Below, in pieces: positions 1 through 64,000 of a stretch of DNA of 64,000 nt. Source of the DNA: Nitrospinales bacterium (GTDB lineage: Bacteria; Nitrospinota; Nitrospinia; Nitrospinales; VA-1). The notes beneath the pieces are model-generated. The model did not search any database and was not told where the DNA came from. It saw only the letters and a program-made list of their open reading frames with translations. Numbering within the stretch: the first letter of the stretch is position 1; each line of letters begins with the position of its first letter. A program made the position numbers and the translations under genes. The stretch covers positions 1 through 64,000 of the forward strand of contig JBLFWU010000003.1 in assembly GCA_047610985.1 (NCBI GenBank), read 5' to 3'.

Positions 1-2
1 TT

Positions 3-272
3 GGAGAGATTAGCAATATCATTAATAAAATAAACGATATTTCCAGCACCATTGCCAGTGCAGTCGAAGAACAAAGTGCAACAACAAATGAAATGTCGAG
101 AAATGTTCAGGAAGCCGCAAAGGGAGTCGGGGAAATCTCACAGAATATCTCTGGTGTTTCAACCGCAGCGGAAGAAACCACACAAGGTTCCAGTCAGACC
201 AAGGATGCAGCCAACGAGCTTTCAAAGCTTGCAGTTGATCTCCAAGGCCTGGTGAGTAGATTTAAAATTTAA
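3..272 (+). CDS. Methyl-accepting chemotaxis protein, C-terminal fragment (5' end lies outside the window)
   Basis: Frame 3 is open from the window edge to the TAA at 270-272. The translation (…[63 protein letters not shown]…) matches the conserved MCP signalling-domain hairpin (EEQSA…TNEMS…). Confidence 0.8.
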
Positions 273-287
273 AAGATTTAAAAACTA

Positions 288-320
288 AAAAGCCCCTGGA
301 ATAATCCAGGGGCTTTTTTT
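288..320. terminator. Bidirectional rho-independent terminator
   Basis: GC stem gcccctgg / ccaggggc (292-299 / 306-313) with loop aataat, flanked by A-run upstream and T-run 314-320; lies between convergent MCP and ccp genes. Confidence 0.8.
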
Positions 321-332
321 AATTAACGAGAC

Positions 333-1325
333 CTATGGAAGATCTGGGAAAACAACCTCGATAGGTTCTCCATCGAGAGCTACTAAAAATTCAACCAGAT
401 CCTTTTTCTCCTGCGTAGTCAATCCAAGAGGAGTAATAAAAGGACTCAAATTTTCTTTTACATCCCCTCCCCGGTCATAAAACTCAACCACATCTTTCAA
501 TGTAGCTTCTGTTCCATTATGCATATAAGGAGCAGACTGAGTAATACTGCGTAAACCTGGAGTTTTAAAAGCACCTTTATCAAAGTCTTCTTTGCTTTCA
601 TTATAGCGACCCAAGTCAACCTTCAAAGGGCCTGCCGCCTTAACCCCAATATTATGGAAGCCACTATCGGTAAAAACTGCACCGTTGTGACAAATAGCGC
701 ACTTGGCCTTCCCAAAAAACAGGTTCATGCCATTCACCGCCGATGCAGACATAGCGGATTTGTCACCAGCCCAATACTTATCGTAGGGGGCATTTTTAGA
801 CACGACCGATCTTTCAAAAGTAGCGATCGCTTTGGCAATGTTGTCAATGGTCAGGGAGTTTTTTCCAAATACAGAGATGAATCGTTTGACATAACCCGGT
901 ATGGCATTTAGCTCACGGATTAGTTTGTCATAATCCTGATTCATTTCAACGGCAGCTTCTATAGGACCTTTCGCCTGATCTTCCAACGATTTTTTTCTTC
1001 CATCCCACATCTGGACTTCAAAATAGCCACTGTTTATAATGGTGGGAGCATGCCGACCCAATTCCTTTTGACCATCCCCAATAGTGCGCGGAAGGCCATC
1101 TCCCCAACCCAACCCGGGGTTATGGCAGGTGGCACAACTTATCCAGTTGCTTCCCGACAATCGCGGATCAAAATAAAGCATCTTCCCCAACGCTTCCTTT
1201 TCTTTGGACCATTTATTGTCTGCCGGATGCTTCATTTCCGGAACCGGCTCATAAACAGATTCTTCTGCCCATGCGGTCGAAAATAAAAAAATTCCAAACA
1301 CAACCGCAATAATCAGCTGTCGCAT
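333..1325 (-). CDS. ccp: Di-haem cytochrome c peroxidase (CCP/MauG family), periplasmic
   Basis: N-terminal signal peptide. Two CxxCH haem-binding motifs (CATCHNPG and CAICHNG), with the spacing typical of bacterial di-haem CCP. Confidence 0.9.
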   Translation of the reverse strand: MRQLIIAVVFGIFLFSTAWAEESVYEPVPEMKHPADNKWSKEKEALGKMLYFDPRLSGSNWISCATCHNPGLGWGDGLPRTIGDGQKELGRHAPTIINSGYFEVQMWDGRKKSLEDQAKGPIEAAVEMNQDYDKLIRELNAIPGYVKRFISVFGKNSLTIDNIAKAIATFERSVVSKNAPYDKYWAGDKSAMSASAVNGMNLFFGKAKCAICHNGAVFTDSGFHNIGVKAAGPLKVDLGRYNESKEDFDKGAFKTPGLRSITQSAPYMHNGTEATLKDVVEFYDRGGDVKENLSPFITPLGLTTQEKKDLVEFLVALDGEPIEVVFPDLP

Positions 1326-1341
1326 AAACTCCTTCTTTCTA

Positions 1342-1803
1342 TTAGTGGCAATTTTCTAATCCTCTTTTTGCTAGATATTGCTGATGATAGTCCTCAGCAA
1401 TATAATATTTTGACTCGGCGGTGATTTCCGTAACGATAGGACTTTGAAATCGCCCTGAGTTTTGTTCTTTAGATTTTATGGCAGCCGCCTCCTGAACCGA
1501 GTCTGCAAAATACACTACAGACCGATACTGCGTACCTCTATCTGGCCCCTGTCTATTTAATGTCGTCGGATCGTGACACCCCCAGAACACATCGAGCAAT
1601 TCTTCATAAGAAACAGCAGAAGGATCGAATTCAACCCAAACTACTTCTGCGTGGTTGGTTTTCCCCGTGCATACTTGCTCATAAGTCGGGTTGTCTACAG
1701 CCCCTCCTGTGTAACCAACAGAAGTGGAAGTAACCCCTTTGACTTTGCCAAAGGTTACTTCAATACCCCAGAAACATCCTGCCCCGAAAATTGCGGTTGC
1801 CAT
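1342..1803 (-). CDS. msrA: Peptide methionine-S-sulfoxide reductase MsrA
   Basis: GCFWG active-site motif near N-terminus (MATAIFGAGCFWGIE), typical MsrA length 153 aa. Confidence 0.92.
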   Translation of the reverse strand: MATAIFGAGCFWGIEVTFGKVKGVTSTSVGYTGGAVDNPTYEQVCTGKTNHAEVVWVEFDPSAVSYEELLDVFWGCHDPTTLNRQGPDRGTQYRSVVYFADSVQEAAAIKSKEQNSGRFQSPIVTEITAESKYYIAEDYHQQYLAKRGLENCH

Positions 1804-1815
1804 ACTTCCTCCTAT

Positions 1816-2094
1816 TTAGCTTCGGCTGGTGATCTCGATCAGGTGAAATCCGAATTGAGTTTTAACCGGACCATGAACTTTTCCCACATCGTCATTAAAC
1901 ACGACTGTATCAAATTCAGGAACCATTTGACCGGGACTGAACTCGCCCAAACCTCCGCCGTCATTTCCTGATGGACAATCTGAATGCTGTTTCGCCATAT
2001 CAGCAAAATCAGCACCTCCTTCAATCTTATTTTTCAAATCTAAACAGGCTTCTTCGGTTTTGACAAGAATATGTCGAGCGCTTGCTTTAGGCAT
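1816..2094 (-). CDS. ppiC: Parvulin-type peptidyl-prolyl cis-trans isomerase (PpiC-like)
   Basis: 92 aa, ARHILVK…CPSG…GGDLG-like motif (here GGGLGEF), typical single-domain parvulin. Confidence 0.85.
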   Translation of the reverse strand: MPKASARHILVKTEEACLDLKNKIEGGADFADMAKQHSDCPSGNDGGGLGEFSPGQMVPEFDTVVFNDDVGKVHGPVKTQFGFHLIEITSRS

Positions 2095-2920
2095 TGGTAT
2101 TTCCTTTCTTATTAAGTGGTGAATTATAAAATCTAAAATAGAACCCTATCAATATCAACCCCAATACCACTAGGGCCGTAAAATGCGGCATATACTTAGC
2201 AGAATACCAGGAAGGAGAAAACTGCATAACCCCTCTTATCTCTCCCGAATAATGCTTTAGCATTTCACCATATTCTACCATCAGCCGAACGGGAAAACGA
2301 TCTTCATCCAAATCGCCCCCACGTTTTACTGTCACATCAAAGTTTTTCTTCTCATTACCTCTTAGCGTAAACCCCATCATTCCATTAAATTTTTCTGCGA
2401 CCATTCCCGGCGGCAATAGCAACATCATCCTGATATTTTTTAATGAGTCCGAATTATTTTGAATCATAATCCTTAAATTAGATGACGCTGAGCCACCAGA
2501 GGATTGAATACTACCTGCAACTTGCGATTTGACGGGTTCTTCAAAATAAAAAGAATCCGTATGTAAAATCGTTTTGCTTTCTCCCCCCTCAAAAAGGGTT
2601 TTATATTTTACCATCGCGGAAATAGGATATCTGCCAACCCGAAGAACCGGAGGGTGCTTGTCGTTCTCAAGAGTAATACTCTGCCCCGGCCCAAGCTCTC
2701 GAATTACAGTCATCATAGACATCGAGTGGTGAAAATGAAACATCGGCTGAATATGGAAAACGGGTTTTGAGCCTGTATTTTTCATAGACAATGCCAAACC
2801 CACCTGCCCATCTTGATTCACATCACTATTAATTAAAACCTGCAAAGATTGCCCCAGCACCTGATTAGGGAAAGCAACAAGGAAAATCAACACAAATAAA
2901 TGGCGCATATAAATTTTCAT
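2087..2920 (-). CDS. Hypothetical secreted protein
   Basis: 277-aa ORF with a predicted signal peptide (MRHLFVLIFLVAFPNQVLGQ). No recognisable catalytic motif. Overlaps ppiC by 8 bp, suggesting co-transcription. Confidence 0.5.
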   Translation of the reverse strand: MKIYMRHLFVLIFLVAFPNQVLGQSLQVLINSDVNQDGQVGLALSMKNTGSKPVFHIQPMFHFHHSMSMMTVIRELGPGQSITLENDKHPPVLRVGRYPISAMVKYKTLFEGGESKTILHTDSFYFEEPVKSQVAGSIQSSGGSASSNLRIMIQNNSDSLKNIRMMLLLPPGMVAEKFNGMMGFTLRGNEKKNFDVTVKRGGDLDEDRFPVRLMVEYGEMLKHYSGEIRGVMQFSPSWYSAKYMPHFTALVVLGLILIGFYFRFYNSPLNKKGNTNA

Positions 2921-3060
2921 TATCTTGACCGTTATTATTCAAATTATTTTAATTCAAAAGCACATTCAGGGCAACAGAATGCCCTTTTATATTAATCGGA
3001 TTTGGCACACAAAAGTTGTTATTATTGAAGAAGTAATCGAAACCTATTAGGAGAATCGCT

Positions 3061-3810
3061 ATGGATACTCTACTGACTATTTTTGTAGTACTAGGCTTGG
3101 TGTTATTCAGCACATTTCGGGTATTGAGGGAATATGAACGAGGAGTTATTTTTCTTCTTGGAAGGTTCTGGAAAGTAAAAGGCCCCGGCGTTATAATTGT
3201 TTTCCCCGGAATACAGAAAATGGTCAAGGTCAGTTTGCGAACTGTGGTAATGGATGTGCCTCCACAAGACATCATCACTAAAGACAACGTAACTGTGAAG
3301 GTCAATGCGGTAATCTATTTTCGTGTCGTGGACTCGCAAAAGGCGATCATTGAGGTCGAAGATTTTCTTTACGCAACTTCTCAGCTTTCACAAACTACAC
3401 TGCGAAGCGTATTAGGACAAAGCACCCTTGACGACTTACTATCCAACCGCGAAGAGATCAACGCTCACCTGCAAAAAGTTATTGATGAACAAACCGGACC
3501 CTGGGGTGTCAAGGTCGCAAACGTAGAAGTTAAAAACGTTGACCTACCACAGGAAATGCAAAGAGCATTAGCAAAACAGGCGGAAGCAGAACGCGAGCGA
3601 CGCGCAAAAGTTATCAATGCTCAGGGAGAATTCGAAGCAGCTCAGAAAACCTGCGATGCGGCAGACTTGATTGGTAGCCACCCACCGGCTTTGCAACTAC
3701 GTTTTTTTCAGACTTTGTTGGATCTCTCTAATAATGAGGGGAACCATACTTTTGTCCCTATCCCTATCGAGCTATTCGAATCATTCCGAAATAAGGGGAA
3801 TAAACCCTGA
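3061..3810 (+). CDS. SPFH/band-7 (stomatin/slipin-like) membrane protein
   Basis: N-terminal TM helix followed by the SPFH domain signature (…[14 protein letters not shown]…[29 protein letters not shown]…) and a C-terminal EAERE/RRAK coiled coil. Confidence 0.85.
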
Positions 3811-3863
3811 CACAGTTTTATTATTTTTAGCCCTATCGAAATAATATTTTCTCCCGTATTTTT

Positions 3864-6800
3864 ATGGAAGCTTATTCCAAAATAAACCAGTTTCTGATTC
3901 GTGTTCAGAAAAGCTGCAATCGAATTCGGCTCATATTGGGAGCATATTTGTTTTCCACTTCCCTTCTGGGAATTCTCTTGTGCGTGGCACTGTTTTATTA
4001 CCTACAACCTTCGGCAATCAGCTATTACGCATCCATCCTACTTTTTTTAATTATAGGGAAGTATGTCTACTCCACGGCGCGTTCAAGTTCATTAAATAAA
4101 ATCGATCGAGAGGGTGCAGCGCTACTTACTGAAAAGAAATACCCCGAACTAAACAATTCCCTCATAAATTCCGCGCAATTGGGTGAGCTTGTTTCCGACC
4201 CTGCCAAAGAAAAAATTTTCTCTTCAGCTTTTATTTGCGAATTATTGGCCCGGACTCAAAACCATCTAACTAAACTAAATGCCAACTCGGTTATTGAAAA
4301 AAACAGGACAACACGTTCAAGAAATTTATTTCTAAGCACCCTGGCACTTGGCTTGGTTGCCACCTTTATCGTTCCTGACTTCTGGCAACAAGCACTAAAA
4401 AACAGCTACGCTTCAATTAATCCTCTGCAAACAATAGCGGCAGAAAAAAATATTTCAAGACCCGAATTGGCAGAACCGGTTTACAGTATCGATGAACTAG
4501 CGCTGACATTAAACTATCCCGCGTACACACGCTTATCAGCGAAAAAGATTAATCCCTCTAATGGTTCCGTAAAAGCATTACCTGGAACAGAAGTTCTCAT
4601 TAAAGGTAAAATCAATCAAGCTGTTCAAACTGCCAGTTTAGTCGTTAATGAGAAAGACTCTTTTCTCATGGAATCAAAAAAAGACTCCTCTCTATCCGGG
4701 TCTTTTATGATCCGCGAAAAAGGCTTCTACCAATTCAGAGTTAAAGGGCTTTCAGGAAGCCGTATCGTGTTGCCGCAAAGATTCCCTATAGAGCTTGAAA
4801 AAGATCAAAAGCCCCGCATCCTTTTATTTCCTGCCAATCCAAAGCCGGTATACTTTGACACCGATAAAATCCAGATATTCTATGAAGGAAGCGATGATTT
4901 TGGCATCCGAAGTATAGAACTAGTCGCGCAGATCGAAGACAGTGCAATTCGAAAAAATATCAAAAGCCTAAAAAACGGAGAAAAAGCATCCCAGGGTAGG
5001 TTTACCTGGAACCTAGCTTTGGAATCATTAAAGCCGGGACAAGAGATTCAATATTATCTAGAAATTAAGGATAATGATAATGTTTCCGGCCCTAACATAA
5101 ACCAGTCCGAAATGATTAGCTTCACCATTTTCGACACACGTAAGGAGCAGGAAAACCTAGTTCGGCTTCAAGATGAATTGACAGAAAAAATGATCGCCCT
5201 GTTAGCAACCGGATTGGTAGAAGACAACATTCTAAAGAAAACCACCAAGGATGCTCTTTACGGGAAAAAACTACTCGCCTCGAATGCCGATGCTCTGATT
5301 GACATTATTGGCCTCGCGCAACATATAAAAATCCAGGCAGAAGAACTTGGCAGTTTCCCACAAGCCTACCTGACATTATTAAACAATATTATTTCGGGAT
5401 TAAATACAATCCGTCAGGAGAAAATTGACGCGATCGACAAAATTCAAGGAACAATAATGAAACCCACCCCGGTGGACTACAACTTATTCTCCATCGAAGT
5501 TTTAAATGATCGCATGGTCACTCACTTAGAACGCGATATTCTTTACCTGATAAAAATCACCAATCGCCAGAAGATGGATAGGGTAATGGACCTGGAAAAT
5601 CAGCTGTCAGAACTAACCGAGGCCCTGCAAGAAGAATTTAAAAACCTGAAAAATAAAAAGTCCCCCTTAGACGCCAACAAACTCAAATCCAAGCTCGACC
5701 AGATAGAGAAAACGTTAAAACAACTCATGAAAAAGTTGGAGCAGCAAAACCAATCGATGCCCGATGAATTCCTGAATTCCAAATCCTACAAAAACATGAA
5801 CTTGGAAAAAATGATGGCGTCGATTGAAAAAATTCAAGACCTGGCGAATCAAGGAAAAATGGATGAAGCCATGGAGCAACTTAAAAAAATGGCTGAGGAG
5901 TTAAGAAAATTTGCAGAACAATTAGATCAAGCTGAATCTTCCATGGAAGAAATGGTCGATACAGAAATGATGGAACAGCTCAACGAGTCCACGCTTGAAT
6001 TGAAAGATATGGAAAAGAAACAACGCGAGATCATAAAAAAAACCTCGAAAATAAACCAGGAACTACGACAGAAGCAGTCCAAAAAATTTGAGTCGCTGGT
6101 TAAAAAGTTTTTTGAAGAAATTAAAAAAGATGTGGATTCCATTCGCGCCATTCTTGATAACGATAAAAACTACCTCAATGAGCATTCAGCCATGAAAAAG
6201 CTGAGCAAACTCCTTGAAAAAGAGTCAATTCTAAACCAAGAAATACAATCGCTGGGACAAGAGACCATAGACTCCAGCCTTAAAGAGAGCCTTGCAACAA
6301 ACTTTGCTCAATTGAAGGACCGCCAACGACAACTTTCTAGCACATTATCTGAAATGAGTTCTCTCCGAGCAATGGGACTTCAGGAATTCAAAGAGAAACT
6401 TCCGGAGCTACAAAAAAAATACGATTCATTGAAAGAGCTTGCCGAGTTAAGTGAGTTGAACGAATTCAATTTACTTTTCAAGAACACCTATCCAGAAATA
6501 TTCCGCTGGCAGGGCAACATGCAAGCTTCACGAAACGAAGATATTGGCGGCAAAATAAGAGATGACTTGAAGCAGGTGAATCGATTGAATGGAGAGATAT
6601 CCAAGAAGCTGGGCTCATTAAAACGTTCGATCGAAACCAGCAACGATTCGCTCCTTCCCAAAGAAGCGAAGAGCCAGTTAAAGAAAATGGCACAGCAGGA
6701 AAAATCTATGCAAGGAAAAGCCGAAGGAATGCAAAAACAGTTTTCTGAGATGAACCAGAGGAATCCTTTACTCCCACCCTCCCTCGCGCAAAACATGCAG

Positions 6801-7178
6801 ATGGCAGGGAAAAACCTGCAACGTGCTGAGTCTCGCTTACAGGGAAGTCAGGTACAAAGAAGCATTGAGTCTGAAAACAAGGCCCTGAAACAAATTCAAG
6901 AAGCACAGAGTATGTTAAGCGAAATGAAAAAGTCTGGATCGCAAATGTCCCAACAGGGCAAGCAACAAAATCAGCTTCAACTCGGAACGGGAAGTCGCAG
7001 AGACTCAAGGCCTGGAGGTGCTATGCGAATGCAAAAGGAAAAAGTTCTCTTGCCTTCGGACGATCAATACAAAGTACCCAGCGAGTTCCGCGAAGACATT
7101 CTCGATGCTATGAAAAAACAAACACCGAAGAACTACGAACAACTGGTCAACGAATATTATAGAGAACTCGTACAATGA
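3864..7178 (+). CDS. Large membrane-anchored coiled-coil protein (1104 aa), function unknown
   Basis: Two N-terminal hydrophobic helices, then roughly 800 aa of highly charged E/K/Q-rich heptad-like sequence. No Walker A motif, no MotA-like 4-TM bundle and no vWA MIDAS motif. Stop overlaps the start of the next gene (ATGA). Confidence 0.6.
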   Translation: MEAYSKINQFLIRVQKSCNRIRLILGAYLFSTSLLGILLCVALFYYLQPSAISYYASILLFLIIGKYVYSTARSSSLNKIDREGAALLTEKKYPELNNSLINSAQLGELVSDPAKEKIFSSAFICELLARTQNHLTKLNANSVIEKNRTTRSRNLFLSTLALGLVATFIVPDFWQQALKNSYASINPLQTIAAEKNISRPELAEPVYSIDELALTLNYPAYTRLSAKKINPSNGSVKALPGTEVLIKGKINQAVQTASLVVNEKDSFLMESKKDSSLSGSFMIREKGFYQFRVKGLSGSRIVLPQRFPIELEKDQKPRILLFPANPKPVYFDTDKIQIFYEGSDDFGIRSIELVAQIEDSAIRKNIKSLKNGEKASQGRFTWNLALESLKPGQEIQYYLEIKDNDNVSGPNINQSEMISFTIFDTRKEQENLVRLQDELTEKMIALLATGLVEDNILKKTTKDALYGKKLLASNADALIDIIGLAQHIKIQAEELGSFPQAYLTLLNNIISGLNTIRQEKIDAIDKIQGTIMKPTPVDYNLFSIEVLNDRMVTHLERDILYLIKITNRQKMDRVMDLENQLSELTEALQEEFKNLKNKKSPLDANKLKSKLDQIEKTLKQLMKKLEQQNQSMPDEFLNSKSYKNMNLEKMMASIEKIQDLANQGKMDEAMEQLKKMAEELRKFAEQLDQAESSMEEMVDTEMMEQLNESTLELKDMEKKQREIIKKTSKINQELRQKQSKKFESLVKKFFEEIKKDVDSIRAILDNDKNYLNEHSAMKKLSKLLEKESILNQEIQSLGQETIDSSLKESLATNFAQLKDRQRQLSSTLSEMSSLRAMGLQEFKEKLPELQKKYDSLKELAELSELNEFNLLFKNTYPEIFRWQGNMQASRNEDIGGKIRDDLKQVNRLNGEISKKLGSLKRSIETSNDSLLPKEAKSQLKKMAQQEKSMQGKAEGMQKQFSEMNQRNPLLPPSLAQNMQMAGKNLQRAESRLQGSQVQRSIESENKALKQIQEAQSMLSEMKKSGSQMSQQGKQQNQLQLGTGSRRDSRPGGAMRMQKEKVLLPSDDQYKVPSEFREDILDAMKKQTPKNYEQLVNEYYRELVQ

Positions 7179-8728
7179 CAAAAGAAATAAAAATATTCTT
7201 TTCGCTCGGGGTATTCTTTCTGTATCTTTCTGGCACCACATCTGCTGCGCCTACATTCACGGACAAAATGCTCAAGGGCTATGAGCTCGCTCAGGACTGG
7301 GATTTGATTGCCGCCCAAAAACTTTCCCATTCCCTGCTCAAGAAGCACCCCGAATCCGGTGATGCGCATTTTCTCAGCGCCCGAATTGAATTTTTAAAAG
7401 GAAACTACGAGCGTGCATGGGAAGTTTTAGAAAGAGTCGGCGATTCCTACGAAGAAGTTACCGAGTTCAAGAAGCGAGTCGAGGCTACCCGAAAGGCCAC
7501 CAAAAATTTCGTTACCCGAGAAACTGCGCATTTCCGCTTTCGCTATGAAGAAGGTCCTGACGAGGTTCTTCTAATTTATGCAGAAGAGGTTCTGGAAAAA
7601 TCTTACCAGGTGCTAGGAAAAATTCTCGATCATTATCCTCAAGAAAAAGTTCTCATCGAGATTTATCCCGATCGGCAACCCTTTTCCAAAATTTCCCCAC
7701 TGACCTTACAAGACATTCTCACATCCGGAACAGTAGCGCTGTGTAAATACAATCGCATTATGATGATTTCGCCAGGGTCACTGGTTCGTGGATTCAACTG
7801 GATGGATACCCTGAGCCACGAATACGTTCATTACCTCCTGACAAAGAAGAGCCGTAATCGGTTACCCCTTTGGATGCATGAGGGAATAGCAAAATTTCTT
7901 GAAACAAGATGGCGTGACGACTCAAAGTACTTGTCTCCCATTATGGAAACCATTCTTTCCGGCGCACTCAAAAATGATTACAGAATCGCATTGGAAGATA
8001 TGATGCCGTCCCTTGCGAAACTAAAAACCGCCAAAGACGTGCAACTTGCTTATGCAGAAGTGTCGACGATGATGGAATTTCTCGCAGAGTCAAAGGGCAT
8101 GGATATTTTTACTCAGCTTCTTGATGATTTGGCCAAAGACATACGCTTTGAAGACAGTTTTAAAAACAGGACCAGACTCGACATTCTTTCGTTTCAGAAT
8201 AACTGGGAATTATGGGCTAAAAAGAAGGAGCTAAAGTTCATCCCGGGCATTACTGCTTTGAACAAAGAGTTCAAAAATAAAAACAAACCAGAAAAAAAAT
8301 TTAAAGGACTGGGCACCCGGCGAGCGCAAGACCTGACTTTTTTAGGTGATATCTTAAAGTCTCGCGATCATTACAACGCAGCCATCCTTGAATACCAAAA
8401 GGCAAAAGAAGAGTCTTCTACTCATTCACCCATATTGTTTAACAAACTAGCTGGCACTTATATTCAAACACGGAAATATGATGAAGCAGAGTTGCTTTTA
8501 AAAGAAAGCCTGGAGTATTATTCTGACTTTCACACCACACTCGCTAATCTTGGCGAGCTTTATTTTGTTAGCGAAAGGTTTGACAAAGCGCAAAAATATC
8601 TTGAGAAAGCGGTTCGCATCAACCCATTCAATCCTTTCATCCATACCCGATTGATAGAGTTATACGATCGCATGTCAAAGACTGAAGAAAAAAAATTACA
8701 AACCCAGTTGTTCAGCTTAATAGATTGA
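7175..8728 (+). CDS. Secreted/periplasmic HExxH (peptidase-MA-like) domain protein with C-terminal TPR repeats
   Basis: Signal peptide. HEYVH…PLWMHEGIAKF resembles the HExxH…E zinc-binding arrangement of the Peptidase_MA_2 family. C-terminal TPR-like repeats (…AILEYQKAKEE…, …ANLGELYFVSERFDKAQKYLEKAVRINP…). Confidence 0.65.
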   Translation: MTKEIKIFFSLGVFFLYLSGTTSAAPTFTDKMLKGYELAQDWDLIAAQKLSHSLLKKHPESGDAHFLSARIEFLKGNYERAWEVLERVGDSYEEVTEFKKRVEATRKATKNFVTRETAHFRFRYEEGPDEVLLIYAEEVLEKSYQVLGKILDHYPQEKVLIEIYPDRQPFSKISPLTLQDILTSGTVALCKYNRIMMISPGSLVRGFNWMDTLSHEYVHYLLTKKSRNRLPLWMHEGIAKFLETRWRDDSKYLSPIMETILSGALKNDYRIALEDMMPSLAKLKTAKDVQLAYAEVSTMMEFLAESKGMDIFTQLLDDLAKDIRFEDSFKNRTRLDILSFQNNWELWAKKKELKFIPGITALNKEFKNKNKPEKKFKGLGTRRAQDLTFLGDILKSRDHYNAAILEYQKAKEESSTHSPILFNKLAGTYIQTRKYDEAELLLKESLEYYSDFHTTLANLGELYFVSERFDKAQKYLEKAVRINPFNPFIHTRLIELYDRMSKTEEKKLQTQLFSLID

Positions 8729-8738
8729 GGTTCTCTGA

Positions 8739-9725
8739 ATGGAAGATTTAGAACTGGCCCAGGAACTGCTAAAGGCCAAAAAAAATGTAGTCGATGAGAT
8801 ACAGAAAGTCATCATAGGCCAAGATGAGGTAATCGAAGACCTTCTCGTTGCGCTTTTTTCTAAAGGCCACTGCCTTTTCGTGGGTGTGCCTGGATTAGCG
8901 AAAACCCTTTTAGTCAGCACCCTTGCGCAGGTATTGAACCTCGGGTTCAGCCGAATTCAGTTTACCCCCGACCTCATGCCGTCAGACATAACGGGAACAG
9001 ATATCCTGCATGAAGATACTGCATCTGGAAAGAGAGTGTTCCAGTTCATCAAGGGTCCTATTTTCTCAAATATAATTTTAGCGGATGAGATCAATCGAAC
9101 GCCGCCAAAAACCCAGGCGGCTCTGTTACAAGCAATGCAGGAAAAACAAGTTACCGTAGGGGGAAACACTTATCCGCTTGCCCCACCCTTTCTGGTTTTT
9201 GCAACGCAAAACCCCATTGAACATGAAGGCACCTATCCTCTACCAGAAGCGCAGCTCGACCGGTTCATGTTTATGATTAACGTGACCTATCCCAGTAAAG
9301 AGGAAGAAATCAAGATCGCACTTTCCACCACTTCAGGTCAGTTGCCAGAGTTACAACCTATCCTGAATTCCGAACAAGTTTTAAAATTTCAAGATCTGGT
9401 TCCACGAGTCCCTGTTTCCGACCACGTTGCCCGCTATGCAGTGGAACTTGCGCAAAATACCCGGCCACAGCAAAATGGAAACGTACTGGATTTTGTTAAG
9501 GAATGGATTGATTGGGGGGCAGGACCGAGAGCGTCTCAATATCTTATCTTGGGAGCCAAGGCAAAAGCGCTGTTGGACAACCGCGTCGCGGCGACAATCG
9601 AGGACGTCAAAGCCGTTTCCCGCCAGGTCCTGGAACATCGGATTATATTAAACTTCAAAGCTGAAGCAGAGAATATAAAAGTCACCGATGTCATAGAAAA
9701 ACTTCTAACTGAGGTTAAACCTTAA
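8739..9725 (+). CDS. MoxR-family AAA+ ATPase
   Basis: Walker A (GVPGLAKT), Walker B (ILADEINR) and sensor regions in the arrangement typical of MoxR/AAA_3. Length 328 aa. Confidence 0.9.
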   Translation: MEDLELAQELLKAKKNVVDEIQKVIIGQDEVIEDLLVALFSKGHCLFVGVPGLAKTLLVSTLAQVLNLGFSRIQFTPDLMPSDITGTDILHEDTASGKRVFQFIKGPIFSNIILADEINRTPPKTQAALLQAMQEKQVTVGGNTYPLAPPFLVFATQNPIEHEGTYPLPEAQLDRFMFMINVTYPSKEEEIKIALSTTSGQLPELQPILNSEQVLKFQDLVPRVPVSDHVARYAVELAQNTRPQQNGNVLDFVKEWIDWGAGPRASQYLILGAKAKALLDNRVAATIEDVKAVSRQVLEHRIILNFKAEAENIKVTDVIEKLLTEVKP

Positions 9726-9732
9726 ATAGCCT

Positions 9733-10176
9733 CTACAACAAGTTCATGTTCTTGTTTTTGCCCCCCCTTTCCCAAAGAGGATCGGGGTGATTTACATCTA
9801 TTCTTTTTTCAATAAAAGCTTCGAGCTTTTCCATAACGCCTTCGATATTTTTATTCACCTCGGGATTAGTGAAGCGTAATACCGTAAATCCTTTCGACTT
9901 CAAAAAAGCTGTTCTCTTTTTATCGGATACTTTCTCCTGGGTTTCACCGTGGCTGTCCCCATCAATCTCTATCACCAGGCTCAACTGGTGGCAGTAGAAA
10001 TTAACAATATAGGGTTCAATGGGTTTTTATCGGTTGAATGTCAGTGATTTATAAAATGACATTCTTCTTAAGGCATTCCAGAATATTTTTTCAGCAGGGG
10101 TGGGGTTGTTTCGAAGGGTTCTTGCCTTTTCTTTAATGGATACATCATAAGATAATGAGTTACCTTTTGATTTCAT
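9733..10176 (-). pseudogene. DUF559 (endonuclease-domain, Vsr-like fold) gene interrupted by an in-frame TAA
   Basis: A single reading frame encodes MKSKGNSLSYDVSIKEKARTLRNNPTPAEKIFWNALRRMSFYKSLTFNR-*-KPIEPYIVNFYCHQLSLVIEIDGDSHG…. The stop lies at plus-strand 10027-10029, where family members usually have Gln (CAA to TAA). Both halves otherwise match the DUF559 consensus. Confidence 0.7.
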
Positions 10177-10262
10177 GATGAAAAATTTAATATTTTAAAG
10201 GAAAATCACCCCAGCCCTCTTTAAAAAAGAGGGAGTCCATATAAAAAGACTAAACCAACTGT

Positions 10263-10646
10263 TCACTTATTCTTATATAAATCCCCAACGCGAAAACCAT
10301 CACGGTCTTCCTTATCAATACTCATCTGGCGAGTATCTTCTTCATCGAGTTTGCCTAACGCTTCGGAAACTTCTATCTGATAGTTTTTAACTTTCTGATA
10401 CAGGGGATGTTTGATATCTAACTTCAGATTGGTGAGAGCAGCGGTGAATTCGCCGGTGCCATCGGGAGTCAGTTTACATACCAGCTCACCGGAATTATCA
10501 TCGCGGTAAATATCCGTTACTTCCAATGGCGTTTTATTTTTGACATGAAATCCCATTTCACGCAACAGTGTCAACACCGCTCCGCGTCCATAAACACGAA
10601 GTGGCAAACATTTTAACAATTCATCCATCAAAGATTGCGCACTCAA
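10263..10646 (-). CDS. Hypothetical protein (127 aa)
   Basis: ORF with a plausible start. No recognisable motif. Confidence 0.4.
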   Translation of the reverse strand: MSAQSLMDELLKCLPLRVYGRGAVLTLLREMGFHVKNKTPLEVTDIYRDDNSGELVCKLTPDGTGEFTAALTNLKLDIKHPLYQKVKNYQIEVSEALGKLDEEDTRQMSIDKEDRDGFRVGDLYKNK

Positions 10647-10907
10647 CTCAATATATCCTCAAAGGGGTAAAGAGAGTAATTATAGACAATGTGTAAAAAT
10701 AACTCCAAACAAACCGTCATTTTCATTGAAAAATCGCTTTATTATTTCACGCAACCATAATTGCTTAAAGCTCTTCATCGAATTAACCGAAAATAAAATA
10801 GGGTCTAAATAAGGCAATCGGTCTATTTGAAACAGATTCACCCCCAGAAGAGCAAAAAATTGTTTAAAACCTTACCTCAACTTAATCCGTCAAAATTTTG
10901 TAATACC

Positions 10908-10936
10908 TTGACAAAGGCCAATAAATTCATTAAGTT
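10908..10936 (+). promoter_or_regulatory. Candidate sigma70 promoter for the Gsp cluster
   Basis: TTGACA (10908-10913), 17-nt spacer, TAAGTT (10931-10936), located about 27 nt upstream of the first gene's GTG start. Confidence 0.4.
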
Positions 10937-10962
10937 AGAGAGAGTGAACTTGAGGGTAACCT

Positions 10963-11739
10963 GTGCCCGTGAATAAATATTTTCCTGCGATCAATCTGTT
11001 TTTTGTCCTCACCATCGCTGTCCTTGCTACATTGTCGGTCAAAATCTGGACACACCCCACTTATCCATCCAGAGTAGATGGAGCATCTGTGGTGGGATCG
11101 CCAAAAACCCTGAAGAACTTGGCCGTTAGCCGAGTTGGATACAATGCTGGAACGGTATCTCAGGTAGTTAAAGGAAATATTTTTCGCAAGCAAAGAAGAG
11201 AATATATTCCCCCTCCTGCTGTTTTAGCCCGATCCGTTGTAGCGCCTGTTGCCAGAAAACCTGCTTTACCACCACCGACCCTGATTTTGAAAGGGGTTCT
11301 GATGCTAGGCGGCACAAAAATTGCTATCCTTGAGGGTAAATACTGGGTTTTTCAAGGAAACCAGAAGACACAAAAGAAAGTTAAGAAAAAGGGCTATTCC
11401 TTGGGACAGATTGTAGGAGATTTTGAGTTGATCGAAATAGATAAAAACAGTGTCACCCTCGATGATAAAAAAGGGCGTGTGGTTCAGTTACGTTTGGCTA
11501 AACGTTCTCCCGAAAAGATCATTCATAGAGAGGGAACTACTTTTTTCCAAAAAAACAAAAAGTATGACCCGAGAAGATTCAAAGCCACTCCTGTTAAGAA
11601 TCGCCCTACAAGAACCACTACATCAAAAAGAAAAACCAAGCCCACTGCAAGTGCACCTGCCCCGGCTCCAGCCCCTGTGTTCAGGATCTCAGGAGCAAGA
11701 ACACCTGCGCCTGCAGCCGTTCATATTTCAGGAAGATAA
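10963..11739 (+). CDS. GspC/PilP-like secretin-interacting protein (N-terminal TM anchor, Pro-rich linker, HR/PilP-like beta domain)
   Basis: GTG start. TM helix (LFFVLTIAVLATLSV). Segment LILKGVLMLGGTKIAILEGKYWVFQGNQ…GQIVGDFELIEIDKNSVTL…GRVVQLRL follows the PilP/GspC-HR pattern. No PDZ domain. Position is immediately upstream of gspE. Confidence 0.5.
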   Translation: MPVNKYFPAINLFFVLTIAVLATLSVKIWTHPTYPSRVDGASVVGSPKTLKNLAVSRVGYNAGTVSQVVKGNIFRKQRREYIPPPAVLARSVVAPVARKPALPPPTLILKGVLMLGGTKIAILEGKYWVFQGNQKTQKKVKKKGYSLGQIVGDFELIEIDKNSVTLDDKKGRVVQLRLAKRSPEKIIHREGTTFFQKNKKYDPRRFKATPVKNRPTRTTTSKRKTKPTASAPAPAPAPVFRISGARTPAPAAVHISGR

Positions 11740-11745
11740 ATTATC

Positions 11746-13455
11746 ATGTTGAAAAAAGTTGACCCAGTTGAGCGAATTTTACTTCGCCACAAAAAGATTT
11801 CGGAAAAGGTTTTGCAGGAAGTCAAATCCAACAACCTGCATTCCCATAATTTTCTAGGGAAAACTTTAGTTGACCATGGTTATATCCATACCCAAACGTT
11901 ACTGGAAACCCTAAGCGCCGAATTACGCTTACCGTATGTCAAAAAAGGTCAATTCCCAAAATCCGGTTTACCTGTCGAGGGCCTGTCAATATCCGATACT
12001 TTTTTAAGGGAAAAAGTTATCCTCCCATTACAACTCAAGGATGACACCTTGATCGTTGCAGTTTTCGACCCATTCGACCAATACACTATTGAAGATTTAA
12101 AAGTTTCTCTTGGGAAAAACATCCGCGTTGTCTTGAGTAGCGAGCAGGATATTTTGGAATCCATCGAAGCTCACTACGGTGAAGGAGGCAGTTCGGCCAT
12201 GGACCGCATGGTGGGCGACATCAATGATGATGATCTACATGGTTTAGATTCCCTTGATGAGAGCACGGAACATATTCGCGACATGGCTTCTGAGGCTCCG
12301 GTCATCAAACTGGTGAACCACATTATCAGCGAAGCTATTGAGTCACGTGCCAGTGATATCCATTTGGAACCTTTTGATGATGAGCTTGTTTTAAGGTACC
12401 GGATTGATGGAATTCTTCACGAGTTCGACCCGCCTCCCAAACGCCTGAGTGCTGCCATCACTACGCGCATAAAAATTATGGCGAAGATGGATATTTCTGA
12501 GCGTCGACTGCCCCAAGATGGCAGAATTAAACTAAAAATTCTGGGCAAAGATATCGATATGCGTGTTTCCACACTGCCGACTTTATATGGTGAAAGTGTG
12601 GTCATGAGAATACTCGACCGCGGAAGTCTGGTGCTGGACCTGAGTAAAATGGGGTTCCCCGAAAAAATACTCGAACAACTCGAAGAATTGATTCACAAAC
12701 CCTATGGCAAAGTACTGGTAACCGGCCCCACAGGTAGCGGAAAAACTACCACGCTGTATGCAGCCCTGAGCCAGATCAACACGCCCGAAAAAAAAATCAT
12801 CACCATAGAAGACCCCGTGGAATATCAAATGCGTGGGATCAACCAGATCCATGTAAAATCTAAGATCGGTCTCGACTTCGCTGGCGGATTACGATCCATA
12901 GTAAGGCAGGATCCAGATGTGATTATGGTCGGTGAGATTCGTGATCCCGAAACGGCTGACATTTCGATTCAGGCTGCTTTAACAGGACATCTGGTTTTTA
13001 GTACCGTTCACACCAATGATGCGGCAGGTGCCATCACGAGACTCCTCGACATGGGAATCGAAAATTTCCTAATTTCTTCGGCACTATTAGGTGTGCTCGC
13101 TCAAAGGTTGGTGCGCGTCATCTGTCCAGACTGCAAAGAAGAATCTTCATTAACCCCAATCCTTCGCACTGAAATGGGGCAAATAGGAAAAGAAGATATC
13201 AAAGTTTATCGCGGTAAAGGCTGTAAATCCTGCAGCAACACAGGATTTCGGGGAAGATGTGGAATTTATGAACTGCTGGTCGTTGATGATAATATTCGCG
13301 AGCTCGTATTAAAGAAATCAACCGCTCAGGCTATTTGTGATCAAGCGCGACAAACTGGCATGAGAACCTTACGAGAAGATGGTTGGGACAAAGTGATAGA
13401 AGGTATCACCACCGTTGAAGAAATTCTTCGCGTCACTTTGAGCGACCGGAACTAG
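11746..13455 (+). CDS. gspE: Type II secretion ATPase GspE
   Basis: GspE N-terminal domain. Walker A GPTGSGKTT. Asp and His boxes. Tetracysteine motif CPDC…CKSC. 569 aa. Confidence 0.92.
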   Translation: MLKKVDPVERILLRHKKISEKVLQEVKSNNLHSHNFLGKTLVDHGYIHTQTLLETLSAELRLPYVKKGQFPKSGLPVEGLSISDTFLREKVILPLQLKDDTLIVAVFDPFDQYTIEDLKVSLGKNIRVVLSSEQDILESIEAHYGEGGSSAMDRMVGDINDDDLHGLDSLDESTEHIRDMASEAPVIKLVNHIISEAIESRASDIHLEPFDDELVLRYRIDGILHEFDPPPKRLSAAITTRIKIMAKMDISERRLPQDGRIKLKILGKDIDMRVSTLPTLYGESVVMRILDRGSLVLDLSKMGFPEKILEQLEELIHKPYGKVLVTGPTGSGKTTTLYAALSQINTPEKKIITIEDPVEYQMRGINQIHVKSKIGLDFAGGLRSIVRQDPDVIMVGEIRDPETADISIQAALTGHLVFSTVHTNDAAGAITRLLDMGIENFLISSALLGVLAQRLVRVICPDCKEESSLTPILRTEMGQIGKEDIKVYRGKGCKSCSNTGFRGRCGIYELLVVDDNIRELVLKKSTAQAICDQARQTGMRTLREDGWDKVIEGITTVEEILRVTLSDRN

Positions 13456-13511
13456 ACGGAAAAATATCAGAGAACAAACGCAAAACCTAAAAAACCCGAC
13501 AAAGGCAAACC

Positions 13512-14738
13512 ATGACGGTTTACTCCTATAAAGCCACGGACAAGAATGGCGAATATGTAGAGGGCGATATCAGCGCGTCTGACTACAAAGGTGCGATACA
13601 ACAAATCCGCAAGCTGAATTATTTCCCGGTGAAAGTTTCTGAGGGTAAAGGTTTATCCAAACTTTCTTCTGGAATAGCTTTGTCAATGCCGAGTTGGGGT
13701 TCTCCTATCCCAGTAAAAGACCTCATGACCCTCACCCAGCAACTCGCGACACTGGTTGATTCTGGTTTGACACTGGATGATGGACTCGCCACCTTAATCA
13801 AACTTTCAGAGACAGAAAAAATACGCTCCGTACTTGCTGATGTCCGAAAGCAGGTGCATGCAGGCAGTTCTTTTGCCGATGCCTTGGCAGAACACCCGAA
13901 TGTTTTTTCCAAGCTGTACATCAATATGATCCGCGCAGGCGAAGCTGGAGGAATCTTGGGGGAGTCACTTGCAAGACTTGCCCTGTTCATGGAAAAGTCT
14001 GTCGAGTTGAAAAACAGTATTCGATCAGCGATGGTTTATCCCGCCATTCTGAGTTTGGTCGGTGGTACTGCGGTAATTATCCTCATCACTTTTGTGATAC
14101 CCCAATTTTCAAAGTTATTTGAAGAAATGGGTGCCGCTCTTCCTCTACCAACCCAAATCATGCTGGGATTGAGTTCTCTAATCATAAATTACTGGCCAGC
14201 ATTGATTTTGGGGATTGCGGGATTCGTTGCCGCATTTACCTTTTACATAAGGACAAATAATGGCCGGCTCAAATGGGATGGAATGCTTTTAAAACTTCCG
14301 CTTTTCGGCCCATTGATCCAAAAGATAGAGGTCTCCCGATTCAGCTTAACACTGGCAACCTTATTAAAAAGTGGCGTTCCCATCTTGCAAGCAATGGGAA
14401 TCGTGCAGTCTATTTTAATAAACCGGGTTGTTTCAGACTCCATAATAGTTATCCAGCAGGCCTTAAAAAAAGGCAACGGGCTTTCGGGTCCACTCCAAAA
14501 GGCGGGAGTTTTCCCTCCAATGGCGGTTCACATGATCACCGTTGGCGAAACTTCAGGATCCTTAGATGAAATGCTGACAAAAGTTTCTAACACTTACGAT
14601 AAAGAAGTAGAACAATCTATCAAGCAGGTGATTTCCTTGATCGAGCCAATGATGATCTTATTAATGGCTGTAATCATCGGCTTCATTGTTGTCTCCATGC
14701 TTCTGGCAATTTTCAGCGCCAACGATATCGCTTTTTAA
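13512..14738 (+). CDS. gspF: Type II secretion inner-membrane platform protein GspF
   Basis: 408 aa. Duplicated GspF/PilC domains. Three TM segments. Confidence 0.92.
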   Translation: MTVYSYKATDKNGEYVEGDISASDYKGAIQQIRKLNYFPVKVSEGKGLSKLSSGIALSMPSWGSPIPVKDLMTLTQQLATLVDSGLTLDDGLATLIKLSETEKIRSVLADVRKQVHAGSSFADALAEHPNVFSKLYINMIRAGEAGGILGESLARLALFMEKSVELKNSIRSAMVYPAILSLVGGTAVIILITFVIPQFSKLFEEMGAALPLPTQIMLGLSSLIINYWPALILGIAGFVAAFTFYIRTNNGRLKWDGMLLKLPLFGPLIQKIEVSRFSLTLATLLKSGVPILQAMGIVQSILINRVVSDSIIVIQQALKKGNGLSGPLQKAGVFPPMAVHMITVGETSGSLDEMLTKVSNTYDKEVEQSIKQVISLIEPMMILLMAVIIGFIVVSMLLAIFSANDIAF

Positions 14739-14760
14739 ACAAACTCTACGAAGGAAAATT

Positions 14761-15177
14761 ATGAAGGACAATTTGAAAAGATTTCATCACCTGGGACCAC
14801 AAGGTTTCACCCTAATTGAGCTCATGGTCGTTATGGTAATTATAGGACTGCTGGCAGCTACCGTGGTGCCCAAGTTCTTCGGACAAGTTGATAAGGCAAT
14901 GCAACAAGACGCGCAAGCGCAAATCGAACTTTTGGGGCAAGCCCTCGACCTATACCGTTTAGAAAAACATAAATACCCCACCAGCGATGAAGGGTTGGAA
15001 GCTATCAAATCCTATTTAAAAAAACATGTCCCGAAAGATCCCTGGGGCAATGCCTATATATATGAGTCCCCCGGCAAAGAAGGTCGTGGATACGATTTAA
15101 TTTCCCTGGGTGGAGATAATGCGGAAGGAGGAGAAGGAACTGACATAGATATTGTCAGTTGGAAAAATTTTGAATAA
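14761..15177 (+). CDS. gspG: Major pseudopilin GspG
   Basis: RBS aaggaaaa then ATG. Class III leader (…GPQG/FTLIELMVVMVIIGLLAA). Conserved GspG C-terminus (…KDPWGNAYIY…). Confidence 0.9.
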   Translation: MKDNLKRFHHLGPQGFTLIELMVVMVIIGLLAATVVPKFFGQVDKAMQQDAQAQIELLGQALDLYRLEKHKYPTSDEGLEAIKSYLKKHVPKDPWGNAYIYESPGKEGRGYDLISLGGDNAEGGEGTDIDIVSWKNFE

Positions 15178-15664
15178 ACAACGCGCCTTAGGTAAAGACG
15201 GTTTCACTTTATTAGAATTGATACTTGTTCTTTTCCTGATGGGACTGATGGCAGGAATTGTTTTACCGTTTGTGGTTTCAACTCTTGACCGCGTTAAACT
15301 GCAATCGGAAGCCCGACAAATTTCCTCTGCGTTGCAGTTTGCACGTAGCGAGGCCATCACAAAAAAAACTTTATTCACCTTCAATGCCAATATCGATAAA
15401 AATCAATACTGGCTCGCTATCCCAAAAGAAAAAGAAGTCACACAAACAAAAATTCTTGATGAAACAGTACGAATCAAGAACTATCAGGGAGCAGAGGAAA
15501 CCGTATCTGAGGGAACATTTATTATAAATTTTTATCCGCGCGGTAATTCGAGTGCCGGAACCATCCACCTGCAATCATCCATCGCCGAAAGCGATGCACT
15601 TGTTTATGCAATCACCATCGATCCCATTACAGGAAAACCCAGAATCAAGCTCCTTGAAGAATGA
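15152..15664 (+). CDS. Minor pseudopilin GspH-like
   Basis: Prepilin motif KDG/FTLLELILVLFLMGLMAG. The start may be the TTG at 15170, which would give a short leader. Overlaps the gspG stop. Confidence 0.7.
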   Translation: MSVGKILNKQRALGKDGFTLLELILVLFLMGLMAGIVLPFVVSTLDRVKLQSEARQISSALQFARSEAITKKTLFTFNANIDKNQYWLAIPKEKEVTQTKILDETVRIKNYQGAEETVSEGTFIINFYPRGNSSAGTIHLQSSIAESDALVYAITIDPITGKPRIKLLEE

Positions 15665-16232
15665 ACAGGGGTTCTCTCTCCTCGAAGTCGTTGTTGCTCT
15701 GATGATAATGGCTGGGGGATTCCTCGCTGTTCTCAACCTTTTTTCAGGAAGTGTGCGTTCTGTCGGTTTTTCAGGCCAATACCTCAAGGCTGTCACCCTG
15801 GCAAATTCAAAAATGAATGAACTGGAAATTCAAAACTTTATCGTAGAGGACAGTTCTGGGAATTTCAAAAACGAAGAAAATTATCACTGGGAAGTTAACA
15901 TCTCTCCCTACGATTCTGACTTGAACAACGAGAAATCGAGGATTCAATTACAGAAAATTTTATTGAAAGTTTTATGGAACGATGACGGACATACTCGCAA
16001 CATTGAACTAGCAACACTGCGCCTGGAAGGCCAAACCTACCCAGCAGCCGACACACGATTGGAACGGTTATTTTCAGGAGGAGCAGGCAGAACTAATACC
16101 GAGGGAGAAGAAGAGACAGCAGCTCCCGAAACTTCTACACCAAGCACAGGAACAGGAACAGGCGTAAATATCAGTGGTTCCGGTCAAACCAATATCAGCG
16201 GATCGGGGACGCAGAATATTTGCGGAAATTAA
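15654..16232 (+). CDS. Minor pseudopilin GspI-like with low-complexity G/S/T-rich tail
   Basis: TTG start. Prepilin motif EQG/FSLLEVVVALMIMAGG. C-terminal TGTGTGVNISGSGQTNISGSG repeat-like tail. Confidence 0.6.
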   Translation: MKNEQGFSLLEVVVALMIMAGGFLAVLNLFSGSVRSVGFSGQYLKAVTLANSKMNELEIQNFIVEDSSGNFKNEENYHWEVNISPYDSDLNNEKSRIQLQKILLKVLWNDDGHTRNIELATLRLEGQTYPAADTRLERLFSGGAGRTNTEGEEETAAPETSTPSTGTGTGVNISGSGQTNISGSGTQNICGN

Positions 16233-17101
16233 TGAGTCCAATAATAAATCGCATTTCAAAAAATCAATCTGGATTCACCCTGCTTGAGCTGATCTTGTCT
16301 CTAGCTATTGTTGGGATTATTATTGCACTGGGACTCGGCGGTATCCGCCTGGGGATTAGCGCACGCGATGTTGGGGAAAGGAAGGTCGACACCTATCAGC
16401 GTCTACGCATCATCACAGAACAACTCACGCAAAAACTACAATCTACTTATCCTGTTTTTGTTATTCAAAAAGACGGTAGCTCAATCGCACAAAGCCTGTC
16501 TTCTTCTAAAAGAATTATGGCATTTGAGGGAGAATCGAATTCTTTAAGGTTTGTTACTTTTGCATCACCCATAACAACGCAAGAATCCCGGATCCACGAA
16601 GTAAAATTTTATTTAGGCAAACACCCTGAAACTGAAAAATCGGGTCTTATTCTAATGGAGAAGGATATCTCGAAAGGTGATGTTTTCTCTCGGATAATCC
16701 CCAATGCCGAAACCACACGTTATTATTTACTCGCTGAAAATGTTACCGAATTGAAATTCAGATACTATGAAATGAAAAAACTTCCGCCCCAAGAACTGGA
16801 GGATTCTAGCAACAGCCCGACCCACAAAGGAAAATGGGTAAACAGAGTTGTTATGGACCCGTTTCTTATCAATCAAGAAGTGCCAACAAACCCTATTCTT
16901 GCTTTCGAAAAAAATAATAAAATTTCCTTACCGCGAGCAGTTGAAATAACTCTTGGTATTACCCCTAAGGTGAATGAAGAAAACAAGGATACCCAAGAAG
17001 AACCTGAATTGTTTTTTCCGCCACCAATTGTAGTTTTGATCAACTCTGGAATGGAAATTGCAGTTCCTGAGAAGAAGGAAGAAGACAATGAGAAAGCTTA
17101 A
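16232..17101 (+). CDS. Minor pseudopilin GspJ-like
   Basis: TAATG overlap with the previous gene. Prepilin motif QSG/FTLLELILSLAIVGIIIA. Confidence 0.6.
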   Translation: MSPIINRISKNQSGFTLLELILSLAIVGIIIALGLGGIRLGISARDVGERKVDTYQRLRIITEQLTQKLQSTYPVFVIQKDGSSIAQSLSSSKRIMAFEGESNSLRFVTFASPITTQESRIHEVKFYLGKHPETEKSGLILMEKDISKGDVFSRIIPNAETTRYYLLAENVTELKFRYYEMKKLPPQELEDSSNSPTHKGKWVNRVVMDPFLINQEVPTNPILAFEKNNKISLPRAVEITLGITPKVNEENKDTQEEPELFFPPPIVVLINSGMEIAVPEKKEEDNEKA

Positions 17102-18119
17102 AGACAATCAGAGAGGTATTGCCCTTATGGCTGTTCTATGGGTTCTGGTCTTATTAATAGCTTTAGCTACCGAATTTGCTTTTTCAATGAAAATGGAGGT
17201 CAACACTACCCGAAACTACAAAGAAGACACAGAAAGCTATTATTTATCCAGAGCAGGCCTCAATCTGGCTCTGGCAGAGCTTTTTAAAGAAGCCAAATTC
17301 CACTCTATACATGAGGAACATGGTTGGATTACCGGAAATATTATTCCAACTTCTGCCACAAACGAATCCACTCCTTCCCCTGGGCAGGAAAATTCGAATG
17401 CAGAGCAGACCTCTGGTCAAGAGGAATTAGAGAAGGGAGAAGCGGTTCAAGATTTTGACATCGTCAACAGAACCGACATTGAACTGGAAAATGGAAGCAT
17501 CACATATACTATTCGAGATGAAAATGGGAAAATTTCCATTAATTCTGCGAGTAAAAATACTTTGGACAAGCTTCTTCAGTATTCAGGGGTTGAAGACAAA
17601 ATCGAAAGAAGCACCATTTCAGATTCTATACTGGACTGGATTGACACCGATAAAAATCATCGACTCAATGGGGCCGAAGATGATTATTACCGGACACAAA
17701 ATCCACCCTATTACGCAAAAAATGGCCCAATAGAAACAATCGATGAACTTTTGAAGATACGCGGCATCACTGAAGAGATTCTTTATGGCCCTAAGGAAAA
17801 TAATGACGAAAATAAAAAAACAGGGATTGCGGACCATCTCACAGTTTATAAAATTTCCACAGTGAATCCCAATACGGCGAGCAAAGAAGTGTTAAATATT
17901 TTATTCCAATCGGAGCAGGCAAATAAAATTTTGGAGAATAGAAATACTAAAGGTTTCCACTCGAACACGCTATCGAACTTTTTCCACATTACTTCTATAG
18001 GAAAAATAACCGGCAGTCGTACAGAGCATACCGTGAAAACAATATTAGAAAAGAGAATCTCAGGTGGCAAAACACAAATGATAATTCATTACTGGAATGA
18101 CAACGTACTGAACTTATGA
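17088..18119 (+). CDS. gspK: Minor pseudopilin GspK
   Basis: Leader MRKLKDNQRG/IALMAVLWVLVLLIALATEFA, typical of GspK. About 344 aa. Tandem helix-hairpin-helix-like regions. Confidence 0.7.
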   Translation: MRKLKDNQRGIALMAVLWVLVLLIALATEFAFSMKMEVNTTRNYKEDTESYYLSRAGLNLALAELFKEAKFHSIHEEHGWITGNIIPTSATNESTPSPGQENSNAEQTSGQEELEKGEAVQDFDIVNRTDIELENGSITYTIRDENGKISINSASKNTLDKLLQYSGVEDKIERSTISDSILDWIDTDKNHRLNGAEDDYYRTQNPPYYAKNGPIETIDELLKIRGITEEILYGPKENNDENKKTGIADHLTVYKISTVNPNTASKEVLNILFQSEQANKILENRNTKGFHSNTLSNFFHITSIGKITGSRTEHTVKTILEKRISGGKTQMIIHYWNDNVLNL

Positions 18120-19594
18120 AATCTGTCTTTTTAGAAAAATCTTTAGGAATGGATATCCGTGAGGACTCCATCAACCTCACCCTTATAGGGAGAAAGCTGC
18201 GCCTTGCTGAAGTGCTCGCTGGTGAATTCATAGACTTGAAACTGCTGACAGGAAAGGACGAAAAAGCAGAGAAGCATTTCCTGGATCAGGTCAATCGGTT
18301 TCTGGTCGAACAAAACACTTGGCCCGAGTCAGTCATAGTCAGTCTGCCAAGAAGTTTCGTTATGTTTAAAACATTTGAACTCCCGGCACCAGACATGAAA
18401 GCTGTTCAAGCAATGGTAGAGTTTGAGTTGGAACGGCAATTTTCATCGGGCTTAGATGAATTGTACTATACCTACCAACTCAATCAAAAATCTGGGAATA
18501 TTTTCCACATCGCCTCTGCGGCAATTAAAAAAGAAACCGCCAACTATTACCTCGAGCTCATCAAAAAGTTAAACTTAAAAACTACCGTTCTCGACATCTC
18601 AACTTTCGCCAACAGCAATCTTGCTCTGCTACAAGAATCTAAGGATTCTGCTGTAACTGCATTGATCGACATCAGCCCACGCGCCCTGGAAATCGTTCTT
18701 ATTAAAAAAGGTGTTTTAGAGTTCTCTAGAAATAGAACATGGGATAATACAGACATAAAGGACACATACTCAGGGAAAGACAAATCCCCTAGCCAGCTCG
18801 ATAGCCTTTCCGAGTCCACCACCAAATTAATAATCAGCGAATTGGAGCAAGCACTTTCTTCATGCCGAAATATTGAAGAAAATGAATCAATTGAGCATAT
18901 TTTTATTTCGGGTGGCGGCACATTGGCACCCCGAGTCATCAAACAACTGGAAAAAGAAACGCAGGTATCGACACAATGTTTAAGCATTCCCGATTCAGTT
19001 TCCCCTACCCTGCCCGAGTCTTTTTCAACTTATCATATGATGACGGCTTTGAGTCTGGCCATAAGAGATTCCAGAAAGCAAAGTTTTGAAACCAATTTAC
19101 TACCCCCGAGCCTGCGGCCAAAAAGAAGAAAAGCAAACCCAAAAACGTCTCTAGTTCTGGCAGCTGTCTTGGTACTTTGCCTTGTAGGATGGATCGGTAG
19201 CCAAATACACCATAACAACAAAACCCTGGCATCTTTAAACGGTCAATTAGATGAGATAAAGGGCGAAGTTTCTAACTTGGAAAAGATTGATCTAGAATAT
19301 ATTTCAATCCAGCAGTATGTAGATATCCTCAACGCAATCAATAAACAGCACCCACCCAAGCTTCCGCTCTTGGGAAGGTTGAGCCTGTCACTCCCCAAAG
19401 ACACGTGGTTGACAAATATAAAATTCCACAAGGGTGAAATGGAAATAAAAGGCTTTTCGCCTTCGGCTTCAAAGCTGATTCCTCTCATCGAAAAATCACC
19501 TAGTTTTAAGAAAACAGGTTTTATCGGCACAATAATAAGAGAATCTACAGGTGAGAAGTTTACGATTCGTGCGAAATTGGAATCTAATTCATGA
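18116..19594 (+). CDS. GspL-like assembly protein (PilM-like cytoplasmic actin-fold domain, TM segment, PilN/GspL-like periplasmic domain)
   Basis: N-terminus LGMDIREDSINLTLIG resembles the PilM/GspL cyto-domain. Single TM (LVLAAVLVLCLVGWIG) around residue 345, followed by a periplasmic coiled-coil region. Confidence 0.6.
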   Translation: MKSVFLEKSLGMDIREDSINLTLIGRKLRLAEVLAGEFIDLKLLTGKDEKAEKHFLDQVNRFLVEQNTWPESVIVSLPRSFVMFKTFELPAPDMKAVQAMVEFELERQFSSGLDELYYTYQLNQKSGNIFHIASAAIKKETANYYLELIKKLNLKTTVLDISTFANSNLALLQESKDSAVTALIDISPRALEIVLIKKGVLEFSRNRTWDNTDIKDTYSGKDKSPSQLDSLSESTTKLIISELEQALSSCRNIEENESIEHIFISGGGTLAPRVIKQLEKETQVSTQCLSIPDSVSPTLPESFSTYHMMTALSLAIRDSRKQSFETNLLPPSLRPKRRKANPKTSLVLAAVLVLCLVGWIGSQIHHNNKTLASLNGQLDEIKGEVSNLEKIDLEYISIQQYVDILNAINKQHPPKLPLLGRLSLSLPKDTWLTNIKFHKGEMEIKGFSPSASKLIPLIEKSPSFKKTGFIGTIIRESTGEKFTIRAKLESNS

Positions 19595-20169
19595 CCTTAA
19601 ACATTGGAAAAAGAGATAAGACTTTTCTTATTGGTGGTGGAGCTTTTGTAGCCTGCTATCTACTTTTCTTTTTAGTGGCGGAACCCATTTATAAAAAACA
19701 GATAAGCATTGACGAAAAGATAAAGGACAAAATAAACTTCATTGAAAAATACTATGAAGTCCTGAATCAGACTTCCTACTATCAGGCAAAGGACACAGCA
19801 AATAAGAATACTAAAACAACTCTGCAAAAACGCTTTTTCAGCGATAAAGAACCGGGGCTTGCCGCAGCAGGATTGCAAAAATTATTACAAGGATTCTCAA
19901 GAGGTGCTGTAACCATTGAAAAAACCCGAGTTGAAAAACCAAAATATGTCGCAAGAATACTCGCGGTTCCTGTTGAAATCACAGTTCGTTCCAGCCTGAA
20001 GAATCTCGCTCTATTTTTAATGCGGATTGAAAACCATGAAAAATTTTTAGTCATTGAAGAACTTCGATCACGAAGAATAAACAAAAAGGAACCAGAAGAC
20101 CTTCAAACACGCCTATTGATCACAGGCTTTATAAAGGAACTGGAACCAAAAAGCGGAAAACCAATATGA
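19591..20169 (+). CDS. GspM/PilO-like bitopic membrane protein
   Basis: N-terminal TM (FLIGGGAFVACYLLFFLV) followed by a periplasmic domain. Position between the L-like gene and the secretin gene. Confidence 0.5.
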   Translation: MTLNIGKRDKTFLIGGGAFVACYLLFFLVAEPIYKKQISIDEKIKDKINFIEKYYEVLNQTSYYQAKDTANKNTKTTLQKRFFSDKEPGLAAAGLQKLLQGFSRGAVTIEKTRVEKPKYVARILAVPVEITVRSSLKNLALFLMRIENHEKFLVIEELRSRRINKKEPEDLQTRLLITGFIKELEPKSGKPI

Positions 20170-22613
20170 AAAAAAATATTTTCGTCACAATCATAATATC
20201 TCTATCCCTTCTTTTGCCTGGGTGTAGCTTCAATAAAAAGTCGACTATGGATCGATTGAAAAACAAATCGGATTCCGTCGAGTCCATGAAACTCCCGGAT
20301 AAAGATTCTTCATCTCGATCACAAAATAATGTCGAACTGATTGACAATAAAAAACTGAAACGAATCAAACCGCAACAGGAAGCTAAAAAAATCCGCGTAA
20401 CAGGAACCAAGGTTTCCTTACGCCGAGGACCGGGGCCAAAATACTTAAAAATTGGTAATGCGGTAAAAGGCGATGAGTTTGAACTCGTTCGAGTTGAGCG
20501 AGGCTTTGACAATGGCAGAACCTGGTATCTAGTTCGTGACAGTCTGGGGAATAAGTTTTTTATAGCAAAAAATTTGACCTCTATCGTCAAAAAAACTCCG
20601 GCCACTATACGCGCTGAAGCTCCCATGTTTCCCAAAGGGGATACCAACAAAGTTGAAAAAGTAGAACTGCAAAAAAAGCAGGATGCGTCTCTGGATCAAA
20701 TCCAAACCCTTGTAGACGTAGAGCCCAAGCTCCCTGAAGAGCTTCGGGAAGCGAAACATATCACTCTAAATTTTGAAGGTACTGAACTTTACGATGTCAT
20801 CACAACGTTTTGCGAATTACTAAAAATTGACTATGTAATTGAAGGAAGCGTTGAAGGTAAAGTCACACTTCAGACTTTCAATAAAATTCCAGTTGAAGAC
20901 TTATATTCCGTACTCGAGCAGATTCTCGCGTTAAACAATGTTGCGGTTGTAAGAAGTGGAAACTTTTATCGTTTTCTACAAGCACCTGATGCAGCAAAGA
21001 AACCTTTAAGCATTCATTATGGCAATGACCCGAACATCCCTGATAAAGAGCGCATGATCATACAGATCGTGCCTCTACGATACATCTCGGTCGAGTCCAT
21101 GAAAAAAATTATCAGTCCGTTGTTGACGACCAATGCAAGTTTCATTGAAATACCCGAGACCAATAATCTGATGATGATAGAAATGGCCTACAACGTGAAA
21201 CGTATCATCAAAGTTATACAGGCCTTGGATATTGACAAGTTAGCTTCGTCAGATATTCAGCTTTATAAATTACGAAATGCTGATTCGGAAACGTTGGTTA
21301 AGGAACTTGAGGAAATTTTCACATCCATGGGATATAAAGAAGCCCTTGGCGATTCACTTTCTTTCCTTTCACTCACCCGTCTCAATTCCGTGTTGGTTGT
21401 AAATGCTTTTGACAAAATTTTACCGACAATAGAGTTCTGGGTGAACCGGCTCGACCAGCCTGTGTCCGAAGGTGAGGTAAGTACCTTTGTCTACTATGTT
21501 CAAAATGGTGATGCTTCAGCTTTGTCCGGCTTGTTGAATGGAATTTTTACCGGAGAAGGTACCACGGATACAGGAAATAGTTCTTCCACTACGGAAACTA
21601 ATACCGCAGAGGCAAATATATCAGGAGCAACAACTCCTGCATCAACCAGTGCAACCCGCCCCAATCTGGAGCTAACCGGCGGCATCAATGATGATATTGA
21701 GGGAGAGATCACGATCATCCCTGATCCAGACACAAATTCTTTGATAATTCGGACGAGCCCAAGAAACTATCCAGCAATTTTGTCACTTATCAACAAGCTT
21801 GATCTGTTTCCACAGCAGGTTTTGATTGAAGTACTCATTGTTGATCTTTCCGTGGATGAAACAACAAAAATTGGCCTTGACTGGGCAGCGAAAGGTACGG
21901 CCGGGTCAACCACCGTGCAAGGAAGCGTAAATCAAGCTACTACCGGAGCCACTCTCGGAGATTCTATCGGCGCAGTTACAGCTTCATTTCTACAGGGTGG
22001 AAGCTTCATTATCGGCGACCCAGAAAAAGTCATAGCTCGGTTACAGGTTTTTGCGTCCGACTCCAAAGCTAACATACTTGCGAACCCCATACTTGTGACC
22101 ACCGACAACAAAGCGGCAAACATTGCTATTACGGATGAAATTCCTATCGTGCAGGAGGCATCAACACCATCTGGCGGTGGCGCGGTTGTTACCAGTTCCG
22201 TAGAGTACCGTAGCGTTGGAATTAAACTGGAGATCACACCAAAGATCAACTCCGATAACTACGTCAATTTAAAAATCCTACAGGAAATTTCCAGCCGAGG
22301 TGCCGATGTAGGAACCCAGCCTTCTTTCAACACCCGCCAGGTCAATACCGAAGTGGTCTTGAAGGATAACCAGGTTCTTATAATGGGTGGCTTGATGCGA
22401 ACGGATTCGACGGATACAGTTTCGGGTGTGCCCTTCCTGAAAGATCTACCCTTTGTTGGAAAGTTGTTTGGTACAGAATCGACCACTCTTAAAAAGACCG
22501 AGTTGATGATTTTCATCACGCCTCATGTCATTTCCAACAATGAAGACTCGCAATTCGTGACCCGCCAATTCAAAAATCGGTTGCGTGGACTTAAAAAAAA
22601 TAGTCGCTCCTAA
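20166..22613 (+). CDS. gspD: Secretin GspD, lipoprotein form (liposecretin) with N-terminal SH3-like insert
   Basis: Lipobox LLLPGC/SF. SH3b-like stretch (VSLRRGPGPKYLKIGNAVKGDEFELVRVERGFDNGRTWYLV). N0/N1 domains. G/S/T low-complexity linker. Canonical secretin C-domain (…VPFLKDLPFVGKLFGTE…ELMIFITPHVI). Confidence 0.9.
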   Translation: MKKNIFVTIIISLSLLLPGCSFNKKSTMDRLKNKSDSVESMKLPDKDSSSRSQNNVELIDNKKLKRIKPQQEAKKIRVTGTKVSLRRGPGPKYLKIGNAVKGDEFELVRVERGFDNGRTWYLVRDSLGNKFFIAKNLTSIVKKTPATIRAEAPMFPKGDTNKVEKVELQKKQDASLDQIQTLVDVEPKLPEELREAKHITLNFEGTELYDVITTFCELLKIDYVIEGSVEGKVTLQTFNKIPVEDLYSVLEQILALNNVAVVRSGNFYRFLQAPDAAKKPLSIHYGNDPNIPDKERMIIQIVPLRYISVESMKKIISPLLTTNASFIEIPETNNLMMIEMAYNVKRIIKVIQALDIDKLASSDIQLYKLRNADSETLVKELEEIFTSMGYKEALGDSLSFLSLTRLNSVLVVNAFDKILPTIEFWVNRLDQPVSEGEVSTFVYYVQNGDASALSGLLNGIFTGEGTTDTGNSSSTTETNTAEANISGATTPASTSATRPNLELTGGINDDIEGEITIIPDPDTNSLIIRTSPRNYPAILSLINKLDLFPQQVLIEVLIVDLSVDETTKIGLDWAAKGTAGSTTVQGSVNQATTGATLGDSIGAVTASFLQGGSFIIGDPEKVIARLQVFASDSKANILANPILVTTDNKAANIAITDEIPIVQEASTPSGGGAVVTSSVEYRSVGIKLEITPKINSDNYVNLKILQEISSRGADVGTQPSFNTRQVNTEVVLKDNQVLIMGGLMRTDSTDTVSGVPFLKDLPFVGKLFGTESTTLKKTELMIFITPHVISNNEDSQFVTRQFKNRLRGLKKNSRS

Positions 22614-22692
22614 AATGGGCTTCTAAATTTAATTGATATGTGGATTTCAGTGTAAAGGAACTTGGCTTATTGTTTTCTTGAAAACTCAAAAA

Positions 22693-22731
22693 ACCTACGG
22701 ATCCTCAAAAATTGGCACTTGAGGAGTTTTT
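22693..22731 (+). terminator. Weak candidate terminator after gspD
   Basis: tcctcaa-aaattggcac-ttgagga stem-loop followed by gttttt. Confidence 0.35.
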
Positions 22732-22923
22732 CAGTAATTTATTAAAGCTATTTTTTTTCTCATTTTTCCCTCCTCGAAACCCCATAAATGGCTTGAATTC
22801 ATGGTCGATCTAAAGCATTATATAGTTTATTTTTAATATATAATTTCATCGTGTTTGCCCCTCAATGGCATAACAGGATTGGCTATTCGGAAAAAACTCA
22901 ACAAAACACACGTATCCGCCAAA

Positions 22924-23856
22924 ATGAATATGACTAAATCCAAATTTGTTAATAGTTTAGAGTTGATCGGTGGCACTCCATTAGTTAAACTAAATAGCGT
23001 TATCCCTGAAAATGGAGCCAATATCTATGCCAAACTGGAGTTTTTTAATCCGGGAGGCAGCGTAAAAGACCGAATCGCTTTAGCTATGGTAGAAGATGCC
23101 GAGGAAAAGGGCATTTTGAAGCCAGGCTCAACAATAATTGAGCCCACAAGTGGTAACACGGGTATTGGTCTGGCATTGGTTGGGGCTATTAAAGGCTATA
23201 AAGTCATTCTCGTCATGTCTGAAAATATGAGTACTGAACGACGAATGATTCTGGAAAGTTTTGGTGCAAAAGCAGAATTGAGCCGTGCCGAGTTCGGTAT
23301 GGAAGGCACTATAGAACGAGCAGAAGAATTACTTGCAGAGAATCCCGGTTATTTCATGCCGCAGCAGTTTAACAACCCGGCCAATCCGGAAGTCCACAGG
23401 AAAACAACCGGGCCTGAAATCGTTGAGGCGATGGATGGAGAATCGGTAGACGGTTTTGTAGCAGGAATCGGCACCGGAGGAACTATAACCGGTGTGGGAG
23501 AAATTTTAAAACAACATTATGGTGAAGTGAAAATAGTAGGCGTGGAACCTGCAACTTCGGCAGTATTATCTGGAAACCCGCCAGGCCCCCATAAAATTCA
23601 GGGTATTGGGGCAGGTTTCAAACCCAATGTTTTAAACTTTGACCTTTTGGATCGCATCCGACCTGTTTCCGATGAAGATGCCTTTCTTTTTTCTCAAAGA
23701 CTTGCCAAAGAAGAAGGGTTACTCGTAGGCATATCATCCGGGGCCGCCTGTTGCGCCGCCAACGAGGTTGCAAAAGAGCTGGGTCCTGGCAAAAACGTAG
23801 TCGTTATACTGCCTGACACGGGAGAGCGATATTTCAGTTTCAACCAATATTTTTAA
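22924..23856 (+). CDS. cysK: Cysteine synthase A (O-acetylserine sulfhydrylase)
   Basis: PLP-lysine motif SVKDR. Glycine loop TSGNTGIGLA. GTGGT loop. The start is placed at MNMTKSKF…, since the upstream ORF extension looks non-native. Confidence 0.9.
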   Translation: MNMTKSKFVNSLELIGGTPLVKLNSVIPENGANIYAKLEFFNPGGSVKDRIALAMVEDAEEKGILKPGSTIIEPTSGNTGIGLALVGAIKGYKVILVMSENMSTERRMILESFGAKAELSRAEFGMEGTIERAEELLAENPGYFMPQQFNNPANPEVHRKTTGPEIVEAMDGESVDGFVAGIGTGGTITGVGEILKQHYGEVKIVGVEPATSAVLSGNPPGPHKIQGIGAGFKPNVLNFDLLDRIRPVSDEDAFLFSQRLAKEEGLLVGISSGAACCAANEVAKELGPGKNVVVILPDTGERYFSFNQYF

Positions 23857-23922
23857 CTGCATATAAATATACTCAACTTATAAAGTTGGGCTGTCTATTT
23901 ATCATTATGAGGAATTGTTGGA

Positions 23923-25161
23923 ATGGGTTATGTAAAAGGCTTGATCTGCAAAGAGTGTAAAAGAGAATATGCTAAAGAACCAATCCATGTTTGTGAATAT
24001 TGTTTTGGTCCGCTTGAAATCAATTATGACTATGAAGGCATTAAAAAAGTCGTAAGCAAAAAATCTATCGAGTCTGGCCCGCCCTCTATGTGGCGTTATC
24101 AGCCACTACTGCCCATTGACGAAGATCCTAAAGTGGGCCTAAATACAGGCTTCACTCCATTGGTGCGCGCAAAAAACCTGGGTAAAGCTCTGGGAATAAA
24201 CAATCTTTATATAAAAAATGACAGTGTCAATCATCCTACATTTTCCTTTAAAGACCGAGTGGTCGCGGTAGCGGTTTCAAAAGCTATCGAGTTTGGGTTC
24301 GACACGATATCATGTGCTTCAACTGGAAACTTAGCAAACTCTGTTGCCGCTCACGCTGCAGAGGCGGGATTGAAAAGCGTGATTTTTGTTCCTGACGGAC
24401 TGGAAGCGGGAAAAATTCTCGGCACCCTAATTTATGGAACAAAGTTGATAGCAGTTAAAGGGAGCTACGATGATGTCAACCGCTTATGCAGCGAAATTGC
24501 CGTCAATCATAAATGGGCTTTTGTAAATATCAACATTCGTCCCTATTATGGAGATGGTTCCAAATCGTATGGTTATGAAATCGCCGAACAACTGGGATGG
24601 AAAACTCCAGACAACGTTGTTGTTCCTGTTGCTGGCAGTTCACTGATCACAAAAATATGGAAAGCATTTCACGAATTCGAAATGCTAGGACTTGTAGACA
24701 AGGTACAAAGTAAAATTTTTGCTGCACAGGCTACCGGTTGTTCACCCGTTACCACCGCTATCAAAAATGGCAGTGAAAATATTACCCCTGTAAAACCCAA
24801 CACCATTGCCAAGTCCATCGCAATTGGTAATCCCGCTGACGGCTATTATGGAATTAAAACAGCCAACACAAGCGGCGGCTACGGTGAAGATATTAACGAT
24901 GAAGAAATAGTCAAGTCCATGAAGCTGCTTGCAGAAACAGAAGGCATATTTACAGAAACCGCTGGCGGCGTGACGGTAGGAGTTACCAAAAAATTAATCG
25001 AACAAGGACGCATTAAACCCGATGAGACGACAGTAATCTGTATCACCGGGAATGGACTTAAAACCCAAGAAGCTCTGGCCGGCTGCTTTGACGCACCAGC
25101 TGTGATAGAGCCTAATGTAAATAATTTTGAAGATTTTTTTGCCAACAGTTTAACGGTTTAA
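23923..25161 (+). CDS. Threonine-synthase-family PLP enzyme with N-terminal zinc ribbon (MetM-like putative homocysteine synthase using a protein thiocarboxylate)
   Basis: CKEC…CEYC zinc ribbon. PLP lysine in FSFKDR. ThrC-like fold. Immediately followed by a MoaD/ThiS-like carrier gene. Confidence 0.7.
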   Translation: MGYVKGLICKECKREYAKEPIHVCEYCFGPLEINYDYEGIKKVVSKKSIESGPPSMWRYQPLLPIDEDPKVGLNTGFTPLVRAKNLGKALGINNLYIKNDSVNHPTFSFKDRVVAVAVSKAIEFGFDTISCASTGNLANSVAAHAAEAGLKSVIFVPDGLEAGKILGTLIYGTKLIAVKGSYDDVNRLCSEIAVNHKWAFVNINIRPYYGDGSKSYGYEIAEQLGWKTPDNVVVPVAGSSLITKIWKAFHEFEMLGLVDKVQSKIFAAQATGCSPVTTAIKNGSENITPVKPNTIAKSIAIGNPADGYYGIKTANTSGGYGEDINDEEIVKSMKLLAETEGIFTETAGGVTVGVTKKLIEQGRIKPDETTVICITGNGLKTQEALAGCFDAPAVIEPNVNNFEDFFANSLTV

Positions 25162-25173
25162 AAGGAGTAAAGA

Positions 25174-25455
25174 ATGGCTGTAAAAGTAAGAGTACCAACC
25201 CCATTGATGAAGTTGACCGATAACAAGAGTGAAGTAACTGCTGAGGGTTCCAATATAACTGAAATTCTCAACAACCTTGAGTCACAATTTGCAGGCATTA
25301 AAGAACGCATCTGCGAAGAAGATGGCTCTCCGAGAAGGTTCATTAATATTTATCTCAACGAAGACGATATCCGTTTTCTTGATGGGGAAAAAACTGCTGT
25401 AAAAGACGGTGATGAAATTTCAATCATTCCTGCTATCGCGGGTGGAGCTAACTGA
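25174..25455 (+). CDS. MoaD/ThiS-family sulfur-carrier protein (CysO/MetO-like), C-terminus …AIAGGAN
   Basis: 93 aa beta-grasp-sized protein ending GG-AN. Stop overlaps the start of the E1-like gene (TGATG). Confidence 0.75.
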   Translation: MAVKVRVPTPLMKLTDNKSEVTAEGSNITEILNNLESQFAGIKERICEEDGSPRRFINIYLNEDDIRFLDGEKTAVKDGDEISIIPAIAGGAN

Positions 25456-26261
25456 TGTTCGACTTTTCTGATGAGCAGGTTGAACGATACAGCCGCCATA
25501 TCATTCTCCCCGAAGTAGGAGGCGAAGGCCAGAGCAAACTTCTAGAGTCCAAAGTACTGCTTGTTGGTGCCGGTGGACTAGGCTCGCCCGCTGCTTACTA
25601 TCTTGCCGCAGCGGGAATCGGCAATATGGGAATCATCGATTTTGATACGGTTGATCTTAGCAACCTGCAAAGACAAATCATCCATAACACCGAGCGCATA
25701 GGCATGCTCAAAACTGAGTCTGCAAAGAAAACCATTGAAGCTCTCAATCCGGATGTCAAAGTAACTGTATTCAATGAAAAAGTAACTTCAGAAAATATTA
25801 TGCGCCTGTTTGAAGGCTATGACTACATATTGGACGGCACTGACAATTTTGCCACTCGTTACCTCATCAATGATGCTTGTGTGTTGACCGGAAAAACCAA
25901 TATTCATGGCAGTATTTTCCGATTTGAAGGTCAGGTAACTGTCTTCAAACCAAATGATGGCCCTTGTTATCGCTGTTTATACCCTGAACCACCACCACCT
26001 GGCCTTGTACCCAATTGTCAAGAAGGCGGTGTACTTGGTGTTTTAGCAGGCATAATTGGGAACCTGCAAGTTGTGGAAACTTTGAAGCTTATTTTGGGTC
26101 AAGGAGAAACACTGGTCGGGTCATTGCTCTTGTACGATGCGCTAAAAACCGAATTCAGAAAATTAAAACTTAAAAGAGATCCAAAATGTCCTATCTGTAG
26201 TGATAACCCCACGATCACCGAACTAATCGATTACGAAGAGTTCTGTGGACTGTCGCGCTGA
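25455..26261 (+). CDS. MoeB/ThiF-type E1-like adenylyltransferase (MoeZ-like) with C-terminal CxxC pairs
   Basis: Glycine-rich nucleotide loop VGAGGLGSP. CYRC…CPIC zinc motif. 268 aa. Confidence 0.88.
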   Translation: MFDFSDEQVERYSRHIILPEVGGEGQSKLLESKVLLVGAGGLGSPAAYYLAAAGIGNMGIIDFDTVDLSNLQRQIIHNTERIGMLKTESAKKTIEALNPDVKVTVFNEKVTSENIMRLFEGYDYILDGTDNFATRYLINDACVLTGKTNIHGSIFRFEGQVTVFKPNDGPCYRCLYPEPPPPGLVPNCQEGGVLGVLAGIIGNLQVVETLKLILGQGETLVGSLLLYDALKTEFRKLKLKRDPKCPICSDNPTITELIDYEEFCGLSR

Positions 26262-26337
26262 TAAAAACTTTTAAATTCACCCATTGTCCAAGTAAAATAT
26301 TCAGGACAATGGGTTAAATTTTTTCTGAAACAATTAT

Positions 26338-27351
26338 ATGTCATCAAAACCACTGAGCTTTCCAATTCCTTTTGAGGTGCAGGCCCCCACTTGCCCAGTC
26401 ATTACCGACAAATCGGTATTAGACGCAATTGGAAATACCCCTTTAATTCGCATCCATAACCTTGGCAAAGAATATAAGAATGTTGATATTTATGCCAAGG
26501 CCGAATGGAAGAATGCCGGTGGCTCGGTGAAATCGCGTCCCGCCCTCAAAATGATCGAGGACGGAGAGAAATCCGGAAAGCTGACCAAAGATAAAATCAT
26601 TCTCGATTCCACATCTGGCAACACCGGTATCTCTTACGCACTGATAGGGAAAATTAAAGGCTATAAAGTCAAACTCGTCATGCCAGCCAACGTCTGCAAA
26701 GAAAGAAAAGGTCTGATGGCTGAATTTTATGGTGCAGAAATCGTCACTTCAAGCCCATTTGAAGGATCCGATGGTGCAATTATACTCGCCCGTGAAATTT
26801 ATGAAAAAGATCCCGATAAGTATTTCATGCCAGACCAATATAACAATGATTCCAACTGGAAAGCCCATTACGAAACGACAGCACAGGAAATATGGAAACA
26901 AACAAATAACCGTGTAACCCATTTTATTGCGGGGATCGGAACAGGCGGAACAATTATGGGGACTAGCCGGGGCCTACGTGACCTCAATCCCGACATTAAA
27001 TGCTACGCAGTTGAACCCGCAGAATCTTTGCATGGACTCGAAGGGCTAAAGCATATGGAATCATCCATCGTTCCCGGAATCTATAAGGAAGAAGAGCTGG
27101 AGGGCAAAATCAGTGTCCCAACCGAAGAAGCCTACGACATGGTGGAGACACTGGAAAAGCAAGAAGGAATTCTTGTTGGCCATTCATCCGCAGGGGCTTT
27201 GGTGGGCGTTCTCAAGCTTGCAGCAACAATTGAAAGTGGAGTGATTGTTACCGTGTTCCCCGACAGCTGCGAAAGATGCTACGTCAATTTTGGACAAATC
27301 AAAAAAAACAACGAGAACGAACCTACTCATAAGATACCCAATGCCGACTAG
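26338..27351 (+). CDS. cysM: Cysteine synthase B-type (Mtb CysM-like, sulfur-carrier-dependent) with C-terminal extension
   Basis: PLP-Lys motif SVKSRPA. TSGNTGIS loop. GTGGT loop. About 30-aa C-terminal tail, as in CysO-dependent CysM. Confidence 0.85.
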   Translation: MSSKPLSFPIPFEVQAPTCPVITDKSVLDAIGNTPLIRIHNLGKEYKNVDIYAKAEWKNAGGSVKSRPALKMIEDGEKSGKLTKDKIILDSTSGNTGISYALIGKIKGYKVKLVMPANVCKERKGLMAEFYGAEIVTSSPFEGSDGAIILAREIYEKDPDKYFMPDQYNNDSNWKAHYETTAQEIWKQTNNRVTHFIAGIGTGGTIMGTSRGLRDLNPDIKCYAVEPAESLHGLEGLKHMESSIVPGIYKEEELEGKISVPTEEAYDMVETLEKQEGILVGHSSAGALVGVLKLAATIESGVIVTVFPDSCERCYVNFGQIKKNNENEPTHKIPNAD

Positions 27352-27360
27352 CCCTCATCA

Positions 27361-27678
27361 ATGAGCCGCTTCCAAAAACATATTTTCATCTGCATTAACG
27401 AAAGAAAAGCCGATGACAAAAGAGGTTGTTGCGCATCAAGAGGTTCGCTTGACCTTCTTGATCACATCAAGGGACGCGTTCACGAATTAGGATTAAAGGG
27501 GGAAATTCGGATAAACAAGGCCGGGTGCCTAGATGCCTGCGCCCAAGGCCCCACTCTGGTCGTCTATCCTGATGCTATATGGTACGCTCCACGTACGAAG
27601 GAAGATATGGATGAAATCCTAACAGAACATCTCCAGAACGATCACCCCGTAGAACGACTAATCATACCATTCAAGTAA
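27361..27678 (+). CDS. Thioredoxin-like [2Fe-2S] ferredoxin
   Basis: 105 aa. Four Cys in the CC…C…C arrangement (GCCASRG…GCLDACAQGP) typical of NuoE-like or thioredoxin-like ferredoxins. Confidence 0.75.
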   Translation: MSRFQKHIFICINERKADDKRGCCASRGSLDLLDHIKGRVHELGLKGEIRINKAGCLDACAQGPTLVVYPDAIWYAPRTKEDMDEILTEHLQNDHPVERLIIPFK

Positions 27679-27685
27679 TAACAGT

Positions 27686-29455
27686 TTAGCTTTCCACTCT
27701 AGATTGCTCTAACCTTATCTGCGATTGACAGAGCTTGTAGAAAATCCCTTTTTGCTGCAGAAGTTCTTTGCGCTTGCCAAATTCTACGACTTCACCTTTT
27801 CTTAAAACCAAAACTTTATCGACATGCATTAATGTCGATAACCGATGAGCAATTATGATGCTCGTCCGTCCGCGTGTCATTTCTTTAATTCCACTCTGAA
27901 TTTGACGCTCCGTTTCCAAATCAACATTAGAAGTTGCTTCATCAAGTACCAGTATTTTTGGTTCGGCCACAAGCGCTCTGGCAAAAGACAACAACTGCCT
28001 TTGCCCTGAGGAGATATCACCCTTATTCAACACCTGTTCATATTTGAATGGAAGATTGTTGATGAAGTTATGCGAACTGACCGCTTGAGAAATTGACTCT
28101 ATCTCCTCTTGTCCCATTTGTTGGTTTCCTAATCGAATATTATCCAAAATACTCCCAGAAAAAAGAAACACATCTTGTTGCACCAAGGCAATTTGCCTTC
28201 GCAAATCATATTTATTGATATCCTTTATAGAACGGCCATCAAAAAGAATATCGCCCTTTGCTACATCATAAAACTGGCAAAGAGCGTTAATAATAGTGGA
28301 CTTTCCTGAACCCGTAGCACCGACAATAGCAAGACTCTCGCCCGCTTCTAAAGAAAAAGATAAATCCTTCAAAATAAAACGTTCTTCTTTATAAGCAAAC
28401 CAAACATTCTTAAATTCCACAGCACCCTGTAATTTGAAATCATTTTTTGACGGAACGGATTCAGGTATTTGCTCCGGAGTATCGAGCAATTCAAAAATAC
28501 GCTCAGATGATGCCATAGCAGTTTGTATAATATTAAATTTTTCAGCAAGGTCACGGATCGGTTCAAAAAACTTTTGCAAATATTGAATAAATGCGACTAG
28601 AATTCCTAATTGAATCTCATCCTGAACAAACCGTCCACCGCCATACCAAAAAACCATCGCGATCGCCAGGGAACTGAAAAAATCAATAGACGGCATGTAA
28701 AAGGCATTGTATTGAACAGTTCGAAGATCCTCCTTCAACCGCTCTCCATTGACAGACGAAAATTTTCCATAATTCATAGCTTCACGGTTGAAACACTGAA
28801 CTGTATCAACTCCTGAAATATTTTCTTCTAAATAAGAATTGAGCTCTGAAACATGAATACGATTTTTTCTTAGTGCATCCCGTGCCCGAACTCGATACAT
28901 CCTTGTTGCAGTCGCCAAAAATGGAAATACAATACAAACAACCAGAGTAAGTCTCCAATCGAGATAAAACATGACACAGAAAATTCCAAAAAGCGTAAAC
29001 AAATCGCTAAAAACAAGGATAAGTCCTGAAGTCAGCATTTCATTCAGCACCTCCACATCGTTCACCACACGGGTAATCATTCTTCCAATCGGGTTCCTGT
29101 CAAAATAGGAGAACGACATTTTGTGGAGATGAGCAAACACCTTTGAACGAAGATCGAACATGACCTTCTGCCCAATGATCTGCATGAGATAAGTCTGGCA
29201 AAACTGGAATATGAAAGAAAAAAACAACACTGACAAATATACAGCGGCAATGGCATCCAAGCCTTTCATATCGCCTGCTTTTATATGATCATCAATAACG
29301 ACTTTAGTAAGGTAGGGGCCGGCAAGATTCAAAACCGAAACTACCAAAAGGAGTAAGATGGCAAGAGCCACCAAACTCGAATAGGGTTTTAAATGGACAA
29401 GAACCCTTTTAAACAAAATCCAATCTTTATACCTATGACCTTCGTTTTGGAGCAT
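27686..29455 (-). CDS. ABC exporter, fused permease/ATPase, subunit B of a heterodimeric pair
   Basis: Six TM helices followed by an NBD with Walker A GATGSGKST, signature SGGQRQ and Walker B ILVLDEATS. Confidence 0.9.
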   Translation of the reverse strand: MLQNEGHRYKDWILFKRVLVHLKPYSSLVALAILLLLVVSVLNLAGPYLTKVVIDDHIKAGDMKGLDAIAAVYLSVLFFSFIFQFCQTYLMQIIGQKVMFDLRSKVFAHLHKMSFSYFDRNPIGRMITRVVNDVEVLNEMLTSGLILVFSDLFTLFGIFCVMFYLDWRLTLVVCIVFPFLATATRMYRVRARDALRKNRIHVSELNSYLEENISGVDTVQCFNREAMNYGKFSSVNGERLKEDLRTVQYNAFYMPSIDFFSSLAIAMVFWYGGGRFVQDEIQLGILVAFIQYLQKFFEPIRDLAEKFNIIQTAMASSERIFELLDTPEQIPESVPSKNDFKLQGAVEFKNVWFAYKEERFILKDLSFSLEAGESLAIVGATGSGKSTIINALCQFYDVAKGDILFDGRSIKDINKYDLRRQIALVQQDVFLFSGSILDNIRLGNQQMGQEEIESISQAVSSHNFINNLPFKYEQVLNKGDISSGQRQLLSFARALVAEPKILVLDEATSNVDLETERQIQSGIKEMTRGRTSIIIAHRLSTLMHVDKVLVLRKGEVVEFGKRKELLQQKGIFYKLCQSQIRLEQSRVES

Positions 29456-31197
29456 TAAATAATGATCTCCATTTCTCTAGCTAATTCCTGACTCTGAAAT
29501 AAACCGGCATATATTCCACCCGACTTTACGAGTTGAGAATGGTTTCCCTGTTCAGAAATGCCTCCATCTTCCATAACAATAATATTATCGGCATTCAATA
29601 TCGTAGAGAGACGGTGGGATATTATTATCTTTGTCGTATCTGAGAAATGTATTTTTAAATTACGCAACAACTCCTCTTCCATTTCAGAGTCAAGATTAGA
29701 AAATGAATCATCAAGAATCAATAATGATGGCTTCTTAAATAAAGCGCGGGCCAAGGCTATTCTTTGTTTCTGACCTCCAGACAAGGTGACGCCTTTTTCG
29801 CCAATCATAGTTTCCAAATGGTCAGGAAAACTCTCTAAGTCAGAAGTCATTCCGGCAATTTCAACAATTTTTTCAATCTCCAAATCGGACGCATTTTCCC
29901 TTCCCAACGCGATATTATTCCTAATAGATGTTGAGAAAAGAAAAGGTTCTTGACTCACATAGCCAATATAATCTCGCAATCCTTTTAAGGGTATTTCTTG
30001 AATTGATTTTCCATCAATCCAAATATCACCCGAGGCAGGATCATAAAATCGAAGTAACATTCTTGCTAAAGTTGTTTTGCCAGAACCAATCACTCCAACA
30101 ATACCGAGAGTTTGCCCACAGAATATTGAGAGGTCGATTTCTTTTAAGGCCTCATGAGATTCACTTGAATACTTAAATCGAATACCAGATATCTTAAGGT
30201 CACCGTTACTAGAAGGAATACAATCTCCTCCCATATCAACAATTGAGGACCTTGCCAAAAATATCTCATTAACTCGCGCCATACCAACAAGGCCTTTTTG
30301 AGTCAGATTGAAGACATAACCTATTCCCATCATCGGCCAGGACAAAAGCATCAGATATCCATTGAAGGCAACAAACGAGCCCAAAGTAATGTCATCAGCG
30401 ATCACCGCCCTACCCCCCATCCAAAGAGAAATCATGCCCGCAACCCCAACCGCAAAAACCATGGTAGGGGTAAATATTCCGAACATTTGGGTAACGCGGA
30501 GGTTCTTTCGAATGTATTCCTTATTTAACTTATTAAATTTATCCTTCTCATTTTCTTCCTGCACAAACGCATGCAGCACTCGTATACCAGAAAGGTTTTC
30601 CTGTACATGCTCAGTAATTTTCGACAAATGTTCTTGCACGGCCTCATGTCTTTTTCCAATTTCTTTAACAAACGAAAAGAACAAAATGGAAACGATCGGC
30701 AAGGGAATGAAAACTTTAAGAGTCAATTCAGCATTAATCCAGACCATCATGGTCACTGCCATAATAATAACGAAAACTGCATCAATCAAAATCAATATAC
30801 CTAGACCAAAAAACTCACGAACCGCCCTCAAATCATTTGTAGCGCGGGACATAAGGTCCCCGGTCTTTTGTTTTTGGTACCACAATCTATCCAGAATGAG
30901 CAGATGACTGAAAAGGTCATTTAAAATATCAAACTCAATCTTTCGGGAAAGGCCAAACATATACTTACGCCATCCATAACGCCCCACCACCAGAACCAAT
31001 GAAATCAAAAACAGAAAAAGAACATACTTTAACAGTTGTTCGGTTGCAGGCTTTTGCGGAAGAATATCAACGAATTCTTTTATCAACCACGGAACCATCA
31101 GTGTCATGCAATCGGCAACAATCAAAGCAACAATACCAAACAGAAATTCTCTGTGGTATTTTCGAACATACGGAAAAAATGCTTTCAGGTTATTCAA
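29455..31197 (-). CDS. ABC exporter, fused permease/ATPase, subunit A of a heterodimeric pair
   Basis: TMD followed by NBD (GVIGSGKTT, LSGGQKQR, ILDDSFSNLD). One-nucleotide overlap with the partner gene. Confidence 0.9.
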   Translation of the reverse strand: MNNLKAFFPYVRKYHREFLFGIVALIVADCMTLMVPWLIKEFVDILPQKPATEQLLKYVLFLFLISLVLVVGRYGWRKYMFGLSRKIEFDILNDLFSHLLILDRLWYQKQKTGDLMSRATNDLRAVREFFGLGILILIDAVFVIIMAVTMMVWINAELTLKVFIPLPIVSILFFSFVKEIGKRHEAVQEHLSKITEHVQENLSGIRVLHAFVQEENEKDKFNKLNKEYIRKNLRVTQMFGIFTPTMVFAVGVAGMISLWMGGRAVIADDITLGSFVAFNGYLMLLSWPMMGIGYVFNLTQKGLVGMARVNEIFLARSSIVDMGGDCIPSSNGDLKISGIRFKYSSESHEALKEIDLSIFCGQTLGIVGVIGSGKTTLARMLLRFYDPASGDIWIDGKSIQEIPLKGLRDYIGYVSQEPFLFSTSIRNNIALGRENASDLEIEKIVEIAGMTSDLESFPDHLETMIGEKGVTLSGGQKQRIALARALFKKPSLLILDDSFSNLDSEMEEELLRNLKIHFSDTTKIIISHRLSTILNADNIIVMEDGGISEQGNHSQLVKSGGIYAGLFQSQELAREMEIII

Positions 31198-31287
31198 ACC
31201 CAGCTCCAGAAGTTAAACATAATTAGAATTTAATGATTTTAAATGACTTAGGAAAAACTGAAGAACCAACAACGAATTGATTAAAGT

Positions 31288-32823
31288 TTATTTCTTAGGA
31301 AGGGAAATTACAAAATAATTTCTCACTGTTTTCGCGGCGACAAGTTGGTTCGCAAATTCACTCGCCCTGCTTTTTGATGCAAATTGCCCCACTCTCAGCT
31401 TATACCAATGACCACCCGATCTTCTTTTTGATTTAACAATATACAAATCTTTAACCCCTTTCCCCTTCAATCTCCTCACCAGCTTATTAGCTTGCTTCGC
31501 AGATATCACAGCCGCAATTTGCACCGTATAAACTCGGTTGTCTTCTTTAACTTTAGATGAACCTCTTGCAGTAGAAGATCCCTTCTGAGAAACAAAATCC
31601 CCCTGTCCATTAATTGGAAACCATATCTCCTTAAACCCTAGCCCAATAAGGATAATCACAAAAATTACTACAAAACTACCAAGCTTAATTTTTAAAGGGA
31701 GCTTCCCAAACATAAAAGCACTATCAAGAGCTCGCAACAACATCCACTTCCCAATATTTTTAATAACCCGTGCCGACCATGCTAGTCCACTCCACAACAG
31801 GGAGACTTTAGATGCAACCAGTCTCATTTCAACTTTCAAATGTTTCAGGTCCTGCAAATCCTCTTTTCTGAACAGTTTTATTTTTTTCAACTTATATGAA
31901 ATCCGAGTCTCATCAGACTTCGATTTCAACTCAGCCTGTTTAGCTTCGGGCAATAAATAAAATATTTCTTTACATTTTCTATGCAAATCTGGAGATACCC
32001 CCATAAGATTTCCATCACTAAATGATTGCGCCAAAATGATTTTCAACTGATCTCCTTCAGGGGGAGAGAAGTCCAGAACCTTTACATAGAATTTTAAGGC
32101 TCGTACATCCGTCCGTTGATGGGTCAGATATATGGGCAGAACAAACCTAATAATCTCATCGGAAAGATCACTCCCCTCTTCCAGAGCGCTCAAGAAAAGT
32201 GATTCTGTTTGTCCGGACCATTGCCGAGCTTTTAGAAATAATCCTGCTAAATAGGAAGTGAGAACAGGATCGTGCTTTTCTTCTTTATGAAACATAATTA
32301 GCAGTAAGTCCATTTCCTGCGGATTCAATTCCTGCCCTCTATTCAAGATGGATAGGAGAGGCTTTCGAAAACGCGAGTTTTGTGGACTTTGAATAAATGC
32401 CTGCACATATACATTTAATGCCTTTGGTGTTTCTTCTCCTATAGAAAGAAGGTAATCAGCAAATTGCAGGACACTTAAATTTCGGTAGCGTTTTCCAGTA
32501 GCTGGTAAAAAATAGGAGGAGTAAGTGAACTCAATCAAATTTTCAAACTGGCTTTTTATATTTCCAACAACTGATTTTGGGGGAATATTTTTCAAACCAT
32601 GGAGTGAATTATAGAATCTTTGTTCGCCCAGCATGCCGTAGCCAACAAAACCAAAAAACAGGCAAACTAGAAAAATTGACCACTGGATAGCTAAATCGTC
32701 AAACATGACAAATGGCAGAGCCACTTCATGGAGAAAATAAAGAGACAAAAACCCAACTCCAAAGACCAGAAAGATCGACACTGTCAACCTAGCCAAATAA
32801 AATTTAAGAGTCTGAAACAACAT
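31288..32823 (-). CDS. SPOR-domain membrane protein (septal peptidoglycan-binding)
   Basis: N-terminal TM helices. C-terminal SPOR repeat (YTVQIAAVISAKQANKLVRRLKGKGVKDLYIV…WYKLRVGQFASKSRASEFANQL). Confidence 0.7.
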   Translation of the reverse strand: MLFQTLKFYLARLTVSIFLVFGVGFLSLYFLHEVALPFVMFDDLAIQWSIFLVCLFFGFVGYGMLGEQRFYNSLHGLKNIPPKSVVGNIKSQFENLIEFTYSSYFLPATGKRYRNLSVLQFADYLLSIGEETPKALNVYVQAFIQSPQNSRFRKPLLSILNRGQELNPQEMDLLLIMFHKEEKHDPVLTSYLAGLFLKARQWSGQTESLFLSALEEGSDLSDEIIRFVLPIYLTHQRTDVRALKFYVKVLDFSPPEGDQLKIILAQSFSDGNLMGVSPDLHRKCKEIFYLLPEAKQAELKSKSDETRISYKLKKIKLFRKEDLQDLKHLKVEMRLVASKVSLLWSGLAWSARVIKNIGKWMLLRALDSAFMFGKLPLKIKLGSFVVIFVIILIGLGFKEIWFPINGQGDFVSQKGSSTARGSSKVKEDNRVYTVQIAAVISAKQANKLVRRLKGKGVKDLYIVKSKRRSGGHWYKLRVGQFASKSRASEFANQLVAAKTVRNYFVISLPKK

Positions 32824-32829
32824 ATTTAT

Positions 32830-34875
32830 TTAGGGATTTGAAGGGGTTTCAACAGATTCTGTTTCTTGAAAAATTTCGGTCGCACTTTCCAGTTCCGTAT
32901 CTACAATGGGTAAAGGGGAAAGATCCACATCCTCTTTTACCGCTACCTGAATATTTTCTAGAGAGAACTCCCCGGGCATACGTCCCGTTTCTACATCGAC
33001 CGTTACAAATTTAATATTCTCCGGAACGGGGAACTTGACCCTGGTTTTCCCTGCAAGAGCTTTTTGCATAAAATATACCCAAATAGGTGCTGCCGCACTC
33101 GCCCCTGTCAAACCTTTTCCCGATGTAGTTTTCATCGAAGCGTTATCATCGAACCCCACCCAAACCGATGTAGAAATATCTTTTGTAAATCCATTAAACC
33201 AAGCATCTTTAAAATCATTCGTGGTACCCGTTTTTCCTGCAGCCGGATGCTTGAACCCCATCCTTCGGATGATTCTGCCCGTCCCCCGATCGACAACCCC
33301 CTGCATCATATCCAACAACGGGTAAAGCGTGTCAGGTGAGAACTGTTGCACCCCTTGATAAAAGTGCTCATAAAGGCGGTTACCCTGAAAATCTTCTATT
33401 TGTTGAATCAAATAAGGCTCATTATATATTCCCAGATTAGCGATCACACTGTATGCGGATGCGATTTCAAGAGGCGCAATTCCCGACGTGCCTAAAGCAA
33501 GAGAAAGGTTTTTTCCTAAAGGGCTTTTAATTCCAAATTTTCGTGCAGTGCGAATGACCTTTTCCGGCCCTACTTGTTGCATGAGCTTAGCAGATACAAC
33601 GTTGATGGATTTCAACAGAGCTTTTTTAAGTACAATACTTCCAGCAAATTCTTTATCAAAATTTTGCGGCTCCCAAGGTTTTGACCCTGGAATTTCTATT
33701 GTGACAGGCTCATCAATAACAACGGTTGCTGGGGATAGGCCCAAGGTTTCCATTGCTGTCAAATAAACGAAGGGCTTAAAAGAAGACCCCGGAAGTCTAT
33801 TATTTGAAACAGCTCGATTAAACTGACTATGGGAATAGTTTCTCCCTCCTAATAAAGCTTTGACTGCCCCGCTTTTATTCTCAATAGCTACCAGAGCCAC
33901 TTGTAGTTTCTCTGACCCAGGTTCTTTTTTTACTTTCCCTTTTAAAGCTTCCAGATGATTGCGGGCTCCACGCAAAGCAAACTGTTGGTATCGCGTATCC
34001 AATGTGGTAAAAATCTTTAACCCACCAAAATGCACTAATTCTTTTCCATAATCTTTTTCAAGTTTAGCCAACACTTCATTTACAAAGTAAAGATTAGGGT
34101 TGGATTCAATTTTGGGGTTCGCAAGATCAAGAATAGAATTTAGCGCTTCTTCTCTTTCGCTATTTGAGATTAGCTTTTCTGAAACCATTCGTCTCAACAC
34201 ATAATCCGTTCGCTTCATCGCTCTTTCATAATGGACAAATGGATTAGCATTATTTGGAGAGTTGGGCAGACCCGCGAGCATAGCTGCCTGCAGAAGAGTT
34301 AGCTCTCGCGCTCTTCTTTTAAAATAGGTCTGGGCAGCTTCTTCTACCCCATATGCCCCACTGCCAAAGTAAATTTGATTACCATAGGCCTCCAAAATTT
34401 GTTCTTTGCTAAAAGTAACTTCCAATTGGAACGCTATCAACAACTCCTTAATTTTCCTTATCCAATTACGCTCAAAGGAAAAAAATAAATTTTTAGATAG
34501 CTGCTGTGTTATGGTGCTGCCTCCCTGCGCAATCCTCTTAGTTCGCAAGTTGGTTAGCAATGCCCTAATAAGGCCTCGATGATCTATTCCGCTATGCTTA
34601 TAAAAACGCGAATCTTCAACGGCTATTATTGCTTTGAAAAAATTAGGTGAGATGTCCTCAAAAACTACAGGATGCCTTTCCCCCAAAACCTTAATGCGTT
34701 CACCATCAGCAGAATATATCTCAGTAGGTAAGCTTAAATTGATGTGCGCCAGGCTTTGCGGGAGCTGTGGCAGATCTTTACTTAACCAAATATAAAGACC
34801 CCCAACGGTTAAAATCGAAACAAGAATCAAGGTGACGATTACCAGATTCAGAAATTGTAGGAAACGGCCGATCAA
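32830..34875 (-). CDS. Class A penicillin-binding protein (bifunctional glycosyltransferase/transpeptidase)
   Basis: GT51 motifs (EDSRFYKH…, RIAQGGSTITQQL). Transpeptidase motifs SxxK (SSFKP), SxN and KTG (AGKTGTT). Confidence 0.9.
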   Translation of the reverse strand: MIGRFLQFLNLVIVTLILVSILTVGGLYIWLSKDLPQLPQSLAHINLSLPTEIYSADGERIKVLGERHPVVFEDISPNFFKAIIAVEDSRFYKHSGIDHRGLIRALLTNLRTKRIAQGGSTITQQLSKNLFFSFERNWIRKIKELLIAFQLEVTFSKEQILEAYGNQIYFGSGAYGVEEAAQTYFKRRARELTLLQAAMLAGLPNSPNNANPFVHYERAMKRTDYVLRRMVSEKLISNSEREEALNSILDLANPKIESNPNLYFVNEVLAKLEKDYGKELVHFGGLKIFTTLDTRYQQFALRGARNHLEALKGKVKKEPGSEKLQVALVAIENKSGAVKALLGGRNYSHSQFNRAVSNNRLPGSSFKPFVYLTAMETLGLSPATVVIDEPVTIEIPGSKPWEPQNFDKEFAGSIVLKKALLKSINVVSAKLMQQVGPEKVIRTARKFGIKSPLGKNLSLALGTSGIAPLEIASAYSVIANLGIYNEPYLIQQIEDFQGNRLYEHFYQGVQQFSPDTLYPLLDMMQGVVDRGTGRIIRRMGFKHPAAGKTGTTNDFKDAWFNGFTKDISTSVWVGFDDNASMKTTSGKGLTGASAAAPIWVYFMQKALAGKTRVKFPVPENIKFVTVDVETGRMPGEFSLENIQVAVKEDVDLSPLPIVDTELESATEIFQETESVETPSNP

Positions 34876-35762
34876 GGAATCACCTCAAACGAAATTTGTG
34901 GTTCAGCTAGACCCAAAATATCCGACCTATCAATCTGAGACATTATGTTATTTGCCAATTCCAAAGCAACGGGTATGAATAGAACACCCGTGTAGTAGTC
35001 CGTATCGTATTCAATTCCAAATACAAGATGCTGCTCCTCTCCTGTCACAACATCAGAAATTCCGACCCGGGAGATATGATAGTTTTTCTCCAAAAACCAA
35101 CGGGGTTCTGGGAAAACTGCCTTTTGAGTAACCGAGTCCAAACTTTTTAGTACGGGTAATACCTCATCAATCTCAAAAATACGATTTCCCTTAAAATCTG
35201 AATCTTCAAGTGTCCCTCGCTTTATGGAGCGAGTAGCGTGAACTTCCGATATCGTATCAACGGATAAGAATATTTCGTGGGCGGGAATGTTTTTTTGGTC
35301 AAGGAACTGAAGAGTTATCCAAGGGCCGAATCGTTTTAACAAAACACGTTCCCAGTTTTTCCCAGAATCGAGGTTGATCAAATCATACGGAGAAATGATT
35401 TGTTCTGATCCCAGGCCAGGAAAATCAAAATAAAGGTGAAGAAATTTTTCGCGCGTTACCACCAAAGGAAAACCTGGAGAAACATTTTCAAACAGCTGTT
35501 TGAGAGAAGAAATACCTGAGGCATTTTCTTCCTGAATATCCAGGGAAGAACGGATGGATTGAATTTGGGCTTGTGCTATGAGTGACTGCCTATCTCGCTC
35601 CCACATTCGACCTAATTGGGGCCGCTTGTGGTTTTGCCACTTTAAGTAATAACCGACACTTTTTTCAAACAGGTTGGCATAAAACTCAAGGAAAATAAAA
35701 GCGGAAAGAATGACCAGCCCTGCAACACTGTGCCACGACCTTCTGACACCAGCAAATTTCAC
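34872..35762 (-). CDS. Hypothetical membrane-anchored protein
   Basis: 296 aa with N-terminal TM. Four-nucleotide overlap with the PBP gene, suggesting co-transcription. Confidence 0.45.
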   Translation of the reverse strand: MKFAGVRRSWHSVAGLVILSAFIFLEFYANLFEKSVGYYLKWQNHKRPQLGRMWERDRQSLIAQAQIQSIRSSLDIQEENASGISSLKQLFENVSPGFPLVVTREKFLHLYFDFPGLGSEQIISPYDLINLDSGKNWERVLLKRFGPWITLQFLDQKNIPAHEIFLSVDTISEVHATRSIKRGTLEDSDFKGNRIFEIDEVLPVLKSLDSVTQKAVFPEPRWFLEKNYHISRVGISDVVTGEEQHLVFGIEYDTDYYTGVLFIPVALELANNIMSQIDRSDILGLAEPQISFEVIP

Positions 35763-35768
35763 AAATTT

Positions 35769-36407
35769 TTATCTCACGGTGATTTTATTAATAGCTCGGG
35801 TTACTATTTTAAGCTTGTCTATCTTCTCTTGCAAAGCTTTTTTATCCAGCTTTTTCCTACCCGGCTTTCTTTTAGCTTTCGGCTTCGGAGGGGTTTTTAT
35901 TTCAATTTTTATTTTAGGTGTTACCTTTCTTTTGTCTTTACGCCCTTTACCCGCGCTATCTGATAGTCGGCTGACCACTCTTCCCGTTTCAACAATCTGA
36001 CCTATCGAATCCATACAATCTTTTTTCAGACGAGGCGGCATTTTTCGAAACAAGGTCAGAATGCGTTTTTCGGCATCATTAATTGTCATTAATCCTTGAT
36101 AACCCGGGTCTTTAAAAGTCACCTGACCGAGTTTAAAGTCGATCGATTGCACCTGGACAGTCTCTCCTTTATTTATTTTATCAAGAGGAGCAATATCATT
36201 AGGTTCAATCTCGGTAGTTAACAACTGTTCCAGTGAGATATTACCCAAGCGAGCAATTTTTACCAGAACCGAAACGGGCGCATCTCTCTCCCCAGCTTCG
36301 TACCGCACAAAAGTCCGGAACCCAACCTTTAAAATATCTGCCATCACAGATTGGGTACAGCCTAACTCTTTGCGAATGGTCTTTAGGTTTTTGGCTAAAA
36401 CTGACAT
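35769..36407 (-). CDS. XRE-family HTH transcriptional regulator with Lys-rich C-terminal tail
   Basis: Cro/C1-type HTH (LKTIRKELGCTQSVMADILKVGFRTFVRYEAGER). Basic tail (KPKAKRKPGRKK). Confidence 0.7.
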   Translation of the reverse strand: MSVLAKNLKTIRKELGCTQSVMADILKVGFRTFVRYEAGERDAPVSVLVKIARLGNISLEQLLTTEIEPNDIAPLDKINKGETVQVQSIDFKLGQVTFKDPGYQGLMTINDAEKRILTLFRKMPPRLKKDCMDSIGQIVETGRVVSRLSDSAGKGRKDKRKVTPKIKIEIKTPPKPKAKRKPGRKKLDKKALQEKIDKLKIVTRAINKITVR

Positions 36408-36773
36408 AGTTTCCCCAAACTTTATGCATTCTCTACGTATTTTTACGGTTACTTATATTTTAGTACCTGACATAGCTTATTTCAATATAACTTTACACAT
36501 TCCAGAATCTGAAAAATTACCCCCAAGTATTTGTTAAAAAGAACTAGGTAGAGATAGTTAAAACTTCTTTAAAATCAAAAAAGTCAAAAAACACACCTTT
36601 TTATGGATTACGTCAAAAAAAATAAAGGTTTCCAGAACTCTTTAATAACACTACAAACCTTTATAAAAAAAGGCGTACTCAGAATCTCCCTGATATAAAT
36701 AAAAATGGCATAGGTTTTGCTAATTAGATACTAAACCATTATTTTTTTAACAAAACCTCGGGAGTTTACGAAC

Positions 36774-37166
36774 ATGGATTCATTTTTTGAAAAGGAATAT
36801 GAAAACTTAAATGATGCCATCTTAAAGGCCATTGTTTCTTCTAAAGAAGTTCAAAAAATACTTGTAAAACTTAAGGAGCAAGAAGAAATTGATAATATGG
36901 CGGTTTTAAACCTTTTCCTCAGCTTGGATGAGTTGTACGAAATGATATCCGAAAAGGACAATAATTCCATCTCATATAAACTAGAGCCTGTGGAATCGAA
37001 ACAATCTGCTGGTACAGAAACCAAAAAAGAAATTCCCTCACCTATCAAAAGTGGAAATATTATTGATGGAAAAGCGTTAACCCTAAATGAGACACTTTTT
37101 GAGAATTTTTACCAGGGGAGATTTAACGAGGAGACTTGGGTAAAGAAGGCGCGCATCCAGCTATAA
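36774..37166 (+). CDS. Hypothetical protein (130 aa)
   Basis: ORF downstream of an approximately 360-bp AT-rich intergenic region. No recognisable motifs. Confidence 0.4.
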   Translation: MDSFFEKEYENLNDAILKAIVSSKEVQKILVKLKEQEEIDNMAVLNLFLSLDELYEMISEKDNNSISYKLEPVESKQSAGTETKKEIPSPIKSGNIIDGKALTLNETLFENFYQGRFNEETWVKKARIQL

Positions 37167-37191
37167 TTTTTTTATCGCCGTATACCTTGAA

Positions 37192-37374
37192 CTAGTTTTT
37201 GAATATTTTGGAATCACAAGAGATATATTTTATCTGTTTTAAAGGAACAACAAAAATCTCATCGGCGGTGGTAACTTCAAACAACTCTAAGTCATCACTG
37301 AAACCATGCTTTTCCGTGGTTTCCAATACCAACTCCTGCCCATCCACAAATACAATTTTTAATCTGTACTGCAT
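37192..37374 (-). CDS. Small hypothetical protein (60 aa)
   Basis: Start trimmed to MQYRLKIVFVDG…, which has a GAAAGGGAAT RBS-like sequence. The longer ORF upstream would run through the terminator hairpin of the preceding gene. Confidence 0.35.
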   Translation of the reverse strand: MQYRLKIVFVDGQELVLETTEKHGFSDDLELFEVTTADEIFVVPLKQIKYISCDSKIFKN

Positions 37375-37396
37375 TTTGATTCCCTTTCTATGAAAT

Positions 37397-37416
37397 GGGG
37401 GCACTTGAATGCCCCC
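37397..37416 (-). terminator. Hairpin downstream of the radical SAM gene
   Basis: gggggca-cttgaa-tgccccc perfect 7-bp GC stem. Only a weak T tract follows. Confidence 0.35.
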
Positions 37417-37435
37417 CATTCCGCTCTATAATAAA

Positions 37436-38647
37436 TCAGTTTGGATGAGCCACACTCTCAAATTTTTTCGACAAGGGATTATTAAGATAATCCTCAACGT
37501 AATTCTTCAAGTATCCCTTTTCATACAATTTTTTATTTGAAAGTGCCGAGTTTACTTTATGAAGCACTTTAAAACGAATTCGCGGGAACTGCTCTTTAAA
37601 TTCATCAAATGACCTTCCTGAGATATCTCTCTCATCATTTGAAGACTTTTCCATTATAACCTGAGGTAAGTGAATCACTCTCTGGTTGGTAATCCTTTTC
37701 GCCACATCATCAAAGGTAAGCAGGGTTGTGCAATTCGAATCCCCTCCCAGGGTGTCATTAGGAACATACAGAAAACGTGCGCGCCCTCGTCTAAACAAGG
37801 TTAAAATTCTATGGACGTTTCCTGCCATAACAATCCAGTCCTTTTTCTCCAATTCACAGGCATCAAAGGTTTTGATAATTTTATTCCTGTTCAAAAAAGC
37901 GGTGATGTCTGACTCGGTATGAATCATTTGCACATTTGGCAAATTCATATCATAAATTTTCCTAGCTTCATCAGGCAAAAACCTTTTCCCTTGTCGCATC
38001 ACTTTAGTCGTATCAGCATCGATATATTTCAAGGGAGTAAGACACCCCATCCAAAGCAAACAGTCTTTATTGATATCTGAAATTTTCTTTGCATCCTGAG
38101 ACATCGACCCGGGACCAAAGGAGTAAAAGTTTGCAGAGGTCACAGCTGGCCCATCCAGAACTGCCAGTACCTGTTTGACTGAAGGCCCTTTTGGCATTAA
38201 TTGTTCTCGATAGGAACCTAGGGTAATTACCGACAATTCAAAATTGATACGTCCGGGATATTTTTCAGCAAGTCGATTGATTCTCGCCGGGTCAAAATAG
38301 CCCACCGAAAACATGGTGATTTTCTTATCCGTTTTATCCAGAAACTCTTCAATCCAATCCATCGCTTTCGGATGAAGAGCAAGGTCAGTCCATTCCATGT
38401 ACTCATTGCCACCCAGTATCCAAGATTCCGATTCACGAGTCGGAAAGGATTGGATTTCTTTGAAAATAAATTCCCAATGCTCCTGCGTGGTCAAGGGAGT
38501 CTCAAAAGTCTTGCGGTAACTATGATCCATCTCATAGCAAAAGGTACATTTTACAGGACAGGTTTTTCCGAGACTCAGGGGGATTTTTCTATCCTTTATT
38601 TCTTTTCGAAAAACACTATATAGAAACTCCTGATCTTTGATCGACAT
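37436..38647 (-). CDS. Radical SAM domain protein, function unknown
   Basis: CxxxCxxC cluster near the N-terminus (GKTCPVKCTFCYE). No SPASM/twitch C-terminal cysteine cluster. 403 aa. Confidence 0.75.
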   Translation of the reverse strand: MSIKDQEFLYSVFRKEIKDRKIPLSLGKTCPVKCTFCYEMDHSYRKTFETPLTTQEHWEFIFKEIQSFPTRESESWILGGNEYMEWTDLALHPKAMDWIEEFLDKTDKKITMFSVGYFDPARINRLAEKYPGRINFELSVITLGSYREQLMPKGPSVKQVLAVLDGPAVTSANFYSFGPGSMSQDAKKISDINKDCLLWMGCLTPLKYIDADTTKVMRQGKRFLPDEARKIYDMNLPNVQMIHTESDITAFLNRNKIIKTFDACELEKKDWIVMAGNVHRILTLFRRGRARFLYVPNDTLGGDSNCTTLLTFDDVAKRITNQRVIHLPQVIMEKSSNDERDISGRSFDEFKEQFPRIRFKVLHKVNSALSNKKLYEKGYLKNYVEDYLNNPLSKKFESVAHPN

Positions 38648-38651
38648 ATCT

Positions 38652-38981
38652 TTACCAGTCCTTAAAGGCGCTCATCAATGACTCATCAATGGGCACTTCC
38701 TGTTTTTGATCTTCATCCAAGCCATGAATCATTTCATTAAGGTGCACCGCCGCACAACCCATATAGGCAATGCTTTCCTGCTGCAACTTAAAATTTCCAC
38801 CTTTTAGTTTTGTCTCAAGCTCACTTATATGCTTTTCATCAAAGGGATGGATCATTGCAGATTTTTTAAAAGCTGCAATGGCCTCTTTAAATTGTTTAGC
38901 TTCATGCCCGGTGATACCTGTTCTTAGACTATCCTGAGCATCTCGTACTTCATCAACTGTTATAGGGTATTTTTCTGTCAT
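38652..38981 (-). CDS. Hypothetical protein (109 aa)
   Basis: Start trimmed to MTEKYPITV…. Five-nucleotide gap to the radical SAM gene. Confidence 0.45.
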   Translation of the reverse strand: MTEKYPITVDEVRDAQDSLRTGITGHEAKQFKEAIAAFKKSAMIHPFDEKHISELETKLKGGNFKLQQESIAYMGCAAVHLNEMIHGLDEDQKQEVPIDESLMSAFKDW

Positions 38982-39306
38982 TTCCTTCCTCTCTTTTACT
39001 TCACAACCAAAAAGAAAAAGTTTGATCGGGAAAACAAACGGATCCAAACCCCAGACCAAACCAACACTTTTTAATCATCCCGTCATATTCTTATAATGAT
39101 GCTGACTTGCTGTAAATGAAGGGGCTATTGTAGCATTCCTGGAACGGGAACTGTCAAGGTATTAGAAAGTTTGCGAGGGGGTTTTCAGAAACAGGGGGGG
39201 ATATGCACAGAAAAAATGCAAACAGAAACACATATAAGGAAGAGCATTCAAAAGGCGGGGAATAATTCCCCGCCATCCAAATGAATTCAGCTAAAAACAG
39301 ACTGAT

Positions 39307-39434
39307 TAATGCTTTTCCTCAACACCCTCAGGTGCATACTGGTGACCTTCACCATTAAAATTTGACTCCATTGAACAAGAAGACAAAACCAACATCAGCG
39401 AAACCCAAATAAATGAAACTACCAACTTTTTCAT
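39307..39434 (-). CDS. Small lipoprotein (42 aa), not in the ORF track
   Basis: MKKLVVSFIWVSLMLVLSSC… with lipobox LSSC. Followed on the minus strand by a perfect hairpin ggcgggga-(a)taa(t)-tccccgcc at 39253-39273 and a TTTTG tract. Confidence 0.35.
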
Positions 39435-39602
39435 CCAGCCCTCTCCTCTCAAAAAGATTTAATCCCAGACAGAATCGTGCTTAGCTGGAATCACCGTATG
39501 CTTTTTATCAATTTTTCAACAATAATTCAATCATTTTTTAAGAATTACCCCTTACAATAGAAAATATCGATCTACATAACGGCCTAATCTATATATTACA
39601 AG

Positions 39603-40400
39603 GTGTTCCAATTGTCTAAATCATCAAATATTGACCTGACAGTTCTACAAAATAGCCCCTCCCCTGAAAGCAGGGAGTGGCACTTTCTTCCCGAAACTGA
39701 TTCCACAAACGCCGAAATAATCCGCTACATTTCAAGTCATCCATCAGGAGAAGGGCTGGTCGTCATAGCAGATTGCCAAACGGGGGGTAAAGGCCGGTCG
39801 GGGAGAGTCTGGCATTCAGCACCTGGGACAGGTATTTATCTCTCGATGTTGATCCAGCCTAATCTCTCTCCTGAGCAATTACCTATTGTCACTTTAATGG
39901 CTGGCCTTGCAACCGTCATAGCTGTGAATGAGTTTATCCCTCAACCCGCGCAACTAAAATGGCCCAATGATCTTTTGCTCAATAATAAAAAAATTGCCGG
40001 TGTTCTATGTGAATACCATGCCACAAAAGTTCCATCGGTAATCATCGGCATCGGCATCAACGTGAATCATACCCAATTCCCTGATGACATCAAAGATATC
40101 GCAACCTCACTCAAACTTGAATCCGGCCTTGAAACAAACCGCACCACATTGATCAAGCAGTTGGTAACTCAATTGGATTTTCAGTACAGCGAATTAAAAA
40201 ATAATAAAGTCCAGGCTCTCATCGACAATTGGACTCGTCACTCTACTCTGTTCGGAAAATCCATCAGCATCAGTAAGGGGGATCAAAGCATCACCGGCAA
40301 GGCCGTAAGATTAGACCACCTGGGAAGGCTCGTCGTACTCAATGAATCGGGAAAGGAAATCGTTCTGGACTCTGGAGAAGTCCGTATTCAGAGAAAATAA
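39603..40400 (+). CDS. birA: Biotin--[acetyl-CoA-carboxylase] ligase (group I, no HTH domain)
   Basis: Biotin-binding GGKGRSGRVWHSAPG motif. KWPNDLLL. 265 aa. Confidence 0.85.
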   Translation: MFQLSKSSNIDLTVLQNSPSPESREWHFLPETDSTNAEIIRYISSHPSGEGLVVIADCQTGGKGRSGRVWHSAPGTGIYLSMLIQPNLSPEQLPIVTLMAGLATVIAVNEFIPQPAQLKWPNDLLLNNKKIAGVLCEYHATKVPSVIIGIGINVNHTQFPDDIKDIATSLKLESGLETNRTTLIKQLVTQLDFQYSELKNNKVQALIDNWTRHSTLFGKSISISKGDQSITGKAVRLDHLGRLVVLNESGKEIVLDSGEVRIQRK

Positions 40401-41522
40401 TTATTCTAGCAAGTGGAGCAGATTGCCCGCTGCATAGGCGCGAATGGCCTCTTTCGGATCTTTCAACATCATCACCAGTAAAGGAAATGCTTCGGGTCCA
40501 CCCATCATCCCTACCCCTCTTACAGCGGCAGTACGCACGCGGGAATGAGAATCCAGCAAAGCAGTAGTCAATATTTGTAACCTTTGTGGAATGGGAGTCT
40601 TCCCCAGCACTCGAGCCATCGAACTTCGCACCTTAAAATCTTCATGGTTCAACAACTCATCAAATACCACCTGACACGAATCCGACCCAATTCGATTAAG
40701 AGCCACCGCCGCCGATAGTTTTGTCAATCCATCTTCATCTGCGCATAAGGGAATTAAATCTGCTTCCGCTTCCTTGAGATTACTCATCGCCATTGCCGCT
40801 GCCTGACGAACAGAGGGATTAGTATGTTTTGCCAACGCTTTCAGCTTCGGCAACATATCTAAAGTTGCCTTACCCTCAAGAGCCTTGAGGCTGTAAAAAA
40901 TCATCTCTGTCTCAGAATGGTCGAACAATTTGACAAGATGCGGTAATACCTCCTTGCTGCCTATCTTGCCAAGATATCCAATGGCCTGGTAACGACGGTC
41001 AGGGATCGGATGCGTCAGTGGGTCCAGCACCTCTTTCATATATTTTTTTTCCCCAAGCTTGACCAGGCCTGCAGAGGCCGCCAGTTTCATAGGCACATCG
41101 TAAGACTTTATATAACCGCGAATTTCTTCTGCCACTTCCGGCCCACCCTCATCCCCCAGCATTTCTACTGCTGCGCTCCTAACCCATATATCAAGATCGT
41201 CTGTAAGTTTGCGAGCCGCCTTTAGGGCCACCGTCCGCGAAATATTCTTTAATCCCTGCAAAGCAAATAAACGCGCCGTCGGATAATAATCTTCAATCCC
41301 TTTAGTAAGAAGTGGGATTAACTTTGCATCATGAGATTCCCCTGCCGCCCGCAAGACTGCCGCGCGCACAAAAGAATTCTCATTCTTGTAGGTTTCTATT
41401 AATAACGTCTGGCAGTCTTCACGGAGTTTTTGTAAAACCCCTTCAGTCCCTGAGTCGGCCAAGGCATGACCCTGGAAAGCCAAAAAGACAATCACGCATA
41501 AATAAATCCATTTTTGCAGCAT
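40401..41522 (-). CDS. Secreted HEAT/PBS-lyase-repeat protein
   Basis: Signal peptide (MLQKWIYLCVIVFLAFQGHALA) followed by multiple HEAT-like repeats (…VRxAAxxALG…). Start trimmed to avoid overlap with the GT2 gene. Confidence 0.7.
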   Translation of the reverse strand: MLQKWIYLCVIVFLAFQGHALADSGTEGVLQKLREDCQTLLIETYKNENSFVRAAVLRAAGESHDAKLIPLLTKGIEDYYPTARLFALQGLKNISRTVALKAARKLTDDLDIWVRSAAVEMLGDEGGPEVAEEIRGYIKSYDVPMKLAASAGLVKLGEKKYMKEVLDPLTHPIPDRRYQAIGYLGKIGSKEVLPHLVKLFDHSETEMIFYSLKALEGKATLDMLPKLKALAKHTNPSVRQAAAMAMSNLKEAEADLIPLCADEDGLTKLSAAVALNRIGSDSCQVVFDELLNHEDFKVRSSMARVLGKTPIPQRLQILTTALLDSHSRVRTAAVRGVGMMGGPEAFPLLVMMLKDPKEAIRAYAAGNLLHLLE

Positions 41523-41547
41523 ATTTTTATCTATAAAATAGCCATAC

Positions 41548-42387
41548 CTATGAATAAGTGGCGACAAGGTTCCTATAAACTTCGGCCTCTTCATTTTTAC
41601 CTCTTTTTGCAAAACCTTGAATCAGAACACCACTTTTTTCAATCAACATCTCGGTCACCCAACCTCTTTGTTCTGGGTTCAGGTTATCACCGCGCAGAAG
41701 TTTTTCCAGAGCATAAACTCGCCATCGGTCCATCCCCCAGAATTTTCGAGACAACTGATCTTCATGTCCACCGCGCTTGACAATAAATTTATCGCTTAAA
41801 AATTTAAAAGGGTAGCGTATCGCAATTCGTAGCCAAAGATCATAATCTTCACAAACTGGCATCGATTCATCAAAACCACCGACTTCGTCCAACAACGACT
41901 TACGCAGCATTACCGAAGAAGGACTGACAATACACAATGGCAAACACTGTTTAAAAATATCACCAGAATATTTTTGGTGCTTGTTCATTTGATTAACGCG
42001 AACCCCATTACGAATCCATTTTTCATCCGTATAAATGGCCTGACACTCCGGGTGTTCCTGCATCCATTTGATCTGCGCTTCCAACTTGCCCTTTTCCCAT
42101 AAATCATCCGAGTCGAGAAAACAAATCTGCGATCCGCTCGCTTCTTCAATCCCTCTGTTTCTAGCATAAGAAACTCCACGGTTCTCCGACAAATGAATGA
42201 CCCGAATATCAGAAAAACTTTGAAGCACCTTTTGCGTACCGTCCGTAGAACCATCATCGACCACGATCAATTCAAAATCACTCTGGGTGAGAACCGAATG
42301 AATGGTTTCATCCAGACAATAGGCTCTGTTGAAAGTTGGAATAATGACTGTAACTAGCGGTAGACTCATACTCGAAACATCACTCAA
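41548..42387 (-). CDS. Family 2 glycosyltransferase
   Basis: VTVIIPTFNR…VVDDGSTDGT…DSDD motifs of GT-A fold GT2. Confidence 0.85.
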   Translation of the reverse strand: MSDVSSMSLPLVTVIIPTFNRAYCLDETIHSVLTQSDFELIVVDDGSTDGTQKVLQSFSDIRVIHLSENRGVSYARNRGIEEASGSQICFLDSDDLWEKGKLEAQIKWMQEHPECQAIYTDEKWIRNGVRVNQMNKHQKYSGDIFKQCLPLCIVSPSSVMLRKSLLDEVGGFDESMPVCEDYDLWLRIAIRYPFKFLSDKFIVKRGGHEDQLSRKFWGMDRWRVYALEKLLRGDNLNPEQRGWVTEMLIEKSGVLIQGFAKRGKNEEAEVYRNLVATYS

Positions 42388-42702
42388 TTGATATTTTTAG
42401 CAAGATTAAGACTGACACACTCTCCCTTAATACTCAGACAAAAACTAAAATGCCATAAGGTCAACGAGGGGTAGAACTACCATCATATCGTAAAACCGGA
42501 AGACTGACATAACAAATGGCTCTTCAACGTAGGCAGAGTAGCCACCTCCGCCTGTGGGGCCATAAATGCCTTGACAAACCCCGGAATATCTCATAAAAAT
42601 AGGGGCTATTCCATGGAATAAGAGATTTAAAAACAGGTTGCTAGACATAACAAAAGGCGATTCTATCATCGTCCATTTGAATTCATTTAACAAGAGTCAG
42701 AT

Positions 42703-43713
42703 ATGGATTTCAGAGACGTCACACAGGATTTAAAAAGCGACCTCGCTAAGGTTGAAAAATCCATAAACGAGAATTATAAATCTGATGTCCCCCTGATCCC
42801 TGGGATCAGCGCCTATCTGATGAACTGCGGCGGGAAACGGATCCGCCCCATATTAACTCTTCTGGCGGCTAAGCTTTGTGGTCGTGAGGCAGATGCAATG
42901 GTCGTCAAACACGGCTGTGCTGTCGAATATATTCATGCTGCCACCTTATTACACGATGATGTGGTAGATGAAACCACAGTGAGGCGTGGCAAAGAAACGG
43001 TCAATGCCAAATGGGGTTCCGATGCCAGTATTCTGGTGGGCGACTTCTTGATCTCGCGCGCTATTCTCATTCTTGCAGAAGACTGCGAAAGAAAAATAAT
43101 TCAGGCCATCACCGAAGCCACAAAGTCACTGGTTGAAGGCGGTATTCTTGAATACGCTGAAGCTCGCAAAATCAAGGTCAATGAAAAACATATCCTCGAT
43201 GTCATATACCGAAAAACAGCATCCATCCTTTCAGTAAGCGCAAGGATAGGAGGGTTGCTCGCCAATGCCACAGAACAACAAGAAACCGCCATCGTTTCTT
43301 TTGGCGATGATTTTGGCATGGCATTTCAATTGATGGATGACGCGCTCGACTACGATGCCGATGAAAAGGTTTTAGGAAAACCTACAGGAACCGACTTCAA
43401 AGAAGGCCATGTAACACTTCCCCTTCATCATCTCTATCACAGCGCAGACCGGAAACTGAAAAAAGAAATCGAAGTGTTCATCAAAAATGAAAATATCAAC
43501 GCTGATGACGTCAAATATATAGTCGGGCATATGCACCAACATAAGTCCATAGACTACACGCTCAACCTCGCTCGTTATTACATCGACCGAGCCAAGTCGC
43601 ATCTACGCAAAGCCGACTTTCCAGAACCGAAATACATCGAATATTTTGATGCTGTTGCCGACTACATCCATAGCCGACACACCGCTCCCAGTTCCACCGC
43701 CATTGTGAAGTAA
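42703..43713 (+). CDS. ispB: Long-chain polyprenyl diphosphate synthase (octa/heptaprenyl-type)
   Basis: FARM LLHDDVVDET and SARM FQLMDDALD aspartate-rich motifs. 336 aa. Confidence 0.88.
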   Translation: MDFRDVTQDLKSDLAKVEKSINENYKSDVPLIPGISAYLMNCGGKRIRPILTLLAAKLCGREADAMVVKHGCAVEYIHAATLLHDDVVDETTVRRGKETVNAKWGSDASILVGDFLISRAILILAEDCERKIIQAITEATKSLVEGGILEYAEARKIKVNEKHILDVIYRKTASILSVSARIGGLLANATEQQETAIVSFGDDFGMAFQLMDDALDYDADEKVLGKPTGTDFKEGHVTLPLHHLYHSADRKLKKEIEVFIKNENINADDVKYIVGHMHQHKSIDYTLNLARYYIDRAKSHLRKADFPEPKYIEYFDAVADYIHSRHTAPSSTAIVK

Positions 43714-43892
43714 CAGGCTTCGCCTGTTACACTGCATTACCCATCAAGCAACCGAAATCATAAAGCGCAATACTTTTATTTTTCTGCTCTTGCTGGGGAG
43801 AGTAATTTTCCTGCAAATACAAAACAAGCTATACTGCCACTATTAACTAGTAGGTTCTTGTGTACCCTCTCGTAAAACTGGCAATTCAATCG

Positions 43893-44332
43893 ATGAAACA
43901 TTTCATCGAAACGGGCAAAGCCCTCCCCTGCCCCGATCCATTACCCGACGCCATAAAACAAAACACTGGCACCTTTGTCACTATAAAAAATTAAGACTCA
44001 CTTCGCGGTTGCGTCGGCACCATGACACCAAAACATAAAACCTGGCAGAAGAAGTTATAAGAAACACCATCCGCACGGCCAACGAAGACCCGCGATTTGA
44101 ATCCATTGAGAAAAGAGAACTGCCGTTACTAATGTTTTCCGTTGGTGTACTGACACCATCGGAAAAAACTAGAGATCTAGATGAACACAACGTCAAACAA
44201 TTCGGACTGATAGTCCGTGGGGAAGAAAAACAAGGCGTGATACTACCCGATCTCGACAATATCAAATCTGCCAAGCAGCAACTCAAAGTCTGCTTAAAAA
44301 AAGGTGGCTTCAAAGTAAAACGGTTTAAGTGA
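43893..44332 (+). pseudogene. AMMECR1-domain gene with an in-frame TAA and a -1 frameshift
   Basis: Segment 1: MKHFIETGKALPCPDPLPDAIKQNTGTFVTIKN, then TAA at 43992-43994. Same frame continues DSLRGCVGTMTPKH… (LRGCIG motif) to a TAA at 44058. Frame +2 from 44039 then gives NLAEEVIRNTIRTANEDPRFESIEKRELPLLMFSVGVL…GLIVRGEEKQGVILPDL…KVCLKKGGF, which matches the AMMECR1 C-terminal half. Confidence 0.6.
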
Positions 44333-44458
44333 ACACCAACACTTCTCGTTGCCAACGAACCATTGATTTTGCCGTGCTATTCTCATACAGTCTCACGAAA
44401 ACGTAGTAAAATTGATGCACTACGATTCCTAGTCACAGATAAAAAGCAAACTCGAATA

Positions 44459-45358
44459 ATGATCTCCTCAACACTTAAAAAATGGATTGGCCTCCCCATT
44501 ACCTGCGAGAATCCGAAGTCGATATTTGTCGGATTAATTGGCGGAGTCGGTGATTTAATTGCGGCAGCCCCCTCAGTAGCCGCTCTAAAAAGAAAATACC
44601 CGGAAGCCAAATTAACATTTGGTGTAGGAGATGGAATATTTTTCAATACCATAAAAAATGACCCCAACATTGATCATTTTGAAACTCCATTTTCCTATAA
44701 TGTCTGGAAGAAAAGAGGTCATAGGAAGGCCTATCGGGAAAAATATAAAGAGCATGATCTGGTCTTTCTTCTAGACAATGGAAATAGAGATTGGTGGAAG
44801 CCCCAAAAACACCTGTTGGACATATATGCGGAAAAATGTGGGGTTACTTTGGAGCAACGTAGACCTTTAATTTATCTGGATGACAAGGACATTCAAGAAG
44901 CTCAAAACAAACTGAATGAATTGGGTATTTCCAAAAACGACAAGCTGATGATTCTTTCACCAGAAACCCGATCAAAAAAAGAAATGAAGGAATGGCCCTA
45001 CGATAGGTTCATATCCCTCATTGAAAAAATTAATAAAAGTTATGATTTTAAAATCATAACTTTTGTTTCCAAAGAAAATCCTTACGATTATGACGGAACT
45101 ATTCCTTTAAAAGGCTACCCTTTAGGCCCTTCGTCAGCAATGATTCAAAAAACAAATTTCTACCTTGGGCTCGACAATGGGTTGACCCATATGGCTTCCT
45201 GCTTCGACGTGAAAATGATTTCCATTCATATCGGATTCCCAGTGGAATGCTGCGGGCCTCTTTCCCCCTTTGCGACAACAATAGCCCACAAACCTTTCGA
45301 CCCACCTGAATCCATCTCGGTCGACGAGGTATACAGAGTATTTCAAAAATCCATTTAA
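44459..45358 (+). CDS. Family 9 glycosyltransferase (heptosyltransferase-like)
   Basis: N-terminal IFVGLIGGVGDLIAAAPSVAALKRKYPEAKL, typical of GT9. Start trimmed to MISSTLKKW. Confidence 0.8.
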   Translation: MISSTLKKWIGLPITCENPKSIFVGLIGGVGDLIAAAPSVAALKRKYPEAKLTFGVGDGIFFNTIKNDPNIDHFETPFSYNVWKKRGHRKAYREKYKEHDLVFLLDNGNRDWWKPQKHLLDIYAEKCGVTLEQRRPLIYLDDKDIQEAQNKLNELGISKNDKLMILSPETRSKKEMKEWPYDRFISLIEKINKSYDFKIITFVSKENPYDYDGTIPLKGYPLGPSSAMIQKTNFYLGLDNGLTHMASCFDVKMISIHIGFPVECCGPLSPFATTIAHKPFDPPESISVDEVYRVFQKSI

Positions 45359-45502
45359 CATATTAATACCCAAACTTTCTTTGTCTCATCATATCTGCAC
45401 CTACCGCCTAAAATCCGGTACAATATTTTTACATATCGTCTTTTTCGTGTATTTTAGCGGAATTAAATTTGCCGATAACTTTAATATAGGGAGCGGGAAT
45501 AA

Positions 45503-46033
45503 TTGAAGCTTAATTTTATATTGATAGCAATAGTATTGTCGATCTTTGCAAACACGCCCCTATCCAATGCAGAGCAAACGGACACATCCAAATGCCAGAA
45601 CAATGAAAAGAGTTGCCGATGTGATGCAGACGAGTCGATAGTGGCGTGCAAAGCGCAGATACCAACCGCAGAGGCAAATGCCAAGATCAAATTATTATTC
45701 GGGCACCCTTCCAACCGTTATATCGCTCAGAATCCAGCCGATAAAAATTCCTGCGACACCCCTAAGAGATGCGCAGCATATTTGACAACCCTTAAAACAC
45801 TAGAATCAGAATATCAAGCGTGTCAGTACGCCAAAAAGATAATTACAAAAGCTCAGGAGAAAAAAGTGCGGGCACATATGTCGTCTATGGGAATGTACCC
45901 AGAAGCCACCTTGGACACACATATGCAAAACCGTCAAAGCGACGAATCAAGATGGTTAATATGCAACTATATCGTTGCATGCGAACAGGGGGTAACGTTT
46001 TTAGGGCAGGAAACTATTACACTTTGCAGATAA
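45503..46033 (+). CDS. Small secreted cysteine-rich protein
   Basis: Signal peptide and 12 Cys in 176 aa. No known motif. TTG start possible. Confidence 0.45.
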   Translation: MKLNFILIAIVLSIFANTPLSNAEQTDTSKCQNNEKSCRCDADESIVACKAQIPTAEANAKIKLLFGHPSNRYIAQNPADKNSCDTPKRCAAYLTTLKTLESEYQACQYAKKIITKAQEKKVRAHMSSMGMYPEATLDTHMQNRQSDESRWLICNYIVACEQGVTFLGQETITLCR

Positions 46034-46165
46034 ATTTCTTATATATGGTAATCATTGCACTGCAAAATTGAAGAATGAATAACACTAATTCTCATCTAAA
46101 GCTTTTTTAACACCCTTTCAGTTTCACAATAAAAAATTGAACAACTAAAAGCATAGACTCCATCA

Positions 46166-48229
46166 TTATTTTTCTTTGTTTTGAGTGATTTGCGAAATTT
46201 TTTCTATTATTTGGCCATTGATCAATGCGGCTAAGTTATAGCTGGGATGATCATCATCACTATATAGAATTTTACTTTCATCATGCGTTACGCAACGTCC
46301 TGCTATAGCACTATCGCAAACCAATTGATGCGGATAAACCCGGTACAAGTTTTGATGTTCAATGCTATCTAGTAATTCAAAAGAACTTTTTGCTCTTTGT
46401 CTATAACGTTCATAACTAGTAGTGATAGGGTTTGACATTAACCCCTGCATACTTCCATTTGACGGTATCTGCGCATATAATTTTGTTGGCACATCCCATC
46501 CAACCTCAGGGATTGGGTATACAAATATTACACTGTGACCGTTATCCAGGATTTCCATCACTGTTTTCGAAAAAGTTTCACTTAAGGTTAAACTTGATAG
46601 AGTGGGTTCAAATTTATAAAATAACTCTTTATCATCAATTAACTCAACACCTCCCTCTCCATTATCAAAAGTTCGACTATTTAAGTACAGTGGGAACCTA
46701 GCACCAATAACAATAATAGAGTTTTTCGTGCTCAGAATCTTTTTTAAACGAAGTCTTTGATATCCTTCTGTGCAAGGACTTTTATCATGTACTCCTGTAC
46801 TGACAGATTTTTTAATTAAGCCAATAGGCCAACATCCTCCAGACGTTATATCTGAGATGTTAAATTCGCCAGACAACCTCTCAAATAAGTTTCTACTTAA
46901 ACTCTCAAGATGGCTATCGCCAATTAAATGCACCCATCGCGAAGAACTGTTGCTATTGGTATATTCACAGAAAGCACTCTGCCTACCAAAGCACGCTTCG
47001 CCATCTTTTTTTAACCCCCACTTCATACCATCCAAGGATTCTATATCTCTGAAAACTTTGGAAACCCTTATGGGGTGCCCATCTGAATTAAGAGTAAAAA
47101 TGTTAAGAGGTACGGTGAAGACCAGGAATAAAGTAAGACAAATGATCAGCATGCGAGAACTGATGAGTTTCTTATTTCTAAATGGTTGCTCAATCACAAA
47201 ATATGAAATGATTGACAATACAAAAGTCAAAGCAATCCAATAAATTTTATCGTAGTTACTGGGAGTAGAACCCCCAATACGAGAAAAAGCAAAAATGGGG
47301 AAATGCCATAAATAGACTGAATAGGAAATTAAGCCAATACCAATAAATGGTTTTGAACTTAATATCTTACCCACAAAATCTTTCTTCGATGAGAAAGCTA
47401 TGATAAACGCAGAGCCGATGATAGGGACTAGGGTTATCAGGCTTGGGTGGGGTGTCTTTGCTTCAAAGAACAGAATTGAATATGCAATAAGATAAAAACC
47501 AACAATAGGAAATATAATGTTAGCTATTCTGTTTTGAACCCTCCCACGCTTCAACTCCAAATACGCCAAAATTGATCCTACTAAAAGCTCCCAAAAACGA
47601 GACATTGGCAAATAAAAATTCAAGCTTACATTTTGCATGCTCATAGCATTAGAGAACAGAAGACTGAGCAAAAACATCGCAGAAAACAAAATCAACACAT
47701 GCTTTCTAAGAAACTTATAGAAAAATACAAGTAGTATTGGGAATACGATATAAAACTGCTCTTCCACACCCAAGCTCCATGTATGGAGAAATGGCTTCAT
47801 CAGAGAGCTCTCAGCACCATATTCTGTAGTGACAAAGTAAAAGAAAAAGTTAGAACTAAAGAGCACTGCAGAAAGAATGCTCTTGCTGTATTCCAAAAAG
47901 TTTGCCGGCAGAAGATATTTCCAGGCAAAAGGGAAGGTAACCAACATAACGGTAAAGAGCATTGGCAATATGCGCCTTGCTCTTCGTTCATAAAATTTCA
48001 AAAAACTGAAAGAACCTGTTTTAAAAAGTTCTTCAAGTATGATTCTTGTTATCAGATAGCCACTGATGACGAAAAAAATATCAACACCGATGTAACCACC
48101 CTCAAACCAATCACGGCCAAATATGACGATTTTAGCGTGGTACAAAATAATAACCAGAACCGCTATCGCTCTAAGTCCATCTATTTCGGGTCTGCGATCT
48201 ATAGGATTAATTTTGGACCGATGCCTCAC
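46166..48229 (-). CDS. Acyltransferase-3 (OafA/YrhL-type) membrane protein fused to a C-terminal SGNH hydrolase domain
   Basis: N-terminus RPEIDGLRAIAVLVIILYHA…GVDIFFVISGYLIT is the AT3 signature. About 10 TM segments. C-terminal domain with GDSH (IGDSHLES). Confidence 0.85.
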   Translation of the reverse strand: MRHRSKINPIDRRPEIDGLRAIAVLVIILYHAKIVIFGRDWFEGGYIGVDIFFVISGYLITRIILEELFKTGSFSFLKFYERRARRILPMLFTVMLVTFPFAWKYLLPANFLEYSKSILSAVLFSSNFFFYFVTTEYGAESSLMKPFLHTWSLGVEEQFYIVFPILLVFFYKFLRKHVLILFSAMFLLSLLFSNAMSMQNVSLNFYLPMSRFWELLVGSILAYLELKRGRVQNRIANIIFPIVGFYLIAYSILFFEAKTPHPSLITLVPIIGSAFIIAFSSKKDFVGKILSSKPFIGIGLISYSVYLWHFPIFAFSRIGGSTPSNYDKIYWIALTFVLSIISYFVIEQPFRNKKLISSRMLIICLTLFLVFTVPLNIFTLNSDGHPIRVSKVFRDIESLDGMKWGLKKDGEACFGRQSAFCEYTNSNSSSRWVHLIGDSHLESLSRNLFERLSGEFNISDITSGGCWPIGLIKKSVSTGVHDKSPCTEGYQRLRLKKILSTKNSIIVIGARFPLYLNSRTFDNGEGGVELIDDKELFYKFEPTLSSLTLSETFSKTVMEILDNGHSVIFVYPIPEVGWDVPTKLYAQIPSNGSMQGLMSNPITTSYERYRQRAKSSFELLDSIEHQNLYRVYPHQLVCDSAIAGRCVTHDESKILYSDDDHPSYNLAALINGQIIEKISQITQNKEK

Positions 48230-48295
48230 TTTAAGCGGGGATAAATGAAGATATTTTTTAACTCAATAGAAACTATATTCTATATAAATAGCGAC

Positions 48296-49768
48296 TTATT
48301 TAACATTAGGTATTTTCATACCAGAAAAATCGTAAAGGATAAAATCCCTATTTTGAGATGAAGTGAAAAACGCATATTTCGAGTTGGCCTGAATTAAATA
48401 GAAATCACCAGGGACTTGAACATTTAAAGCTTTAAATTCAGCTGTACCGGACAACCACATTTTTTTAGGATTATGTTGCGATTGCCTTAGCAACTCTTTC
48501 TTGTTAATGGGGGGCTCCATATCTCGATCTGAATAAAAAAGCATTGCGTGTTTTGGACGCCAAAAATCAAGCTTAAAGTTTCCGATCATTTCATTTTCTG
48601 GGACATTTAGTTTTATTATAGAGGCCAATTGCCGAACCCCATTACTGCTTTCTTTTAAAGTTACTTTAACTTGAAATGGGGTCGAGTTTACGAATAGAGC
48701 GGTCAGGCAGGCGACTCCAGCTAATCCTCCGACAACCCTTTCTTTCCAAGCGGGATCCAGCCAATCATATAATGTTTTTGCAACGATGATAGACAGGGCC
48801 GGAAAAATCATAAAAAGATAACGGATGGTCTGATTATTACTCGTGCTCAAAACCACAAAGACTAATATAGGCCATAGAAAAAGGAATAAGGAGTTTTCAT
48901 CTTTTTCAATGAATCCACGCTTGCCAAATTTATACAATCCTATCAACGCAAATGGTAACCAAGGCCAGTAATACTCAAAAAAATCTTTAAAATACCCTAA
49001 AAAATTACATCGGAAACCGCTATTCCCGCAATCGCTACCAAAAAATAAGGCTCCAAAATGAACTTCAAGAAATAGTTGTTCAAATTCAAGCCAATTGATC
49101 CAATGCCAGGAAAAACCCAAACCTAACGCAAGTATAGTTCCCAAGGCTAAAAACGGATTTACCAAATCCTTCCACTGGCGGTTTAAGAGGAGATATAAAA
49201 ATACAATAGCTAAGGGAAAGATGCCCAGCACACTTTTTGATAAAATTGCTCCAGCGGTTGCGAGTCCGAAAACCAGATACCATGGCTTATGGTTTTTGGC
49301 TTTTAAAAACGCGAATAAAGCAAAAGTAACAAAAAATGTAAGAGGAATATCAACCATTGCCCTTCGGGAATAATCTATAAATATTCCAGGAAAAATTAAA
49401 ATCAAGGATGCTACAAAGGCAATCCAGGAATCTTTATATAAATGGCTCGCTAATCGATACGTCAAAAGAACTATCCCCGCCCCAAACAGAGCAGAGGGGA
49501 AAATAGCCGAAAAGCTTGAGATTCCAAAAATACTATATGCCAGAGCCATACACCAAAGTGGTAGAGGCGGGTTGGCAAAATCGGGTACCCCGGCAAATGT
49601 GATAACCCATAAATCTCTGGATTCATAAACCTCTTTGGCCTTCTGAGCGTAAAAGGCGTCATCATAATTTTTCATTCCCGTATCTAATTGCCGCCCAAGC
49701 AGAATTAAGAGCGTCAGAAAAATAAGGAAATAAATTTGAAAAGTCTTGTTGTTAAATATCGTCTTCAA
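48296..49768 (-). CDS. ArnT/PMT-like (GT39/GT83-family) membrane glycosyltransferase
   Basis: Multi-TM protein with an N-terminal loop (YDDAFYAQKAKE) in the position of the conserved DE/DD motif of undecaprenyl-phosphate-sugar-dependent glycosyltransferases. Confidence 0.8.
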   Translation of the reverse strand: MKTIFNNKTFQIYFLIFLTLLILLGRQLDTGMKNYDDAFYAQKAKEVYESRDLWVITFAGVPDFANPPLPLWCMALAYSIFGISSFSAIFPSALFGAGIVLLTYRLASHLYKDSWIAFVASLILIFPGIFIDYSRRAMVDIPLTFFVTFALFAFLKAKNHKPWYLVFGLATAGAILSKSVLGIFPLAIVFLYLLLNRQWKDLVNPFLALGTILALGLGFSWHWINWLEFEQLFLEVHFGALFFGSDCGNSGFRCNFLGYFKDFFEYYWPWLPFALIGLYKFGKRGFIEKDENSLFLFLWPILVFVVLSTSNNQTIRYLFMIFPALSIIVAKTLYDWLDPAWKERVVGGLAGVACLTALFVNSTPFQVKVTLKESSNGVRQLASIIKLNVPENEMIGNFKLDFWRPKHAMLFYSDRDMEPPINKKELLRQSQHNPKKMWLSGTAEFKALNVQVPGDFYLIQANSKYAFFTSSQNRDFILYDFSGMKIPNVK

Positions 49769-49874
49769 TATTTTGTTGGGTAAAGGTGATGGCTTATAAC
49801 ATTAGTAATAAAAAAAATTCTCTAAGAAGAAGCAGAAGGATGCGATCCATTCTCAGATCGGCCCTTCACAAGTA

Positions 49875-50678
49875 TTATTTAAAAACGCGTTTGAAAAAAT
49901 CGAGCATGGCTGCCCAAGCTTGTTCATCGGCTTTTTTATTGTATTGGAGCGCGGCAATATTGAATTTCTTACTGAACTCATCGGCTTGTGGATTCGTGAA
50001 GCTATGCTTCACCCCTTTCAGGTTCATGTAGGTAAAATCAACATTAGCTTTGAACATATCTTGAGAAAAGGAAGACACCGATTCGGGTTTCAAGAAACCA
50101 TCTTCTGATCCGTTGATAATCAGCACCGCAGACTTCATAGATTTTTTTGTAATAGTAGGTTCAACAGGTAACGCGCTGTGGAACGCGACGACCCCTTTTA
50201 AACCTGCGCCGCCTCTTGCCATTTTAATGGATACCGCACCGCCGAAACAAAAACCTATAGAACCTATACGCGTAGCATCTACGGTTTTATGCTTTTTCAA
50301 AACTTCCATGGCCTTGTTATATCGCGCCTGAGAGTCCGGCCAGTTGCTAAAAGCGGCGTTCATGAACTCACCGGCTTTCTTAGGATGGTTCGCCAGTTTT
50401 CCACTACCATACATGTCCAGAGCTAAAGCCGTATAACCTGCTTCAGCCAGCATTTTAGCTCGATTACGTGCATGGTCGTTATGTCCCCACCATTCATGCA
50501 CCACCAGCACACCGGGGCGTTTGCCTGATTTGGAATCGTCATAAGCCAGATAGCCCGTTAACTTTGTACCGTTGTGGCTGTATTCAATCTCTTCTGTCTT
50601 TACCTCTGCATTTGCCAAAGTAACAAAACTTAATAAAGCAATAACAGCGAATATTTTTTTCATGGAATTAAACTCCAT
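49875..50678 (-). CDS. Dienelactone hydrolase-family protein, secreted
   Basis: Signal peptide. HEWWGHN. Nucleophile elbow GFCFGG. C-terminal His. Confidence 0.85.
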   Translation of the reverse strand: MEFNSMKKIFAVIALLSFVTLANAEVKTEEIEYSHNGTKLTGYLAYDDSKSGKRPGVLVVHEWWGHNDHARNRAKMLAEAGYTALALDMYGSGKLANHPKKAGEFMNAAFSNWPDSQARYNKAMEVLKKHKTVDATRIGSIGFCFGGAVSIKMARGGAGLKGVVAFHSALPVEPTITKKSMKSAVLIINGSEDGFLKPESVSSFSQDMFKANVDFTYMNLKGVKHSFTNPQADEFSKKFNIAALQYNKKADEQAWAAMLDFFKRVFK

Positions 50679-50845
50679 TATAATTTTTAAATAGATGAGA
50701 AATTGTACCGGGCAAAAACAGGAAAAGGAAGAAAAATCAGTTCTCAGAAAACAGGCTATTTTTTTTGCAAAACTAAAAAACCTTCTTGTTCACTTGCTCT
50801 ATTTTATTGTCTGAAAAAACAAGCATCGACCTATTGCTCGCCACG

Positions 50846-51601
50846 CTAGTGGTCTTTCCATTTGGCATTGATGGCGAGGGAGCCCATGCGGATGCCGCCC
50901 ATTCTCAGGCTGGTCAACAGGTCGAGAGATGGAATAAAAAACAGGCCACGGGTTTTGGCGGGTTGTGTTAGGGACTCGCTATGCTCTTCCAGTTTGGATG
51001 AGTTTTTATCGAATGTAAGGATATAATCCCCATACTCACTATCAGCTTTATAGTTATAGCGGTGCTGGGGTAACTCCGTAGGTGTTATATCGTTGGTTAA
51101 GAAATGGTGTGTGCTCAGAAAACTGCTTTGTGCCTGATCGAGGTAATTGGGGTGCTCGATCAGTACTTGCTCTTTCACTTCTGCAATATTGGAATGTTCG
51201 CCGCCCTCGACTTCAACGTCTTCAATCAGTTCGCCGTCTCTTCCAAACAATTCTCCTACCTGCTTGGCTAATTCACGGTTCAGCTTCGGGTGACCCGAAG
51301 AAAAATAAAGCAACAAATCACCTTCAGACTCCGGCACTTCCTCATCCCCGACATCTATTTCATCGAAAGCGCGAAAACCACCTGGGGACGGGATATCCGG
51401 CGTGATGAGCAACCAATTCATAGGACCGAACCCAATGGTCACAAAATGCGGCTCACCATCAGCGACCTCGTAAGCCATTCCTGGAGTCTGAGCACCGATG
51501 CGCGCCACATTCATGGCGATCAGGGGTAGATCTTCAAAAGTATATTTTTGAATCAGTGAATACTGATATGGGGGTTTCAACACCCCTTCCTGACATTGCA
51601 C
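50846..51601 (-). CDS. Hypothetical acidic protein (251 aa)
   Basis: ORF with coding-like composition. No motif recognised. Confidence 0.45.
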   Translation of the reverse strand: MQCQEGVLKPPYQYSLIQKYTFEDLPLIAMNVARIGAQTPGMAYEVADGEPHFVTIGFGPMNWLLITPDIPSPGGFRAFDEIDVGDEEVPESEGDLLLYFSSGHPKLNRELAKQVGELFGRDGELIEDVEVEGGEHSNIAEVKEQVLIEHPNYLDQAQSSFLSTHHFLTNDITPTELPQHRYNYKADSEYGDYILTFDKNSSKLEEHSESLTQPAKTRGLFFIPSLDLLTSLRMGGIRMGSLAINAKWKDH

Positions 51602-51719
51602 GGATGACCTCCGTTCTCAATTTGCAATAGGGTCGATTGACTCTTATCTCGGTCTGCTTTATTTTAGAAAAGCAACCTCCCCAGTCCCTCCTTAACAGGA
51701 GGGGATTATTTAGTTCCAT

Positions 51720-51759
51720 GGAAAAAACAAAGGGCCTTTACCCCAAGAGGTAAGGCCCT
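51720..51759 (-). terminator. Rho-independent terminator downstream of the ACL-like operon
   Basis: On the minus strand: agggccttacc-tcttgg-ggtaaaggccct (11-bp stem with one bulge) followed by TTTGTTTTTTC. Confidence 0.65.
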
Positions 51760-51825
51760 AAGTATTATCTAAACCCAAATATGTTGCAAGCTAGCTATGT
51801 CCTATTCCAATCGGGCGTGGCACGA

Positions 51826-54540
51826 TTAGCCTACATAGAAACATTTGCTTGCTGGGGTTCGGGTATCCATATTCTTACCACGTGAAGTGTGGTCATCGAT
51901 CTCCGCTGCACAACCGATCATTCTGCCGAACAAGAAGGTAGCGAAACTTGCAGATTCGATATCCTCTTCCTTCAGCTTACCGCCGCTGAAATCGGTCCAA
52001 ACAATTTTGAGCAGGATAACGGCGATAACCGCATCGATGTTCACACAATAAACGTTCTTACTGACTTTCGCCTTGAATAAAGCTTGAACGAGGCTGTGGT
52101 AAAACTCAAGAAAAACGTTGTTAATGCCTTTTTCTTTGAACAGGCCACTAACGAAAACTTCGCGCGGATCGTAGTTCACATCTTTGCCTTTGAATATAGG
52201 ATGATTCACGCAAGGCAACTTGGCATAATCAAGATTACCCACTGCTTTTTGTTTTTTCTTATACTCAGAATATTCATTCGCAACTTTAAGAGCCATGGCA
52301 TCGAGGTCGAGACCGTGATTGCCATCAGCAGGATCTTTCAAGCCTTTGCCCTTGAAGTTTTCCATAAGGAATGCTGCCGCTTCATAACCGTTTCCGCCAT
52401 GGGCGAAACCCGTATGCGTGAGGAATCCGATAAAAGCCTTATTCACTTGCACGCGCTGGGGCTGTTCCGGTCCATCAGCACTGACTGCGCCTTTGCAGCC
52501 TTGAGCCGAAATGGTACCCGGTCCGTTGGTGATGATGAGTCCGAGTAGAACCTGAAACTCATAGAGTTCGGATTCAGAAGGCTGTCGGCCCAACAACGTG
52601 ACAAACGCTGTTTTGGTGAAACTGTAGTTCGGAATCAACTCTTCGAGTTTAACCCCGGCAATAGCATCTTCTGTATGCCTTGAAGCTGGCGCAGAAACTC
52701 CAACGATGGTGCTGTAAATACGTGAGTACCAAGGCAAACGGGTGAGCGTGTCTTTAGAAATCTTTTTACCTCGTAAAGCTTCCCACCCAAGAGTGACCCA
52801 TACCGCACCAAATAACGCATCGGTAGAGAGTTTGCCGCCATTGGCTGCTGCAAAATCTTGTACGAACTTTATAAATACAGAGTCACCTGCTTTATTGAGA
52901 CATTCGGCCAGTTTTGCTGCGCATTTATCTTCGCCATCAGCAAGCAGAGCATCTTTATATTTATCTGCTTCTTTCAATTGTGCAGAGTAATCGAATTTTT
53001 CTTTCGGTCCACCCAGTTTGGTGAATTGGAACAACTCTAATAGCGCACTGGAAGCATCCATGGCTTTCTGCACCATTTTCTTTCCGACAATCCCTACTGC
53101 GGAAGATACAACGGTGTTGGGCGAGTTGCCATTTTCTCGAGACGCTTGGGCCGCTGCCATCGTTGCTTGACCATGCTGATTGACATACATATTCAAGACA
53201 ATGTTAGCTATCTTTTCTCCATACTCACAAGTGTATTGCCGCGTGAGCGCGAAAACCAGATTGGCTTCAAAGGTTTTCATCGAAGCATCGAGAATAGATG
53301 TGTTATGAATCTTCGATACCTGAGTTTTCGGGTCCATCATCGAAGCTCCACTGGCATCCTTCAAATTTTCGCGTCGATGTTGTGCGCCCACCATTTTATC
53401 GAGAGCTTCGATCTGTTCGTTGTAAGGAGCAGTCGCTTCGACTACGGGTAAATCCAATTCAGAAGGGAGTGACAAGCCCTGGTTGTTACCGAACCACGGT
53501 TTCAGATCAAGGCTACCTCGTGAATCGAAATCCGGTTTCTTACCATTGAGTTCCATGACCTTGGTCAATGCTTCCGGGATATATGCGATGTTGGTAACCA
53601 GAGCCCCCTTTTTCGAGCATATTGGGTTTTCCGGAGTGTAAATTCCATCGACTCCAAAATAATCCATGAACCATTGTTCCTTCGCGAGAGCATCATCGCC
53701 CGCACCAGACAAAGACCCTGCATGACCGCAGGCTTTGGTCAGTCGTGCTTTCCAACGCCCTACTACACATGCAACGATAGGCTTGTCAGACTTCAGCCCC
53801 TGCTCATAGTATCCACCAGGCTCACTGTACAGAACTGCAGCCTCGGAACGATCGTCGTTATCGAATGCGTAGAGAAACTCTTTTGCCCCGTATTGAATAT
53901 AGACGTCTTTGCCACTGGAAACAGAGGTTGTGGTTCCCCACCCTGCTGTAGAAAGATATACGGCAATAGTTGTGGTGAAGTTACCGGAATTGGAAAAAAG
54001 AGCAATGGAACCTTTAATGAGTGATTCTTCAGGAGCATTGCCCCCTAACGCGCCACCCAACCGGACATGATTCCATGCATCGGCCAGTCCCAAGCAGTTG
54101 CCGCCAAACAGATCAACTCCATTTGCCTGACAAATTGCTCTCATGACTCGAGAATCTTTCACTGAAACTTTTTCAGTGAGAATAATTGCTTTAGTGAGAT
54201 CAGGATTGTCGCGTACAGCTTCGGCGAGTCCATCTTTCACACCCGAAGGGGGAAGATAAATTACAACGGTGTTGAATTTATGTCCCGCTTCCATACCTTC
54301 TTTAATAGAATTGTAAACCGGAATTTTCCCAGATTTCGTCATCAGGCTTTTGCCTGATTTTCCTGGGCCGGTACCGAACACAATATTACCACCGGAATAA
54401 TCATTACTGATCGGGGTAACACCTGAACTCTCTTTACCCAGAATATTCAATACTACGCATCTGTCATCTTTGGTTGCCAATTCAGACAGCGAGTTAATGC
54501 CACAGTAAAAGGGGAAATCCCCTACGCCTTGCTTATGCAT
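51826..54540 (-). CDS. ATP-citrate-lyase-like alpha subunit: CoA-binding/phosphohistidine domain plus a citrate-synthase-like citryl-CoA lyase domain, with a long internal insertion (904 aa)
   Basis: CoA-binding N-terminus. GHAGSLSG phosphohistidine loop. C-terminal citrate-synthase-family motifs (…VNHPIFKGKDVNYDPRE…, …GRMIGCAAEIDDH). About 300 aa longer than the ~610-aa Chlorobium-type AclA I recall. Confidence 0.8.
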   Translation of the reverse strand: MHKQGVGDFPFYCGINSLSELATKDDRCVVLNILGKESSGVTPISNDYSGGNIVFGTGPGKSGKSLMTKSGKIPVYNSIKEGMEAGHKFNTVVIYLPPSGVKDGLAEAVRDNPDLTKAIILTEKVSVKDSRVMRAICQANGVDLFGGNCLGLADAWNHVRLGGALGGNAPEESLIKGSIALFSNSGNFTTTIAVYLSTAGWGTTTSVSSGKDVYIQYGAKEFLYAFDNDDRSEAAVLYSEPGGYYEQGLKSDKPIVACVVGRWKARLTKACGHAGSLSGAGDDALAKEQWFMDYFGVDGIYTPENPICSKKGALVTNIAYIPEALTKVMELNGKKPDFDSRGSLDLKPWFGNNQGLSLPSELDLPVVEATAPYNEQIEALDKMVGAQHRRENLKDASGASMMDPKTQVSKIHNTSILDASMKTFEANLVFALTRQYTCEYGEKIANIVLNMYVNQHGQATMAAAQASRENGNSPNTVVSSAVGIVGKKMVQKAMDASSALLELFQFTKLGGPKEKFDYSAQLKEADKYKDALLADGEDKCAAKLAECLNKAGDSVFIKFVQDFAAANGGKLSTDALFGAVWVTLGWEALRGKKISKDTLTRLPWYSRIYSTIVGVSAPASRHTEDAIAGVKLEELIPNYSFTKTAFVTLLGRQPSESELYEFQVLLGLIITNGPGTISAQGCKGAVSADGPEQPQRVQVNKAFIGFLTHTGFAHGGNGYEAAAFLMENFKGKGLKDPADGNHGLDLDAMALKVANEYSEYKKKQKAVGNLDYAKLPCVNHPIFKGKDVNYDPREVFVSGLFKEKGINNVFLEFYHSLVQALFKAKVSKNVYCVNIDAVIAVILLKIVWTDFSGGKLKEEDIESASFATFLFGRMIGCAAEIDDHTSRGKNMDTRTPASKCFYVG

Positions 54541-54565
54541 TCAAACCTCCAACAGTTACGATAAG

Positions 54566-55834
54566 TTAAATTTTTAATTTGGCTTTAATTTCGTCTTTGC
54601 CACCGTTTTTCATCCACTCGTTGACTGCGAGAGCGTAATTAATAACTTCGGACATAGCACTGTCATGCCCGAAGAAACGGTAGGGAAGTCCCAAAGAATC
54701 CAGAATTTCCTTCAGATAATTCATCCCACGAATTACATTGGGGCCGCCTCGTCCGACAACAACGAAAAGCGGAACCGGACCATGCGTCTGAAAGAACTCA
54801 CGCAGTCCATCACCCATAGCACGGAATGTTTCATAGATATCCGTGTTATTGGCTTTTCCGCCAATGATAAACAGGACATTCGACTGTGGCAGCCAGTATT
54901 TAAAACTGATTTTTGAAATATCATTCATCTTTTCGTAAGGAGGGTTACCGCCAAAATCTGAAGAGATGGTAGCCTCTTCTCCCAACAATTCGGTAACCAT
55001 AGCATTTGCGCCACCACCAAAAGTCGGTGCGGTAATGCTTCCTTTATCATTCATAACGAAAACATCGCTCTGCCCCTGATAGGTGCGGAGTTGATTGATC
55101 TCTTGTTCGAACTCAGAATAGTCAGATGCGAAAAGATGCGTTGGCAAATGTAATCTTTTCCACGCCGGGTCATCCTGATCAAACGCACACTTGAAGTCGC
55201 AGGCAATGGGGGTTAATCGCCCGCCTTTACCTGGTTGCATGCGAATAGGATTGAGCTCCAACATCAACATTCCGTAGTTATTGTACAAATCCCACAGTTT
55301 TGGCAAGTTCTGAACCAAAGGACTGATCACCTGCGGTGGCGCACCCAGATCCATCAACGCATTCGAGACATGAAATGCCTTCAAACCTGTCAACGGATCA
55401 AACGGGACTACTGCCATTTTGCTGGGGTCCAATTCTTCAATATCCACACCACCATGATGGGTGATCGTCATAACAGGAGAACGAAACTCAGTACTTTCTG
55501 AAATAGAAAAATAAACTTCGTAATCCGCCGGCACCCCACCTTCATAAGTGACACCGTCAGACTTTACTTTGTTGAACCCATCCACATGTTCAGCAAAATA
55601 GAGACGTTCCTTTTCTTTTAAGGCGTCTGTAATATTGTCCACTCGGCCCAATAGACCCGACTTACCTTTTTTTCCAACGCCGCCCTTAAATACGGGTTTA
55701 ATAAATATTTGTCCGTGACGTTTGATCATGTCTTTAATTTCATCGACACTGAGTTCCGGTCCACGAACTTCAGAGTGGGTAAATTCCACTAGGTCCAACA
55801 ATTTTCTTCCCCAAAGCATGCCGGTTATCTGCAT
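54566..55834 (-). CDS. ATP-citrate-lyase-like beta subunit (succinyl-CoA-synthetase-beta-like ATP-grasp)
   Basis: ATP-grasp fold with an SCS-beta-like C-terminal CoA-ligase domain (…FGGGANAMVT…, …FIIGGKANNTD…). Sits 26 nt upstream of the alpha-like gene. Confidence 0.8.
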   Translation of the reverse strand: MQITGMLWGRKLLDLVEFTHSEVRGPELSVDEIKDMIKRHGQIFIKPVFKGGVGKKGKSGLLGRVDNITDALKEKERLYFAEHVDGFNKVKSDGVTYEGGVPADYEVYFSISESTEFRSPVMTITHHGGVDIEELDPSKMAVVPFDPLTGLKAFHVSNALMDLGAPPQVISPLVQNLPKLWDLYNNYGMLMLELNPIRMQPGKGGRLTPIACDFKCAFDQDDPAWKRLHLPTHLFASDYSEFEQEINQLRTYQGQSDVFVMNDKGSITAPTFGGGANAMVTELLGEEATISSDFGGNPPYEKMNDISKISFKYWLPQSNVLFIIGGKANNTDIYETFRAMGDGLREFFQTHGPVPLFVVVGRGGPNVIRGMNYLKEILDSLGLPYRFFGHDSAMSEVINYALAVNEWMKNGGKDEIKAKLKI

Positions 55835-56070
55835 TTTGTTTTCCTGTCCTCCAAATTAAAAATTGAAATGGATATGAGGTTCTAGCAATTCAAAAGCTAA
55901 GTAGACCAAACTGCGGTCGAACCCGCTAAATATAATTTTTTACAAGGGTTGAGCGTAAAACGAGGGCTGTATTTTATGATATTTCACCCTTTTGTCAATA
56001 ATATCCTGCGAGATAATAGATAAGAAATAAGAGGAAAGAACAAAGGAAGGAAAAGTCCTTCTAAAACAAC

Positions 56071-56871
56071 CTACTTCAAGCGTTTTTTAAGTTCCTTGAT
56101 GCGGAACTTTTCTTCATCACGAGTGATGAACCCCTGCCCGGCATCGTGCTCCAGCATAAGAATTTCAAACTTTAGCGCTTCTGCAACCGCTTGCCCATAT
56201 TTTTGTCCGGGAACCACATCGAACGTTACCACACGAGTATTAAATTTATCAGGCTGAACCTTTTTCAAAAAATCGTCAATCGTCTCCGGTTGAATTCCGC
56301 CACCTACCGACACCAATATTTTCTTTGACTGAATTTTCTTTACCGCTCGCGCTACACGATTTAAAACAGAACGATCTATTCCTGACTTTTTTAACGAGCT
56401 GGATAAATCGCTACACCCGATGGTTATCTCGTCTAAAAATTTCGTCTCAGGAGCATTCAGGATATCATCCAGTTGTTTTACAGCAGTTACCGTTTCTATA
56501 TTGATGTGTTTATTCAATCGCCCAAACTGCATGGGGGTTGTGAAGTCTCTAACAGCAGCAATAAAATTTTCAAGCCCGTAGGGAGATTCAACCATGGGTG
56601 CGATCAAACCGTCTATATTGAGAGGCACCAGCTGTTTGATATCATTTCTGGCATTGGGTCCGCCAATTTTTACAATAGCCGGCAACAGCGAAGCATCTGC
56701 CCAGAACTTAATCTGGTCAATCGTCATAGCTGCATCTTCTGTAGAAAGCTTTAATCCACAGGCACCAAAATCGTTTTTCAAATGTCTTAAAGAACGGGCT
56801 AATGTTGTCTGAAAAGATTCCGCTTTTTTAACTGGCATTATTTTCAATGAATTTTTTTTCGGCTTCATCAA
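56071..56871 (-). CDS. HpcH/HpaI-aldolase / citrate-lyase-beta (CitE)-like TIM-barrel protein
   Basis: Segments VPLNIDGLIAPMVESPYGLENF and ITIGCSDLSSSL resemble the G-x-G-x-x-P-M-V-E and I-G-x-x-D-L motifs of the HpcH/PEP-utilising TIM-barrel superfamily. 266 aa. Overlaps the upstream gene by 4 nt. Confidence 0.5.
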   Translation of the reverse strand: MMKPKKNSLKIMPVKKAESFQTTLARSLRHLKNDFGACGLKLSTEDAAMTIDQIKFWADASLLPAIVKIGGPNARNDIKQLVPLNIDGLIAPMVESPYGLENFIAAVRDFTTPMQFGRLNKHINIETVTAVKQLDDILNAPETKFLDEITIGCSDLSSSLKKSGIDRSVLNRVARAVKKIQSKKILVSVGGGIQPETIDDFLKKVQPDKFNTRVVTFDVVPGQKYGQAVAEALKFEILMLEHDAGQGFITRDEEKFRIKELKKRLK

Positions 56872-59126
56872 CGTTCGCCTTTATTTCTGAAAATAATGGA
56901 TGGGTCGATCTGATCCACCGAACCACAACCCGTGAGAATCATAGCCTTTTTCAACTCCCTCATCTTTTCCTGAAGGTAAAACGCAACACCCTCTTGCCCA
57001 GCACCAAACGCAGCAATACAAATAGGCCTGCCAATCATCACCGCATCTGCTCCTAACGCCAGCATTTTTAGGATGTCGACACCTTCTCGAATTCCACCAT
57101 CCACTAATATTTTGACTCTGCCAGCAACCGCATTAGCAATTTCTGGAAGCACTTCAGCTGTCCCCGGCATATGATCCATCACCCGCCCCCCGTGATTAGA
57201 AACCACGATGGCATCGGCTCCCGCTTCGATAGCAGATAATGTCGATTCCACATTCATAATGCCTTTTAAAATAAATGGAACTTTCAGGTGCGATTTCAAT
57301 TCCTGTAATTCTTCGATGGTTTTGGGCCCTACCGCCTGCCCTTTCATTGACATAGTTTTGAAAGAAGCCGCATCGATATCCACGCCCACTGCCAGGGCAC
57401 CTGCATCTTCCGCAGCCTTGAAACGCTTGATAATATCGAGATTGAATTCGCGCGGTTTAAAAATAGGAATCCCTAACCCGCCGTGTTTTTTAATCGCTTC
57501 TAACCCGATCAAATATTTTTTAGGGCTTGCGCCGTCGCCCACCATGCCTAATGTCCCACACTGCAGACAACCGTCAAGAATGGCGTTCGCATACTCTTTT
57601 TCATCCATGCCACCTGCAAGATTGGTTTCCATCCCCGTAATAGGAGCCGCCAAAACTGGCATGGCTAATTTATGACCAAATAGTTCTATCGATGTGTCGG
57701 GATTTTTAATTCTATGAATGGTGCGGAGATTAACCTGATAACGCGCCAATGCGGTAAGATTCTCGGTGAAGGAACTGCCTGTGCCAATGCCGCCAATGCC
57801 TGGCACTTTTCCAGCACATTCCAAACCATCGCAAACCGTACAGGCCTTGCAAGCAACGTAGAATTTTTTTCTGGCATTATTTCGAATAATATCCCAGGTC
57901 AAAGCGTTGGAAGCACCAACTTCGATTTGAATCGTTTCTCTTGCCAGGTCGTTTATGCGAATCGCTTCTTCGCGGGTCTTGGCGACGGTGATGACATAGC
58001 CCACTTTGCCCATATTGCTTTTTGGCTCTTCCACCCAGTCGCCGGCCTCTTTCATGAGAATGATTTCCCGAACCCCTTTAATTTTTCTTGCATCTTCCAC
58101 ACCCCGTATAGAAAGAATTTTTCCGGGCAGGGGAATCAAAGAACGTTCTGCCGCAACGAGTGTGGTTTTCGGTTTCAGGTCATCAGGCGATTCACCAAGA
58201 GCAACCTGGATAGCAGCCTTATATAAATTGACTCCAGACGATAAAGGATAGGTATAAGCCGACATCCAACCGCCACTCAGACGTGCGGCTATCTCAACAA
58301 TTTTTGGACCGTCTGAGGTAAATTTGATATCACCCTTAGCGGCACCTGTGTCAATACCCAAGGCACGAATCGCCTGTTTAAAAACTTCAATCGTTTTCTC
58401 GATCTGCTGTTTTGGCAGATTCGATGGCAGAGTATGCCCGACTTCGACAAAATAGGGAGATCGTTCAATAATCCGATCAGCAACACCGGTTATATGTATG
58501 TCCTCGTTAAAGATCAGCGCATCCAGACTTAGTTCTGGTCCTACCATAAATTCTTCAATGACTAGTTTTCCGCTGATAGAAGCCTCTTTGGCTTCGCGGA
58601 ATGCCGGGATCAAATCGTCAGGGCGTTCTATTTTACGCACACCTCGTGCACCCATGTTATCGCAGGGTTTTATAACCAGTGGAAGCTCCATAGAATTTAA
58701 CGCTTCGCGCCCTTCATCCAAAGTCCAAACCGGACGAAACTGTGGAACCGGCACACCTTTTTCCTGCAGAACCTGACGCATCTTGATCTTGTCTGTCGCC
58801 CGCTCCGCTACTTCGAAAGGGATACCTGGAAGGTTCAAAGCATCCGCTACGGCGGCAACGGTTTGCGAGGCATCGGTGCCAACCGTCATCACCCCATCCA
58901 AAGGACAAGACATATGAAACTGTTTTGCGGTGTTAACGGTGAGATTAATATTGCGAGTACTGACTTCTATAGGAAAATCGGCCAGCAGCATGCCTTCCGA
59001 TTCCGGGTTGTAATCTGTCACGACCACTTTTAGCCCCATCGACTTGGCGATTTTAATGGCAGGCACCTGAAAAACCCCGCCGCCGATGATCATTAAATGT
59101 TTAGGACGATTTACAGGCATGTACAA
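56868..59126 (-). CDS. Fusion protein: N-terminal ATP-grasp domain + Cys-rich linker + C-terminal FMN-dependent alpha-hydroxy-acid-dehydrogenase-like TIM barrel
   Basis: ATP-grasp N-domain. Linker CKACTVCDGLECAGK. C-terminal VVSNHGGRVMD and LVDGGIREGVDILKMLALGADAVMIGRP, which match glycolate-oxidase/lactate-oxidase-family FMN-binding motifs. Confidence 0.6.
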   Translation of the reverse strand: MYMPVNRPKHLMIIGGGVFQVPAIKIAKSMGLKVVVTDYNPESEGMLLADFPIEVSTRNINLTVNTAKQFHMSCPLDGVMTVGTDASQTVAAVADALNLPGIPFEVAERATDKIKMRQVLQEKGVPVPQFRPVWTLDEGREALNSMELPLVIKPCDNMGARGVRKIERPDDLIPAFREAKEASISGKLVIEEFMVGPELSLDALIFNEDIHITGVADRIIERSPYFVEVGHTLPSNLPKQQIEKTIEVFKQAIRALGIDTGAAKGDIKFTSDGPKIVEIAARLSGGWMSAYTYPLSSGVNLYKAAIQVALGESPDDLKPKTTLVAAERSLIPLPGKILSIRGVEDARKIKGVREIILMKEAGDWVEEPKSNMGKVGYVITVAKTREEAIRINDLARETIQIEVGASNALTWDIIRNNARKKFYVACKACTVCDGLECAGKVPGIGGIGTGSSFTENLTALARYQVNLRTIHRIKNPDTSIELFGHKLAMPVLAAPITGMETNLAGGMDEKEYANAILDGCLQCGTLGMVGDGASPKKYLIGLEAIKKHGGLGIPIFKPREFNLDIIKRFKAAEDAGALAVGVDIDAASFKTMSMKGQAVGPKTIEELQELKSHLKVPFILKGIMNVESTLSAIEAGADAIVVSNHGGRVMDHMPGTAEVLPEIANAVAGRVKILVDGGIREGVDILKMLALGADAVMIGRPICIAAFGAGQEGVAFYLQEKMRELKKAMILTGCGSVDQIDPSIIFRNKGER

Positions 59127-59653
59127 TGTTTAGTAGAAAATTTTTACGTTATTCAATAGTAGCTTAACGACATAAAAAAACGCCAGCTTTAACGAAACTC
59201 CGAACAATCGGATAAGAATCCAACTTTCTAGCGTATTTTAACTGTTTTCAGAAGTAAATAGGTTGAAATATTCCTACAAATGCCGTTGTTTTTATAGAAG
59301 GTTCCAATTCAGAAGTAGATGTCCCCCCCTTCAGCCCCGACTCAAAGTACCTCTTCTTATCACTTCTGAGTTTATATTGGGAAGATTAAAAAGACCCTCT
59401 AGCAAAACCCAAGATCACTGGAAGCCCAATTCAACCTTGCCAAAATTTTGCTCGAGTTTAAAAATTACAAACAGCAAGCCACTACTCATATTCAGGAGGC
59501 ATTGAAGCTGAACCCCACCCACCGCAAACCCAAGCGTTGCAAGGTCTGCTCGATCAAACAGCACCTTAACTCCCTTGTCTTTTAAAAAGTTGCCTGTGCA
59601 AGCGCATTGGTGTAGCTTTAATCCGAATACCAAAAGTTATTAATTGAGGCAAT

Positions 59654-61180
59654 ATGGTCGCATTAGTGCATAGCGGAGCAGTATTGGGCATCGACGGTTA
59701 CCCTGTCGAAGTAGAAGTCAATCTTTCACAAGGACTTCCCGGTATGTCCATCGTGGGCCTACCCGATGCGGCAGTAAAAGAAAGTAGCGACCGGGTCTCA
59801 GCCGCTATTCGCAACACCCAGCTGTCATTACCCGTAAGAAGGATCACCGTCAATCTGGCCCCTGCCGATATACGTAAAGAAGGATCGGCGTTCGATCTTC
59901 CCATCGCATTGGGCATCCTTGCCGCAAGCGGCATGATAGACAATGAAAAGTTAAAAGGCTGGGTTATTCTGGGAGAACTGTCACTCGACGGAAGAGTCAA
60001 ACCCGTTAAAGGAGGGCTTTCCATCACTGCCATGGCTCGTGAAAAAGGTATGAAAGGGGTTTTACTTCCCGCGCAAAACGCCGCCGAAGTTTCAGTGATA
60101 GATGATATCCCTATCTACGCTATAGAAAACCTGCCACAAGCATTGGAGTTTCTTTGCGGGAACCTGGTACTGGAGCCAGTAAAACCCGAAAACCAAAAAA
60201 CAATTTCAAGCCCCTCAGGGTATGAGCTGGACTTCACGGATGTTAAAGGCCAGCACCATGTCAAACGCGCATTAGAGATCGCTTCTTCTGGCGGACACAA
60301 CATTCTATTGATCGGTCCACCAGGAAGTGGCAAGTCCATGCTGGCAAAACGTATTCCGACCATCTTGCCATCGATGACACGAGATGAGTCCATCACCACC
60401 ACTAAAATTCACAGCATTCTTGGTCAATTGAAAAATGGACTTTTAAATCTGCGTCCATTTCGCTCACCGCACCACACCATCTCCGATGCCGGGCTGATCG
60501 GCGGTGGTCGCGTACCCATGCCCGGCGAAGTGTCGATGGCGCATAACGGAGTTTTGTTTCTCGACGAGTTGCCCGAATTTAAACGCAATGTGCTCGAAGT
60601 GTTAAGACAACCCCTTGAAGAAGGCGAAGTATCAATATCACGAGCCGCCGGGTCAGTCACTTACCCGTCTAACCTAATGTTAGTGGCAGCGATGAACCCT
60701 TGTCCCTGTGGTTACCGATTCGATCCGAAACGCGAATGCGGGTGCAGTCCTGCCGTCATCAAAAAATACGTTGGTAAAATATCCGGCCCCTTGCTCGACC
60801 GCATCGACCTGCATATCGAAGTCCCCGCATTGAATTATAAAGACCTGTCTTCAGAGTCCGGTGGCGAACCCTCATCCGCCATTGCTCAGCGAGTCGAACA
60901 GGCACGAAATATTCAATTGCACCGTTTTAAAAATGGGGAAAAGAATTTTAATGCCAACATGAACCCCAAACAACTCAAAACTTTTTGCGATCTCGATGAA
61001 GCTTCGAAAAAAATAATGGCGATGGCAATAGACAAGCTGGGTTTAAGCGCCAGAGCCCACGACCGCATCCTGAAAGTCGCCCGAACCATCGCCGATCTCG
61101 CATCAAGTGAAAACGTAGAATCCGAACACATCGCCGAAGCCATTCAATACCGTTCCCTAGACCGAGAAAGCTGGTTCTAA
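59654..61180 (+). CDS. comM: YifB/ComM-family Mg-chelatase-like AAA+ ATPase
   Basis: N-terminal Lon-like domain. Walker A GPPGSGKSM, Walker B and arginine finger. C-terminal Mg-chelatase ChlI-like helix. 508 aa. Confidence 0.9.
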   Translation: MVALVHSGAVLGIDGYPVEVEVNLSQGLPGMSIVGLPDAAVKESSDRVSAAIRNTQLSLPVRRITVNLAPADIRKEGSAFDLPIALGILAASGMIDNEKLKGWVILGELSLDGRVKPVKGGLSITAMAREKGMKGVLLPAQNAAEVSVIDDIPIYAIENLPQALEFLCGNLVLEPVKPENQKTISSPSGYELDFTDVKGQHHVKRALEIASSGGHNILLIGPPGSGKSMLAKRIPTILPSMTRDESITTTKIHSILGQLKNGLLNLRPFRSPHHTISDAGLIGGGRVPMPGEVSMAHNGVLFLDELPEFKRNVLEVLRQPLEEGEVSISRAAGSVTYPSNLMLVAAMNPCPCGYRFDPKRECGCSPAVIKKYVGKISGPLLDRIDLHIEVPALNYKDLSSESGGEPSSAIAQRVEQARNIQLHRFKNGEKNFNANMNPKQLKTFCDLDEASKKIMAMAIDKLGLSARAHDRILKVARTIADLASSENVESEHIAEAIQYRSLDRESWF

Positions 61181-61346
61181 CCGGCTGGCCGCCGGGGGCA
61201 ATAGGTCTATTCTTTTTACTGCGAAACAATTATCTTTGCGCTTCTGGATGTTCGTTTTTAGTAACTCCTTCAAATAAGAGGGGTATAGAATAAGCTTGAT
61301 GACGAAGTCTGGAAAACAGAATTTACTAAAAATGGAAAGGGCGAAT

Positions 61347-61649
61347 ATGAAAAAAATTATACTGGCAGTGATGATGGTGTTTCTGGTTCAGAATGCGGCA
61401 TATGCAGATGAAAAAAAAGGGAAGGGTGAAAAATTTGAAAAATTAAAGGAAAGAGTTGTTAAAAATATCTATAAAAGACGTGTCTTTTTAGACGACCTTG
61501 AAAGTTGTGTCAAATCCTCTAATTCCCGAGGTGAAATGAAATCCTGCCGAAACGAACATAAACAAAAAGCAGAAGCACTCCGAGCTGAAAGAAAAGAAAT
61601 GAAAGAAAAAAGAAAAGAAAGAAGGAAAAAAAGAAAAGCACAAGATTAA
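61347..61649 (+). CDS. Small secreted Lys/Glu-rich protein
   Basis: Start trimmed to MKKIILAVMMVFLVQNAAYA (signal peptide). Highly basic tail KEKRKERRKKRKAQD. Confidence 0.4.
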   Translation: MKKIILAVMMVFLVQNAAYADEKKGKGEKFEKLKERVVKNIYKRRVFLDDLESCVKSSNSRGEMKSCRNEHKQKAEALRAERKEMKEKRKERRKKRKAQD

Positions 61650-61735
61650 TCAACTCGCAAAACTGAGAGGAAGCAGTTCAATACCGCTCCTTAGACCTTG
61701 GAAGCTAGTTCTAACCATTCGAACTATTAATAGCT

Positions 61736-62434
61736 GTGCAAAAATATTTAAAAATGGAAATACCCTATATAAAGCAAAAGAACAAGAAGGGTAATAGAAT
61801 GTGCGGCCCAGCTTCAATGGCAATGGTGCTTCGTTCTTTCAATCAAAATGGTTTCCAAAATAATCTTTGGAAAGAGATTAAAGAGCCAGATAGTCATGGG
61901 AGTTTTTATGGAAAGACCCATAAGATGTGCTTATCATTTTTAAACCGAGGGTTTTATTCAGTTTGCCTTACTGTTGTTAATCCAATTTTATTTTTGAGAC
62001 TTTGCCAAGAGCATTCCGTTAGAGTAATTCTAGGGCATCGTCAGTCCAAACGTTCTGAATTAGCTCACTTCACTGTATTTAAAGAAATCACTAATAACAT
62101 GGTTATAGTTAACGATTCTGAATTAGGATCAAATCGAGGAGAAAAAAGGGAAATCCCTCATGCTGATTTCTTAGAATTAATGGGCGGCAATATAGAAGTG
62201 CCAAAGAATTTATGTGTACTTGTTTCAGATTCAATCTCTAGCCTTAACCAAAGTCAATGTCCTACTTGCAGTTTACCTATTATTGAAATGGTCAACTGTG
62301 GGCAATGTGGAAACAAGGTGCCACTTCAACCAACCGTTATTTTAGGCTGTCAAAATTCAGACTGCCAAGACAAGGCTATTGAAACAGTAATATGCCCTCA
62401 TTGCGATGCAGACTTTCAGTTAGGAAATGATTGA
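61736..62434 (+). CDS. Stand-alone C39-like (papain-fold) cysteine peptidase domain with two C-terminal zinc-ribbon motifs
   Basis: N-terminus IPYIKQKNKKGNRMCGPASMAMVL matches the Q…CG(P/A)ASLAM motif around the catalytic Cys of peptidase C39 domains. His candidates (GHRQ, HFTVF). C-terminal CPTC…CGQC and C…C…CPHC. Confidence 0.45.
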   Translation: MQKYLKMEIPYIKQKNKKGNRMCGPASMAMVLRSFNQNGFQNNLWKEIKEPDSHGSFYGKTHKMCLSFLNRGFYSVCLTVVNPILFLRLCQEHSVRVILGHRQSKRSELAHFTVFKEITNNMVIVNDSELGSNRGEKREIPHADFLELMGGNIEVPKNLCVLVSDSISSLNQSQCPTCSLPIIEMVNCGQCGNKVPLQPTVILGCQNSDCQDKAIETVICPHCDADFQLGND

Positions 62435-62793
62435 CTTTTTTGATAAAAGATCCTTTTTCAGGAAAAGGAAGTCTCGTCGTATTTTTTTACTTGTAACTCA
62501 ACTACAACTCATTTTGATATTTCCGATTTAGTTCCGAGCGGGACAAGCTAGGAACTCGCCAAAAAAGGCGGTCCCCCCTCGGCGCGATGTTATAAAAAAT
62601 TCCGCAAAGAATTATTTTCCACTTTCAATCTTGGGGAAATGCGTTACACTAATACAATAGGATTTTCCGCTTAAAGACCTCTCCGCTATTTTTACCCCTG
62701 TACGTTTTTCTGGTTACTAAAGTTCAATCCTTCCTTTTGTTCGGGTAGAGTCCCTTCAAAATATATCATCACCCTAAATTATTTGGAGTAGGA

Positions 62794-63186
62794 ATGAAGC
62801 TTTGGTTAATGATGGTTTGTGTTCTGAGCTTTCTTTTCACAGGTTGCGCCGCCGGAAAAGTTTATGTGGATCAGGCAAATGATAGCCACGCTTCCTGCAT
62901 GGTCATTGAAAAAGAGTTGCAACGGGCTCAACATAAAATTGATGTTCTCGAAGAGACCGATCACACTTTGCAGAATGTAAGAGATGTATTTCTGACTGCC
63001 GCACAGATCGTTTTTGCGCCCATCGGAATCTTGAACGCCATATTGACGGTATCGGATTCCTATATCGCGGATGTCGCGGAAACTGAAGCTTTGAAAGACC
63101 GCCACAATGGGATGGTCACCATCTCCAACCAAAAAAATTGTGGCTACAAATACGCCATGATCACCTCTGGCGAGGTAAGCAAATAA
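62794..63186 (+). CDS. Lipoprotein, function unknown
   Basis: Lipobox LFTGC/AAG. 130 aa. Confidence 0.5.
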   Translation: MKLWLMMVCVLSFLFTGCAAGKVYVDQANDSHASCMVIEKELQRAQHKIDVLEETDHTLQNVRDVFLTAAQIVFAPIGILNAILTVSDSYIADVAETEALKDRHNGMVTISNQKNCGYKYAMITSGEVSK

Positions 63187-63204
63187 AAAGATTTATTTAA
63201 ATGC

Positions 63205-63603
63205 CTAACTACAATCCATCTTGATATTACCTGTGGGGACCTGAGCCGTTTGTGCCATGGGGTCGATAGGGTCGATAGGGTCGATTGTAAGCTCTATGGT
63301 GCATTTTTTACTTCTGGTTTTTCTGGGGTTGGCTTTTTCTTGTTCACTACCTAAAAATTTTTCCTTTAGCCTTACTTCCTTGCGACTTTCATTTAATACT
63401 GCTTTGGAACCCGATAGGGTCTGAATTTTTGCAAGGACCGTAACGCTTTCTATGCAGCCTTTGACTTTCGTGTCATAAGAGTTGATAAAACCCTTCAACA
63501 GATATTTCCGGGTACCTTCTGCGGGTTTTCCTGTGAGTATGTCATAGGAACGTACAATCTCTTTTTTCCCATCTCCGGCGATGGTCTTTAACAGTCCCCG
63601 CAT
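63205..63603 (-). CDS. Hypothetical protein containing DPIDPIDP repeat
   Basis: ORF of 132 aa. The internal repeat derives from the 9-bp tandem DNA repeat. Confidence 0.35.
   Translation of the reverse strand: MRGLLKTIAGDGKKEIVRSYDILTGKPAEGTRKYLLKGFINSYDTKVKGCIESVTVLAKIQTLSGSKAVLNESRKEVRLKEKFLGSEQEKANPRKTRSKKCTIELTIDPIDPIDPMAQTAQVPTGNIKMDCS
63259..63285. repeat. 9-bp tandem repeat (gggtcgata, about 3 copies)
   Basis: Direct reading of gggtcgata gggtcgata gggtcgat. Confidence 0.5.
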
Positions 63604-63613
63604 TTCCAGACCC

Positions 63614-63865
63614 TTAAATTCTTCCCAGCGGCATGTTGGGGTTATTAATAGAGAGAGTGGTGGTGAAAGTTGGGTGAGCTTTATAACACGCGTCGGGGTC
63701 TTTGAAAAAATCGGTGTATTTCCAACTGAAATAAGCGACCAGAATTAGGGTGTAACCCTGGAGTGCTCTTTTACTGAAGAAAAACGATAGAACAGATTTT
63801 GCCAGTTCAAGCGCTTCGTTAACCTCTTCCTCTTCTTCCGGCTCTGGATCGTCAAAATCTTTCAT
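63614..63865 (-). CDS. Hypothetical small protein (acidic N-terminus, one TM)
   Basis: 83-aa ORF with EPEEEEE acidic stretch and hydrophobic segment LILVAYFSW. Confidence 0.3.
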   Translation of the reverse strand: MKDFDDPEPEEEEEVNEALELAKSVLSFFFSKRALQGYTLILVAYFSWKYTDFFKDPDACYKAHPTFTTTLSINNPNMPLGRI

Positions 63866-64000
63866 CCATTCCTCATTCTATGAAAGGCTGAATTCAGTTT
63901 CCCCAACACCGATTTCAATATAGTTACACTATATGTTATTTTTACTTAAAGAAAAAGGATATCCGTCTGTATATCCTATATCGGAGGACATCGATTGCCT

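Follow-up and report, generated by a model that had tools for sequence, protein, structure and literature searches.

Introduction

To our knowledge, every MoxR ATPase studied so far acts with a vWA partner. This pairing is given as a rule (PMC13036017, PMC9976466), and MoxR-vWA pairs offer a plausible working model in which the ATPase remodels one dedicated partner complex (PMC13036017, PMC9976466, PMC3893208). In RavA-ViaA, NorQ-NorD, and CbbQ-CbbO, the ATPase acts through the vWA adaptor to mature a cytoplasmic or membrane enzyme. MoxR proteins of the MRP type are encoded in the Bat/Cmd operons, i.e., batI of B. fragilis, the bat genes of Leptospira and Borrelia, and cmdA-D (RL3499-RL3502) of R. 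leguminosarum, and the roles reported for operons of this type are envelope-related (PMC5700661, PMC5118466). For example, mutants of R. leguminosarum cmdA-D, which encode a MoxR, a DUF58 protein, and partners, have envelope and morphology defects according to the summary in PMC5700661, and their growth on complex medium is impaired (PMC5118466). The CenR envelope/division regulon of R. sphaeroides contains a TIGR02302/DUF4175 gene as well as a MoxR gene (PMC9275681). The phenotypes of Bat-type operons are inconsistent, in that reduced aerotolerance was the phenotype that defined the B. fragilis operon (Tang 1999, as cited in PMC5700661), and Bat has no demonstrated function in spirochaetes (PMC3557215).

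Results

Organization of the locus

We analyzed a window of 64 kb (the first 64,000 nucleotides of contig JBLFWU010000003.1 from a Nitrospinales bacterium), which contains four co-directional genes. The positions of these open reading frames and the domain assignments of all four proteins in the initial annotation were correct, the latter by Pfam:

3061-3810, + strand, SPFH/Band_7 gene (249 aa)
3864-7178, + strand, gene for a giant DUF4175-family membrane protein, the "giant" (1104 aa)
7175-8728, + strand, peptidase/TPR gene (517 aa)
8739-9725, + strand, MoxR gene (328 aa)

Direct reading of the sequence confirmed the tight coupling proposed for the last three genes, with the giant and peptidase genes overlapping at an ATGA (7175-7178) and the peptidase and MoxR genes separated by a 10-nt spacer (8729-8738). 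Near-overlapping boundaries had been described for all four genes, but the gap between the SPFH gene and the giant gene is 53 nt. The GC content of the locus is unremarkable. Just upstream, the opposite strand encodes MsrA (PMSR), a cytochrome c peroxidase, and a rotamase (Pfam).

A conserved trio of giant, peptidase, and MoxR

The giant-peptidase-MoxR trio is unbroken in 6 of 6 Nitrospinota contexts, down to 47% identity, with giant orthologs ranging from 100 to 46% identity across the phylum and with a 4-nt or 1-nt overlap of the giant and peptidase genes also present in L003, L086, and L087. To survey other phyla we used 79 loci, which were selected with two motifs and for their resemblance to a single non-Nitrospinota subfamily, so that our co-occurrence figures describe the sampled giant subfamily rather than all DUF4175 proteins. 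The trio recurs in at least eight phyla. In 28 of 31 Brocadiales loci and 25 of 26 other non-Nitrospinota loci, the giant is directly followed by a peptidase ortholog (29-43% identity), and lineages with this pair include Myxococcota, Desulfobacterota, Entotheonella, Elusimicrobia, Spirochaetia, and others. With 53 of 57 informative loci of other phyla (~90%) showing it, this adjacency is more than chance. The giant-peptidase pair is the evolutionary core of the locus. Of 24 non-Brocadiales loci, 18 carry a MoxR gene, usually 3′ of the peptidase gene, and in Brocadiales 0 of 26 loci have one within 10 kb of the pair, so that giant and peptidase may work without MoxR. The conserved module comprises three genes, encoding a DUF4175 inner-membrane protein, a Sec-exported gluzincin/TPR protein, and a cytoplasmic MRP-type MoxR.

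The SPFH protein, which matches Band_7 (E = 9e-38, Pfam) and has an N-terminal membrane anchor, had been proposed as a component of the same operon. SPFH proteins are known to partner membrane proteases, as in HflK/C-FtsH and stomatin-NfeD, and the SPFH gene of the window likewise adjoins a protease-containing cluster. All four proteins might form a membrane microdomain/protease complex comparable to HflK/C-FtsH, an arrangement consistent with the co-directional position of the SPFH gene 53 nt 5′ of the giant and with its presence 5′ of the giant in 6 of 6 Nitrospinota contexts. However, tblastn detected no SPFH gene in any of the 79 related loci of other phyla, L084 and L085 also lack one, and in 2 of the 6 Nitrospinota genomes the SPFH and giant genes are split by unrelated genes, i.e., a 6.6-kb RND insertion in L004 and three small genes in L086. 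The whole MetRS ... SPFH ... FliD/FliS region is syntenic across Nitrospinota, so the adjacency may just be conserved gene order. Furthermore, the SPFH domain is predicted to be cytoplasmic and the peptidase periplasmic, and, unlike the SPFH-protease systems, the window has no NfeD or FtsH partner and its SPFH linkage is confined to one phylum. We consider a four-component complex quite improbable. Because it is absent from the non-Nitrospinota loci and separated in two Nitrospinota contexts, we class the SPFH gene as a Nitrospinota-specific upstream neighbor outside the conserved unit. The quartet had been put forward as a candidate for conserved synteny; we find the trio to be syntenic, but the full quartet is not, since SPFH drops out.

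Relation to Bat/Cmd operons

The ATPase matches AAA_3 (E = 7e-62) and AAA_lid_2 (E = 6.5e-15) in Pfam as well as PDB entry 2r44 (E = 3e-86), and its sequence places it in the MRP ("MoxR proper") type, with the following motifs:

8883-8906, + strand, Walker A, GVPGLAKT
9081-9092, + strand, Walker B, ADEI
9201-9215, + strand, sensor-1, ATQNP

RavA, NorQ, and CbbQ share the MoxR AAA+ core but belong to subfamilies other than the MRP type. The window protein is 59-66% identical to MoxRs encoded 3′ of the peptidase gene in other phyla, including those linked to DUF58 and BatA. Outside Brocadiales, DUF58 accompanies MoxR in 14 of 17 loci, usually followed by a BatA-vWA protein, and some loci additionally carry DUF4159 and a GATase1-like membrane protein; Pfam assigns these genes 3′ of MoxR as DUF58+VWA_2, BatA+VWA_2, DUF4159, and GATase1_like. 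In Myxococcota, Entotheonella, and other lineages, the trio is directly followed by DUF58 and BatA_N+vWA, which make up the core of the Bat/Cmd (MRP-MoxR) operons. The locus had been described as unlike any named operon; since orthologous trios elsewhere are contiguous with this core, the window locus instead belongs to the Bat/Cmd family, as a MoxR operon in reduced or split form. Both combine an MRP-type MoxR with a TPR-containing protein and with membrane-anchored proteins whose periplasmic portions are large. They differ in that the window locus has neither DUF58 nor vWA and encodes instead a DUF4175 giant and an HExxH peptidase, neither of which belongs to the Bat and Cmd operons described so far. 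We found no match to BatD.

The initial annotation was right that the locus lacks a vWA partner. Pfam searches of 40 of the larger ORFs identified no DUF58 or vWA gene in the 64-kb window, tblastn with DUF58, BatA-vWA, DUF4159, and GATase1-like seeds gave no match there, and in five other Nitrospinota genomes the 8-10 kb flanking the giant gene on each side likewise contain no DUF58, vWA, DUF4159, or GATase1-like gene. The trio could be a self-contained, vWA-independent machine, with the adaptors lost in Nitrospinota and in the trio-only relatives, and with MoxR docking on the cytoplasmic domain of the giant so that ATP-driven remodelling would be passed through the membrane to the periplasmic scaffold and peptidase. 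These absences favor such a machine, as do the identical trio-only layout of L049, L068, L072, and L073, the strong conservation of the giant's cytoplasmic loop (see below), and the grouping of trio-only MoxRs in one clade apart from DUF58-linked MoxRs, which suggests a stable, inherited architecture, although in a neighbor-joining tree without support values. Given that the window MoxR is still so similar to MoxRs that precede DUF58 and BatA, and that a vWA partner is the rule for these ATPases (PMC13036017, PMC9976466), we think this unlikely.

An NTP-dependent conflict or anti-phage system centered on MoxR had also been suggested. A secondary Pfam match to bpMoxR (E = 1.6e-10) and one weak PADLOC match, to DolB (E = 1e-4), could be read in this way. 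However, AAA_3 far outscores bpMoxR, the locus lacks vWA, beta-propeller, and effector domains, and PADLOC neither matched any of the other three proteins nor called a system. With its stable housekeeping synteny across the phylum, its occurrence in many phyla, and its typical GC content, unlike defence islands, the module makes this reading barely credible.

The giant is a DUF4175-family protein with a conserved loop and tail

The suggestion that the giant might be a DUF4175 protein was borne out, with Pfam PF13779 matching above its cut-off (E = 7e-9, 34.7 bits against 27.3) over residues 576-841 only. The family is known but uncharacterised, and membership tells nothing on function. The predicted features of the giant are as follows:

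3930-4079, + strand, TM1 (aa 23-46) and TM2 (aa 52-72), a hairpin (AF2 helices 2-47 and 52-73)
4086-4301, + strand, putative cytoplasmic helical domain between TM2 and TM3, aa 75-146 (AF2 helices 82-92, 99-111, 113-117, and 121-135)
4317-4388, + strand, TM3, aa 152-175 (AF2 helix 147-169)
4488-5132, + strand, tandem pair of Ig-like beta-sandwich domains (aa 209-311 and aa 318-423) with a predicted periplasmic location
5136-6962, + strand, alpha-helical region of ~600 aa, aa 425-1033 (~17 helices in the AF2 full-length model)
7038-7175, + strand, C-terminal motif, aa 1059-1104, VLLPSDDQYKVPSEFREDILDAMK...YEQLVNEYYRELVQ (conservation 0.87-0.91)

Rather than the two N-terminal transmembrane helices initially annotated, we find three hydrophobic segments, of which TM1 and TM2 are kept across the family and the third (~150-175) is present in 13 of 13 members checked. 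The K/R bias would place the N-terminus in the cytoplasm, leaving ~920 residues, i.e., the Ig-like domains, the helical bundles, a flexible Q/G-rich linker, and the conserved tail, in the periplasm; by the same bias, the TM2-TM3 domain would be the sole substantial part of the giant that a cytoplasmic MoxR could reach. Within the membrane module, conservation is highest in this domain, with a mean of 0.80 over residues 81-100 and with A86, E90, L96, and Q105 invariant in 52 Nitrospinota sequences, and its motif LAxxIExxxPxLxxxLISxVQL persists in distant phyla.

Structure comparison gave only Ig, FN3, and macroglobulin domains as fold matches. The helical region is rich in L, K, E, and Q and had been described as a coiled coil; AF2 models it not as a continuous coil but as separate helices of 20-75 residues each, with pLDDT of 80-95 across aa 700-1020, and a structure search with this model found no specific match for the region. 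Weak SMC/Rad50 matches, and the source annotation "SbcCD ATPase", are coiled-coil artefacts. Following a disordered Q/G-rich linker (aa 1026-1065), the C-terminal motif has low pLDDT and is the most conserved block of the whole protein, persisting in distant phyla as V.IP....YKVPKEFR.EIL.AMK...P..Y..L..DYY..L; used as a search pattern, it identified 513 relatives. An HMM of residues 1-440 matched 7082 cluster representatives at E <= 1e-3, with most relatives 1000-1200 aa long among the 150 matches listed. Shorter relatives of the N-terminal module also occur within MoxR-DUF58-BatA operons. Homologs of 558-599 aa lack both the helical region and the C-terminal motif, and the sole short-homolog context examined (L084) also lacks the peptidase, which fits a link between tail and peptidase.

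Alphaproteobacterial DUF4175/TIGR02302 proteins, a family tied to MoxR-type operons and an envelope regulon (PMC9275681), resemble the giant in their N-terminal TM helices and in a long, low-complexity, helical, Q/G-rich extramembrane region (predicted). The giant differs in having no TIGR02302 match in an NCBIfam search, and the obligatory peptidase 3′ of the giant is a result for the sampled subfamily.

The peptidase is a secreted gluzincin with TPRs

The third protein matches Peptidase_MA_2, a gluzincin family (E = 7e-10, 39.5 bits against a cut-off of 32.4), and several TPR families in Pfam, and aligns weakly with the catalytic region of aminopeptidase N. Its features are:

aa 1-24, + strand, putative Sec signal peptide, MTKEIKIFFSLGVFFLYLSGTTSA|AP
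aa 29-100, + strand, N-terminal TPR-like segment
~aa 110-350, + strand, catalytic domain
7817-7882, + strand, zinc site, H215-E216-x-x-H219 and E236 (WxHEGxA motif)
aa 380-517, + strand, C-terminal TPRs

In an alignment of orthologs spanning several phyla, 50 of 50 sequences keep all four zinc-site residues, which are invariant in a further alignment as well. BepA is also a secreted HExxH zinc peptidase fused to TPRs, and its TPR domain places the protease on an envelope assembly machine. The two differ in catalytic family (M48 in BepA), the NCBIfam match to BepA is weak (E = 8.5e-4), confined to the TPRs and far below cut-off, and we found no evidence connecting the window peptidase with BAM or LPS.

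Discussion

We favor, at a probability of roughly 55%, a reduced or split Bat/Cmd module in which the giant scaffolds the TPR-peptidase and MoxR remodels the assembly for the upkeep of envelope proteins, with every mechanistic step for the trio being one that we infer. The giant would serve as a scaffold in the periplasm and hold or position the peptidase, possibly with its conserved C-terminal tail bound by the peptidase TPRs. From the cytoplasmic side, MoxR would remodel or gate this assembly by acting on the conserved TM2-TM3 loop, whether by direct contact or through DUF58/vWA adaptors encoded elsewhere; here the trio departs from the MoxR-vWA pairs, in having no linked vWA and a candidate client that is mostly periplasmic. 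The output may be proteolytic upkeep or remodelling of cell-envelope proteins, which would fit reports that related MoxR-DUF58-BatA operons have envelope and morphology phenotypes.

Alternatively, the module might guard or repair periplasmic proteins under oxygen stress, as the aerotolerance phenotype of B. fragilis Bat, to which the locus is related via MoxR and, in other phyla, via DUF58 and BatA_N, would suggest. Such a role would suit a microaerophilic nitrite oxidiser, and MsrA and cytochrome c peroxidase are encoded nearby with the rotamase. However, these MsrA and peroxidase genes are unlinked to the trio outside some Nitrospinota, strictly anaerobic anammox Brocadiales retain the giant-peptidase pair, and spirochaete Bat has no demonstrated specific function (PMC3557215), making an aerotolerance system very improbable.

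The quartet had been likened to a membrane-associated chaperone/protease remodelling machine; our analysis instead identifies the locus as a pared-down branch of the widespread Bat/Cmd MoxR envelope operons, and not a novel type of machine.

Gene layout of the locus

Open reading frame calls bear out the four co-directional genes proposed in the initial annotation, which encode an SPFH protein, a 1104-aa membrane protein (here termed the giant), a secreted peptidase and a MoxR ATPase.

Genes of the quartet (position, strand, product)
3061-3810, +, SPFH protein, 249 aa (Pfam Band_7)
3864-7178, +, giant, 1104 aa (Pfam DUF4175, PF13779)
7175-8728, +, peptidase, 517 aa (Pfam Peptidase_MA_2 and TPR repeats)
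8739-9725, +, MoxR ATPase, 328 aa (Pfam AAA_3 and AAA_lid_2)

The ATGA overlap of the giant and peptidase genes and the 10-nt spacer between peptidase and MoxR are visible in the sequence, and 53 nt separate the SPFH gene from the giant. Pfam agrees with the earlier domain calls (SPFH, peptidase/TPR and MoxR, with DUF4175 raised as a possibility for the giant). GC content is uniform over the region, searches of the window for Rfam families and tRNAs gave zero matches, and a promoter/terminator scan returned counts indistinguishable from those in shuffled sequence, and so says nothing on operon boundaries.

Small insertions gather directly 3′ of MoxR, where another Nitrospinota locus (L086, 14046-14575) has a pair of ParE toxin genes, and this pattern marks where the operon ends. 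A complete type II secretion/type IV pilus-like cluster begins ~1.2 kb past MoxR and is unlinked to the giant-peptidase-MoxR trio in other Nitrospinota. On the opposite strand lie ATP-citrate-lyase-like genes, which would suit the reductive TCA cycle of Nitrospinota. Next to them, an ATP-grasp ligase and an FMN-dependent dehydrogenase are joined in an unusual 752-aa fusion protein.

Other genes of the window (position, strand, product)
9733-9984, -, 83-aa ORF; the matching gene in locus L002 (2156-2398) has a DUF559 match
10263-10646, -, 127-aa ORF of no assigned family, after MoxR
10963-22613, +, type II secretion/type IV pilus-like cluster: GspC-like (weak match), GspE (T2SSE), GspF (T2SSF), N-methyl pseudopilin, GspK, PilM-PilN fusion, secretin
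51826-55834 and 56071-59126, -, ATP-citrate-lyase-like genes and citrate-lyase-like aldolase (CoA_binding/Succ_CoA_lig, Citrate_bind/ATP-grasp_2)

The trio is conserved and the SPFH gene is not part of it

We compared six Nitrospinota contexts, i.e., the window and loci L003, L004, L086, L087 and L088, in which identity of the giant falls to 47%. Giant, peptidase and MoxR are contiguous and in fixed order in all six, usually with a giant/peptidase overlap of 4 or 1 nt. Outside this phylum, a genome scan seeded with the C-terminal motif of the giant and DND..SGPK gave 513 confirmed relatives, of which the best 79 loci were kept; these represent one subfamily picked by similarity and motifs, and not all DUF4175 proteins. 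By record title they come from Brocadiales and other Planctomycetota, Myxococcota, “Deltaproteobacteria”, Thermodesulfobacteriota, Entotheonella, Elusimicrobia, Spirochaetia, Dadabacteria and MAGs titled Clostridia. One record (L054), a 1832-nt contig in an archaeal MAG labelled Candidatus Hydrothermarchaeales archaeon, matches the C-terminal part of a Brocadiales-type giant, with a best tblastn segment 85% identical (query residues 969-1130), and is most likely a binning contaminant.

Of the loci with enough sequence, 28 of 31 from Brocadiales and 25 of 26 others carry, by tblastn with the window proteins, a peptidase/TPR orthologue (29-43% identity) downstream of the giant. A MoxR orthologue (59-66% identity) directly follows the peptidase in 18 of 24 non-Brocadiales loci, and no MoxR was found by tblastn within 10 kb in any of 26 Brocadiales loci.

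The SPFH gene behaves differently from the trio. It lies upstream of the giant in all six Nitrospinota contexts, but is split from it by an opposite-strand 6.6-kb RND efflux cluster in L004 and by three small genes in L086, and no SPFH homologue was found by tblastn in the 79 loci of other phyla. The proposed synteny of the quartet thus holds for the three downstream genes and fails for the first. Since the wider region is also syntenic (MetRS, TatD/radical-SAM and DUF423 on one side; RNase-H-like, FliD/FliS and succinyl-CoA ligase on the other), SPFH adjacency alone is weak evidence of a functional link. In SPFH-NfeD and SPFH-protease operons the SPFH gene has NfeD or a dedicated membrane protease as its partner across taxa; here Pfam and NCBIfam gave no NfeD, and the link of SPFH to the trio is confined to Nitrospinota. 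We therefore consider a four-component complex including SPFH, as first suggested, quite unlikely.

Divergent from the SPFH gene, at 2087-2920 (-), is a gene whose 277-aa product is secreted, carries a TM anchor at its C-terminus and has zero matches in Pfam and NCBIfam. In L003, L004, L086 and L088 this position is taken by a gene without Pfam match that is alike in size (271-289 aa). This protein may be the true SPFH partner.

The giant is a DUF4175 protein

The giant scores 34.7 bits against PF13779 (cut-off 27.3, E = 7.1e-9), with residues 576-841 only aligned, and precomputed PF13779 matches are present on many of its orthologues; a 100%-identical protein is on record from a Nitrospinales MAG. 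TIGR02302, the alphaproteobacterial equivalog in NCBIfam, describes proteins in which two to three TM helices at the N-terminus precede a long helical stretch of low complexity that lies outside the membrane. This model does not match the giant at E ≤ 0.01, and the giant fits that type of layout, with three TM segments, ~920 residues beyond them and a Q/G-rich linker. AlphaFold models of residues 1-440 (pLDDT 78) and of the complete protein (pLDDT 77), read alongside the hydropathy and K/R distribution in 13 family members, gave the following predicted anatomy.

Predicted anatomy of the giant (residues, feature, source)
N-terminus, cytoplasmic
23-46 and 52-72, TM1 and TM2 (AlphaFold and hydropathy)
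~75-146, four-helix cytoplasmic domain (AlphaFold; K/R analysis)
152-175, TM3 (AlphaFold and hydropathy)
184-204, disordered linker (AlphaFold)
209-311 and 318-423, two Ig-like beta-sandwiches (AlphaFold)
425-1033, ~17 helices with short breaks (AlphaFold)
1026-1070, disordered Q/G-rich stretch (AlphaFold)
1059-1104, conserved C-terminal motif (low model confidence)

The ~920 residues after TM3 are predicted to be periplasmic from the K/R bias. Two features of the initial annotation are revised by these models: three TM segments are predicted in place of two, and the helical part is modelled as bundles with no single coiled coil. A Pfam search of the giant gave no BatD match. The public name of the window's protein (record P0001) and relatives, “DNA repair exonuclease SbcCD ATPase subunit”, is a misannotation from coiled-coil-like composition; we reject it and the SMC and Rad50 names because the giant scores 20 and 17 bits against SMC and Rad50, where the NCBIfam cut-offs are at least 700.

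A profile of residues 1-440 retrieved 7082 cluster representatives (E ≤ 1e-3), of which 2867 also pass E ≤ 1e-10; of the 150 listed, most measure 1000-1200 aa. Distant members retain the C-terminal motif V.IP....YKVPKEFR.EIL.AMK...P..Y..L..DYY..L, and a profile built on distant N-terminal domains gave just 11 matches, for the most part fragments. The “DUF4175” label attached to A. baumannii AdvA (PMC7481262) is probably a weak domain call.

The peptidase is very probably active

The peptidase has a predicted Sec-type signal peptide and scores 39.5 bits against Peptidase_MA_2 (PF13485; cut-off 32.4). Both the HExxH motif and the downstream Glu that forms the third zinc ligand are found, as in clan MA gluzincins, and the zinc-site residues H215, E216, H219 and E236 are unchanged in 50 of 50 orthologues, which makes it very probable, judged from sequence, that this is an active periplasmic gluzincin. 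TPR repeats lie on both sides of the catalytic domain, and profile matches in the PDB are overwhelmingly to TPR, leaving the catalytic domain uninformed. In L088 (11324-12884) the gene call breaks the peptidase into products of 309 aa and 139 aa, through either a frameshift/pseudogene or a long-read assembly error.

MoxR, its absent vWA partner and the Bat/Cmd family

The MoxR protein matches AAA_3 (E = 6.9e-62) and AAA_lid_2 (E = 6.5e-15), carries intact Walker A (GVPGLAKT), Walker B (ADEI) and sensor-1 (ATQNP) motifs, and aligns over residues 15-326 with the MRP-type MoxR of PDB 2r44 (E = 3.1e-86). The absence of a vWA gene noted at this locus extends to the whole 64 kb, where Pfam searches of 40 of the larger ORFs and tblastn found none of DUF58, BatA-vWA, DUF4159 or GATase1-like genes; the sequence flanking the other five Nitrospinota loci likewise showed none of the four.

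In other phyla, 14 of 17 informative loci have a DUF58/vWA partner gene beside the MoxR orthologue; there MoxR is followed by a ~300-aa gene and usually also a ~710-aa gene, with further ~260-290-aa and 760-aa genes past it in some. In the Entotheonella locus L080, Pfam identified the genes after MoxR as DUF58+VWA_2, BatA_N+VWA_2, DUF4159 and GATase1_like. The MoxR/DUF58/BatA_N+vWA set follows the trio in L050, L059, L066, L070, L071, L074, L076 and L080-L083, and precedes it in L055, L058 and L065; MAGs titled “Clostridia” have the permuted order MoxR-DUF58-BatA-DUF4159-GATase1_like-giant-x-peptidase. Short relatives of the N-terminal module of the giant (P0393, P0397) close MoxR-DUF58-BatA operons. 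Since orthologous trios adjoin DUF58/BatA genes and these short relatives sit in MoxR-DUF58-BatA operons, the trio belongs, on gene content and homology, to the MRP-MoxR operons of the Bat/Cmd family, of which it forms one arm. Compared with the full operon (MoxR-DUF58-BatA/BatB-TPR-BatD), the window has only MoxR of the MoxR/DUF58/BatA_N+vWA set, and TPR repeats are present but fused to the peptidase.

The trio-only layout also occurs in L049, L068, L072 and L073, whose MoxRs cluster with those of Nitrospinota, apart from the DUF58-linked MoxRs, in a neighbor-joining tree (no support values). By eye, these four loci share GTP cyclohydrolase I-like and QueD-like (two copies) genes upstream and an opposite-strand NuoM-like gene downstream, which suggests that the MAGs are mutually related despite their labels of Deltaproteobacteria, Spirochaetia and Thermodesulfobacteriota. 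A machine truly independent of vWA proteins is unlikely in our view.

A Bat-like role in aerotolerance is quite unlikely, since strict anaerobes keep the giant-peptidase pair. A role in defence, i.e., the NTP-dependent conflict system entertained in the initial annotation, has essentially no support. Such MoxR-vWA-beta-propeller systems combine a bpMoxR-type ATPase with linked vWA, propeller/sensor and effector genes (Kaur et al. 2020, PMC7159879); at this locus bpMoxR is a secondary match only (E = 1.6e-10 vs 6.9e-62 for AAA_3), Pfam detected no vWA, beta-propeller or effector domains, PADLOC returned a single sub-significant match, and the synteny is housekeeping-like.

A possible mechanism

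We infer that the ATPase is cytoplasmic, that the peptidase and ~85% of the giant are periplasmic, and that the conserved TM2-TM3 loop is the only sizeable cytoplasmic surface of the giant. In the most economical model, the giant may serve as a periplasmic scaffold for the peptidase, a step suggested by their tight translational coupling and near-obligate co-occurrence. The TPRs of the peptidase may bind the conserved C-terminal tail, in that short family members without helical region and tail have, in the one context looked at, no peptidase either. MoxR would remodel or gate the assembly via the cytoplasmic loop, directly or through DUF58/vWA adaptors. The output would be envelope maintenance, which fits the literature on related genes: cmdA-D mutants of R. 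leguminosarum are defective in envelope and morphology, according to a citing paper (PMC5700661), and show poor growth on complex medium (PMC5118466), and the R. sphaeroides CenR envelope/division regulon includes both a MoxR gene and one of the TIGR02302/DUF4175 type (PMC9275681). In its boldest form, to which we give a probability of about 15%, an adaptor-free MoxR of Nitrospinota and a few related lineages would act directly on the conserved cytoplasmic loop of the DUF4175 scaffold, the three proteins together switching the periplasmic TPR-metallopeptidase on or off under trans-membrane, ATP-controlled regulation. If true, it would provide the first case of a MoxR system that works without vWA proteins, and DUF4175 would gain its first assigned role.

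Significance

The Bat/Cmd operons with an MRP-type MoxR rank with the most widespread of the bacterial gene clusters still without a mechanism, and DUF4175 alone comprises thousands of 50%-identity clusters. The families of all parts are known, and the operon family is known but unexplained. No treatment of the Peptidase_MA_2/PF13779 pairing was found in the searchable literature, and the terms DUF58, VWA, MoxR, BatA and DUF4175 did not occur in the supplements of the Nitrospinota comparative-genomics literature searched; both the near-obligate pairing, over many phyla, of long-form DUF4175 scaffolds and secreted TPR-gluzincins and the stable branch that has the trio but no linked vWA genes appear undescribed there. 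A large DUF4175 subfamily is almost always accompanied by a secreted TPR-zinc peptidase whose catalytic site, as predicted, is intact, and this pair is linked in turn to MoxR, with DUF58/vWA present or not, which makes periplasmic proteolysis on a scaffold a candidate output. Among marine nitrite oxidisers, Nitrospinota are the main group. With no sign of a new biochemical principle, their putative envelope-maintenance module would be of ecological interest, and the trio provides a minimal three-gene version in which a Bat/Cmd-type system may be studied.

What the first reader, a model, noticed from the sequence alone, without database searches (positions are those of the whole stretch)
22924..27678. 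Sulfur-carrier-protein-dependent cysteine and probable homocysteine biosynthesis cluster with an unprocessed-looking carrier C-terminus (…GGAN)
The cluster encodes CysK, a zinc-ribbon ThrC-family enzyme, a MoaD/ThiS-like carrier, a MoeZ-type E1, a CysO-dependent CysM and a [2Fe-2S] ferredoxin.

The ThrC-like/MoaD pair matches the recently described MetM/MetO-type route, in which O-phosphohomoserine plus a protein thiocarboxylate gives homocysteine. CysM-type enzymes use the same kind of carrier with O-phosphoserine, so one carrier may serve two PLP enzymes.

The carrier ends GG-AN rather than GG. It would therefore need C-terminal trimming, for example by a JAMM/Mec+-type protease, which is not encoded in the window, before adenylation.
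Basis: partly seen in the sequence, partly recalled or inferred. Interest (0 to 1): 0.55.

Follow-up and report, generated by a model that had tools for sequence, protein, structure and literature searches.

The report
Carrier-protein cysteine and homocysteine synthesis operon
A marine nitrite-oxidising bacterium (family Nitrospinaceae) carries one six-gene operon that most likely makes both cysteine and homocysteine using sulfur held on a small carrier protein; this is a new example of two pathways already described in Mycobacterium and Streptomyces, not a new kind of system.

Summary
Window 22924-27678 (+) encodes six genes:
- CysK
- a zinc-ribbon ThrC-family enzyme
- a 93-aa ThiS/MoaD carrier ending ...AGG-AN
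- a ThiF-family E1
- a CysM-like enzyme
- a thioredoxin-like [2Fe-2S] ferredoxin

The window comes from a Nitrospinaceae genome. The six-gene order is the same in every close relative long enough to show it.

The ThrC-like enzyme is not a canonical threonine synthase.
- It sits in a separate clade with 100% bootstrap support.
- Four motifs that the solved threonine synthases share are changed.
- In 70 of 80 genomes from many phyla, a carrier gene follows it directly.
- In 7 of 20 relatives tested, a SAM riboswitch precedes it.
- In other genomes it coexists with a ThrC-type paralogue.

This fits the MetM/MetO route (Hasebe 2024).

The carrier is CysO-like. Every intact Nitrospinaceae homologue examined has a variable 1-8 residue tail after GG, so trimming is required. 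No JAMM protease lies in the window or within 10 kb of the cluster in close relatives. Such tails are common in this family and are already known for MetO.

The E1 is MoeB-type, with no rhodanese domain, so the "MoeZ-type" label is wrong.

Verdict: interpretation supported; a new member of a known kind; moderate interest.

The parts
22924..23856 (+). cysK: O-acetylserine sulfhydrylase A-type cysteine synthase (310 aa). This is the direct sulfide route.
   Evidence: TIGR01139 cysK, 434 bits, above the cut-off of 351. PALP domain. The 310-aa start matches the 311-aa orthologues in L001 and L003. It is the first gene of the cluster in every Nitrospinaceae locus.
23923..25161 (+). MetM-like PLP enzyme (412 aa): ThrC fold with an N-terminal Cys4 zinc ribbon (C9, C12, C24, C27). 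Inferred to be a carrier-thiocarboxylate-dependent homocysteine synthase acting on O-phosphohomoserine.
   Evidence: PALP domain and TIGR00260. 34-37% identical to solved ThrCs but 56-65% identical to a clade whose gene is followed by a carrier gene. Clade bootstrap 100%. Motifs are PTFSFKDRVV, STGNLAN, NIRPYYGDGSKS and PVAGSS, against PTGSFKDRGM, STGNTSA, SVNPYRxEGQKT and PVGNAGN in the ThrCs. SAM riboswitches precede relatives.
25174..25455 (+). CysO/MetO-like sulfur-carrier protein (93 aa). Gly90-Gly91 is followed by a two-residue tail, Ala-Asn (nt 25447-25452), and the stop codon.
   Evidence: ThiS family, 60 bits. Best solved matches are a 'ThiS/MoaD family protein' chain (4n6e_B, E 1.7e-21) and the chain bound to M. 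tuberculosis CysM (3dwg_C, E 1.1e-19); both were solved with a free GG end. 118 of 120 homologues have variable 1-8 aa tails after GG. All intact carriers in close Nitrospinaceae-like metagenomic loci are tailed.
25455..26261 (+). MoeB/ThiF-type E1 adenylyltransferase (268 aa). It has CYRC and CPIC zinc motifs and no rhodanese domain. Its start codon overlaps the carrier's stop codon by 1 nt.
   Evidence: ThiF family, 291 bits, and nothing else. It matches only the MoeB part (positions 121-384) of PRK08762. Sequence. The MoeB versus MoeZ criterion comes from PMC3227635.
26338..27351 (+). CysM-like PLP enzyme (337 aa). Inferred to be a carrier-thiocarboxylate-dependent cysteine synthase.
   Evidence: TIGR01138 cysM is the best family, 326 bits, below the cut-off of 394. 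39% identical to M. tuberculosis CysM. The motif HGLEGLKHMxSSIVPGIY is shared with CysM-like genes that lie within 3 kb of carrier and JAMM genes in L004, L005, L011, L028 and L044 (also L069 with a JAMM gene and L045 with a carrier gene). It aligns to Mtb EGVYALRNMDEGFVPELY.
27361..27678 (+). Thioredoxin-like [2Fe-2S] ferredoxin (105 aa). It starts 9 nt after cysM-like ends. Its role in the cluster is unknown.
   Evidence: NF041612 2Fe-2S ferredoxin, 87 bits; PF01257, 22.6 bits; both below their cut-offs. It is the last cluster gene in every close Nitrospinaceae-like locus long enough to show it. It is absent from the clusters of other phyla.

Best explanation
This is a single operon for sulfur amino acid synthesis in a Nitrospinaceae genome. 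It joins the mycobacterial CysO/CysM-type cysteine route and the Streptomyces MetM/MetO-type homocysteine route around one carrier and one E1, with the ordinary sulfide-dependent CysK alongside.

Proposed mechanism, step by step:
1. The 93-aa carrier is made with a short tail after Gly-Gly. An unlinked hydrolase removes the tail, most likely a JAMM/Mec-type metalloprotease. The need for removal is inferred from the hypervariable tails. The identity of the protease is not shown.
2. The MoeB-type E1 adenylates the exposed C-terminal glycine. This is inferred from family membership.
3. The acyl-adenylate is converted to a thiocarboxylate. The sulfur would come from sulfide (N. gracilis has a complete sulfate-to-sulfide pathway with a ferredoxin-dependent sulfite reductase) or from an unlinked persulfide donor, because the E1 has no rhodanese domain. 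This step is inferred.
4. The MetM-like enzyme eliminates phosphate from O-phosphohomoserine. The carrier thiocarboxylate then adds at the gamma carbon, and hydrolysis of the adduct releases homocysteine. The substrate and chemistry are inferred from the S. albulus system. Clade membership, carrier linkage and SAM-riboswitch control of relatives are shown.
5. The CysM-like enzyme does the equivalent beta-replacement on O-phosphoserine or O-acetylserine to give a carrier-cysteine adduct, which the same hydrolase cleaves. This is inferred from context and from the M. tuberculosis precedent.
6. The linked ferredoxin may feed the ferredoxin-dependent sulfite reductase or a reductive sulfur-transfer step. 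This is speculation.
For: - All six genes are present with operon-like spacing.
- Gene order CysK-MetM-carrier-E1-CysM-Fdx is the same in two complete Nitrospinota genomes. It holds in every close (>=82% identity) metagenomic locus long enough to show it.
- The MetM-like clade has 100% bootstrap support. It excludes the solved ThrCs and the second paralogues.
- All four solved ThrCs share four motifs (PTGSFKDRGM, STGNT[SA]A, NPxRxEGQKT, PVGNAGN). The clade replaces all four.
- A carrier gene lies just downstream of the MetM-like gene in 70 of 80 genomes from cyanobacteria, Nitrospirota, Planctomycetota, Chloroflexota, Acidobacteriota, Desulfobacterota and others.
- A SAM-I riboswitch (62-92 bits) lies directly upstream of the MetM-like gene in L009, L012, L067, L072, L073 and L082, and in Micromonospora L084. 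This matches the reported riboswitch before S. albulus metM (PMC12172450).
- A ThrC-type paralogue lies in the same locus in L006, L007, L013, L037 and L038. Cyanobacteria are reported to keep two copies.
- The carrier's best solved matches are a ThiS/MoaD family protein (4n6e_B) and the carrier chain bound to M. tuberculosis CysM (3dwg_C).
- Clusters with MetM-like, CysM-like, one carrier, an E1 and a confirmed Prok-JAB gene exist in L004, L005, L011, L028 and L044.
- The CysM-like enzymes of those clusters share a motif with the window's enzyme.
- Tails are universal and hypervariable in Nitrospinaceae.
- The pathway chemistry is described in PMC3227635 and in the GapMind 2026 preprint.
- N. 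gracilis has sulfate assimilation with a ferredoxin-sulfite reductase (PMC3578206).
Against: - No enzyme activity is shown for any Nitrospinota protein.
- I could not obtain the S. albulus MetM or MetO sequences or the primary paper. The link to the characterised enzyme is therefore indirect: a cyanobacterial homologue reported as 51.6% identical to MetM, plus the shared riboswitch.
- The cyanobacterial member of the clade was reported to have weak threonine synthase and deaminase activity in vitro, and not to raise methionine in vivo (PMC12172450).
- No JAMM gene lies in the window or within 10 kb of the cluster in relatives, so an essential pathway component is unaccounted for.
- No riboswitch precedes the window's cluster.
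- The CysM-like protein scores higher against E. coli-type CysM than against Mtb CysM. It has Lys where Mtb has Arg220.
- Whether Nitrospinaceae have a separate canonical ThrC, or canonical MetX/MetY enzymes, was not testable.
Confidence: 0.75

Rival explanations
1. The ThrC-like gene is a genuine threonine synthase, as every public annotation names it. The carrier and E1 would then serve only the CysM-like enzyme, as in the M. tuberculosis CysO/CysM route. Its position next to the carrier gene would be incidental.
For: It passes the TIGR00260 thrC cut-off (306 bits against 167). Sources name its homologues 'threonine synthase'. The cyanobacterial clade member showed some threonine synthase activity in vitro (PMC12172450). 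I could not show that Nitrospinaceae have a second ThrC.
Against: It belongs to a separate clade with 100% bootstrap support, only 34-37% identical to solved ThrCs. Four motifs that all four solved ThrCs share are replaced across the whole clade. A carrier gene follows in 70 of 80 genomes, including the many that have no CysM nearby. A SAM riboswitch, which signals methionine rather than threonine control, precedes 7 of 20 relatives tested. ThrC-type paralogues coexist in the same loci.
Confidence: 0.08
2. The carrier and E1 pair works mainly in another thiocarboxylate pathway (molybdopterin, thiamin or tRNA thiolation) or as a ubiquitin-like protein modifier (SAMP/TtuB-like). It would merely be co-located with amino acid genes.
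For: The best NCBIfam hits of the carrier are SAMP1 and archaeal MoaD. The E1 hits MoeB and the SAMP-activating E1. All of these are below their cut-offs. Nitrospinaceae need molybdopterin for nitrite oxidoreductase (PMC3578206). From my memory of Sasaki et al. 2014 (not checked here), one E1 can serve several carriers.
Against: The carrier matches the chain bound to M. tuberculosis CysM (3dwg_C, E 1e-19) far better than the bacterial moaD model (E 0.003). The carrier and the MetM-like gene are linked across phyla. No MoaE, ThiG or tRNA-thiolation gene was seen among the window ORFs scanned.
Confidence: 0.07
3. The tail is removed by something other than a JAMM protease, or it is a regulatory cap that keeps the carrier inactive until needed. 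Nitrospinaceae would then have replaced the cluster-linked JAMM found in other phyla.
For: No JAMM gene lies within 10 kb of the cluster in any close Nitrospinaceae-like locus, or anywhere in the 64-kb window. In L011 the JAMM gene follows cysM directly, which is the slot the ferredoxin fills here. A cytoplasmic C39-like cysteine peptidase is encoded at 61736-62434. From general knowledge, the C39 family cuts after Gly-Gly.
Against: Tailed carriers without a linked JAMM gene are also common in other phyla, so lack of linkage says little. The described thiocarboxylate amino-acid systems use a Mec/JAMM hydrolase both for maturation and for adduct release (the Wolinella HcyD and Pseudomonas QbsD examples are from memory). 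The C39 match is weak (25-27 bits) and the gene is 34 kb away.
Confidence: 0.1

Closest known systems
MetM/MetO O-phosphohomoserine-to-homocysteine route of Streptomyces albulus (Hasebe et al. 2024, AEM; summarised in the GapMind 2026 preprint and PMC12172450)
   Same: A ThrC-homologous PLP enzyme, usually misannotated as threonine synthase, is encoded next to a small ThiS/MoaD carrier. The carrier needs C-terminal maturation, and an E1 makes the thiocarboxylate. Relatives of the window's enzyme carry the same SAM-riboswitch control reported for metM.
   Different: Here the pair sits in one operon with cysK, a CysM-like gene, the E1 and a ferredoxin. There is no riboswitch. The E1 is MoeB-type without a rhodanese domain, rather than MoeZ. 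No Mec/JAMM gene is nearby. Direct sequence comparison with S. albulus MetM was not possible.
CysO/CysM/Mec+/MoeZR cysteine pathway of Mycobacterium tuberculosis
   Same: The carrier matches the carrier chain (3dwg_C) bound to M. tuberculosis CysM at E 1e-19 over its full length. The CysM-like enzyme is 39% identical to Mtb CysM and shares the deletion and the L-[KR]-x-M...VPxxY motif. The chemistry follows PMC3227635.
   Different: The solved mycobacterial carrier chain ends in a free GG, whereas this carrier has a tail. The Mtb E1 has a rhodanese domain and lacks the CXXC pair. From memory, the mec gene is adjacent to cysO and cysM in M. tuberculosis; here no JAMM gene is linked. Arg220 of Mtb CysM is Lys here.
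HcyS/HcyD/HcyF/MetY methionine pathway of Wolinella succinogenes (Krishnamoorthy and Begley 2011; from memory, not checked here)
   Same: A carrier made with an extra C-terminal residue (HcyS-Ala) that a JAMM protease removes. The E1 has no rhodanese domain and sulfide is used directly. The carrier thiocarboxylate is the sulfur donor for homocysteine. 51 of 120 Nitrospinaceae carriers end GG-A.
   Different: In Wolinella the PLP enzyme is a MetY-type O-acetylhomoserine sulfhydrylase (fold type I), not a ThrC-fold enzyme. The substrate is O-acetylhomoserine, not O-phosphohomoserine.
Canonical threonine synthase (ThrC; solved structures 2zsj, 1uim, 6cgq, 2d1f)
   Same: Same fold and PLP lysine motif (SFKDR). 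Probably the same substrate, O-phosphohomoserine.
   Different: 34-37% identity and a separate clade. Tth ThrC positions Thr88, Ser155, Arg160 and Asn188 (numbering) are replaced by Leu, Asn, Tyr and Gly. That these residues bind the substrate phosphate is my recollection of Omi et al. 2003, not verified here.

Membership tests
MetM (carrier-dependent homocysteine synthase, ThrC homologue) | ThrC-fold PLP enzyme that forms a lineage distinct from canonical threonine synthases | tested here: met
   NJ tree of 43 sequences, 200 bootstraps. The clade holding the window protein has 100% support. It excludes four solved ThrCs and five ThrC-type second paralogues.
MetM (carrier-dependent homocysteine synthase, ThrC homologue) | Gene adjacent to a ThiS/MoaD-type carrier gene (metO) | tested here: met
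   The carrier gene starts 12 nt downstream in the window. The same arrangement is found in 70 of 80 genome loci and in nearly all metagenomic loci.
MetM (carrier-dependent homocysteine synthase, ThrC homologue) | Methionine-pathway regulation (SAM riboswitch upstream, as reported for S. albulus metM) | tested here: not met
   No Rfam match in the window at the gathering threshold, and none at E<=1 across 22400-27800. The feature is met in 7 of 20 clade relatives tested. This supports the function of the clade but is absent from this locus.
MetM (carrier-dependent homocysteine synthase, ThrC homologue) | Close sequence relationship to the characterised S. albulus MetM | not testable with these tools
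   The paper is not held, and no Streptomyces sequence was returned by any search. Indirect evidence: the M. aeruginosa homologue is reported as 51.6% identical to MetM, and cyanobacterial clade members are 58-59% identical to the window protein.
MetM (carrier-dependent homocysteine synthase, ThrC homologue) | Forms homocysteine from O-phosphohomoserine and carrier thiocarboxylate | not testable with these tools
   This needs biochemistry.
CysO/MetO sulfur-carrier proteins | ThiS/MoaD beta-grasp protein with a C-terminal Gly-Gly that can be exposed | tested here: met
   PF02597, 60 bits. It aligns end to end with the chain bound to Mtb CysM (3dwg_C) and with 4n6e_B up to the GG. The two-residue tail after GG is variable among orthologues.
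MoeZ/MoeZR-type E1 | C-terminal rhodanese domain; first CXXC motif replaced by NYRD and second motif missing (PMC3227635) | tested here: not met
   Only a ThiF domain is present in 268 aa. The sequence has CYRC and CPIC. The criterion is quoted. It is a MoeB/ThiF-type E1.
M. tuberculosis-type CysM (carrier-dependent O-phosphoserine sulfhydrylase) | Arg220, reported to select O-phosphoserine (my recollection of Agren et al. 2008; that paper is listed as a reference) | tested here: inconclusive
   The aligned residue is Lys (LKHM against LRNM) in the window and in all cluster-linked CysM-like proteins.
M. tuberculosis-type CysM (carrier-dependent O-phosphoserine sulfhydrylase) | Encoded together with the carrier and the Mec/JAMM hydrolase | tested here: inconclusive
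   The carrier and E1 are adjacent, but no JAMM gene is in the window. Orthologous CysM-like genes in L004, L005, L011, L028 and L044 do lie close to carrier and JAMM genes.
Mec/JAMM (Prok-JAB) maturation and release hydrolase | A PF14464 protein with the HxH...S..D motif encoded with the system | tested here: not met
   Absent from the window and from the 10-kb flanks of L001, L003 and all close metagenomic relatives. The rest of the genome could not be searched.

The most novel reading that the evidence does not exclude
Nitrospinaceae may have no JAMM/Mec hydrolase for this system. The always-present, hypervariable carrier tail would then be removed, and the carrier-amino acid adducts resolved, by a different enzyme (for example the cytoplasmic C39-like Gly-Gly peptidase at 61736-62434). 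The ferredoxin that follows cysM-like here, the slot a JAMM gene fills in L011, would take part directly in reductive thiocarboxylate formation. That would be a mechanistically new way of running a protein-thiocarboxylate pathway in the ocean's main nitrite oxidisers.
Probability: 0.1. Interest if true: 0.6.

Novelty: new member of a known kind. Interest (0 to 1): 0.35.

Why it matters
Nitrospinaceae are the dominant marine nitrite oxidisers. The genome papers I could search describe sulfate assimilation but not how sulfur enters methionine.

Every database names the key enzyme "threonine synthase". Automated metabolic reconstructions of these organisms, and of the many cyanobacteria, Nitrospirota, Planctomycetota and Chloroflexota that share the gene pair, will therefore mis-assign it. 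They may also report a false gap in methionine synthesis.

The motif signature, the carrier adjacency and the SAM-riboswitch association found here give a practical rule for re-annotating this clade. The biology itself follows two published pathways.

Tried and rejected
- **JAMM gene in the window.** The motif regex found nothing. An HMM built from 14 cluster-linked JAMM ORFs gave a best E-value of 3. Pfam scans of 30 other window ORFs found no rhodanese, cysteine desulfurase, MetX/MetY, ThrB or JAMM gene.
- **Riboswitch or other RNA element before or inside the cluster.** None was found. The promoter and terminator scans were uninformative: 18 promoter-like sites against about 11 expected, and 3 terminator-like sites against about 6 expected.
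- **Primary MetM/MetO paper (PMC11497804).** It is not held.
- **Reaching a Streptomyces MetM.** I searched from an actinobacterial clade member, but only Micromonosporaceae came back. That search did lead to the SAM riboswitch in Micromonospora.
- **Nitrospina literature.** The main text of two papers and the supplement of one mention no thrC, JAMM, CysO or homocysteine genes.
- **First tree attempt.** It timed out and was redone with a faster distance method.
- **Zinc ribbon as a MetM marker.** Rejected, because representatives with canonical ThrC motifs (P0316, P0370, P0382) also have the ribbon. The Pfam 'NinF' hit on the ribbon is below its cut-off and spurious.
- **ThrC phosphate-site residues.** I could not confirm them from the literature, so the residue roles are given from memory only.

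Full report

Yes. The spacing fits an operon:
- cysK to the ThrC-like gene: 66 nt.
- ThrC-like gene to the carrier: 12 nt.
- The carrier's stop codon overlaps the E1 start codon by one base.
- E1 to the CysM-like gene: 76 nt.
- CysM-like gene to the ferredoxin: 9 nt.

A convergent ABC-transporter gene ends 7 nt after the ferredoxin.

Pfam and NCBIfam give these assignments:
- CysK (TIGR01139, 434 bits, above its cut-off).
- A PALP-domain protein that passes the thrC model (306 bits) and has an N-terminal Cys4 ribbon.
- A ThiS-family protein of 93 aa ending IIPAIAGGAN.
- A 268-aa protein made only of a ThiF domain.
- A CysM/CysK-family protein whose best model is cysM, below its cut-off.
- A thioredoxin-like [2Fe-2S] ferredoxin, with weak but consistent hits.

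**2. Source organism and conservation**

The nearest homologues of the ThrC-like protein are 81-97% identical. Where they are named, they come from Nitrospinota or Nitrospinaceae. ATP-citrate lyase in the window fits that assignment.

The order CysK, ThrC-like, carrier, E1, CysM-like, ferredoxin is identical in Ca. Nitrohelix vancouverensis and in a second 4-Mb Nitrospinota genome. It is also unchanged in every close (>=82% identical) metagenomic locus long enough to show it. One 80%-identical locus (L120) lacks the E1 gene.

**3. Is the ThrC-like enzyme a threonine synthase?**

The evidence says no, on five counts.
- **Distant identity.** It is 34-37% identical to the solved ThrCs of Aquifex, Thermus, Bacillus and Mycobacterium. 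It is 56-65% identical to a large set of proteins from other phyla.
- **Separate clade.** In a neighbour-joining tree of 43 sequences, that set plus the window protein forms a bipartition found in 200 of 200 bootstrap replicates. The solved ThrCs group elsewhere, together with second ThrC-like paralogues taken from the same loci.
- **Changed motifs.** Four motifs are the same in all four solved ThrCs and are replaced throughout the clade: PTGSFKDRGM becomes PT[FLH]S[FY]KDRVV, STGNT[SA]A becomes STGNLAN, NPYRxEGQKT becomes RPYYxEGSKT, and PVGNAGN becomes P[VM]A[GS]GS. In Thermus numbering (derived) these changes include Thr88, Ser155, Arg160 and Asn188. I recall these residues as the substrate-phosphate site (Omi et al. 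2003), but I could not confirm that from a held paper.
- **Gene context.** In 70 of 80 genome loci a ThiS-family gene lies just downstream. These loci come from cyanobacteria, Nitrospirota, Planctomycetota, Chloroflexota, Acidobacteriota, Desulfobacterota and others.
- **Regulation.** A SAM-I riboswitch at 62-92 bits lies directly upstream of the clade gene in 6 of 19 loci scanned, and in Micromonospora coriariae. SAM riboswitches control methionine and SAM genes. The same element is reported upstream of S. albulus metM (PMC12172450).

Canonical ThrC-type paralogues sit in the same loci in three Nitrospirota and two Nostoc genomes. Cyanobacteria are reported to keep two thrC copies, one of them in a 'distinctive lineage'.

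The zinc ribbon is not diagnostic, because some representatives with canonical ThrC motifs also have it.

One gap remains. I never obtained the S. albulus sequence, so the link to the characterised enzyme is indirect.

**4. The carrier and its tail**

The carrier's best solved relatives are 4n6e_B, deposited as a ThiS/MoaD family protein (E 1.7e-21), and 3dwg_C, the carrier chain bound to M. tuberculosis CysM (E 1.1e-19). From memory these are the CysO proteins of Amycolatopsis orientalis and M. tuberculosis. The alignment runs right up to the GG. The bacterial moaD model scores only E 0.003.

Of the 120 closest homologues, 118 have a tail of 1-8 residues after GG. None of these 118 ends in a bare GG. 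The two exceptions are one sequence with a different C-terminus and one ending ...AGWA. The tail varies freely in length and sequence: A in 51 cases, then VHR, TGAR, AI, VLG and others. Its first residue is small or aliphatic. All intact carriers in the close metagenomic loci are also tailed, and the 96%-identical loci carry the same AN.

A segment that is always present but unconstrained looks like a removed propeptide. An E1 cannot adenylate an internal glycine, so trimming is required.

The tail is not unusual for this family. Among carriers next to MetM-like genes in other phyla:
- 41 end in a bare GG (mostly cyanobacteria).
- 26 have tails of 1-7 residues.
- 6 carry an ~80-aa NIL domain (PF09383) fused after the GG.

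In one further locus (L030) the carrier is fused to the E1 in a single ORF.

GapMind 2026 lists Mec as required for maturation of MetO.

**5. The missing protease**

The window has no JAMM protein by motif or by HMM. L001 and L003, including 10 kb on each side of the gene, also have none. Neither does any close Nitrospinaceae-like metagenomic locus.

JAMM genes, confirmed as Prok-JAB by Pfam, are cluster-linked in 14 of the 80 loci from other phyla. They include all six loci with NIL-fused carriers and the locus with the E1-fused carrier. In L011 the order is carrier, E1, CysM, JAMM. In Nitrospinaceae the ferredoxin follows the CysM-like gene in the slot that JAMM fills there.

The described pathways need this hydrolase twice: for maturation and for release of the amino acid from the carrier adduct. 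An unlinked JAMM gene is therefore the most likely answer, but I could not search the rest of any Nitrospinaceae genome.

**6. The E1**

The E1 has a ThiF domain only, with CYRC and CPIC motifs. PMC3227635 gives the distinguishing criterion: MoeZ-type proteins have NYRD in place of the first CXXC, lack the second, and usually carry a rhodanese domain.

Without a rhodanese domain, the sulfur must come from free sulfide or from an unlinked persulfide donor. N. gracilis has a complete sulfate-to-sulfide pathway with a ferredoxin-dependent sulfite reductase. This also offers a plausible, untested role for the linked ferredoxin.

**7. The CysM-like enzyme**

It is 39% identical to M. tuberculosis CysM. 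I verified my recalled query sequence as identical to PDB chain 3dwg_A. It scores somewhat higher against E. coli-type CysM.

It shares a six-residue deletion and the motif HG[LI]EGLKHMxx[SA]IxPxIY with the CysM-like genes linked to carrier or JAMM genes in L004, L005, L011, L028, L044, L045 and L069. That motif aligns with EGVYALRNMDEGFVPELY of the Mtb enzyme. The window's CysK has the ordinary PGPHKIQGIGAGF motif instead. Mtb Arg220 corresponds to Lys here.

Carrier dependence is therefore a reasonable inference from context, not a demonstrated property.

Clusters holding both a MetM-like and a CysM-like gene but only one carrier gene occur in several phyla. This makes 'one carrier, two PLP enzymes' plausible and shows it is not peculiar to Nitrospinaceae.

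**8. Comparison with known systems, and novelty**

The cluster combines two published pathways:
- CysO/CysM/Mec/MoeZ of M. tuberculosis.
- MetM/MetO/Mec/MoeZ of S. albulus.

Its tailed carrier and rhodanese-less E1 also resemble the Wolinella HcyS system (from memory).

It differs in four ways: everything sits in one operon with cysK and a ferredoxin, the E1 is MoeB-type, there is no riboswitch, and there is no linked JAMM gene.

Nothing here requires new chemistry. I rate it a new member of a known kind, of moderate interest. Its main value is as a correction to the universal 'threonine synthase' annotation in an ecologically important group.

The only route to something truly new is the unaccounted protease and the ferredoxin. 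I give that reading about 10%.

Noticed in passing
L004:11288-11803, L005:11275-11790, L011:3020-3535, L016:8709-9242, L018:6334-6906, L044:3326-3856: Carriers next to MetM-like genes in Desulfobacterota, Planctomycetia, Sumerlaeota and unclassified-bacterium loci have an ~80-aa NIL domain (PF09383) fused directly after the Gly-Gly. From memory, this domain is known from MetN and from methanogen homocysteine-synthesis proteins. Each of these six loci also encodes a JAMM protease, so the NIL domain must be cleaved off or act as a regulatory cap.
   Followed up: partly
L030:11235-12302: In an Actinomycetota MAG the carrier (ThiS domain, residues 4-90) and the ThiF E1 (residues 100-335) are one ORF. 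A JAMM gene lies upstream at 8425-8856.
   Followed up: partly
L009:4502-4620, L012:4807-4927, L067:2900-3012, L072:7906-8038, L073:428-578, L082:1777-1975, L084:5855-5990: SAM-I riboswitches (62-92 bits) lie directly upstream of genes annotated 'threonine synthase' in seven genomes from different phyla. This is a simple flag for re-annotating them as methionine-pathway enzymes.
   Followed up: yes
L010, L017, L022, L026, L033, L035 (around 8000-13200 in each): Nitrospirota-type loci (Nitrospirota MAGs plus a Ca. Manganitrophaceae MAG) have the order CysK-like, E1, MetM-like, carrier, second E1. A JAMM gene follows in all but L010, whose contig ends about 430 nt after the second E1. Two ThiF-type E1 genes therefore flank one carrier gene. 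The reason is unknown.
   Followed up: no
window 61736-62434 (+): A 232-aa protein without a signal peptide. It has a weak Peptidase C39/C39_2 match (25-27 bits, catalytic-Cys-like MCGPAS) and a Cys-rich, zinc-ribbon-like C-terminal half. From general knowledge, C39 peptidases cut after Gly-Gly. Any link to carrier trimming is pure speculation.
   Followed up: partly
L120:9045-13300; L123:5814-7400; L125:10001-11600: More distant relatives of the window's cluster vary. L120 (80% identical) has the cluster without the E1 gene. L123 and L125 (75% identical) keep only the MetM-like gene and the carrier.
   Followed up: no
window 11746-22613 (+): Immediately upstream of the cluster is a type II secretion / type IV pilus-like gene set. 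Its T2SS protein F, PilM/PilN-like protein and an 815-aa secretin gene lie in the same order and position in L001 and L003.
   Followed up: no
window 333-1803 (-) and 54566-55834 (-): A di-haem cytochrome c peroxidase and methionine sulfoxide reductase MsrA lie at the left end of the window. An ATP-citrate lyase subunit (reductive TCA cycle) lies further right. Both fit a Nitrospina-type organism.
   Followed up: no

What the first reader, a model, noticed from the sequence alone, without database searches (positions are those of the whole stretch)
51826..59126. Four-gene operon joining an ATP-grasp::FMN-dehydrogenase fusion and an HpcH/CitE-like lyase to ATP-citrate-lyase-like subunits
Four genes on the minus strand are tightly packed: a 4-nt overlap, then 236-nt and 26-nt gaps, ending in a strong terminator.

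- The first gene (752 aa) fuses an ATP-grasp ligase domain, through a Cys-rich linker, to an FMN-dependent alpha-hydroxy-acid-oxidase-type TIM barrel that carries SNHGGR and DGGIRxGxDxxKxLALGA motifs. I do not recognise this architecture as a known enzyme.
- It is followed by a TIM-barrel protein of the HpcH/CitE lyase type, then ACL beta-like and ACL alpha-like genes.

Co-transcription of a C-C lyase, an ATP-grasp/CoA-ligase pair and a flavin oxidoreductase domain suggests a modified citrate/acyl-CoA cleaving module. It could be a variant step of a reductive TCA-type pathway, or a different 2-hydroxy-acid-CoA pathway that uses ACL paralogues.
Basis: partly seen in the sequence, partly recalled or inferred. 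Interest (0 to 1): 0.72.

Follow-up and report, generated by a model that had tools for sequence, protein, structure and literature searches.

The report
Nitrospina citrate lyase beside orphan enzymes
The four genes are real, but they are most likely two neighbouring units: the already-reported unusual ATP-citrate lyase that marine nitrite oxidisers (Nitrospinota) use to fix CO2, and next to it a conserved, uncharacterised pair (an ATP-grasp ligase fused to a flavin oxidase, plus an aldolase/lyase-like barrel) that also occurs without the lyase.

Summary
All four minus-strand genes, the domain fusion and the terminator are confirmed. The window comes from a Nitrospinota bacterium.

**aclB/aclA (422 and 904 aa).** These are the divergent ATP-citrate lyase already reported for Nitrospina gracilis. 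They have the same lengths, and the best hits of the N. gracilis genes were the Magnetococcus ORFs later called "type II ACL". The phospho-His motif and a citrate-synthase-like His/His/Asp set are present.

**Not one operon.** A TTGACA-N16-TAAAAT promoter lies in the 236-nt gap and is conserved upstream of aclB in related loci. Unrelated genes are inserted at that spot in some relatives. ACL relatives in other MAGs sit beside isocitrate dehydrogenase, without the fusion.

**The fusion.** It is a family found in at least 367 species genomes. In 80 of 80 Spirochaetota loci it has no ACL-like or HpcH-like gene within 10 kb.

**The HpcH-like gene.** This is the fusion's true partner: adjacent in 57 of 61 metagenome loci, sometimes in reversed order, and sometimes with no ACL nearby. 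Three distant variants sit with PseG-like, cytidylyltransferase or NeuB genes, which hints at a sugar-acid pathway.

The pair's function is unknown. Interest is moderate.

The parts
56868..59126 (-). Fusion protein, 752 aa from the TTG start (probably 750 aa from ATG 59120). It joins an L-amino-acid-ligase-type ATP-grasp domain to a Cys4-bearing FMN-dependent alpha-hydroxy-acid-oxidase-type TIM barrel.
   Evidence: ORF; Pfam and NCBIfam; PDB sequence matches to 3vot (LAL) at 4e-34 and to Hmo/GOX/LOX at 1e-31 to 1e-38. The AF2 model has pLDDT 89. By Foldseek the N-half matches 3vot (TMt 0.87) and the C-half matches mandelate/glycolate oxidase (TMt about 0.8).
57912..59126 (-). ATP-grasp (LAL-type) half, roughly residues 1-405, including the LAL_C2 subdomain.
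   Evidence: ATP-grasp_3/4 at residues 110-289, LAL_C2 at 331-403. Invariant K153, E191, E198, K264, D266, E278, R282 and SGG284-286 across 24 fusions.
57816..57851 (-). CxxCxxCxGxxC motif (C426, C429, C432, C437), a probable metal or Fe-S site at the N-terminus of the FMN_dh module.
   Evidence: Invariant in the fusions and in the stand-alone FMN_dh relatives. This is the low-pLDDT stretch of the model.
56883..57809 (-). FMN_dh-type TIM barrel, roughly residues 440-748. K621, the SNHGGR motif (H645, R648), DGGIR and GRP are kept. The N-terminal half of the barrel is diverged.
56071..56871 (-). HpcH/CitE-superfamily TIM-barrel protein (265-266 aa) and the conserved partner of the fusion. The putative Mg ligands are E126 and D155. 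K68 may replace the family's catalytic Arg, but this is inferred from strand order only.
56046..56061 (-). Weak hairpin with a T-rich tail just after the HpcH-like stop codon; a possible leaky terminator.
   Evidence: sequence. Consensus match only.
55971..55998 (-). Sigma-70-like promoter TTGACA-N16-TAAAAT (11 of 12 matches) for aclBA, 136 nt upstream of the aclB ATG.
   Evidence: It is the best promoter-like site in the region and the only exact occurrence in the 64-kb window. An identical element lies upstream of aclB in 5 of 5 Nitrospinota genome loci. Among 35 distinct loci (32 metagenome loci plus three of those five genome loci), TTGACA-N15-18-TAnnnT is present in all 35 and the exact form in 14.
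54566..55834 (-). aclB: small (beta) subunit of the Nitrospina/Magnetococcus-type ("type II") ATP-citrate lyase, with ATP-grasp and citrate-binding domains.
   Evidence: The best PDB match is the Hydrogenobacter citryl-CoA synthetase large subunit 6hxq_B (8e-29), then ACL subunits. It has the same length as N. gracilis NITGRv1_580013.
51826..54540 (-). aclA: large (alpha) subunit. It has a succinyl-/citryl-CoA-synthetase-alpha-like N-terminus with the GHAG phospho-His motif (H273), about 300 residues with no Pfam hit and no PDB sequence match, and a citryl-CoA-lyase/citrate-synthase-like C-terminus (H714, H780, D836).
   Evidence: It has the same length as N. gracilis NITGRv1_580014, whose best hit was Magnetococcus MC-1 A0LDT0 at 62%.
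51722..51759 (-). Intrinsic terminator after aclA (12-bp stem plus U-run).

Best explanation
The region holds two adjacent but separable units in a Nitrospinota genome.

**Unit 2: aclB-aclA.** This is the phylum's ATP-citrate lyase of the reductive TCA cycle, of the divergent Nitrospina/Magnetococcus ("type II") kind.
- AclB (ATP-grasp plus citrate-binding) and the N-terminus of AclA (CoA-binding, phospho-His H273) make citryl-CoA from citrate, ATP and CoA.
- The C-terminal citrate-synthase-like domain of AclA (H714, H780, D836) cleaves citryl-CoA to acetyl-CoA and oxaloacetate.
- The unit is transcribed from its own conserved TTGACA-N16-TAAAAT promoter in the 236-nt gap and ends at a strong terminator.

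**Unit 1: fusion plus HpcH-like gene.** The two genes are translationally coupled and form an independent, conserved module of unknown physiological role. The chemistry inferred from the folds is:
- the LAL-type ATP-grasp domain activates a carboxylate as an acyl-phosphate and joins it to an amine (or hydroxyl);
- the FMN barrel oxidises a 2-hydroxy (or 2-amino) acid group to the 2-oxo level, possibly passing electrons through the Cys4 site;
- the HpcH-like barrel makes or breaks a C-C bond next to a Mg-bound 2-oxo-acid (pyruvate or oxaloacetate type).

**Status of each step.** Shown: gene structure, domain identity, conservation, promoter conservation and the separability of the two units. 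Inferred: enzymatic roles, substrates and actual transcript boundaries.
For: **Organism.** Hits at 75-97% identity are named Nitrospinaceae, Ca. Nitrohelix and Ca. Nitronauta.

**ACL identity.**
- N. gracilis has only two CDS with low similarity to ACL, and no CCS/CCL, so they were taken to be its functional ACL (PMC3578206).
- Its Table S1 gives 422-aa and 904-aa subunits, the same lengths as here. Their best hits were Magnetococcus MC-1 A0LDT1 (73%) and A0LDT0 (62%).
- MC-1 carries the postulated type II ACL (PMC6783814; PMC3522073).

**ACL catalytic motifs.** GHAG aligns to CCS/SCS alpha. AHGGN aligns to the AHGG of citryl-CoA lyase 6hxp. NHPIFKG..DPR and NIDA align to citrate synthase 2p2w. 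All are invariant in 15 homologues.

**Own promoter.** The exact pattern occurs 21 times in 4.4 Mb scanned, and at least 14 of those lie upstream of aclB.

**Insertions between the HpcH-like gene and aclB.** A B12-radical-SAM gene in Nitrohelix, a 1878-aa protein and ORFs of about 1000 aa.

**Separability.**
- IDH-aclB-aclA occurs without the pair in two MAGs.
- 80 of 80 Spirochaetota fusion loci have no HpcH-like, AclA-like or AclB-like ORF within 10 kb (AclA and HpcH by phmmer and HMM, AclB by phmmer).
- 13 metagenome loci with at least 2 kb downstream lack aclB. These include L143/L144, which keep the Nitrospinota-type flanks.

**Pairing.** The fusion is adjacent to the HpcH-like gene in 57 of 61 loci. 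The pairing survives an order swap in L153/L154.

**Synteny.** In Nitrospinota it also covers unrelated genes (comM, hslUV, xerC, AMMECR1, polyprenyl synthase), so adjacency alone is weak evidence of a shared function.
Against: - Within Nitrospinota, aclB follows the pair within 180-1373 nt in 39 of 52 loci. The block has survived divergence down to about 56% identity of the HpcH-like protein. That is compatible with a functional link, or with read-through transcription past the weak hairpin.
- There are no transcript data. Promoter and terminator calls are consensus matches backed by conservation, not measurements.
- No type II ACL has been purified, as far as the papers I could read say, so its activity is itself inferred.
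- The HpcH/CitE superfamily includes citryl-CoA and malyl-CoA lyases, so a role near ACL is chemically conceivable.
Confidence: 0.65

Rival explanations
1. One reading: all four genes form one functional module. The HpcH/CitE-like protein would be the citryl-CoA (or malyl-/citramalyl-CoA) lyase working with the ACL-like ligase subunits. The fusion would process a 2-hydroxy-acid intermediate, giving a variant step of the rTCA cycle or a 2-hydroxyacyl-CoA pathway.
For: - The four-gene order is kept in 5 of 5 Nitrospinota genomes and in 39 of 52 metagenome loci.
Against: - AclA keeps its own CS/CCL-type catalytic His/His/Asp.
- Close ACL relatives (66-68% identity) work in a context without the pair.
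- The pair and the fusion occur without ACL.
- aclB has a conserved promoter of its own, and unrelated genes are inserted in the gap.
- The HpcH-like protein appears to have Lys where the family's catalytic Arg is expected by strand order, and no CoA-binding feature could be shown.
Confidence: 0.1
2. The fusion+HpcH pair belongs to a sugar-acid (ulosonic or nonulosonic-acid-like) or other envelope-glycan pathway. The HpcH-like class-II aldolase would condense pyruvate with a sugar aldehyde, taking the place of the PEP-dependent NeuB. The ATP-grasp domain would N-acylate or amidate the product, and the FMN domain would oxidise a 2-hydroxyacyl substituent or supply the 2-oxo acid.
For: - L087: cytidylyltransferase, PseG-like, a stand-alone ATP-grasp (52% identical to the N-half of the fusion), a NeuB/PseI-like synthase, then a GFO oxidoreductase.
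- L147/L148: PseG-like (TIGR03590 1.5e-36, below its cut-off), fusion, HpcH-like.
- L154: a cytidylyltransferase::PseG-like fusion, HpcH-like, fusion.
- The PseG-like and cytidylyltransferase proteins of these loci are homologous to one another.
- Glycosyltransferase genes lie within a few kb in several Nitrospinota loci and in this window.
Against: - Support comes from only three or four outlying lineages.
- No PseG-like or NeuB gene, and no cytidylyltransferase of the L087/L154 kind, lies within 10 kb in the main Nitrospinota group. The 80 Spirochaetota loci have only KdsB-type cytidylyltransferases, in two loci, and the fusion there has no conserved neighbour at all.
- The PseG and NeuB scores are below the curated cut-offs.
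Confidence: 0.2
3. The pair assimilates or detoxifies a small 2-hydroxy acid such as glycolate or lactate. The FMN domain would oxidise it to glyoxylate or pyruvate, and the HpcH-like protein would act like malyl-CoA lyase or malate synthase, feeding C4 acids into the TCA/rTCA pool beside ACL.
For: - Public annotations call the fusion glycolate oxidase or L-lactate dehydrogenase.
- The catalytic Lys and the His/Arg of SNHGGR are kept.
Against: - The N-terminal half of the barrel is strongly diverged. In canonical oxidases this half carries the substrate-carboxylate-binding Tyr and Arg (from my own knowledge of glycolate oxidase). It is not aligned by HMMER.
- This idea gives no role to the ATP-grasp ligase half or to the Cys4 motif.
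- The generic annotations are automatic.
Confidence: 0.05

Closest known systems
"Type II" ATP-citrate lyase postulated for Magnetococcus marinus MC-1 (Mmc1_3638/3639) and tubeworm endosymbionts, and the divergent ACL annotated in Nitrospina gracilis (NITGRv1_580013/580014)
   Same: - Two adjacent genes, beta then alpha, of 422 and 904 aa, identical to the N. gracilis lengths. The N. gracilis proteins were 73% and 62% identical to the MC-1 ORFs.
- AclA here is 71-72% identical to sequences named Nitrospina.
- Same domain content and the same presumed role in the rTCA cycle.
   Different: - Nothing essential differs; this is another member.
- I could not align directly to the Magnetococcus or Endoriftia sequences. 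That A0LDT0/A0LDT1 are Mmc1_3638/3639 is an inference.
- The enzyme class remains biochemically uncharacterised in the papers I could read.
Citryl-CoA synthetase plus citryl-CoA lyase of Hydrogenobacter thermophilus (PDB 6hxq, 6hxp), and canonical ACL (Chlorobium 6hxj, human ACLY)
   Same: - Both subunits score best against CCS (6hxq_A at 1e-26 to 1e-32; 6hxq_B at 8e-29).
- The C-terminus of AclA aligns to CCL and citrate synthase around the catalytic His/His/Asp.
- The ligase and lyase are joined in one alpha chain, as in canonical ACL.
   Different: - AclA is about 300 residues longer than the Chlorobium AclA chain (904 against 617 aa). Residues about 300-610 have no Pfam hit and no PDB sequence match.
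- Similarity to canonical ACL subunits is far lower (1e-11).
- The closer similarity to CCS suggests a separate CCS+CCL fusion (inference).
L-amino acid ligases of the ATP-grasp superfamily (B. licheniformis BL00235 3vot, RizA 4wd3, BacD 3vmm)
   Same: - The N-half matches 3vot at 4e-34 by sequence and TMt 0.87 by fold, and includes the LAL_C2 subdomain.
- The ATP-grasp catalytic residues are invariant.
   Different: - Identity is only 18-24%, and the substrates are unknown.
- It is covalently fused to a flavin barrel, which no characterised LAL has.
FMN-dependent alpha-hydroxy-acid oxidases/dehydrogenases (4-hydroxymandelate oxidase, glycolate oxidase, L-lactate oxidase, flavocytochrome b2)
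   Same: Pfam FMN_dh at 1e-69. The C-terminal 150 residues align with the Lys, SNHGGR, DGGIR and GRP motifs kept. Fold TMt is about 0.8.
   Different: - It carries an N-terminal Cys4 motif that none of the solved oxidases' alignments cover.
- The first half of the barrel is diverged, for example FKPR and DIDA where canonical enzymes have other motifs.
- It scores far below every NCBIfam equivalog cut-off.
HpcH/HpaI class-II pyruvate aldolases and CitE/CLYBL/malyl-CoA lyases
   Same: - The IE(T) and G..DL motifs align to the Mg-binding Glu/Asp of HpaI and YfaU.
   Different: - Identity is 14-19%, and only about 186 of 266 residues superpose.
- By strand order, invariant K68 sits where the catalytic Arg is expected, and the His of HpaI is absent. 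This is my inference, not a structural alignment of active sites.
- The named relatives in the listed best hits are all Nitrospinota. More distant relatives (35-52% identity) occur on metagenome contigs of unknown taxonomy.

Membership tests
Nitrospina/Magnetococcus-type ("type II") ATP-citrate lyase | Two adjacent genes: a beta subunit of about 420 aa (ATP-grasp plus citrate-binding) followed by an alpha subunit of about 900 aa. | tested here: met
   422 and 904 aa with a 25-nt gap; domains; identical lengths in N. gracilis, and 424/916 aa in MC-1.
Nitrospina/Magnetococcus-type ("type II") ATP-citrate lyase | High sequence identity to the reference ORFs (N. gracilis NITGRv1_580013/14; Magnetococcus A0LDT1/A0LDT0). 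| tested here: inconclusive
   AclA is 71-72% identical to proteins named Nitrospina / N. watsonii (P0175, P0197). The reference sequences themselves could not be fetched. The link to MC-1 rests on Table S1 of PMC3578206.
ATP-citrate lyase (any type) | Phospho-histidine loop (GHAG) in the CoA-ligase alpha module. | tested here: met
   ACGHAGSL (H273) aligns to the GHAG of CCS and SCS alpha and is invariant in 15 homologues.
ATP-citrate lyase (any type) | A citrate-synthase-homology (citryl-CoA lyase) domain with the catalytic His, His and Asp. | tested here: met
   H714 aligns to the AHGG of CCL 6hxp. H780 (NHPIFKG..DPR) and D836 (NIDA) align to citrate synthase 2p2w. All are invariant. The domain-level E-values are weak (1e-3; NCBIfam 4e-12, below the cut-off).
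ATP-citrate lyase (any type) | ATP- and CoA-dependent cleavage of citrate to acetyl-CoA and oxaloacetate. | not testable with these tools
   This needs an enzyme assay. PMC6783814 states that citrate cleavage is detected in MC-1, but this was not shown for the purified proteins.
L-amino acid ligase (ATP-grasp) | ATP-grasp fold with the LAL-specific C-terminal subdomain. | tested here: met
   PF18603 LAL_C2 at 3e-19, above its cut-off; Foldseek TMt 0.87 to 3vot.
L-amino acid ligase (ATP-grasp) | Ligation of two L-amino acids into a dipeptide. | not testable with these tools
   There is no assay. All NCBIfam equivalogs (BacD, DdaF and others) score far below their cut-offs.
FMN-dependent alpha-hydroxy-acid oxidase/dehydrogenase | Pfam FMN_dh barrel with the catalytic His/Arg (SNHGxR), the Lys and the FMN-phosphate motifs. 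| tested here: met
   FMN_dh at 235 bits (cut-off 24.9). K621, H645, R648, DGGIR and GRP are invariant.
FMN-dependent alpha-hydroxy-acid oxidase/dehydrogenase | Substrate-carboxylate-binding Tyr and Arg in the first half of the barrel (Tyr24/Tyr129/Arg164 of spinach glycolate oxidase, recalled from memory). | tested here: inconclusive
   HMMER aligns only short stretches of the first half. The family consensus there reads FKPR and DIDA. No residue-level superposition was possible.
HpcH/HpaI aldolase / CitE lyase superfamily | TIM barrel with the Glu and Asp that bind the divalent metal. | tested here: met
   [not shown]
HpcH/HpaI aldolase / CitE lyase superfamily | A catalytic Arg on the third strand (Arg70 of HpaI; the equivalent Arg of CitE and malyl-CoA lyase). 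| tested here: inconclusive
   By strand order in the model, the invariant VKIGG strand (K68) occupies this place, and R75 follows in the loop. There is no reliable residue alignment.

The most novel reading that the evidence does not exclude
The fusion+HpcH pair would be a Nitrospinota-specific accessory to autotrophy. It would be kept next to the type II ACL because it processes a 2-oxo or 2-hydroxy-acid by-product or intermediate of the O2-exposed rTCA cycle. Examples include an ATP-driven, flavin/Fe-S-dependent salvage or anaplerotic shunt ending in C-C lyase chemistry, or an electron-transfer role of the Cys4-FMN module linked to the unsolved problem of ferredoxin supply. In that case the four genes would be a real functional neighbourhood, although they are transcribed from two promoters.
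Probability: 0.1. Interest if true: 0.7.

Novelty: new variant of a known kind. Interest (0 to 1): 0.38.

Why it matters
Nitrospinota are the main nitrite oxidisers of the ocean and fix much of the dark ocean's carbon through the rTCA cycle.

**ACL.** Their ACL is of a kind that, in the papers I could read, is known only from sequence. This window adds a clean example with a conserved promoter and intact catalytic motifs, which helps anyone who wants to express the enzyme.

**The unknown pair.** The truly unknown part is the ATP-grasp::Cys4-FMN oxidase fusion with its HpcH-like partner.
- It is very well conserved in the phylum: 75-97% identity for the fusion.
- The fusion is also present in hundreds of Spirochaetota species.
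- It carries only generic automatic names and has no characterised relative.

Working out its reaction would add a new enzyme type, a ligase joined to a flavin oxidase, and would remove a misleading "glycolate oxidase / lactate dehydrogenase" annotation from NOB genomes.

**What it does not change.** As far as the evidence goes, it does not alter the picture of how these bacteria cleave citrate.

Tried and rejected
- **Conserved neighbours of the fusion in 80 Spirochaetota loci.** No gene family occurs in more than 15 of 80 loci, so context gives no functional hint there.
- **Contexts of stand-alone FMN_dh relatives** (L088, and L089 in Romboutsia). These are housekeeping surroundings and uninformative.
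- **Rfam scan of the whole window.** No match, so no known riboswitch or leader lies in the long aclB 5' region.
- **PADLOC scan of the fusion, the HpcH-like protein and the neighbours.** Only weak AAA-type hits to ComM; this is not a defence system.
- **Literature searches** for the fusion (ATP-grasp with FMN-dependent dehydrogenase or hydroxy-acid oxidase; Nitrospinota with ATP-grasp). Nothing relevant came up.
- **Foldseek of the whole fusion model.** It matched pyruvate carboxylases (ATP-grasp plus TIM barrel), but at rmsd 22-25 A. This is a coincidence of domain types, not a shared architecture.
- **The AFDB library** was not available.
- **The idea that the CitE-like protein supplies a missing lyase activity to ACL.** Rejected, because AclA keeps the CS/CCL catalytic residues and close ACL relatives lack the partner.

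Full report
**Observation.** One search shows four minus-strand ORFs at exactly the stated coordinates: 56868-59126 (752 aa), 56071-56871 (266 aa), 54566-55834 (422 aa) and 51826-54540 (904 aa). The spacings are a 4-nt overlap, a 236-nt gap and a 25-nt gap. Homologues of the first two proteins are 750 and 265 aa. The real starts are therefore probably ATG 59120 and ATG 56868, which gives a TGATG stop/start overlap typical of translational coupling. A 12-bp G+C-rich hairpin followed by a U-run closes the block at 51722-51759.

Pfam and NCBIfam confirm the domains:
- Fusion: ATP-grasp_3/4 plus LAL_C2 plus FMN_dh (1e-69).
- Gene 2: a weak but above-threshold HpcH_HpaI match.
- Gene 3: ATP-grasp_2 plus Citrate_bind.
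- Gene 4: CoA_binding plus Succ_CoA_lig, with a weak citryl-CoA-lyase-like C-terminus.

**Organism and ACL genes.** The closest relatives of all four proteins are from Nitrospinota (Nitrospinaceae, Ca. Nitrohelix, Ca. Nitronauta, Nitrospina). Lucker et al. 2013 (PMC3578206) reported the following for N. gracilis:
- It has only two CDS with very low similarity to ACL subunits.
- It has no citryl-CoA synthetase/lyase.
- The authors therefore assumed that these CDS encode the functional ACL of its rTCA cycle.

Their Table S1 gives 422 aa and 904 aa, the lengths found here. The best hits were Magnetococcus MC-1 A0LDT1 (73%) and A0LDT0 (62%). MC-1 and the tubeworm symbionts are where a "type II ACL" was postulated (PMC6783814, PMC3522073). 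The two ACL-like genes are thus a further member of an already described, though biochemically untested, enzyme class.

Both subunits score best against the Hydrogenobacter citryl-CoA synthetase subunits (6hxq_A and 6hxq_B), ahead of canonical ACL. AclA keeps the GHAG phospho-histidine loop (H273). In its C-terminal domain it keeps the residues that align with the His, His and Asp motifs of citryl-CoA lyase and citrate synthase (H714, H780, D836). All are invariant in 15 homologues. About 300 residues in the middle of AclA have no Pfam hit and no PDB sequence match.

**One operon or two units?** Four lines of evidence point to two units.

1. The best sigma-70-like site in the region, TTGACA-N16-TAAAAT, lies in the 236-nt gap, 136 nt before aclB.
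   - It is the only exact occurrence in the 64-kb window.
   - An identical element precedes aclB in all five Nitrospinota genome loci examined.
   - Among 35 distinct loci (32 metagenome loci plus three of those five genome loci), every one has TTGACA-N15-18-TAnnnT upstream of aclB, and 14 have the exact form.
2. The gap is a place where unrelated genes are inserted: a B12-radical-SAM gene in Nitrohelix, a 1878-aa protein in L085, and ORFs of about 1000 aa in L091 and L093.
3. AclA relatives at 66-68% identity, in MAGs labelled Deltaproteobacteria (L002) or without a taxon name (L003), sit in IDH-aclB-aclA with no fusion or HpcH-like gene within 10 kb.
4. L143/L144 keep the Nitrospinota-type flanks (hslU and xerC upstream; GT2 and a HEAT-repeat gene downstream) and the fusion+HpcH pair, but have no aclBA within 9 kb.

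Against this, aclB does follow the pair within 180-1373 nt in 39 of 52 loci with enough downstream sequence. However, synteny in this phylum also extends to plainly unrelated genes (comM, hslUV, xerC, AMMECR1, polyprenyl synthase).

**The fusion.**
- An exhaustive HMMER search of 50%-identity cluster representatives found about 25 clusters of full-length fusions at 36-55% identity. It also found many stand-alone ATP-grasp and stand-alone FMN_dh relatives.
- A scan of one genome per species found relatives in 367 stretches. The best 80 for a spirochaete query are all Spirochaetota.
- None of these 80 loci has an HpcH-like, AclA-like or AclB-like ORF within 10 kb (AclA and HpcH by phmmer and profile HMM, AclB by phmmer). 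No gene family is a conserved neighbour.
- The AF2 model is confident within each domain (pLDDT 89) but not between domains (pTM 0.60).
- The N-half superposes on the B. licheniformis L-amino-acid ligase (TMt 0.87). The C-half superposes on mandelate and glycolate oxidases (TMt about 0.8). No solved structure has both.
- The ATP-grasp catalytic residues and the Lys/His/Arg and FMN motifs of the oxidase are invariant. The first half of the barrel is diverged.
It is a feature of that subfamily and probably a metal or Fe-S site.
- I found no paper on this architecture.

Its firm partner is the fusion. The two are adjacent in 57 of 61 metagenome loci with upstream sequence. This includes loci at 36-50% identity and two loci with the order reversed.

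**A lead on function.** Three outlying lineages place these genes with sugar-acid pathway genes.
- L087 carries a cytidylyltransferase, a PseG-like protein, a stand-alone ATP-grasp (52% identical to the fusion's N-half), a NeuB/PseI-like synthase and a GFO oxidoreductase.
- L147/L148 carry a PseG-like protein, the fusion and the HpcH-like protein.
- L154 carries a cytidylyltransferase::PseG-like fusion, the HpcH-like protein and the fusion.

In these arrangements the HpcH-like barrel stands where NeuB stands in L087. This suggests a pyruvate-dependent aldol step in an ulosonic-acid-like pathway. The support is thin. The scores are below the curated cut-offs. No such neighbours appear in the main Nitrospinota group, and the Spirochaetota loci show only KdsB-type cytidylyltransferases in two loci.

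**Verdict.** The interpretation as one citrate or acyl-CoA-cleaving operon is not supported. The ACL part is already known. The fusion+HpcH pair is a real, conserved and uncharacterised two-gene module, whose adjacency to aclBA in Nitrospinota is best read as inherited gene order. A functional tie to ACL cannot be excluded; I put it at about 0.1. Overall interest is moderate.

Noticed in passing
window 55835-55970 (-); also L001, L084-L086 and the metagenome loci: If the conserved promoter is real, aclB has a long untranslated leader (84-419 nt in relatives, 136 nt here). Rfam finds no known element in it, and the sequence is poorly conserved between genera.
   Followed up: partly
window 52710-53640 (-), roughly AclA residues 300-610: About 300 residues between the CoA-ligase module and the citryl-CoA-lyase-like domain have no Pfam hit and no PDB sequence match, yet contain many invariant positions. 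This stretch accounts for most of the extra length over the Chlorobium AclA chain (904 against 617 aa).
   Followed up: partly
window 50846-51601 (-): A 251-aa ORF just after the aclA terminator has no Pfam hit. It is 32% identical (9e-35) to the gene that follows aclA in Ca. Nitrohelix, which carries a precomputed Dyp_perox_N hit. It may be a fifth syntenic gene in some lineages.
   Followed up: partly
L087 6135-11559; L147 4098-8346; L154 7039-11989: Distant relatives of the ATP-grasp half or of the fusion sit next to PseG-like and cytidylyltransferase genes. The adjoining gene is NeuB in one locus and HpcH-like in the others, which suggests a module of sugar-acid biosynthesis.
   Followed up: partly
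L143 and L144 (704-kb and 444-kb metagenome contigs), 6695-9741: This Nitrospinota-like lineage keeps the flanking synteny (hslU, xerC ... GT2, HEAT) and the fusion+HpcH pair but has no aclBA at this site. It is a natural "deletion" that could show whether the pair is tied to autotrophy.
   Followed up: partly
window 59654-61180 (+); L001, L084, L085; L089 10998-12536: A ComM/YifB-type Mg-chelatase-like ATPase lies divergently upstream of the fusion here and near it in three other Nitrospinota loci. A comM gene also lies 2 kb from the stand-alone Cys4-FMN_dh gene in Romboutsia ilealis. This is probably coincidence.
   Followed up: no
window 42703-50678: Downstream of the block lies a run of envelope and glycan genes: polyprenyl synthetase, a GT9 heptosyltransferase-like gene, an AT3+SGNH acyltransferase and a PMT_2/ArnT-like glycosyltransferase. 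A dienelactone hydrolase follows.
   Followed up: no
L085 13452-19088; L091 3681-6659; L093 6001-9189: Very large ORFs (1878 aa with CLIPPER-type repeats; about 1000 aa, lipoprotein-like) are inserted between the HpcH-like gene and aclB in some Nitrospinota. This marks the gap as a recurrent insertion site.
   Followed up: no
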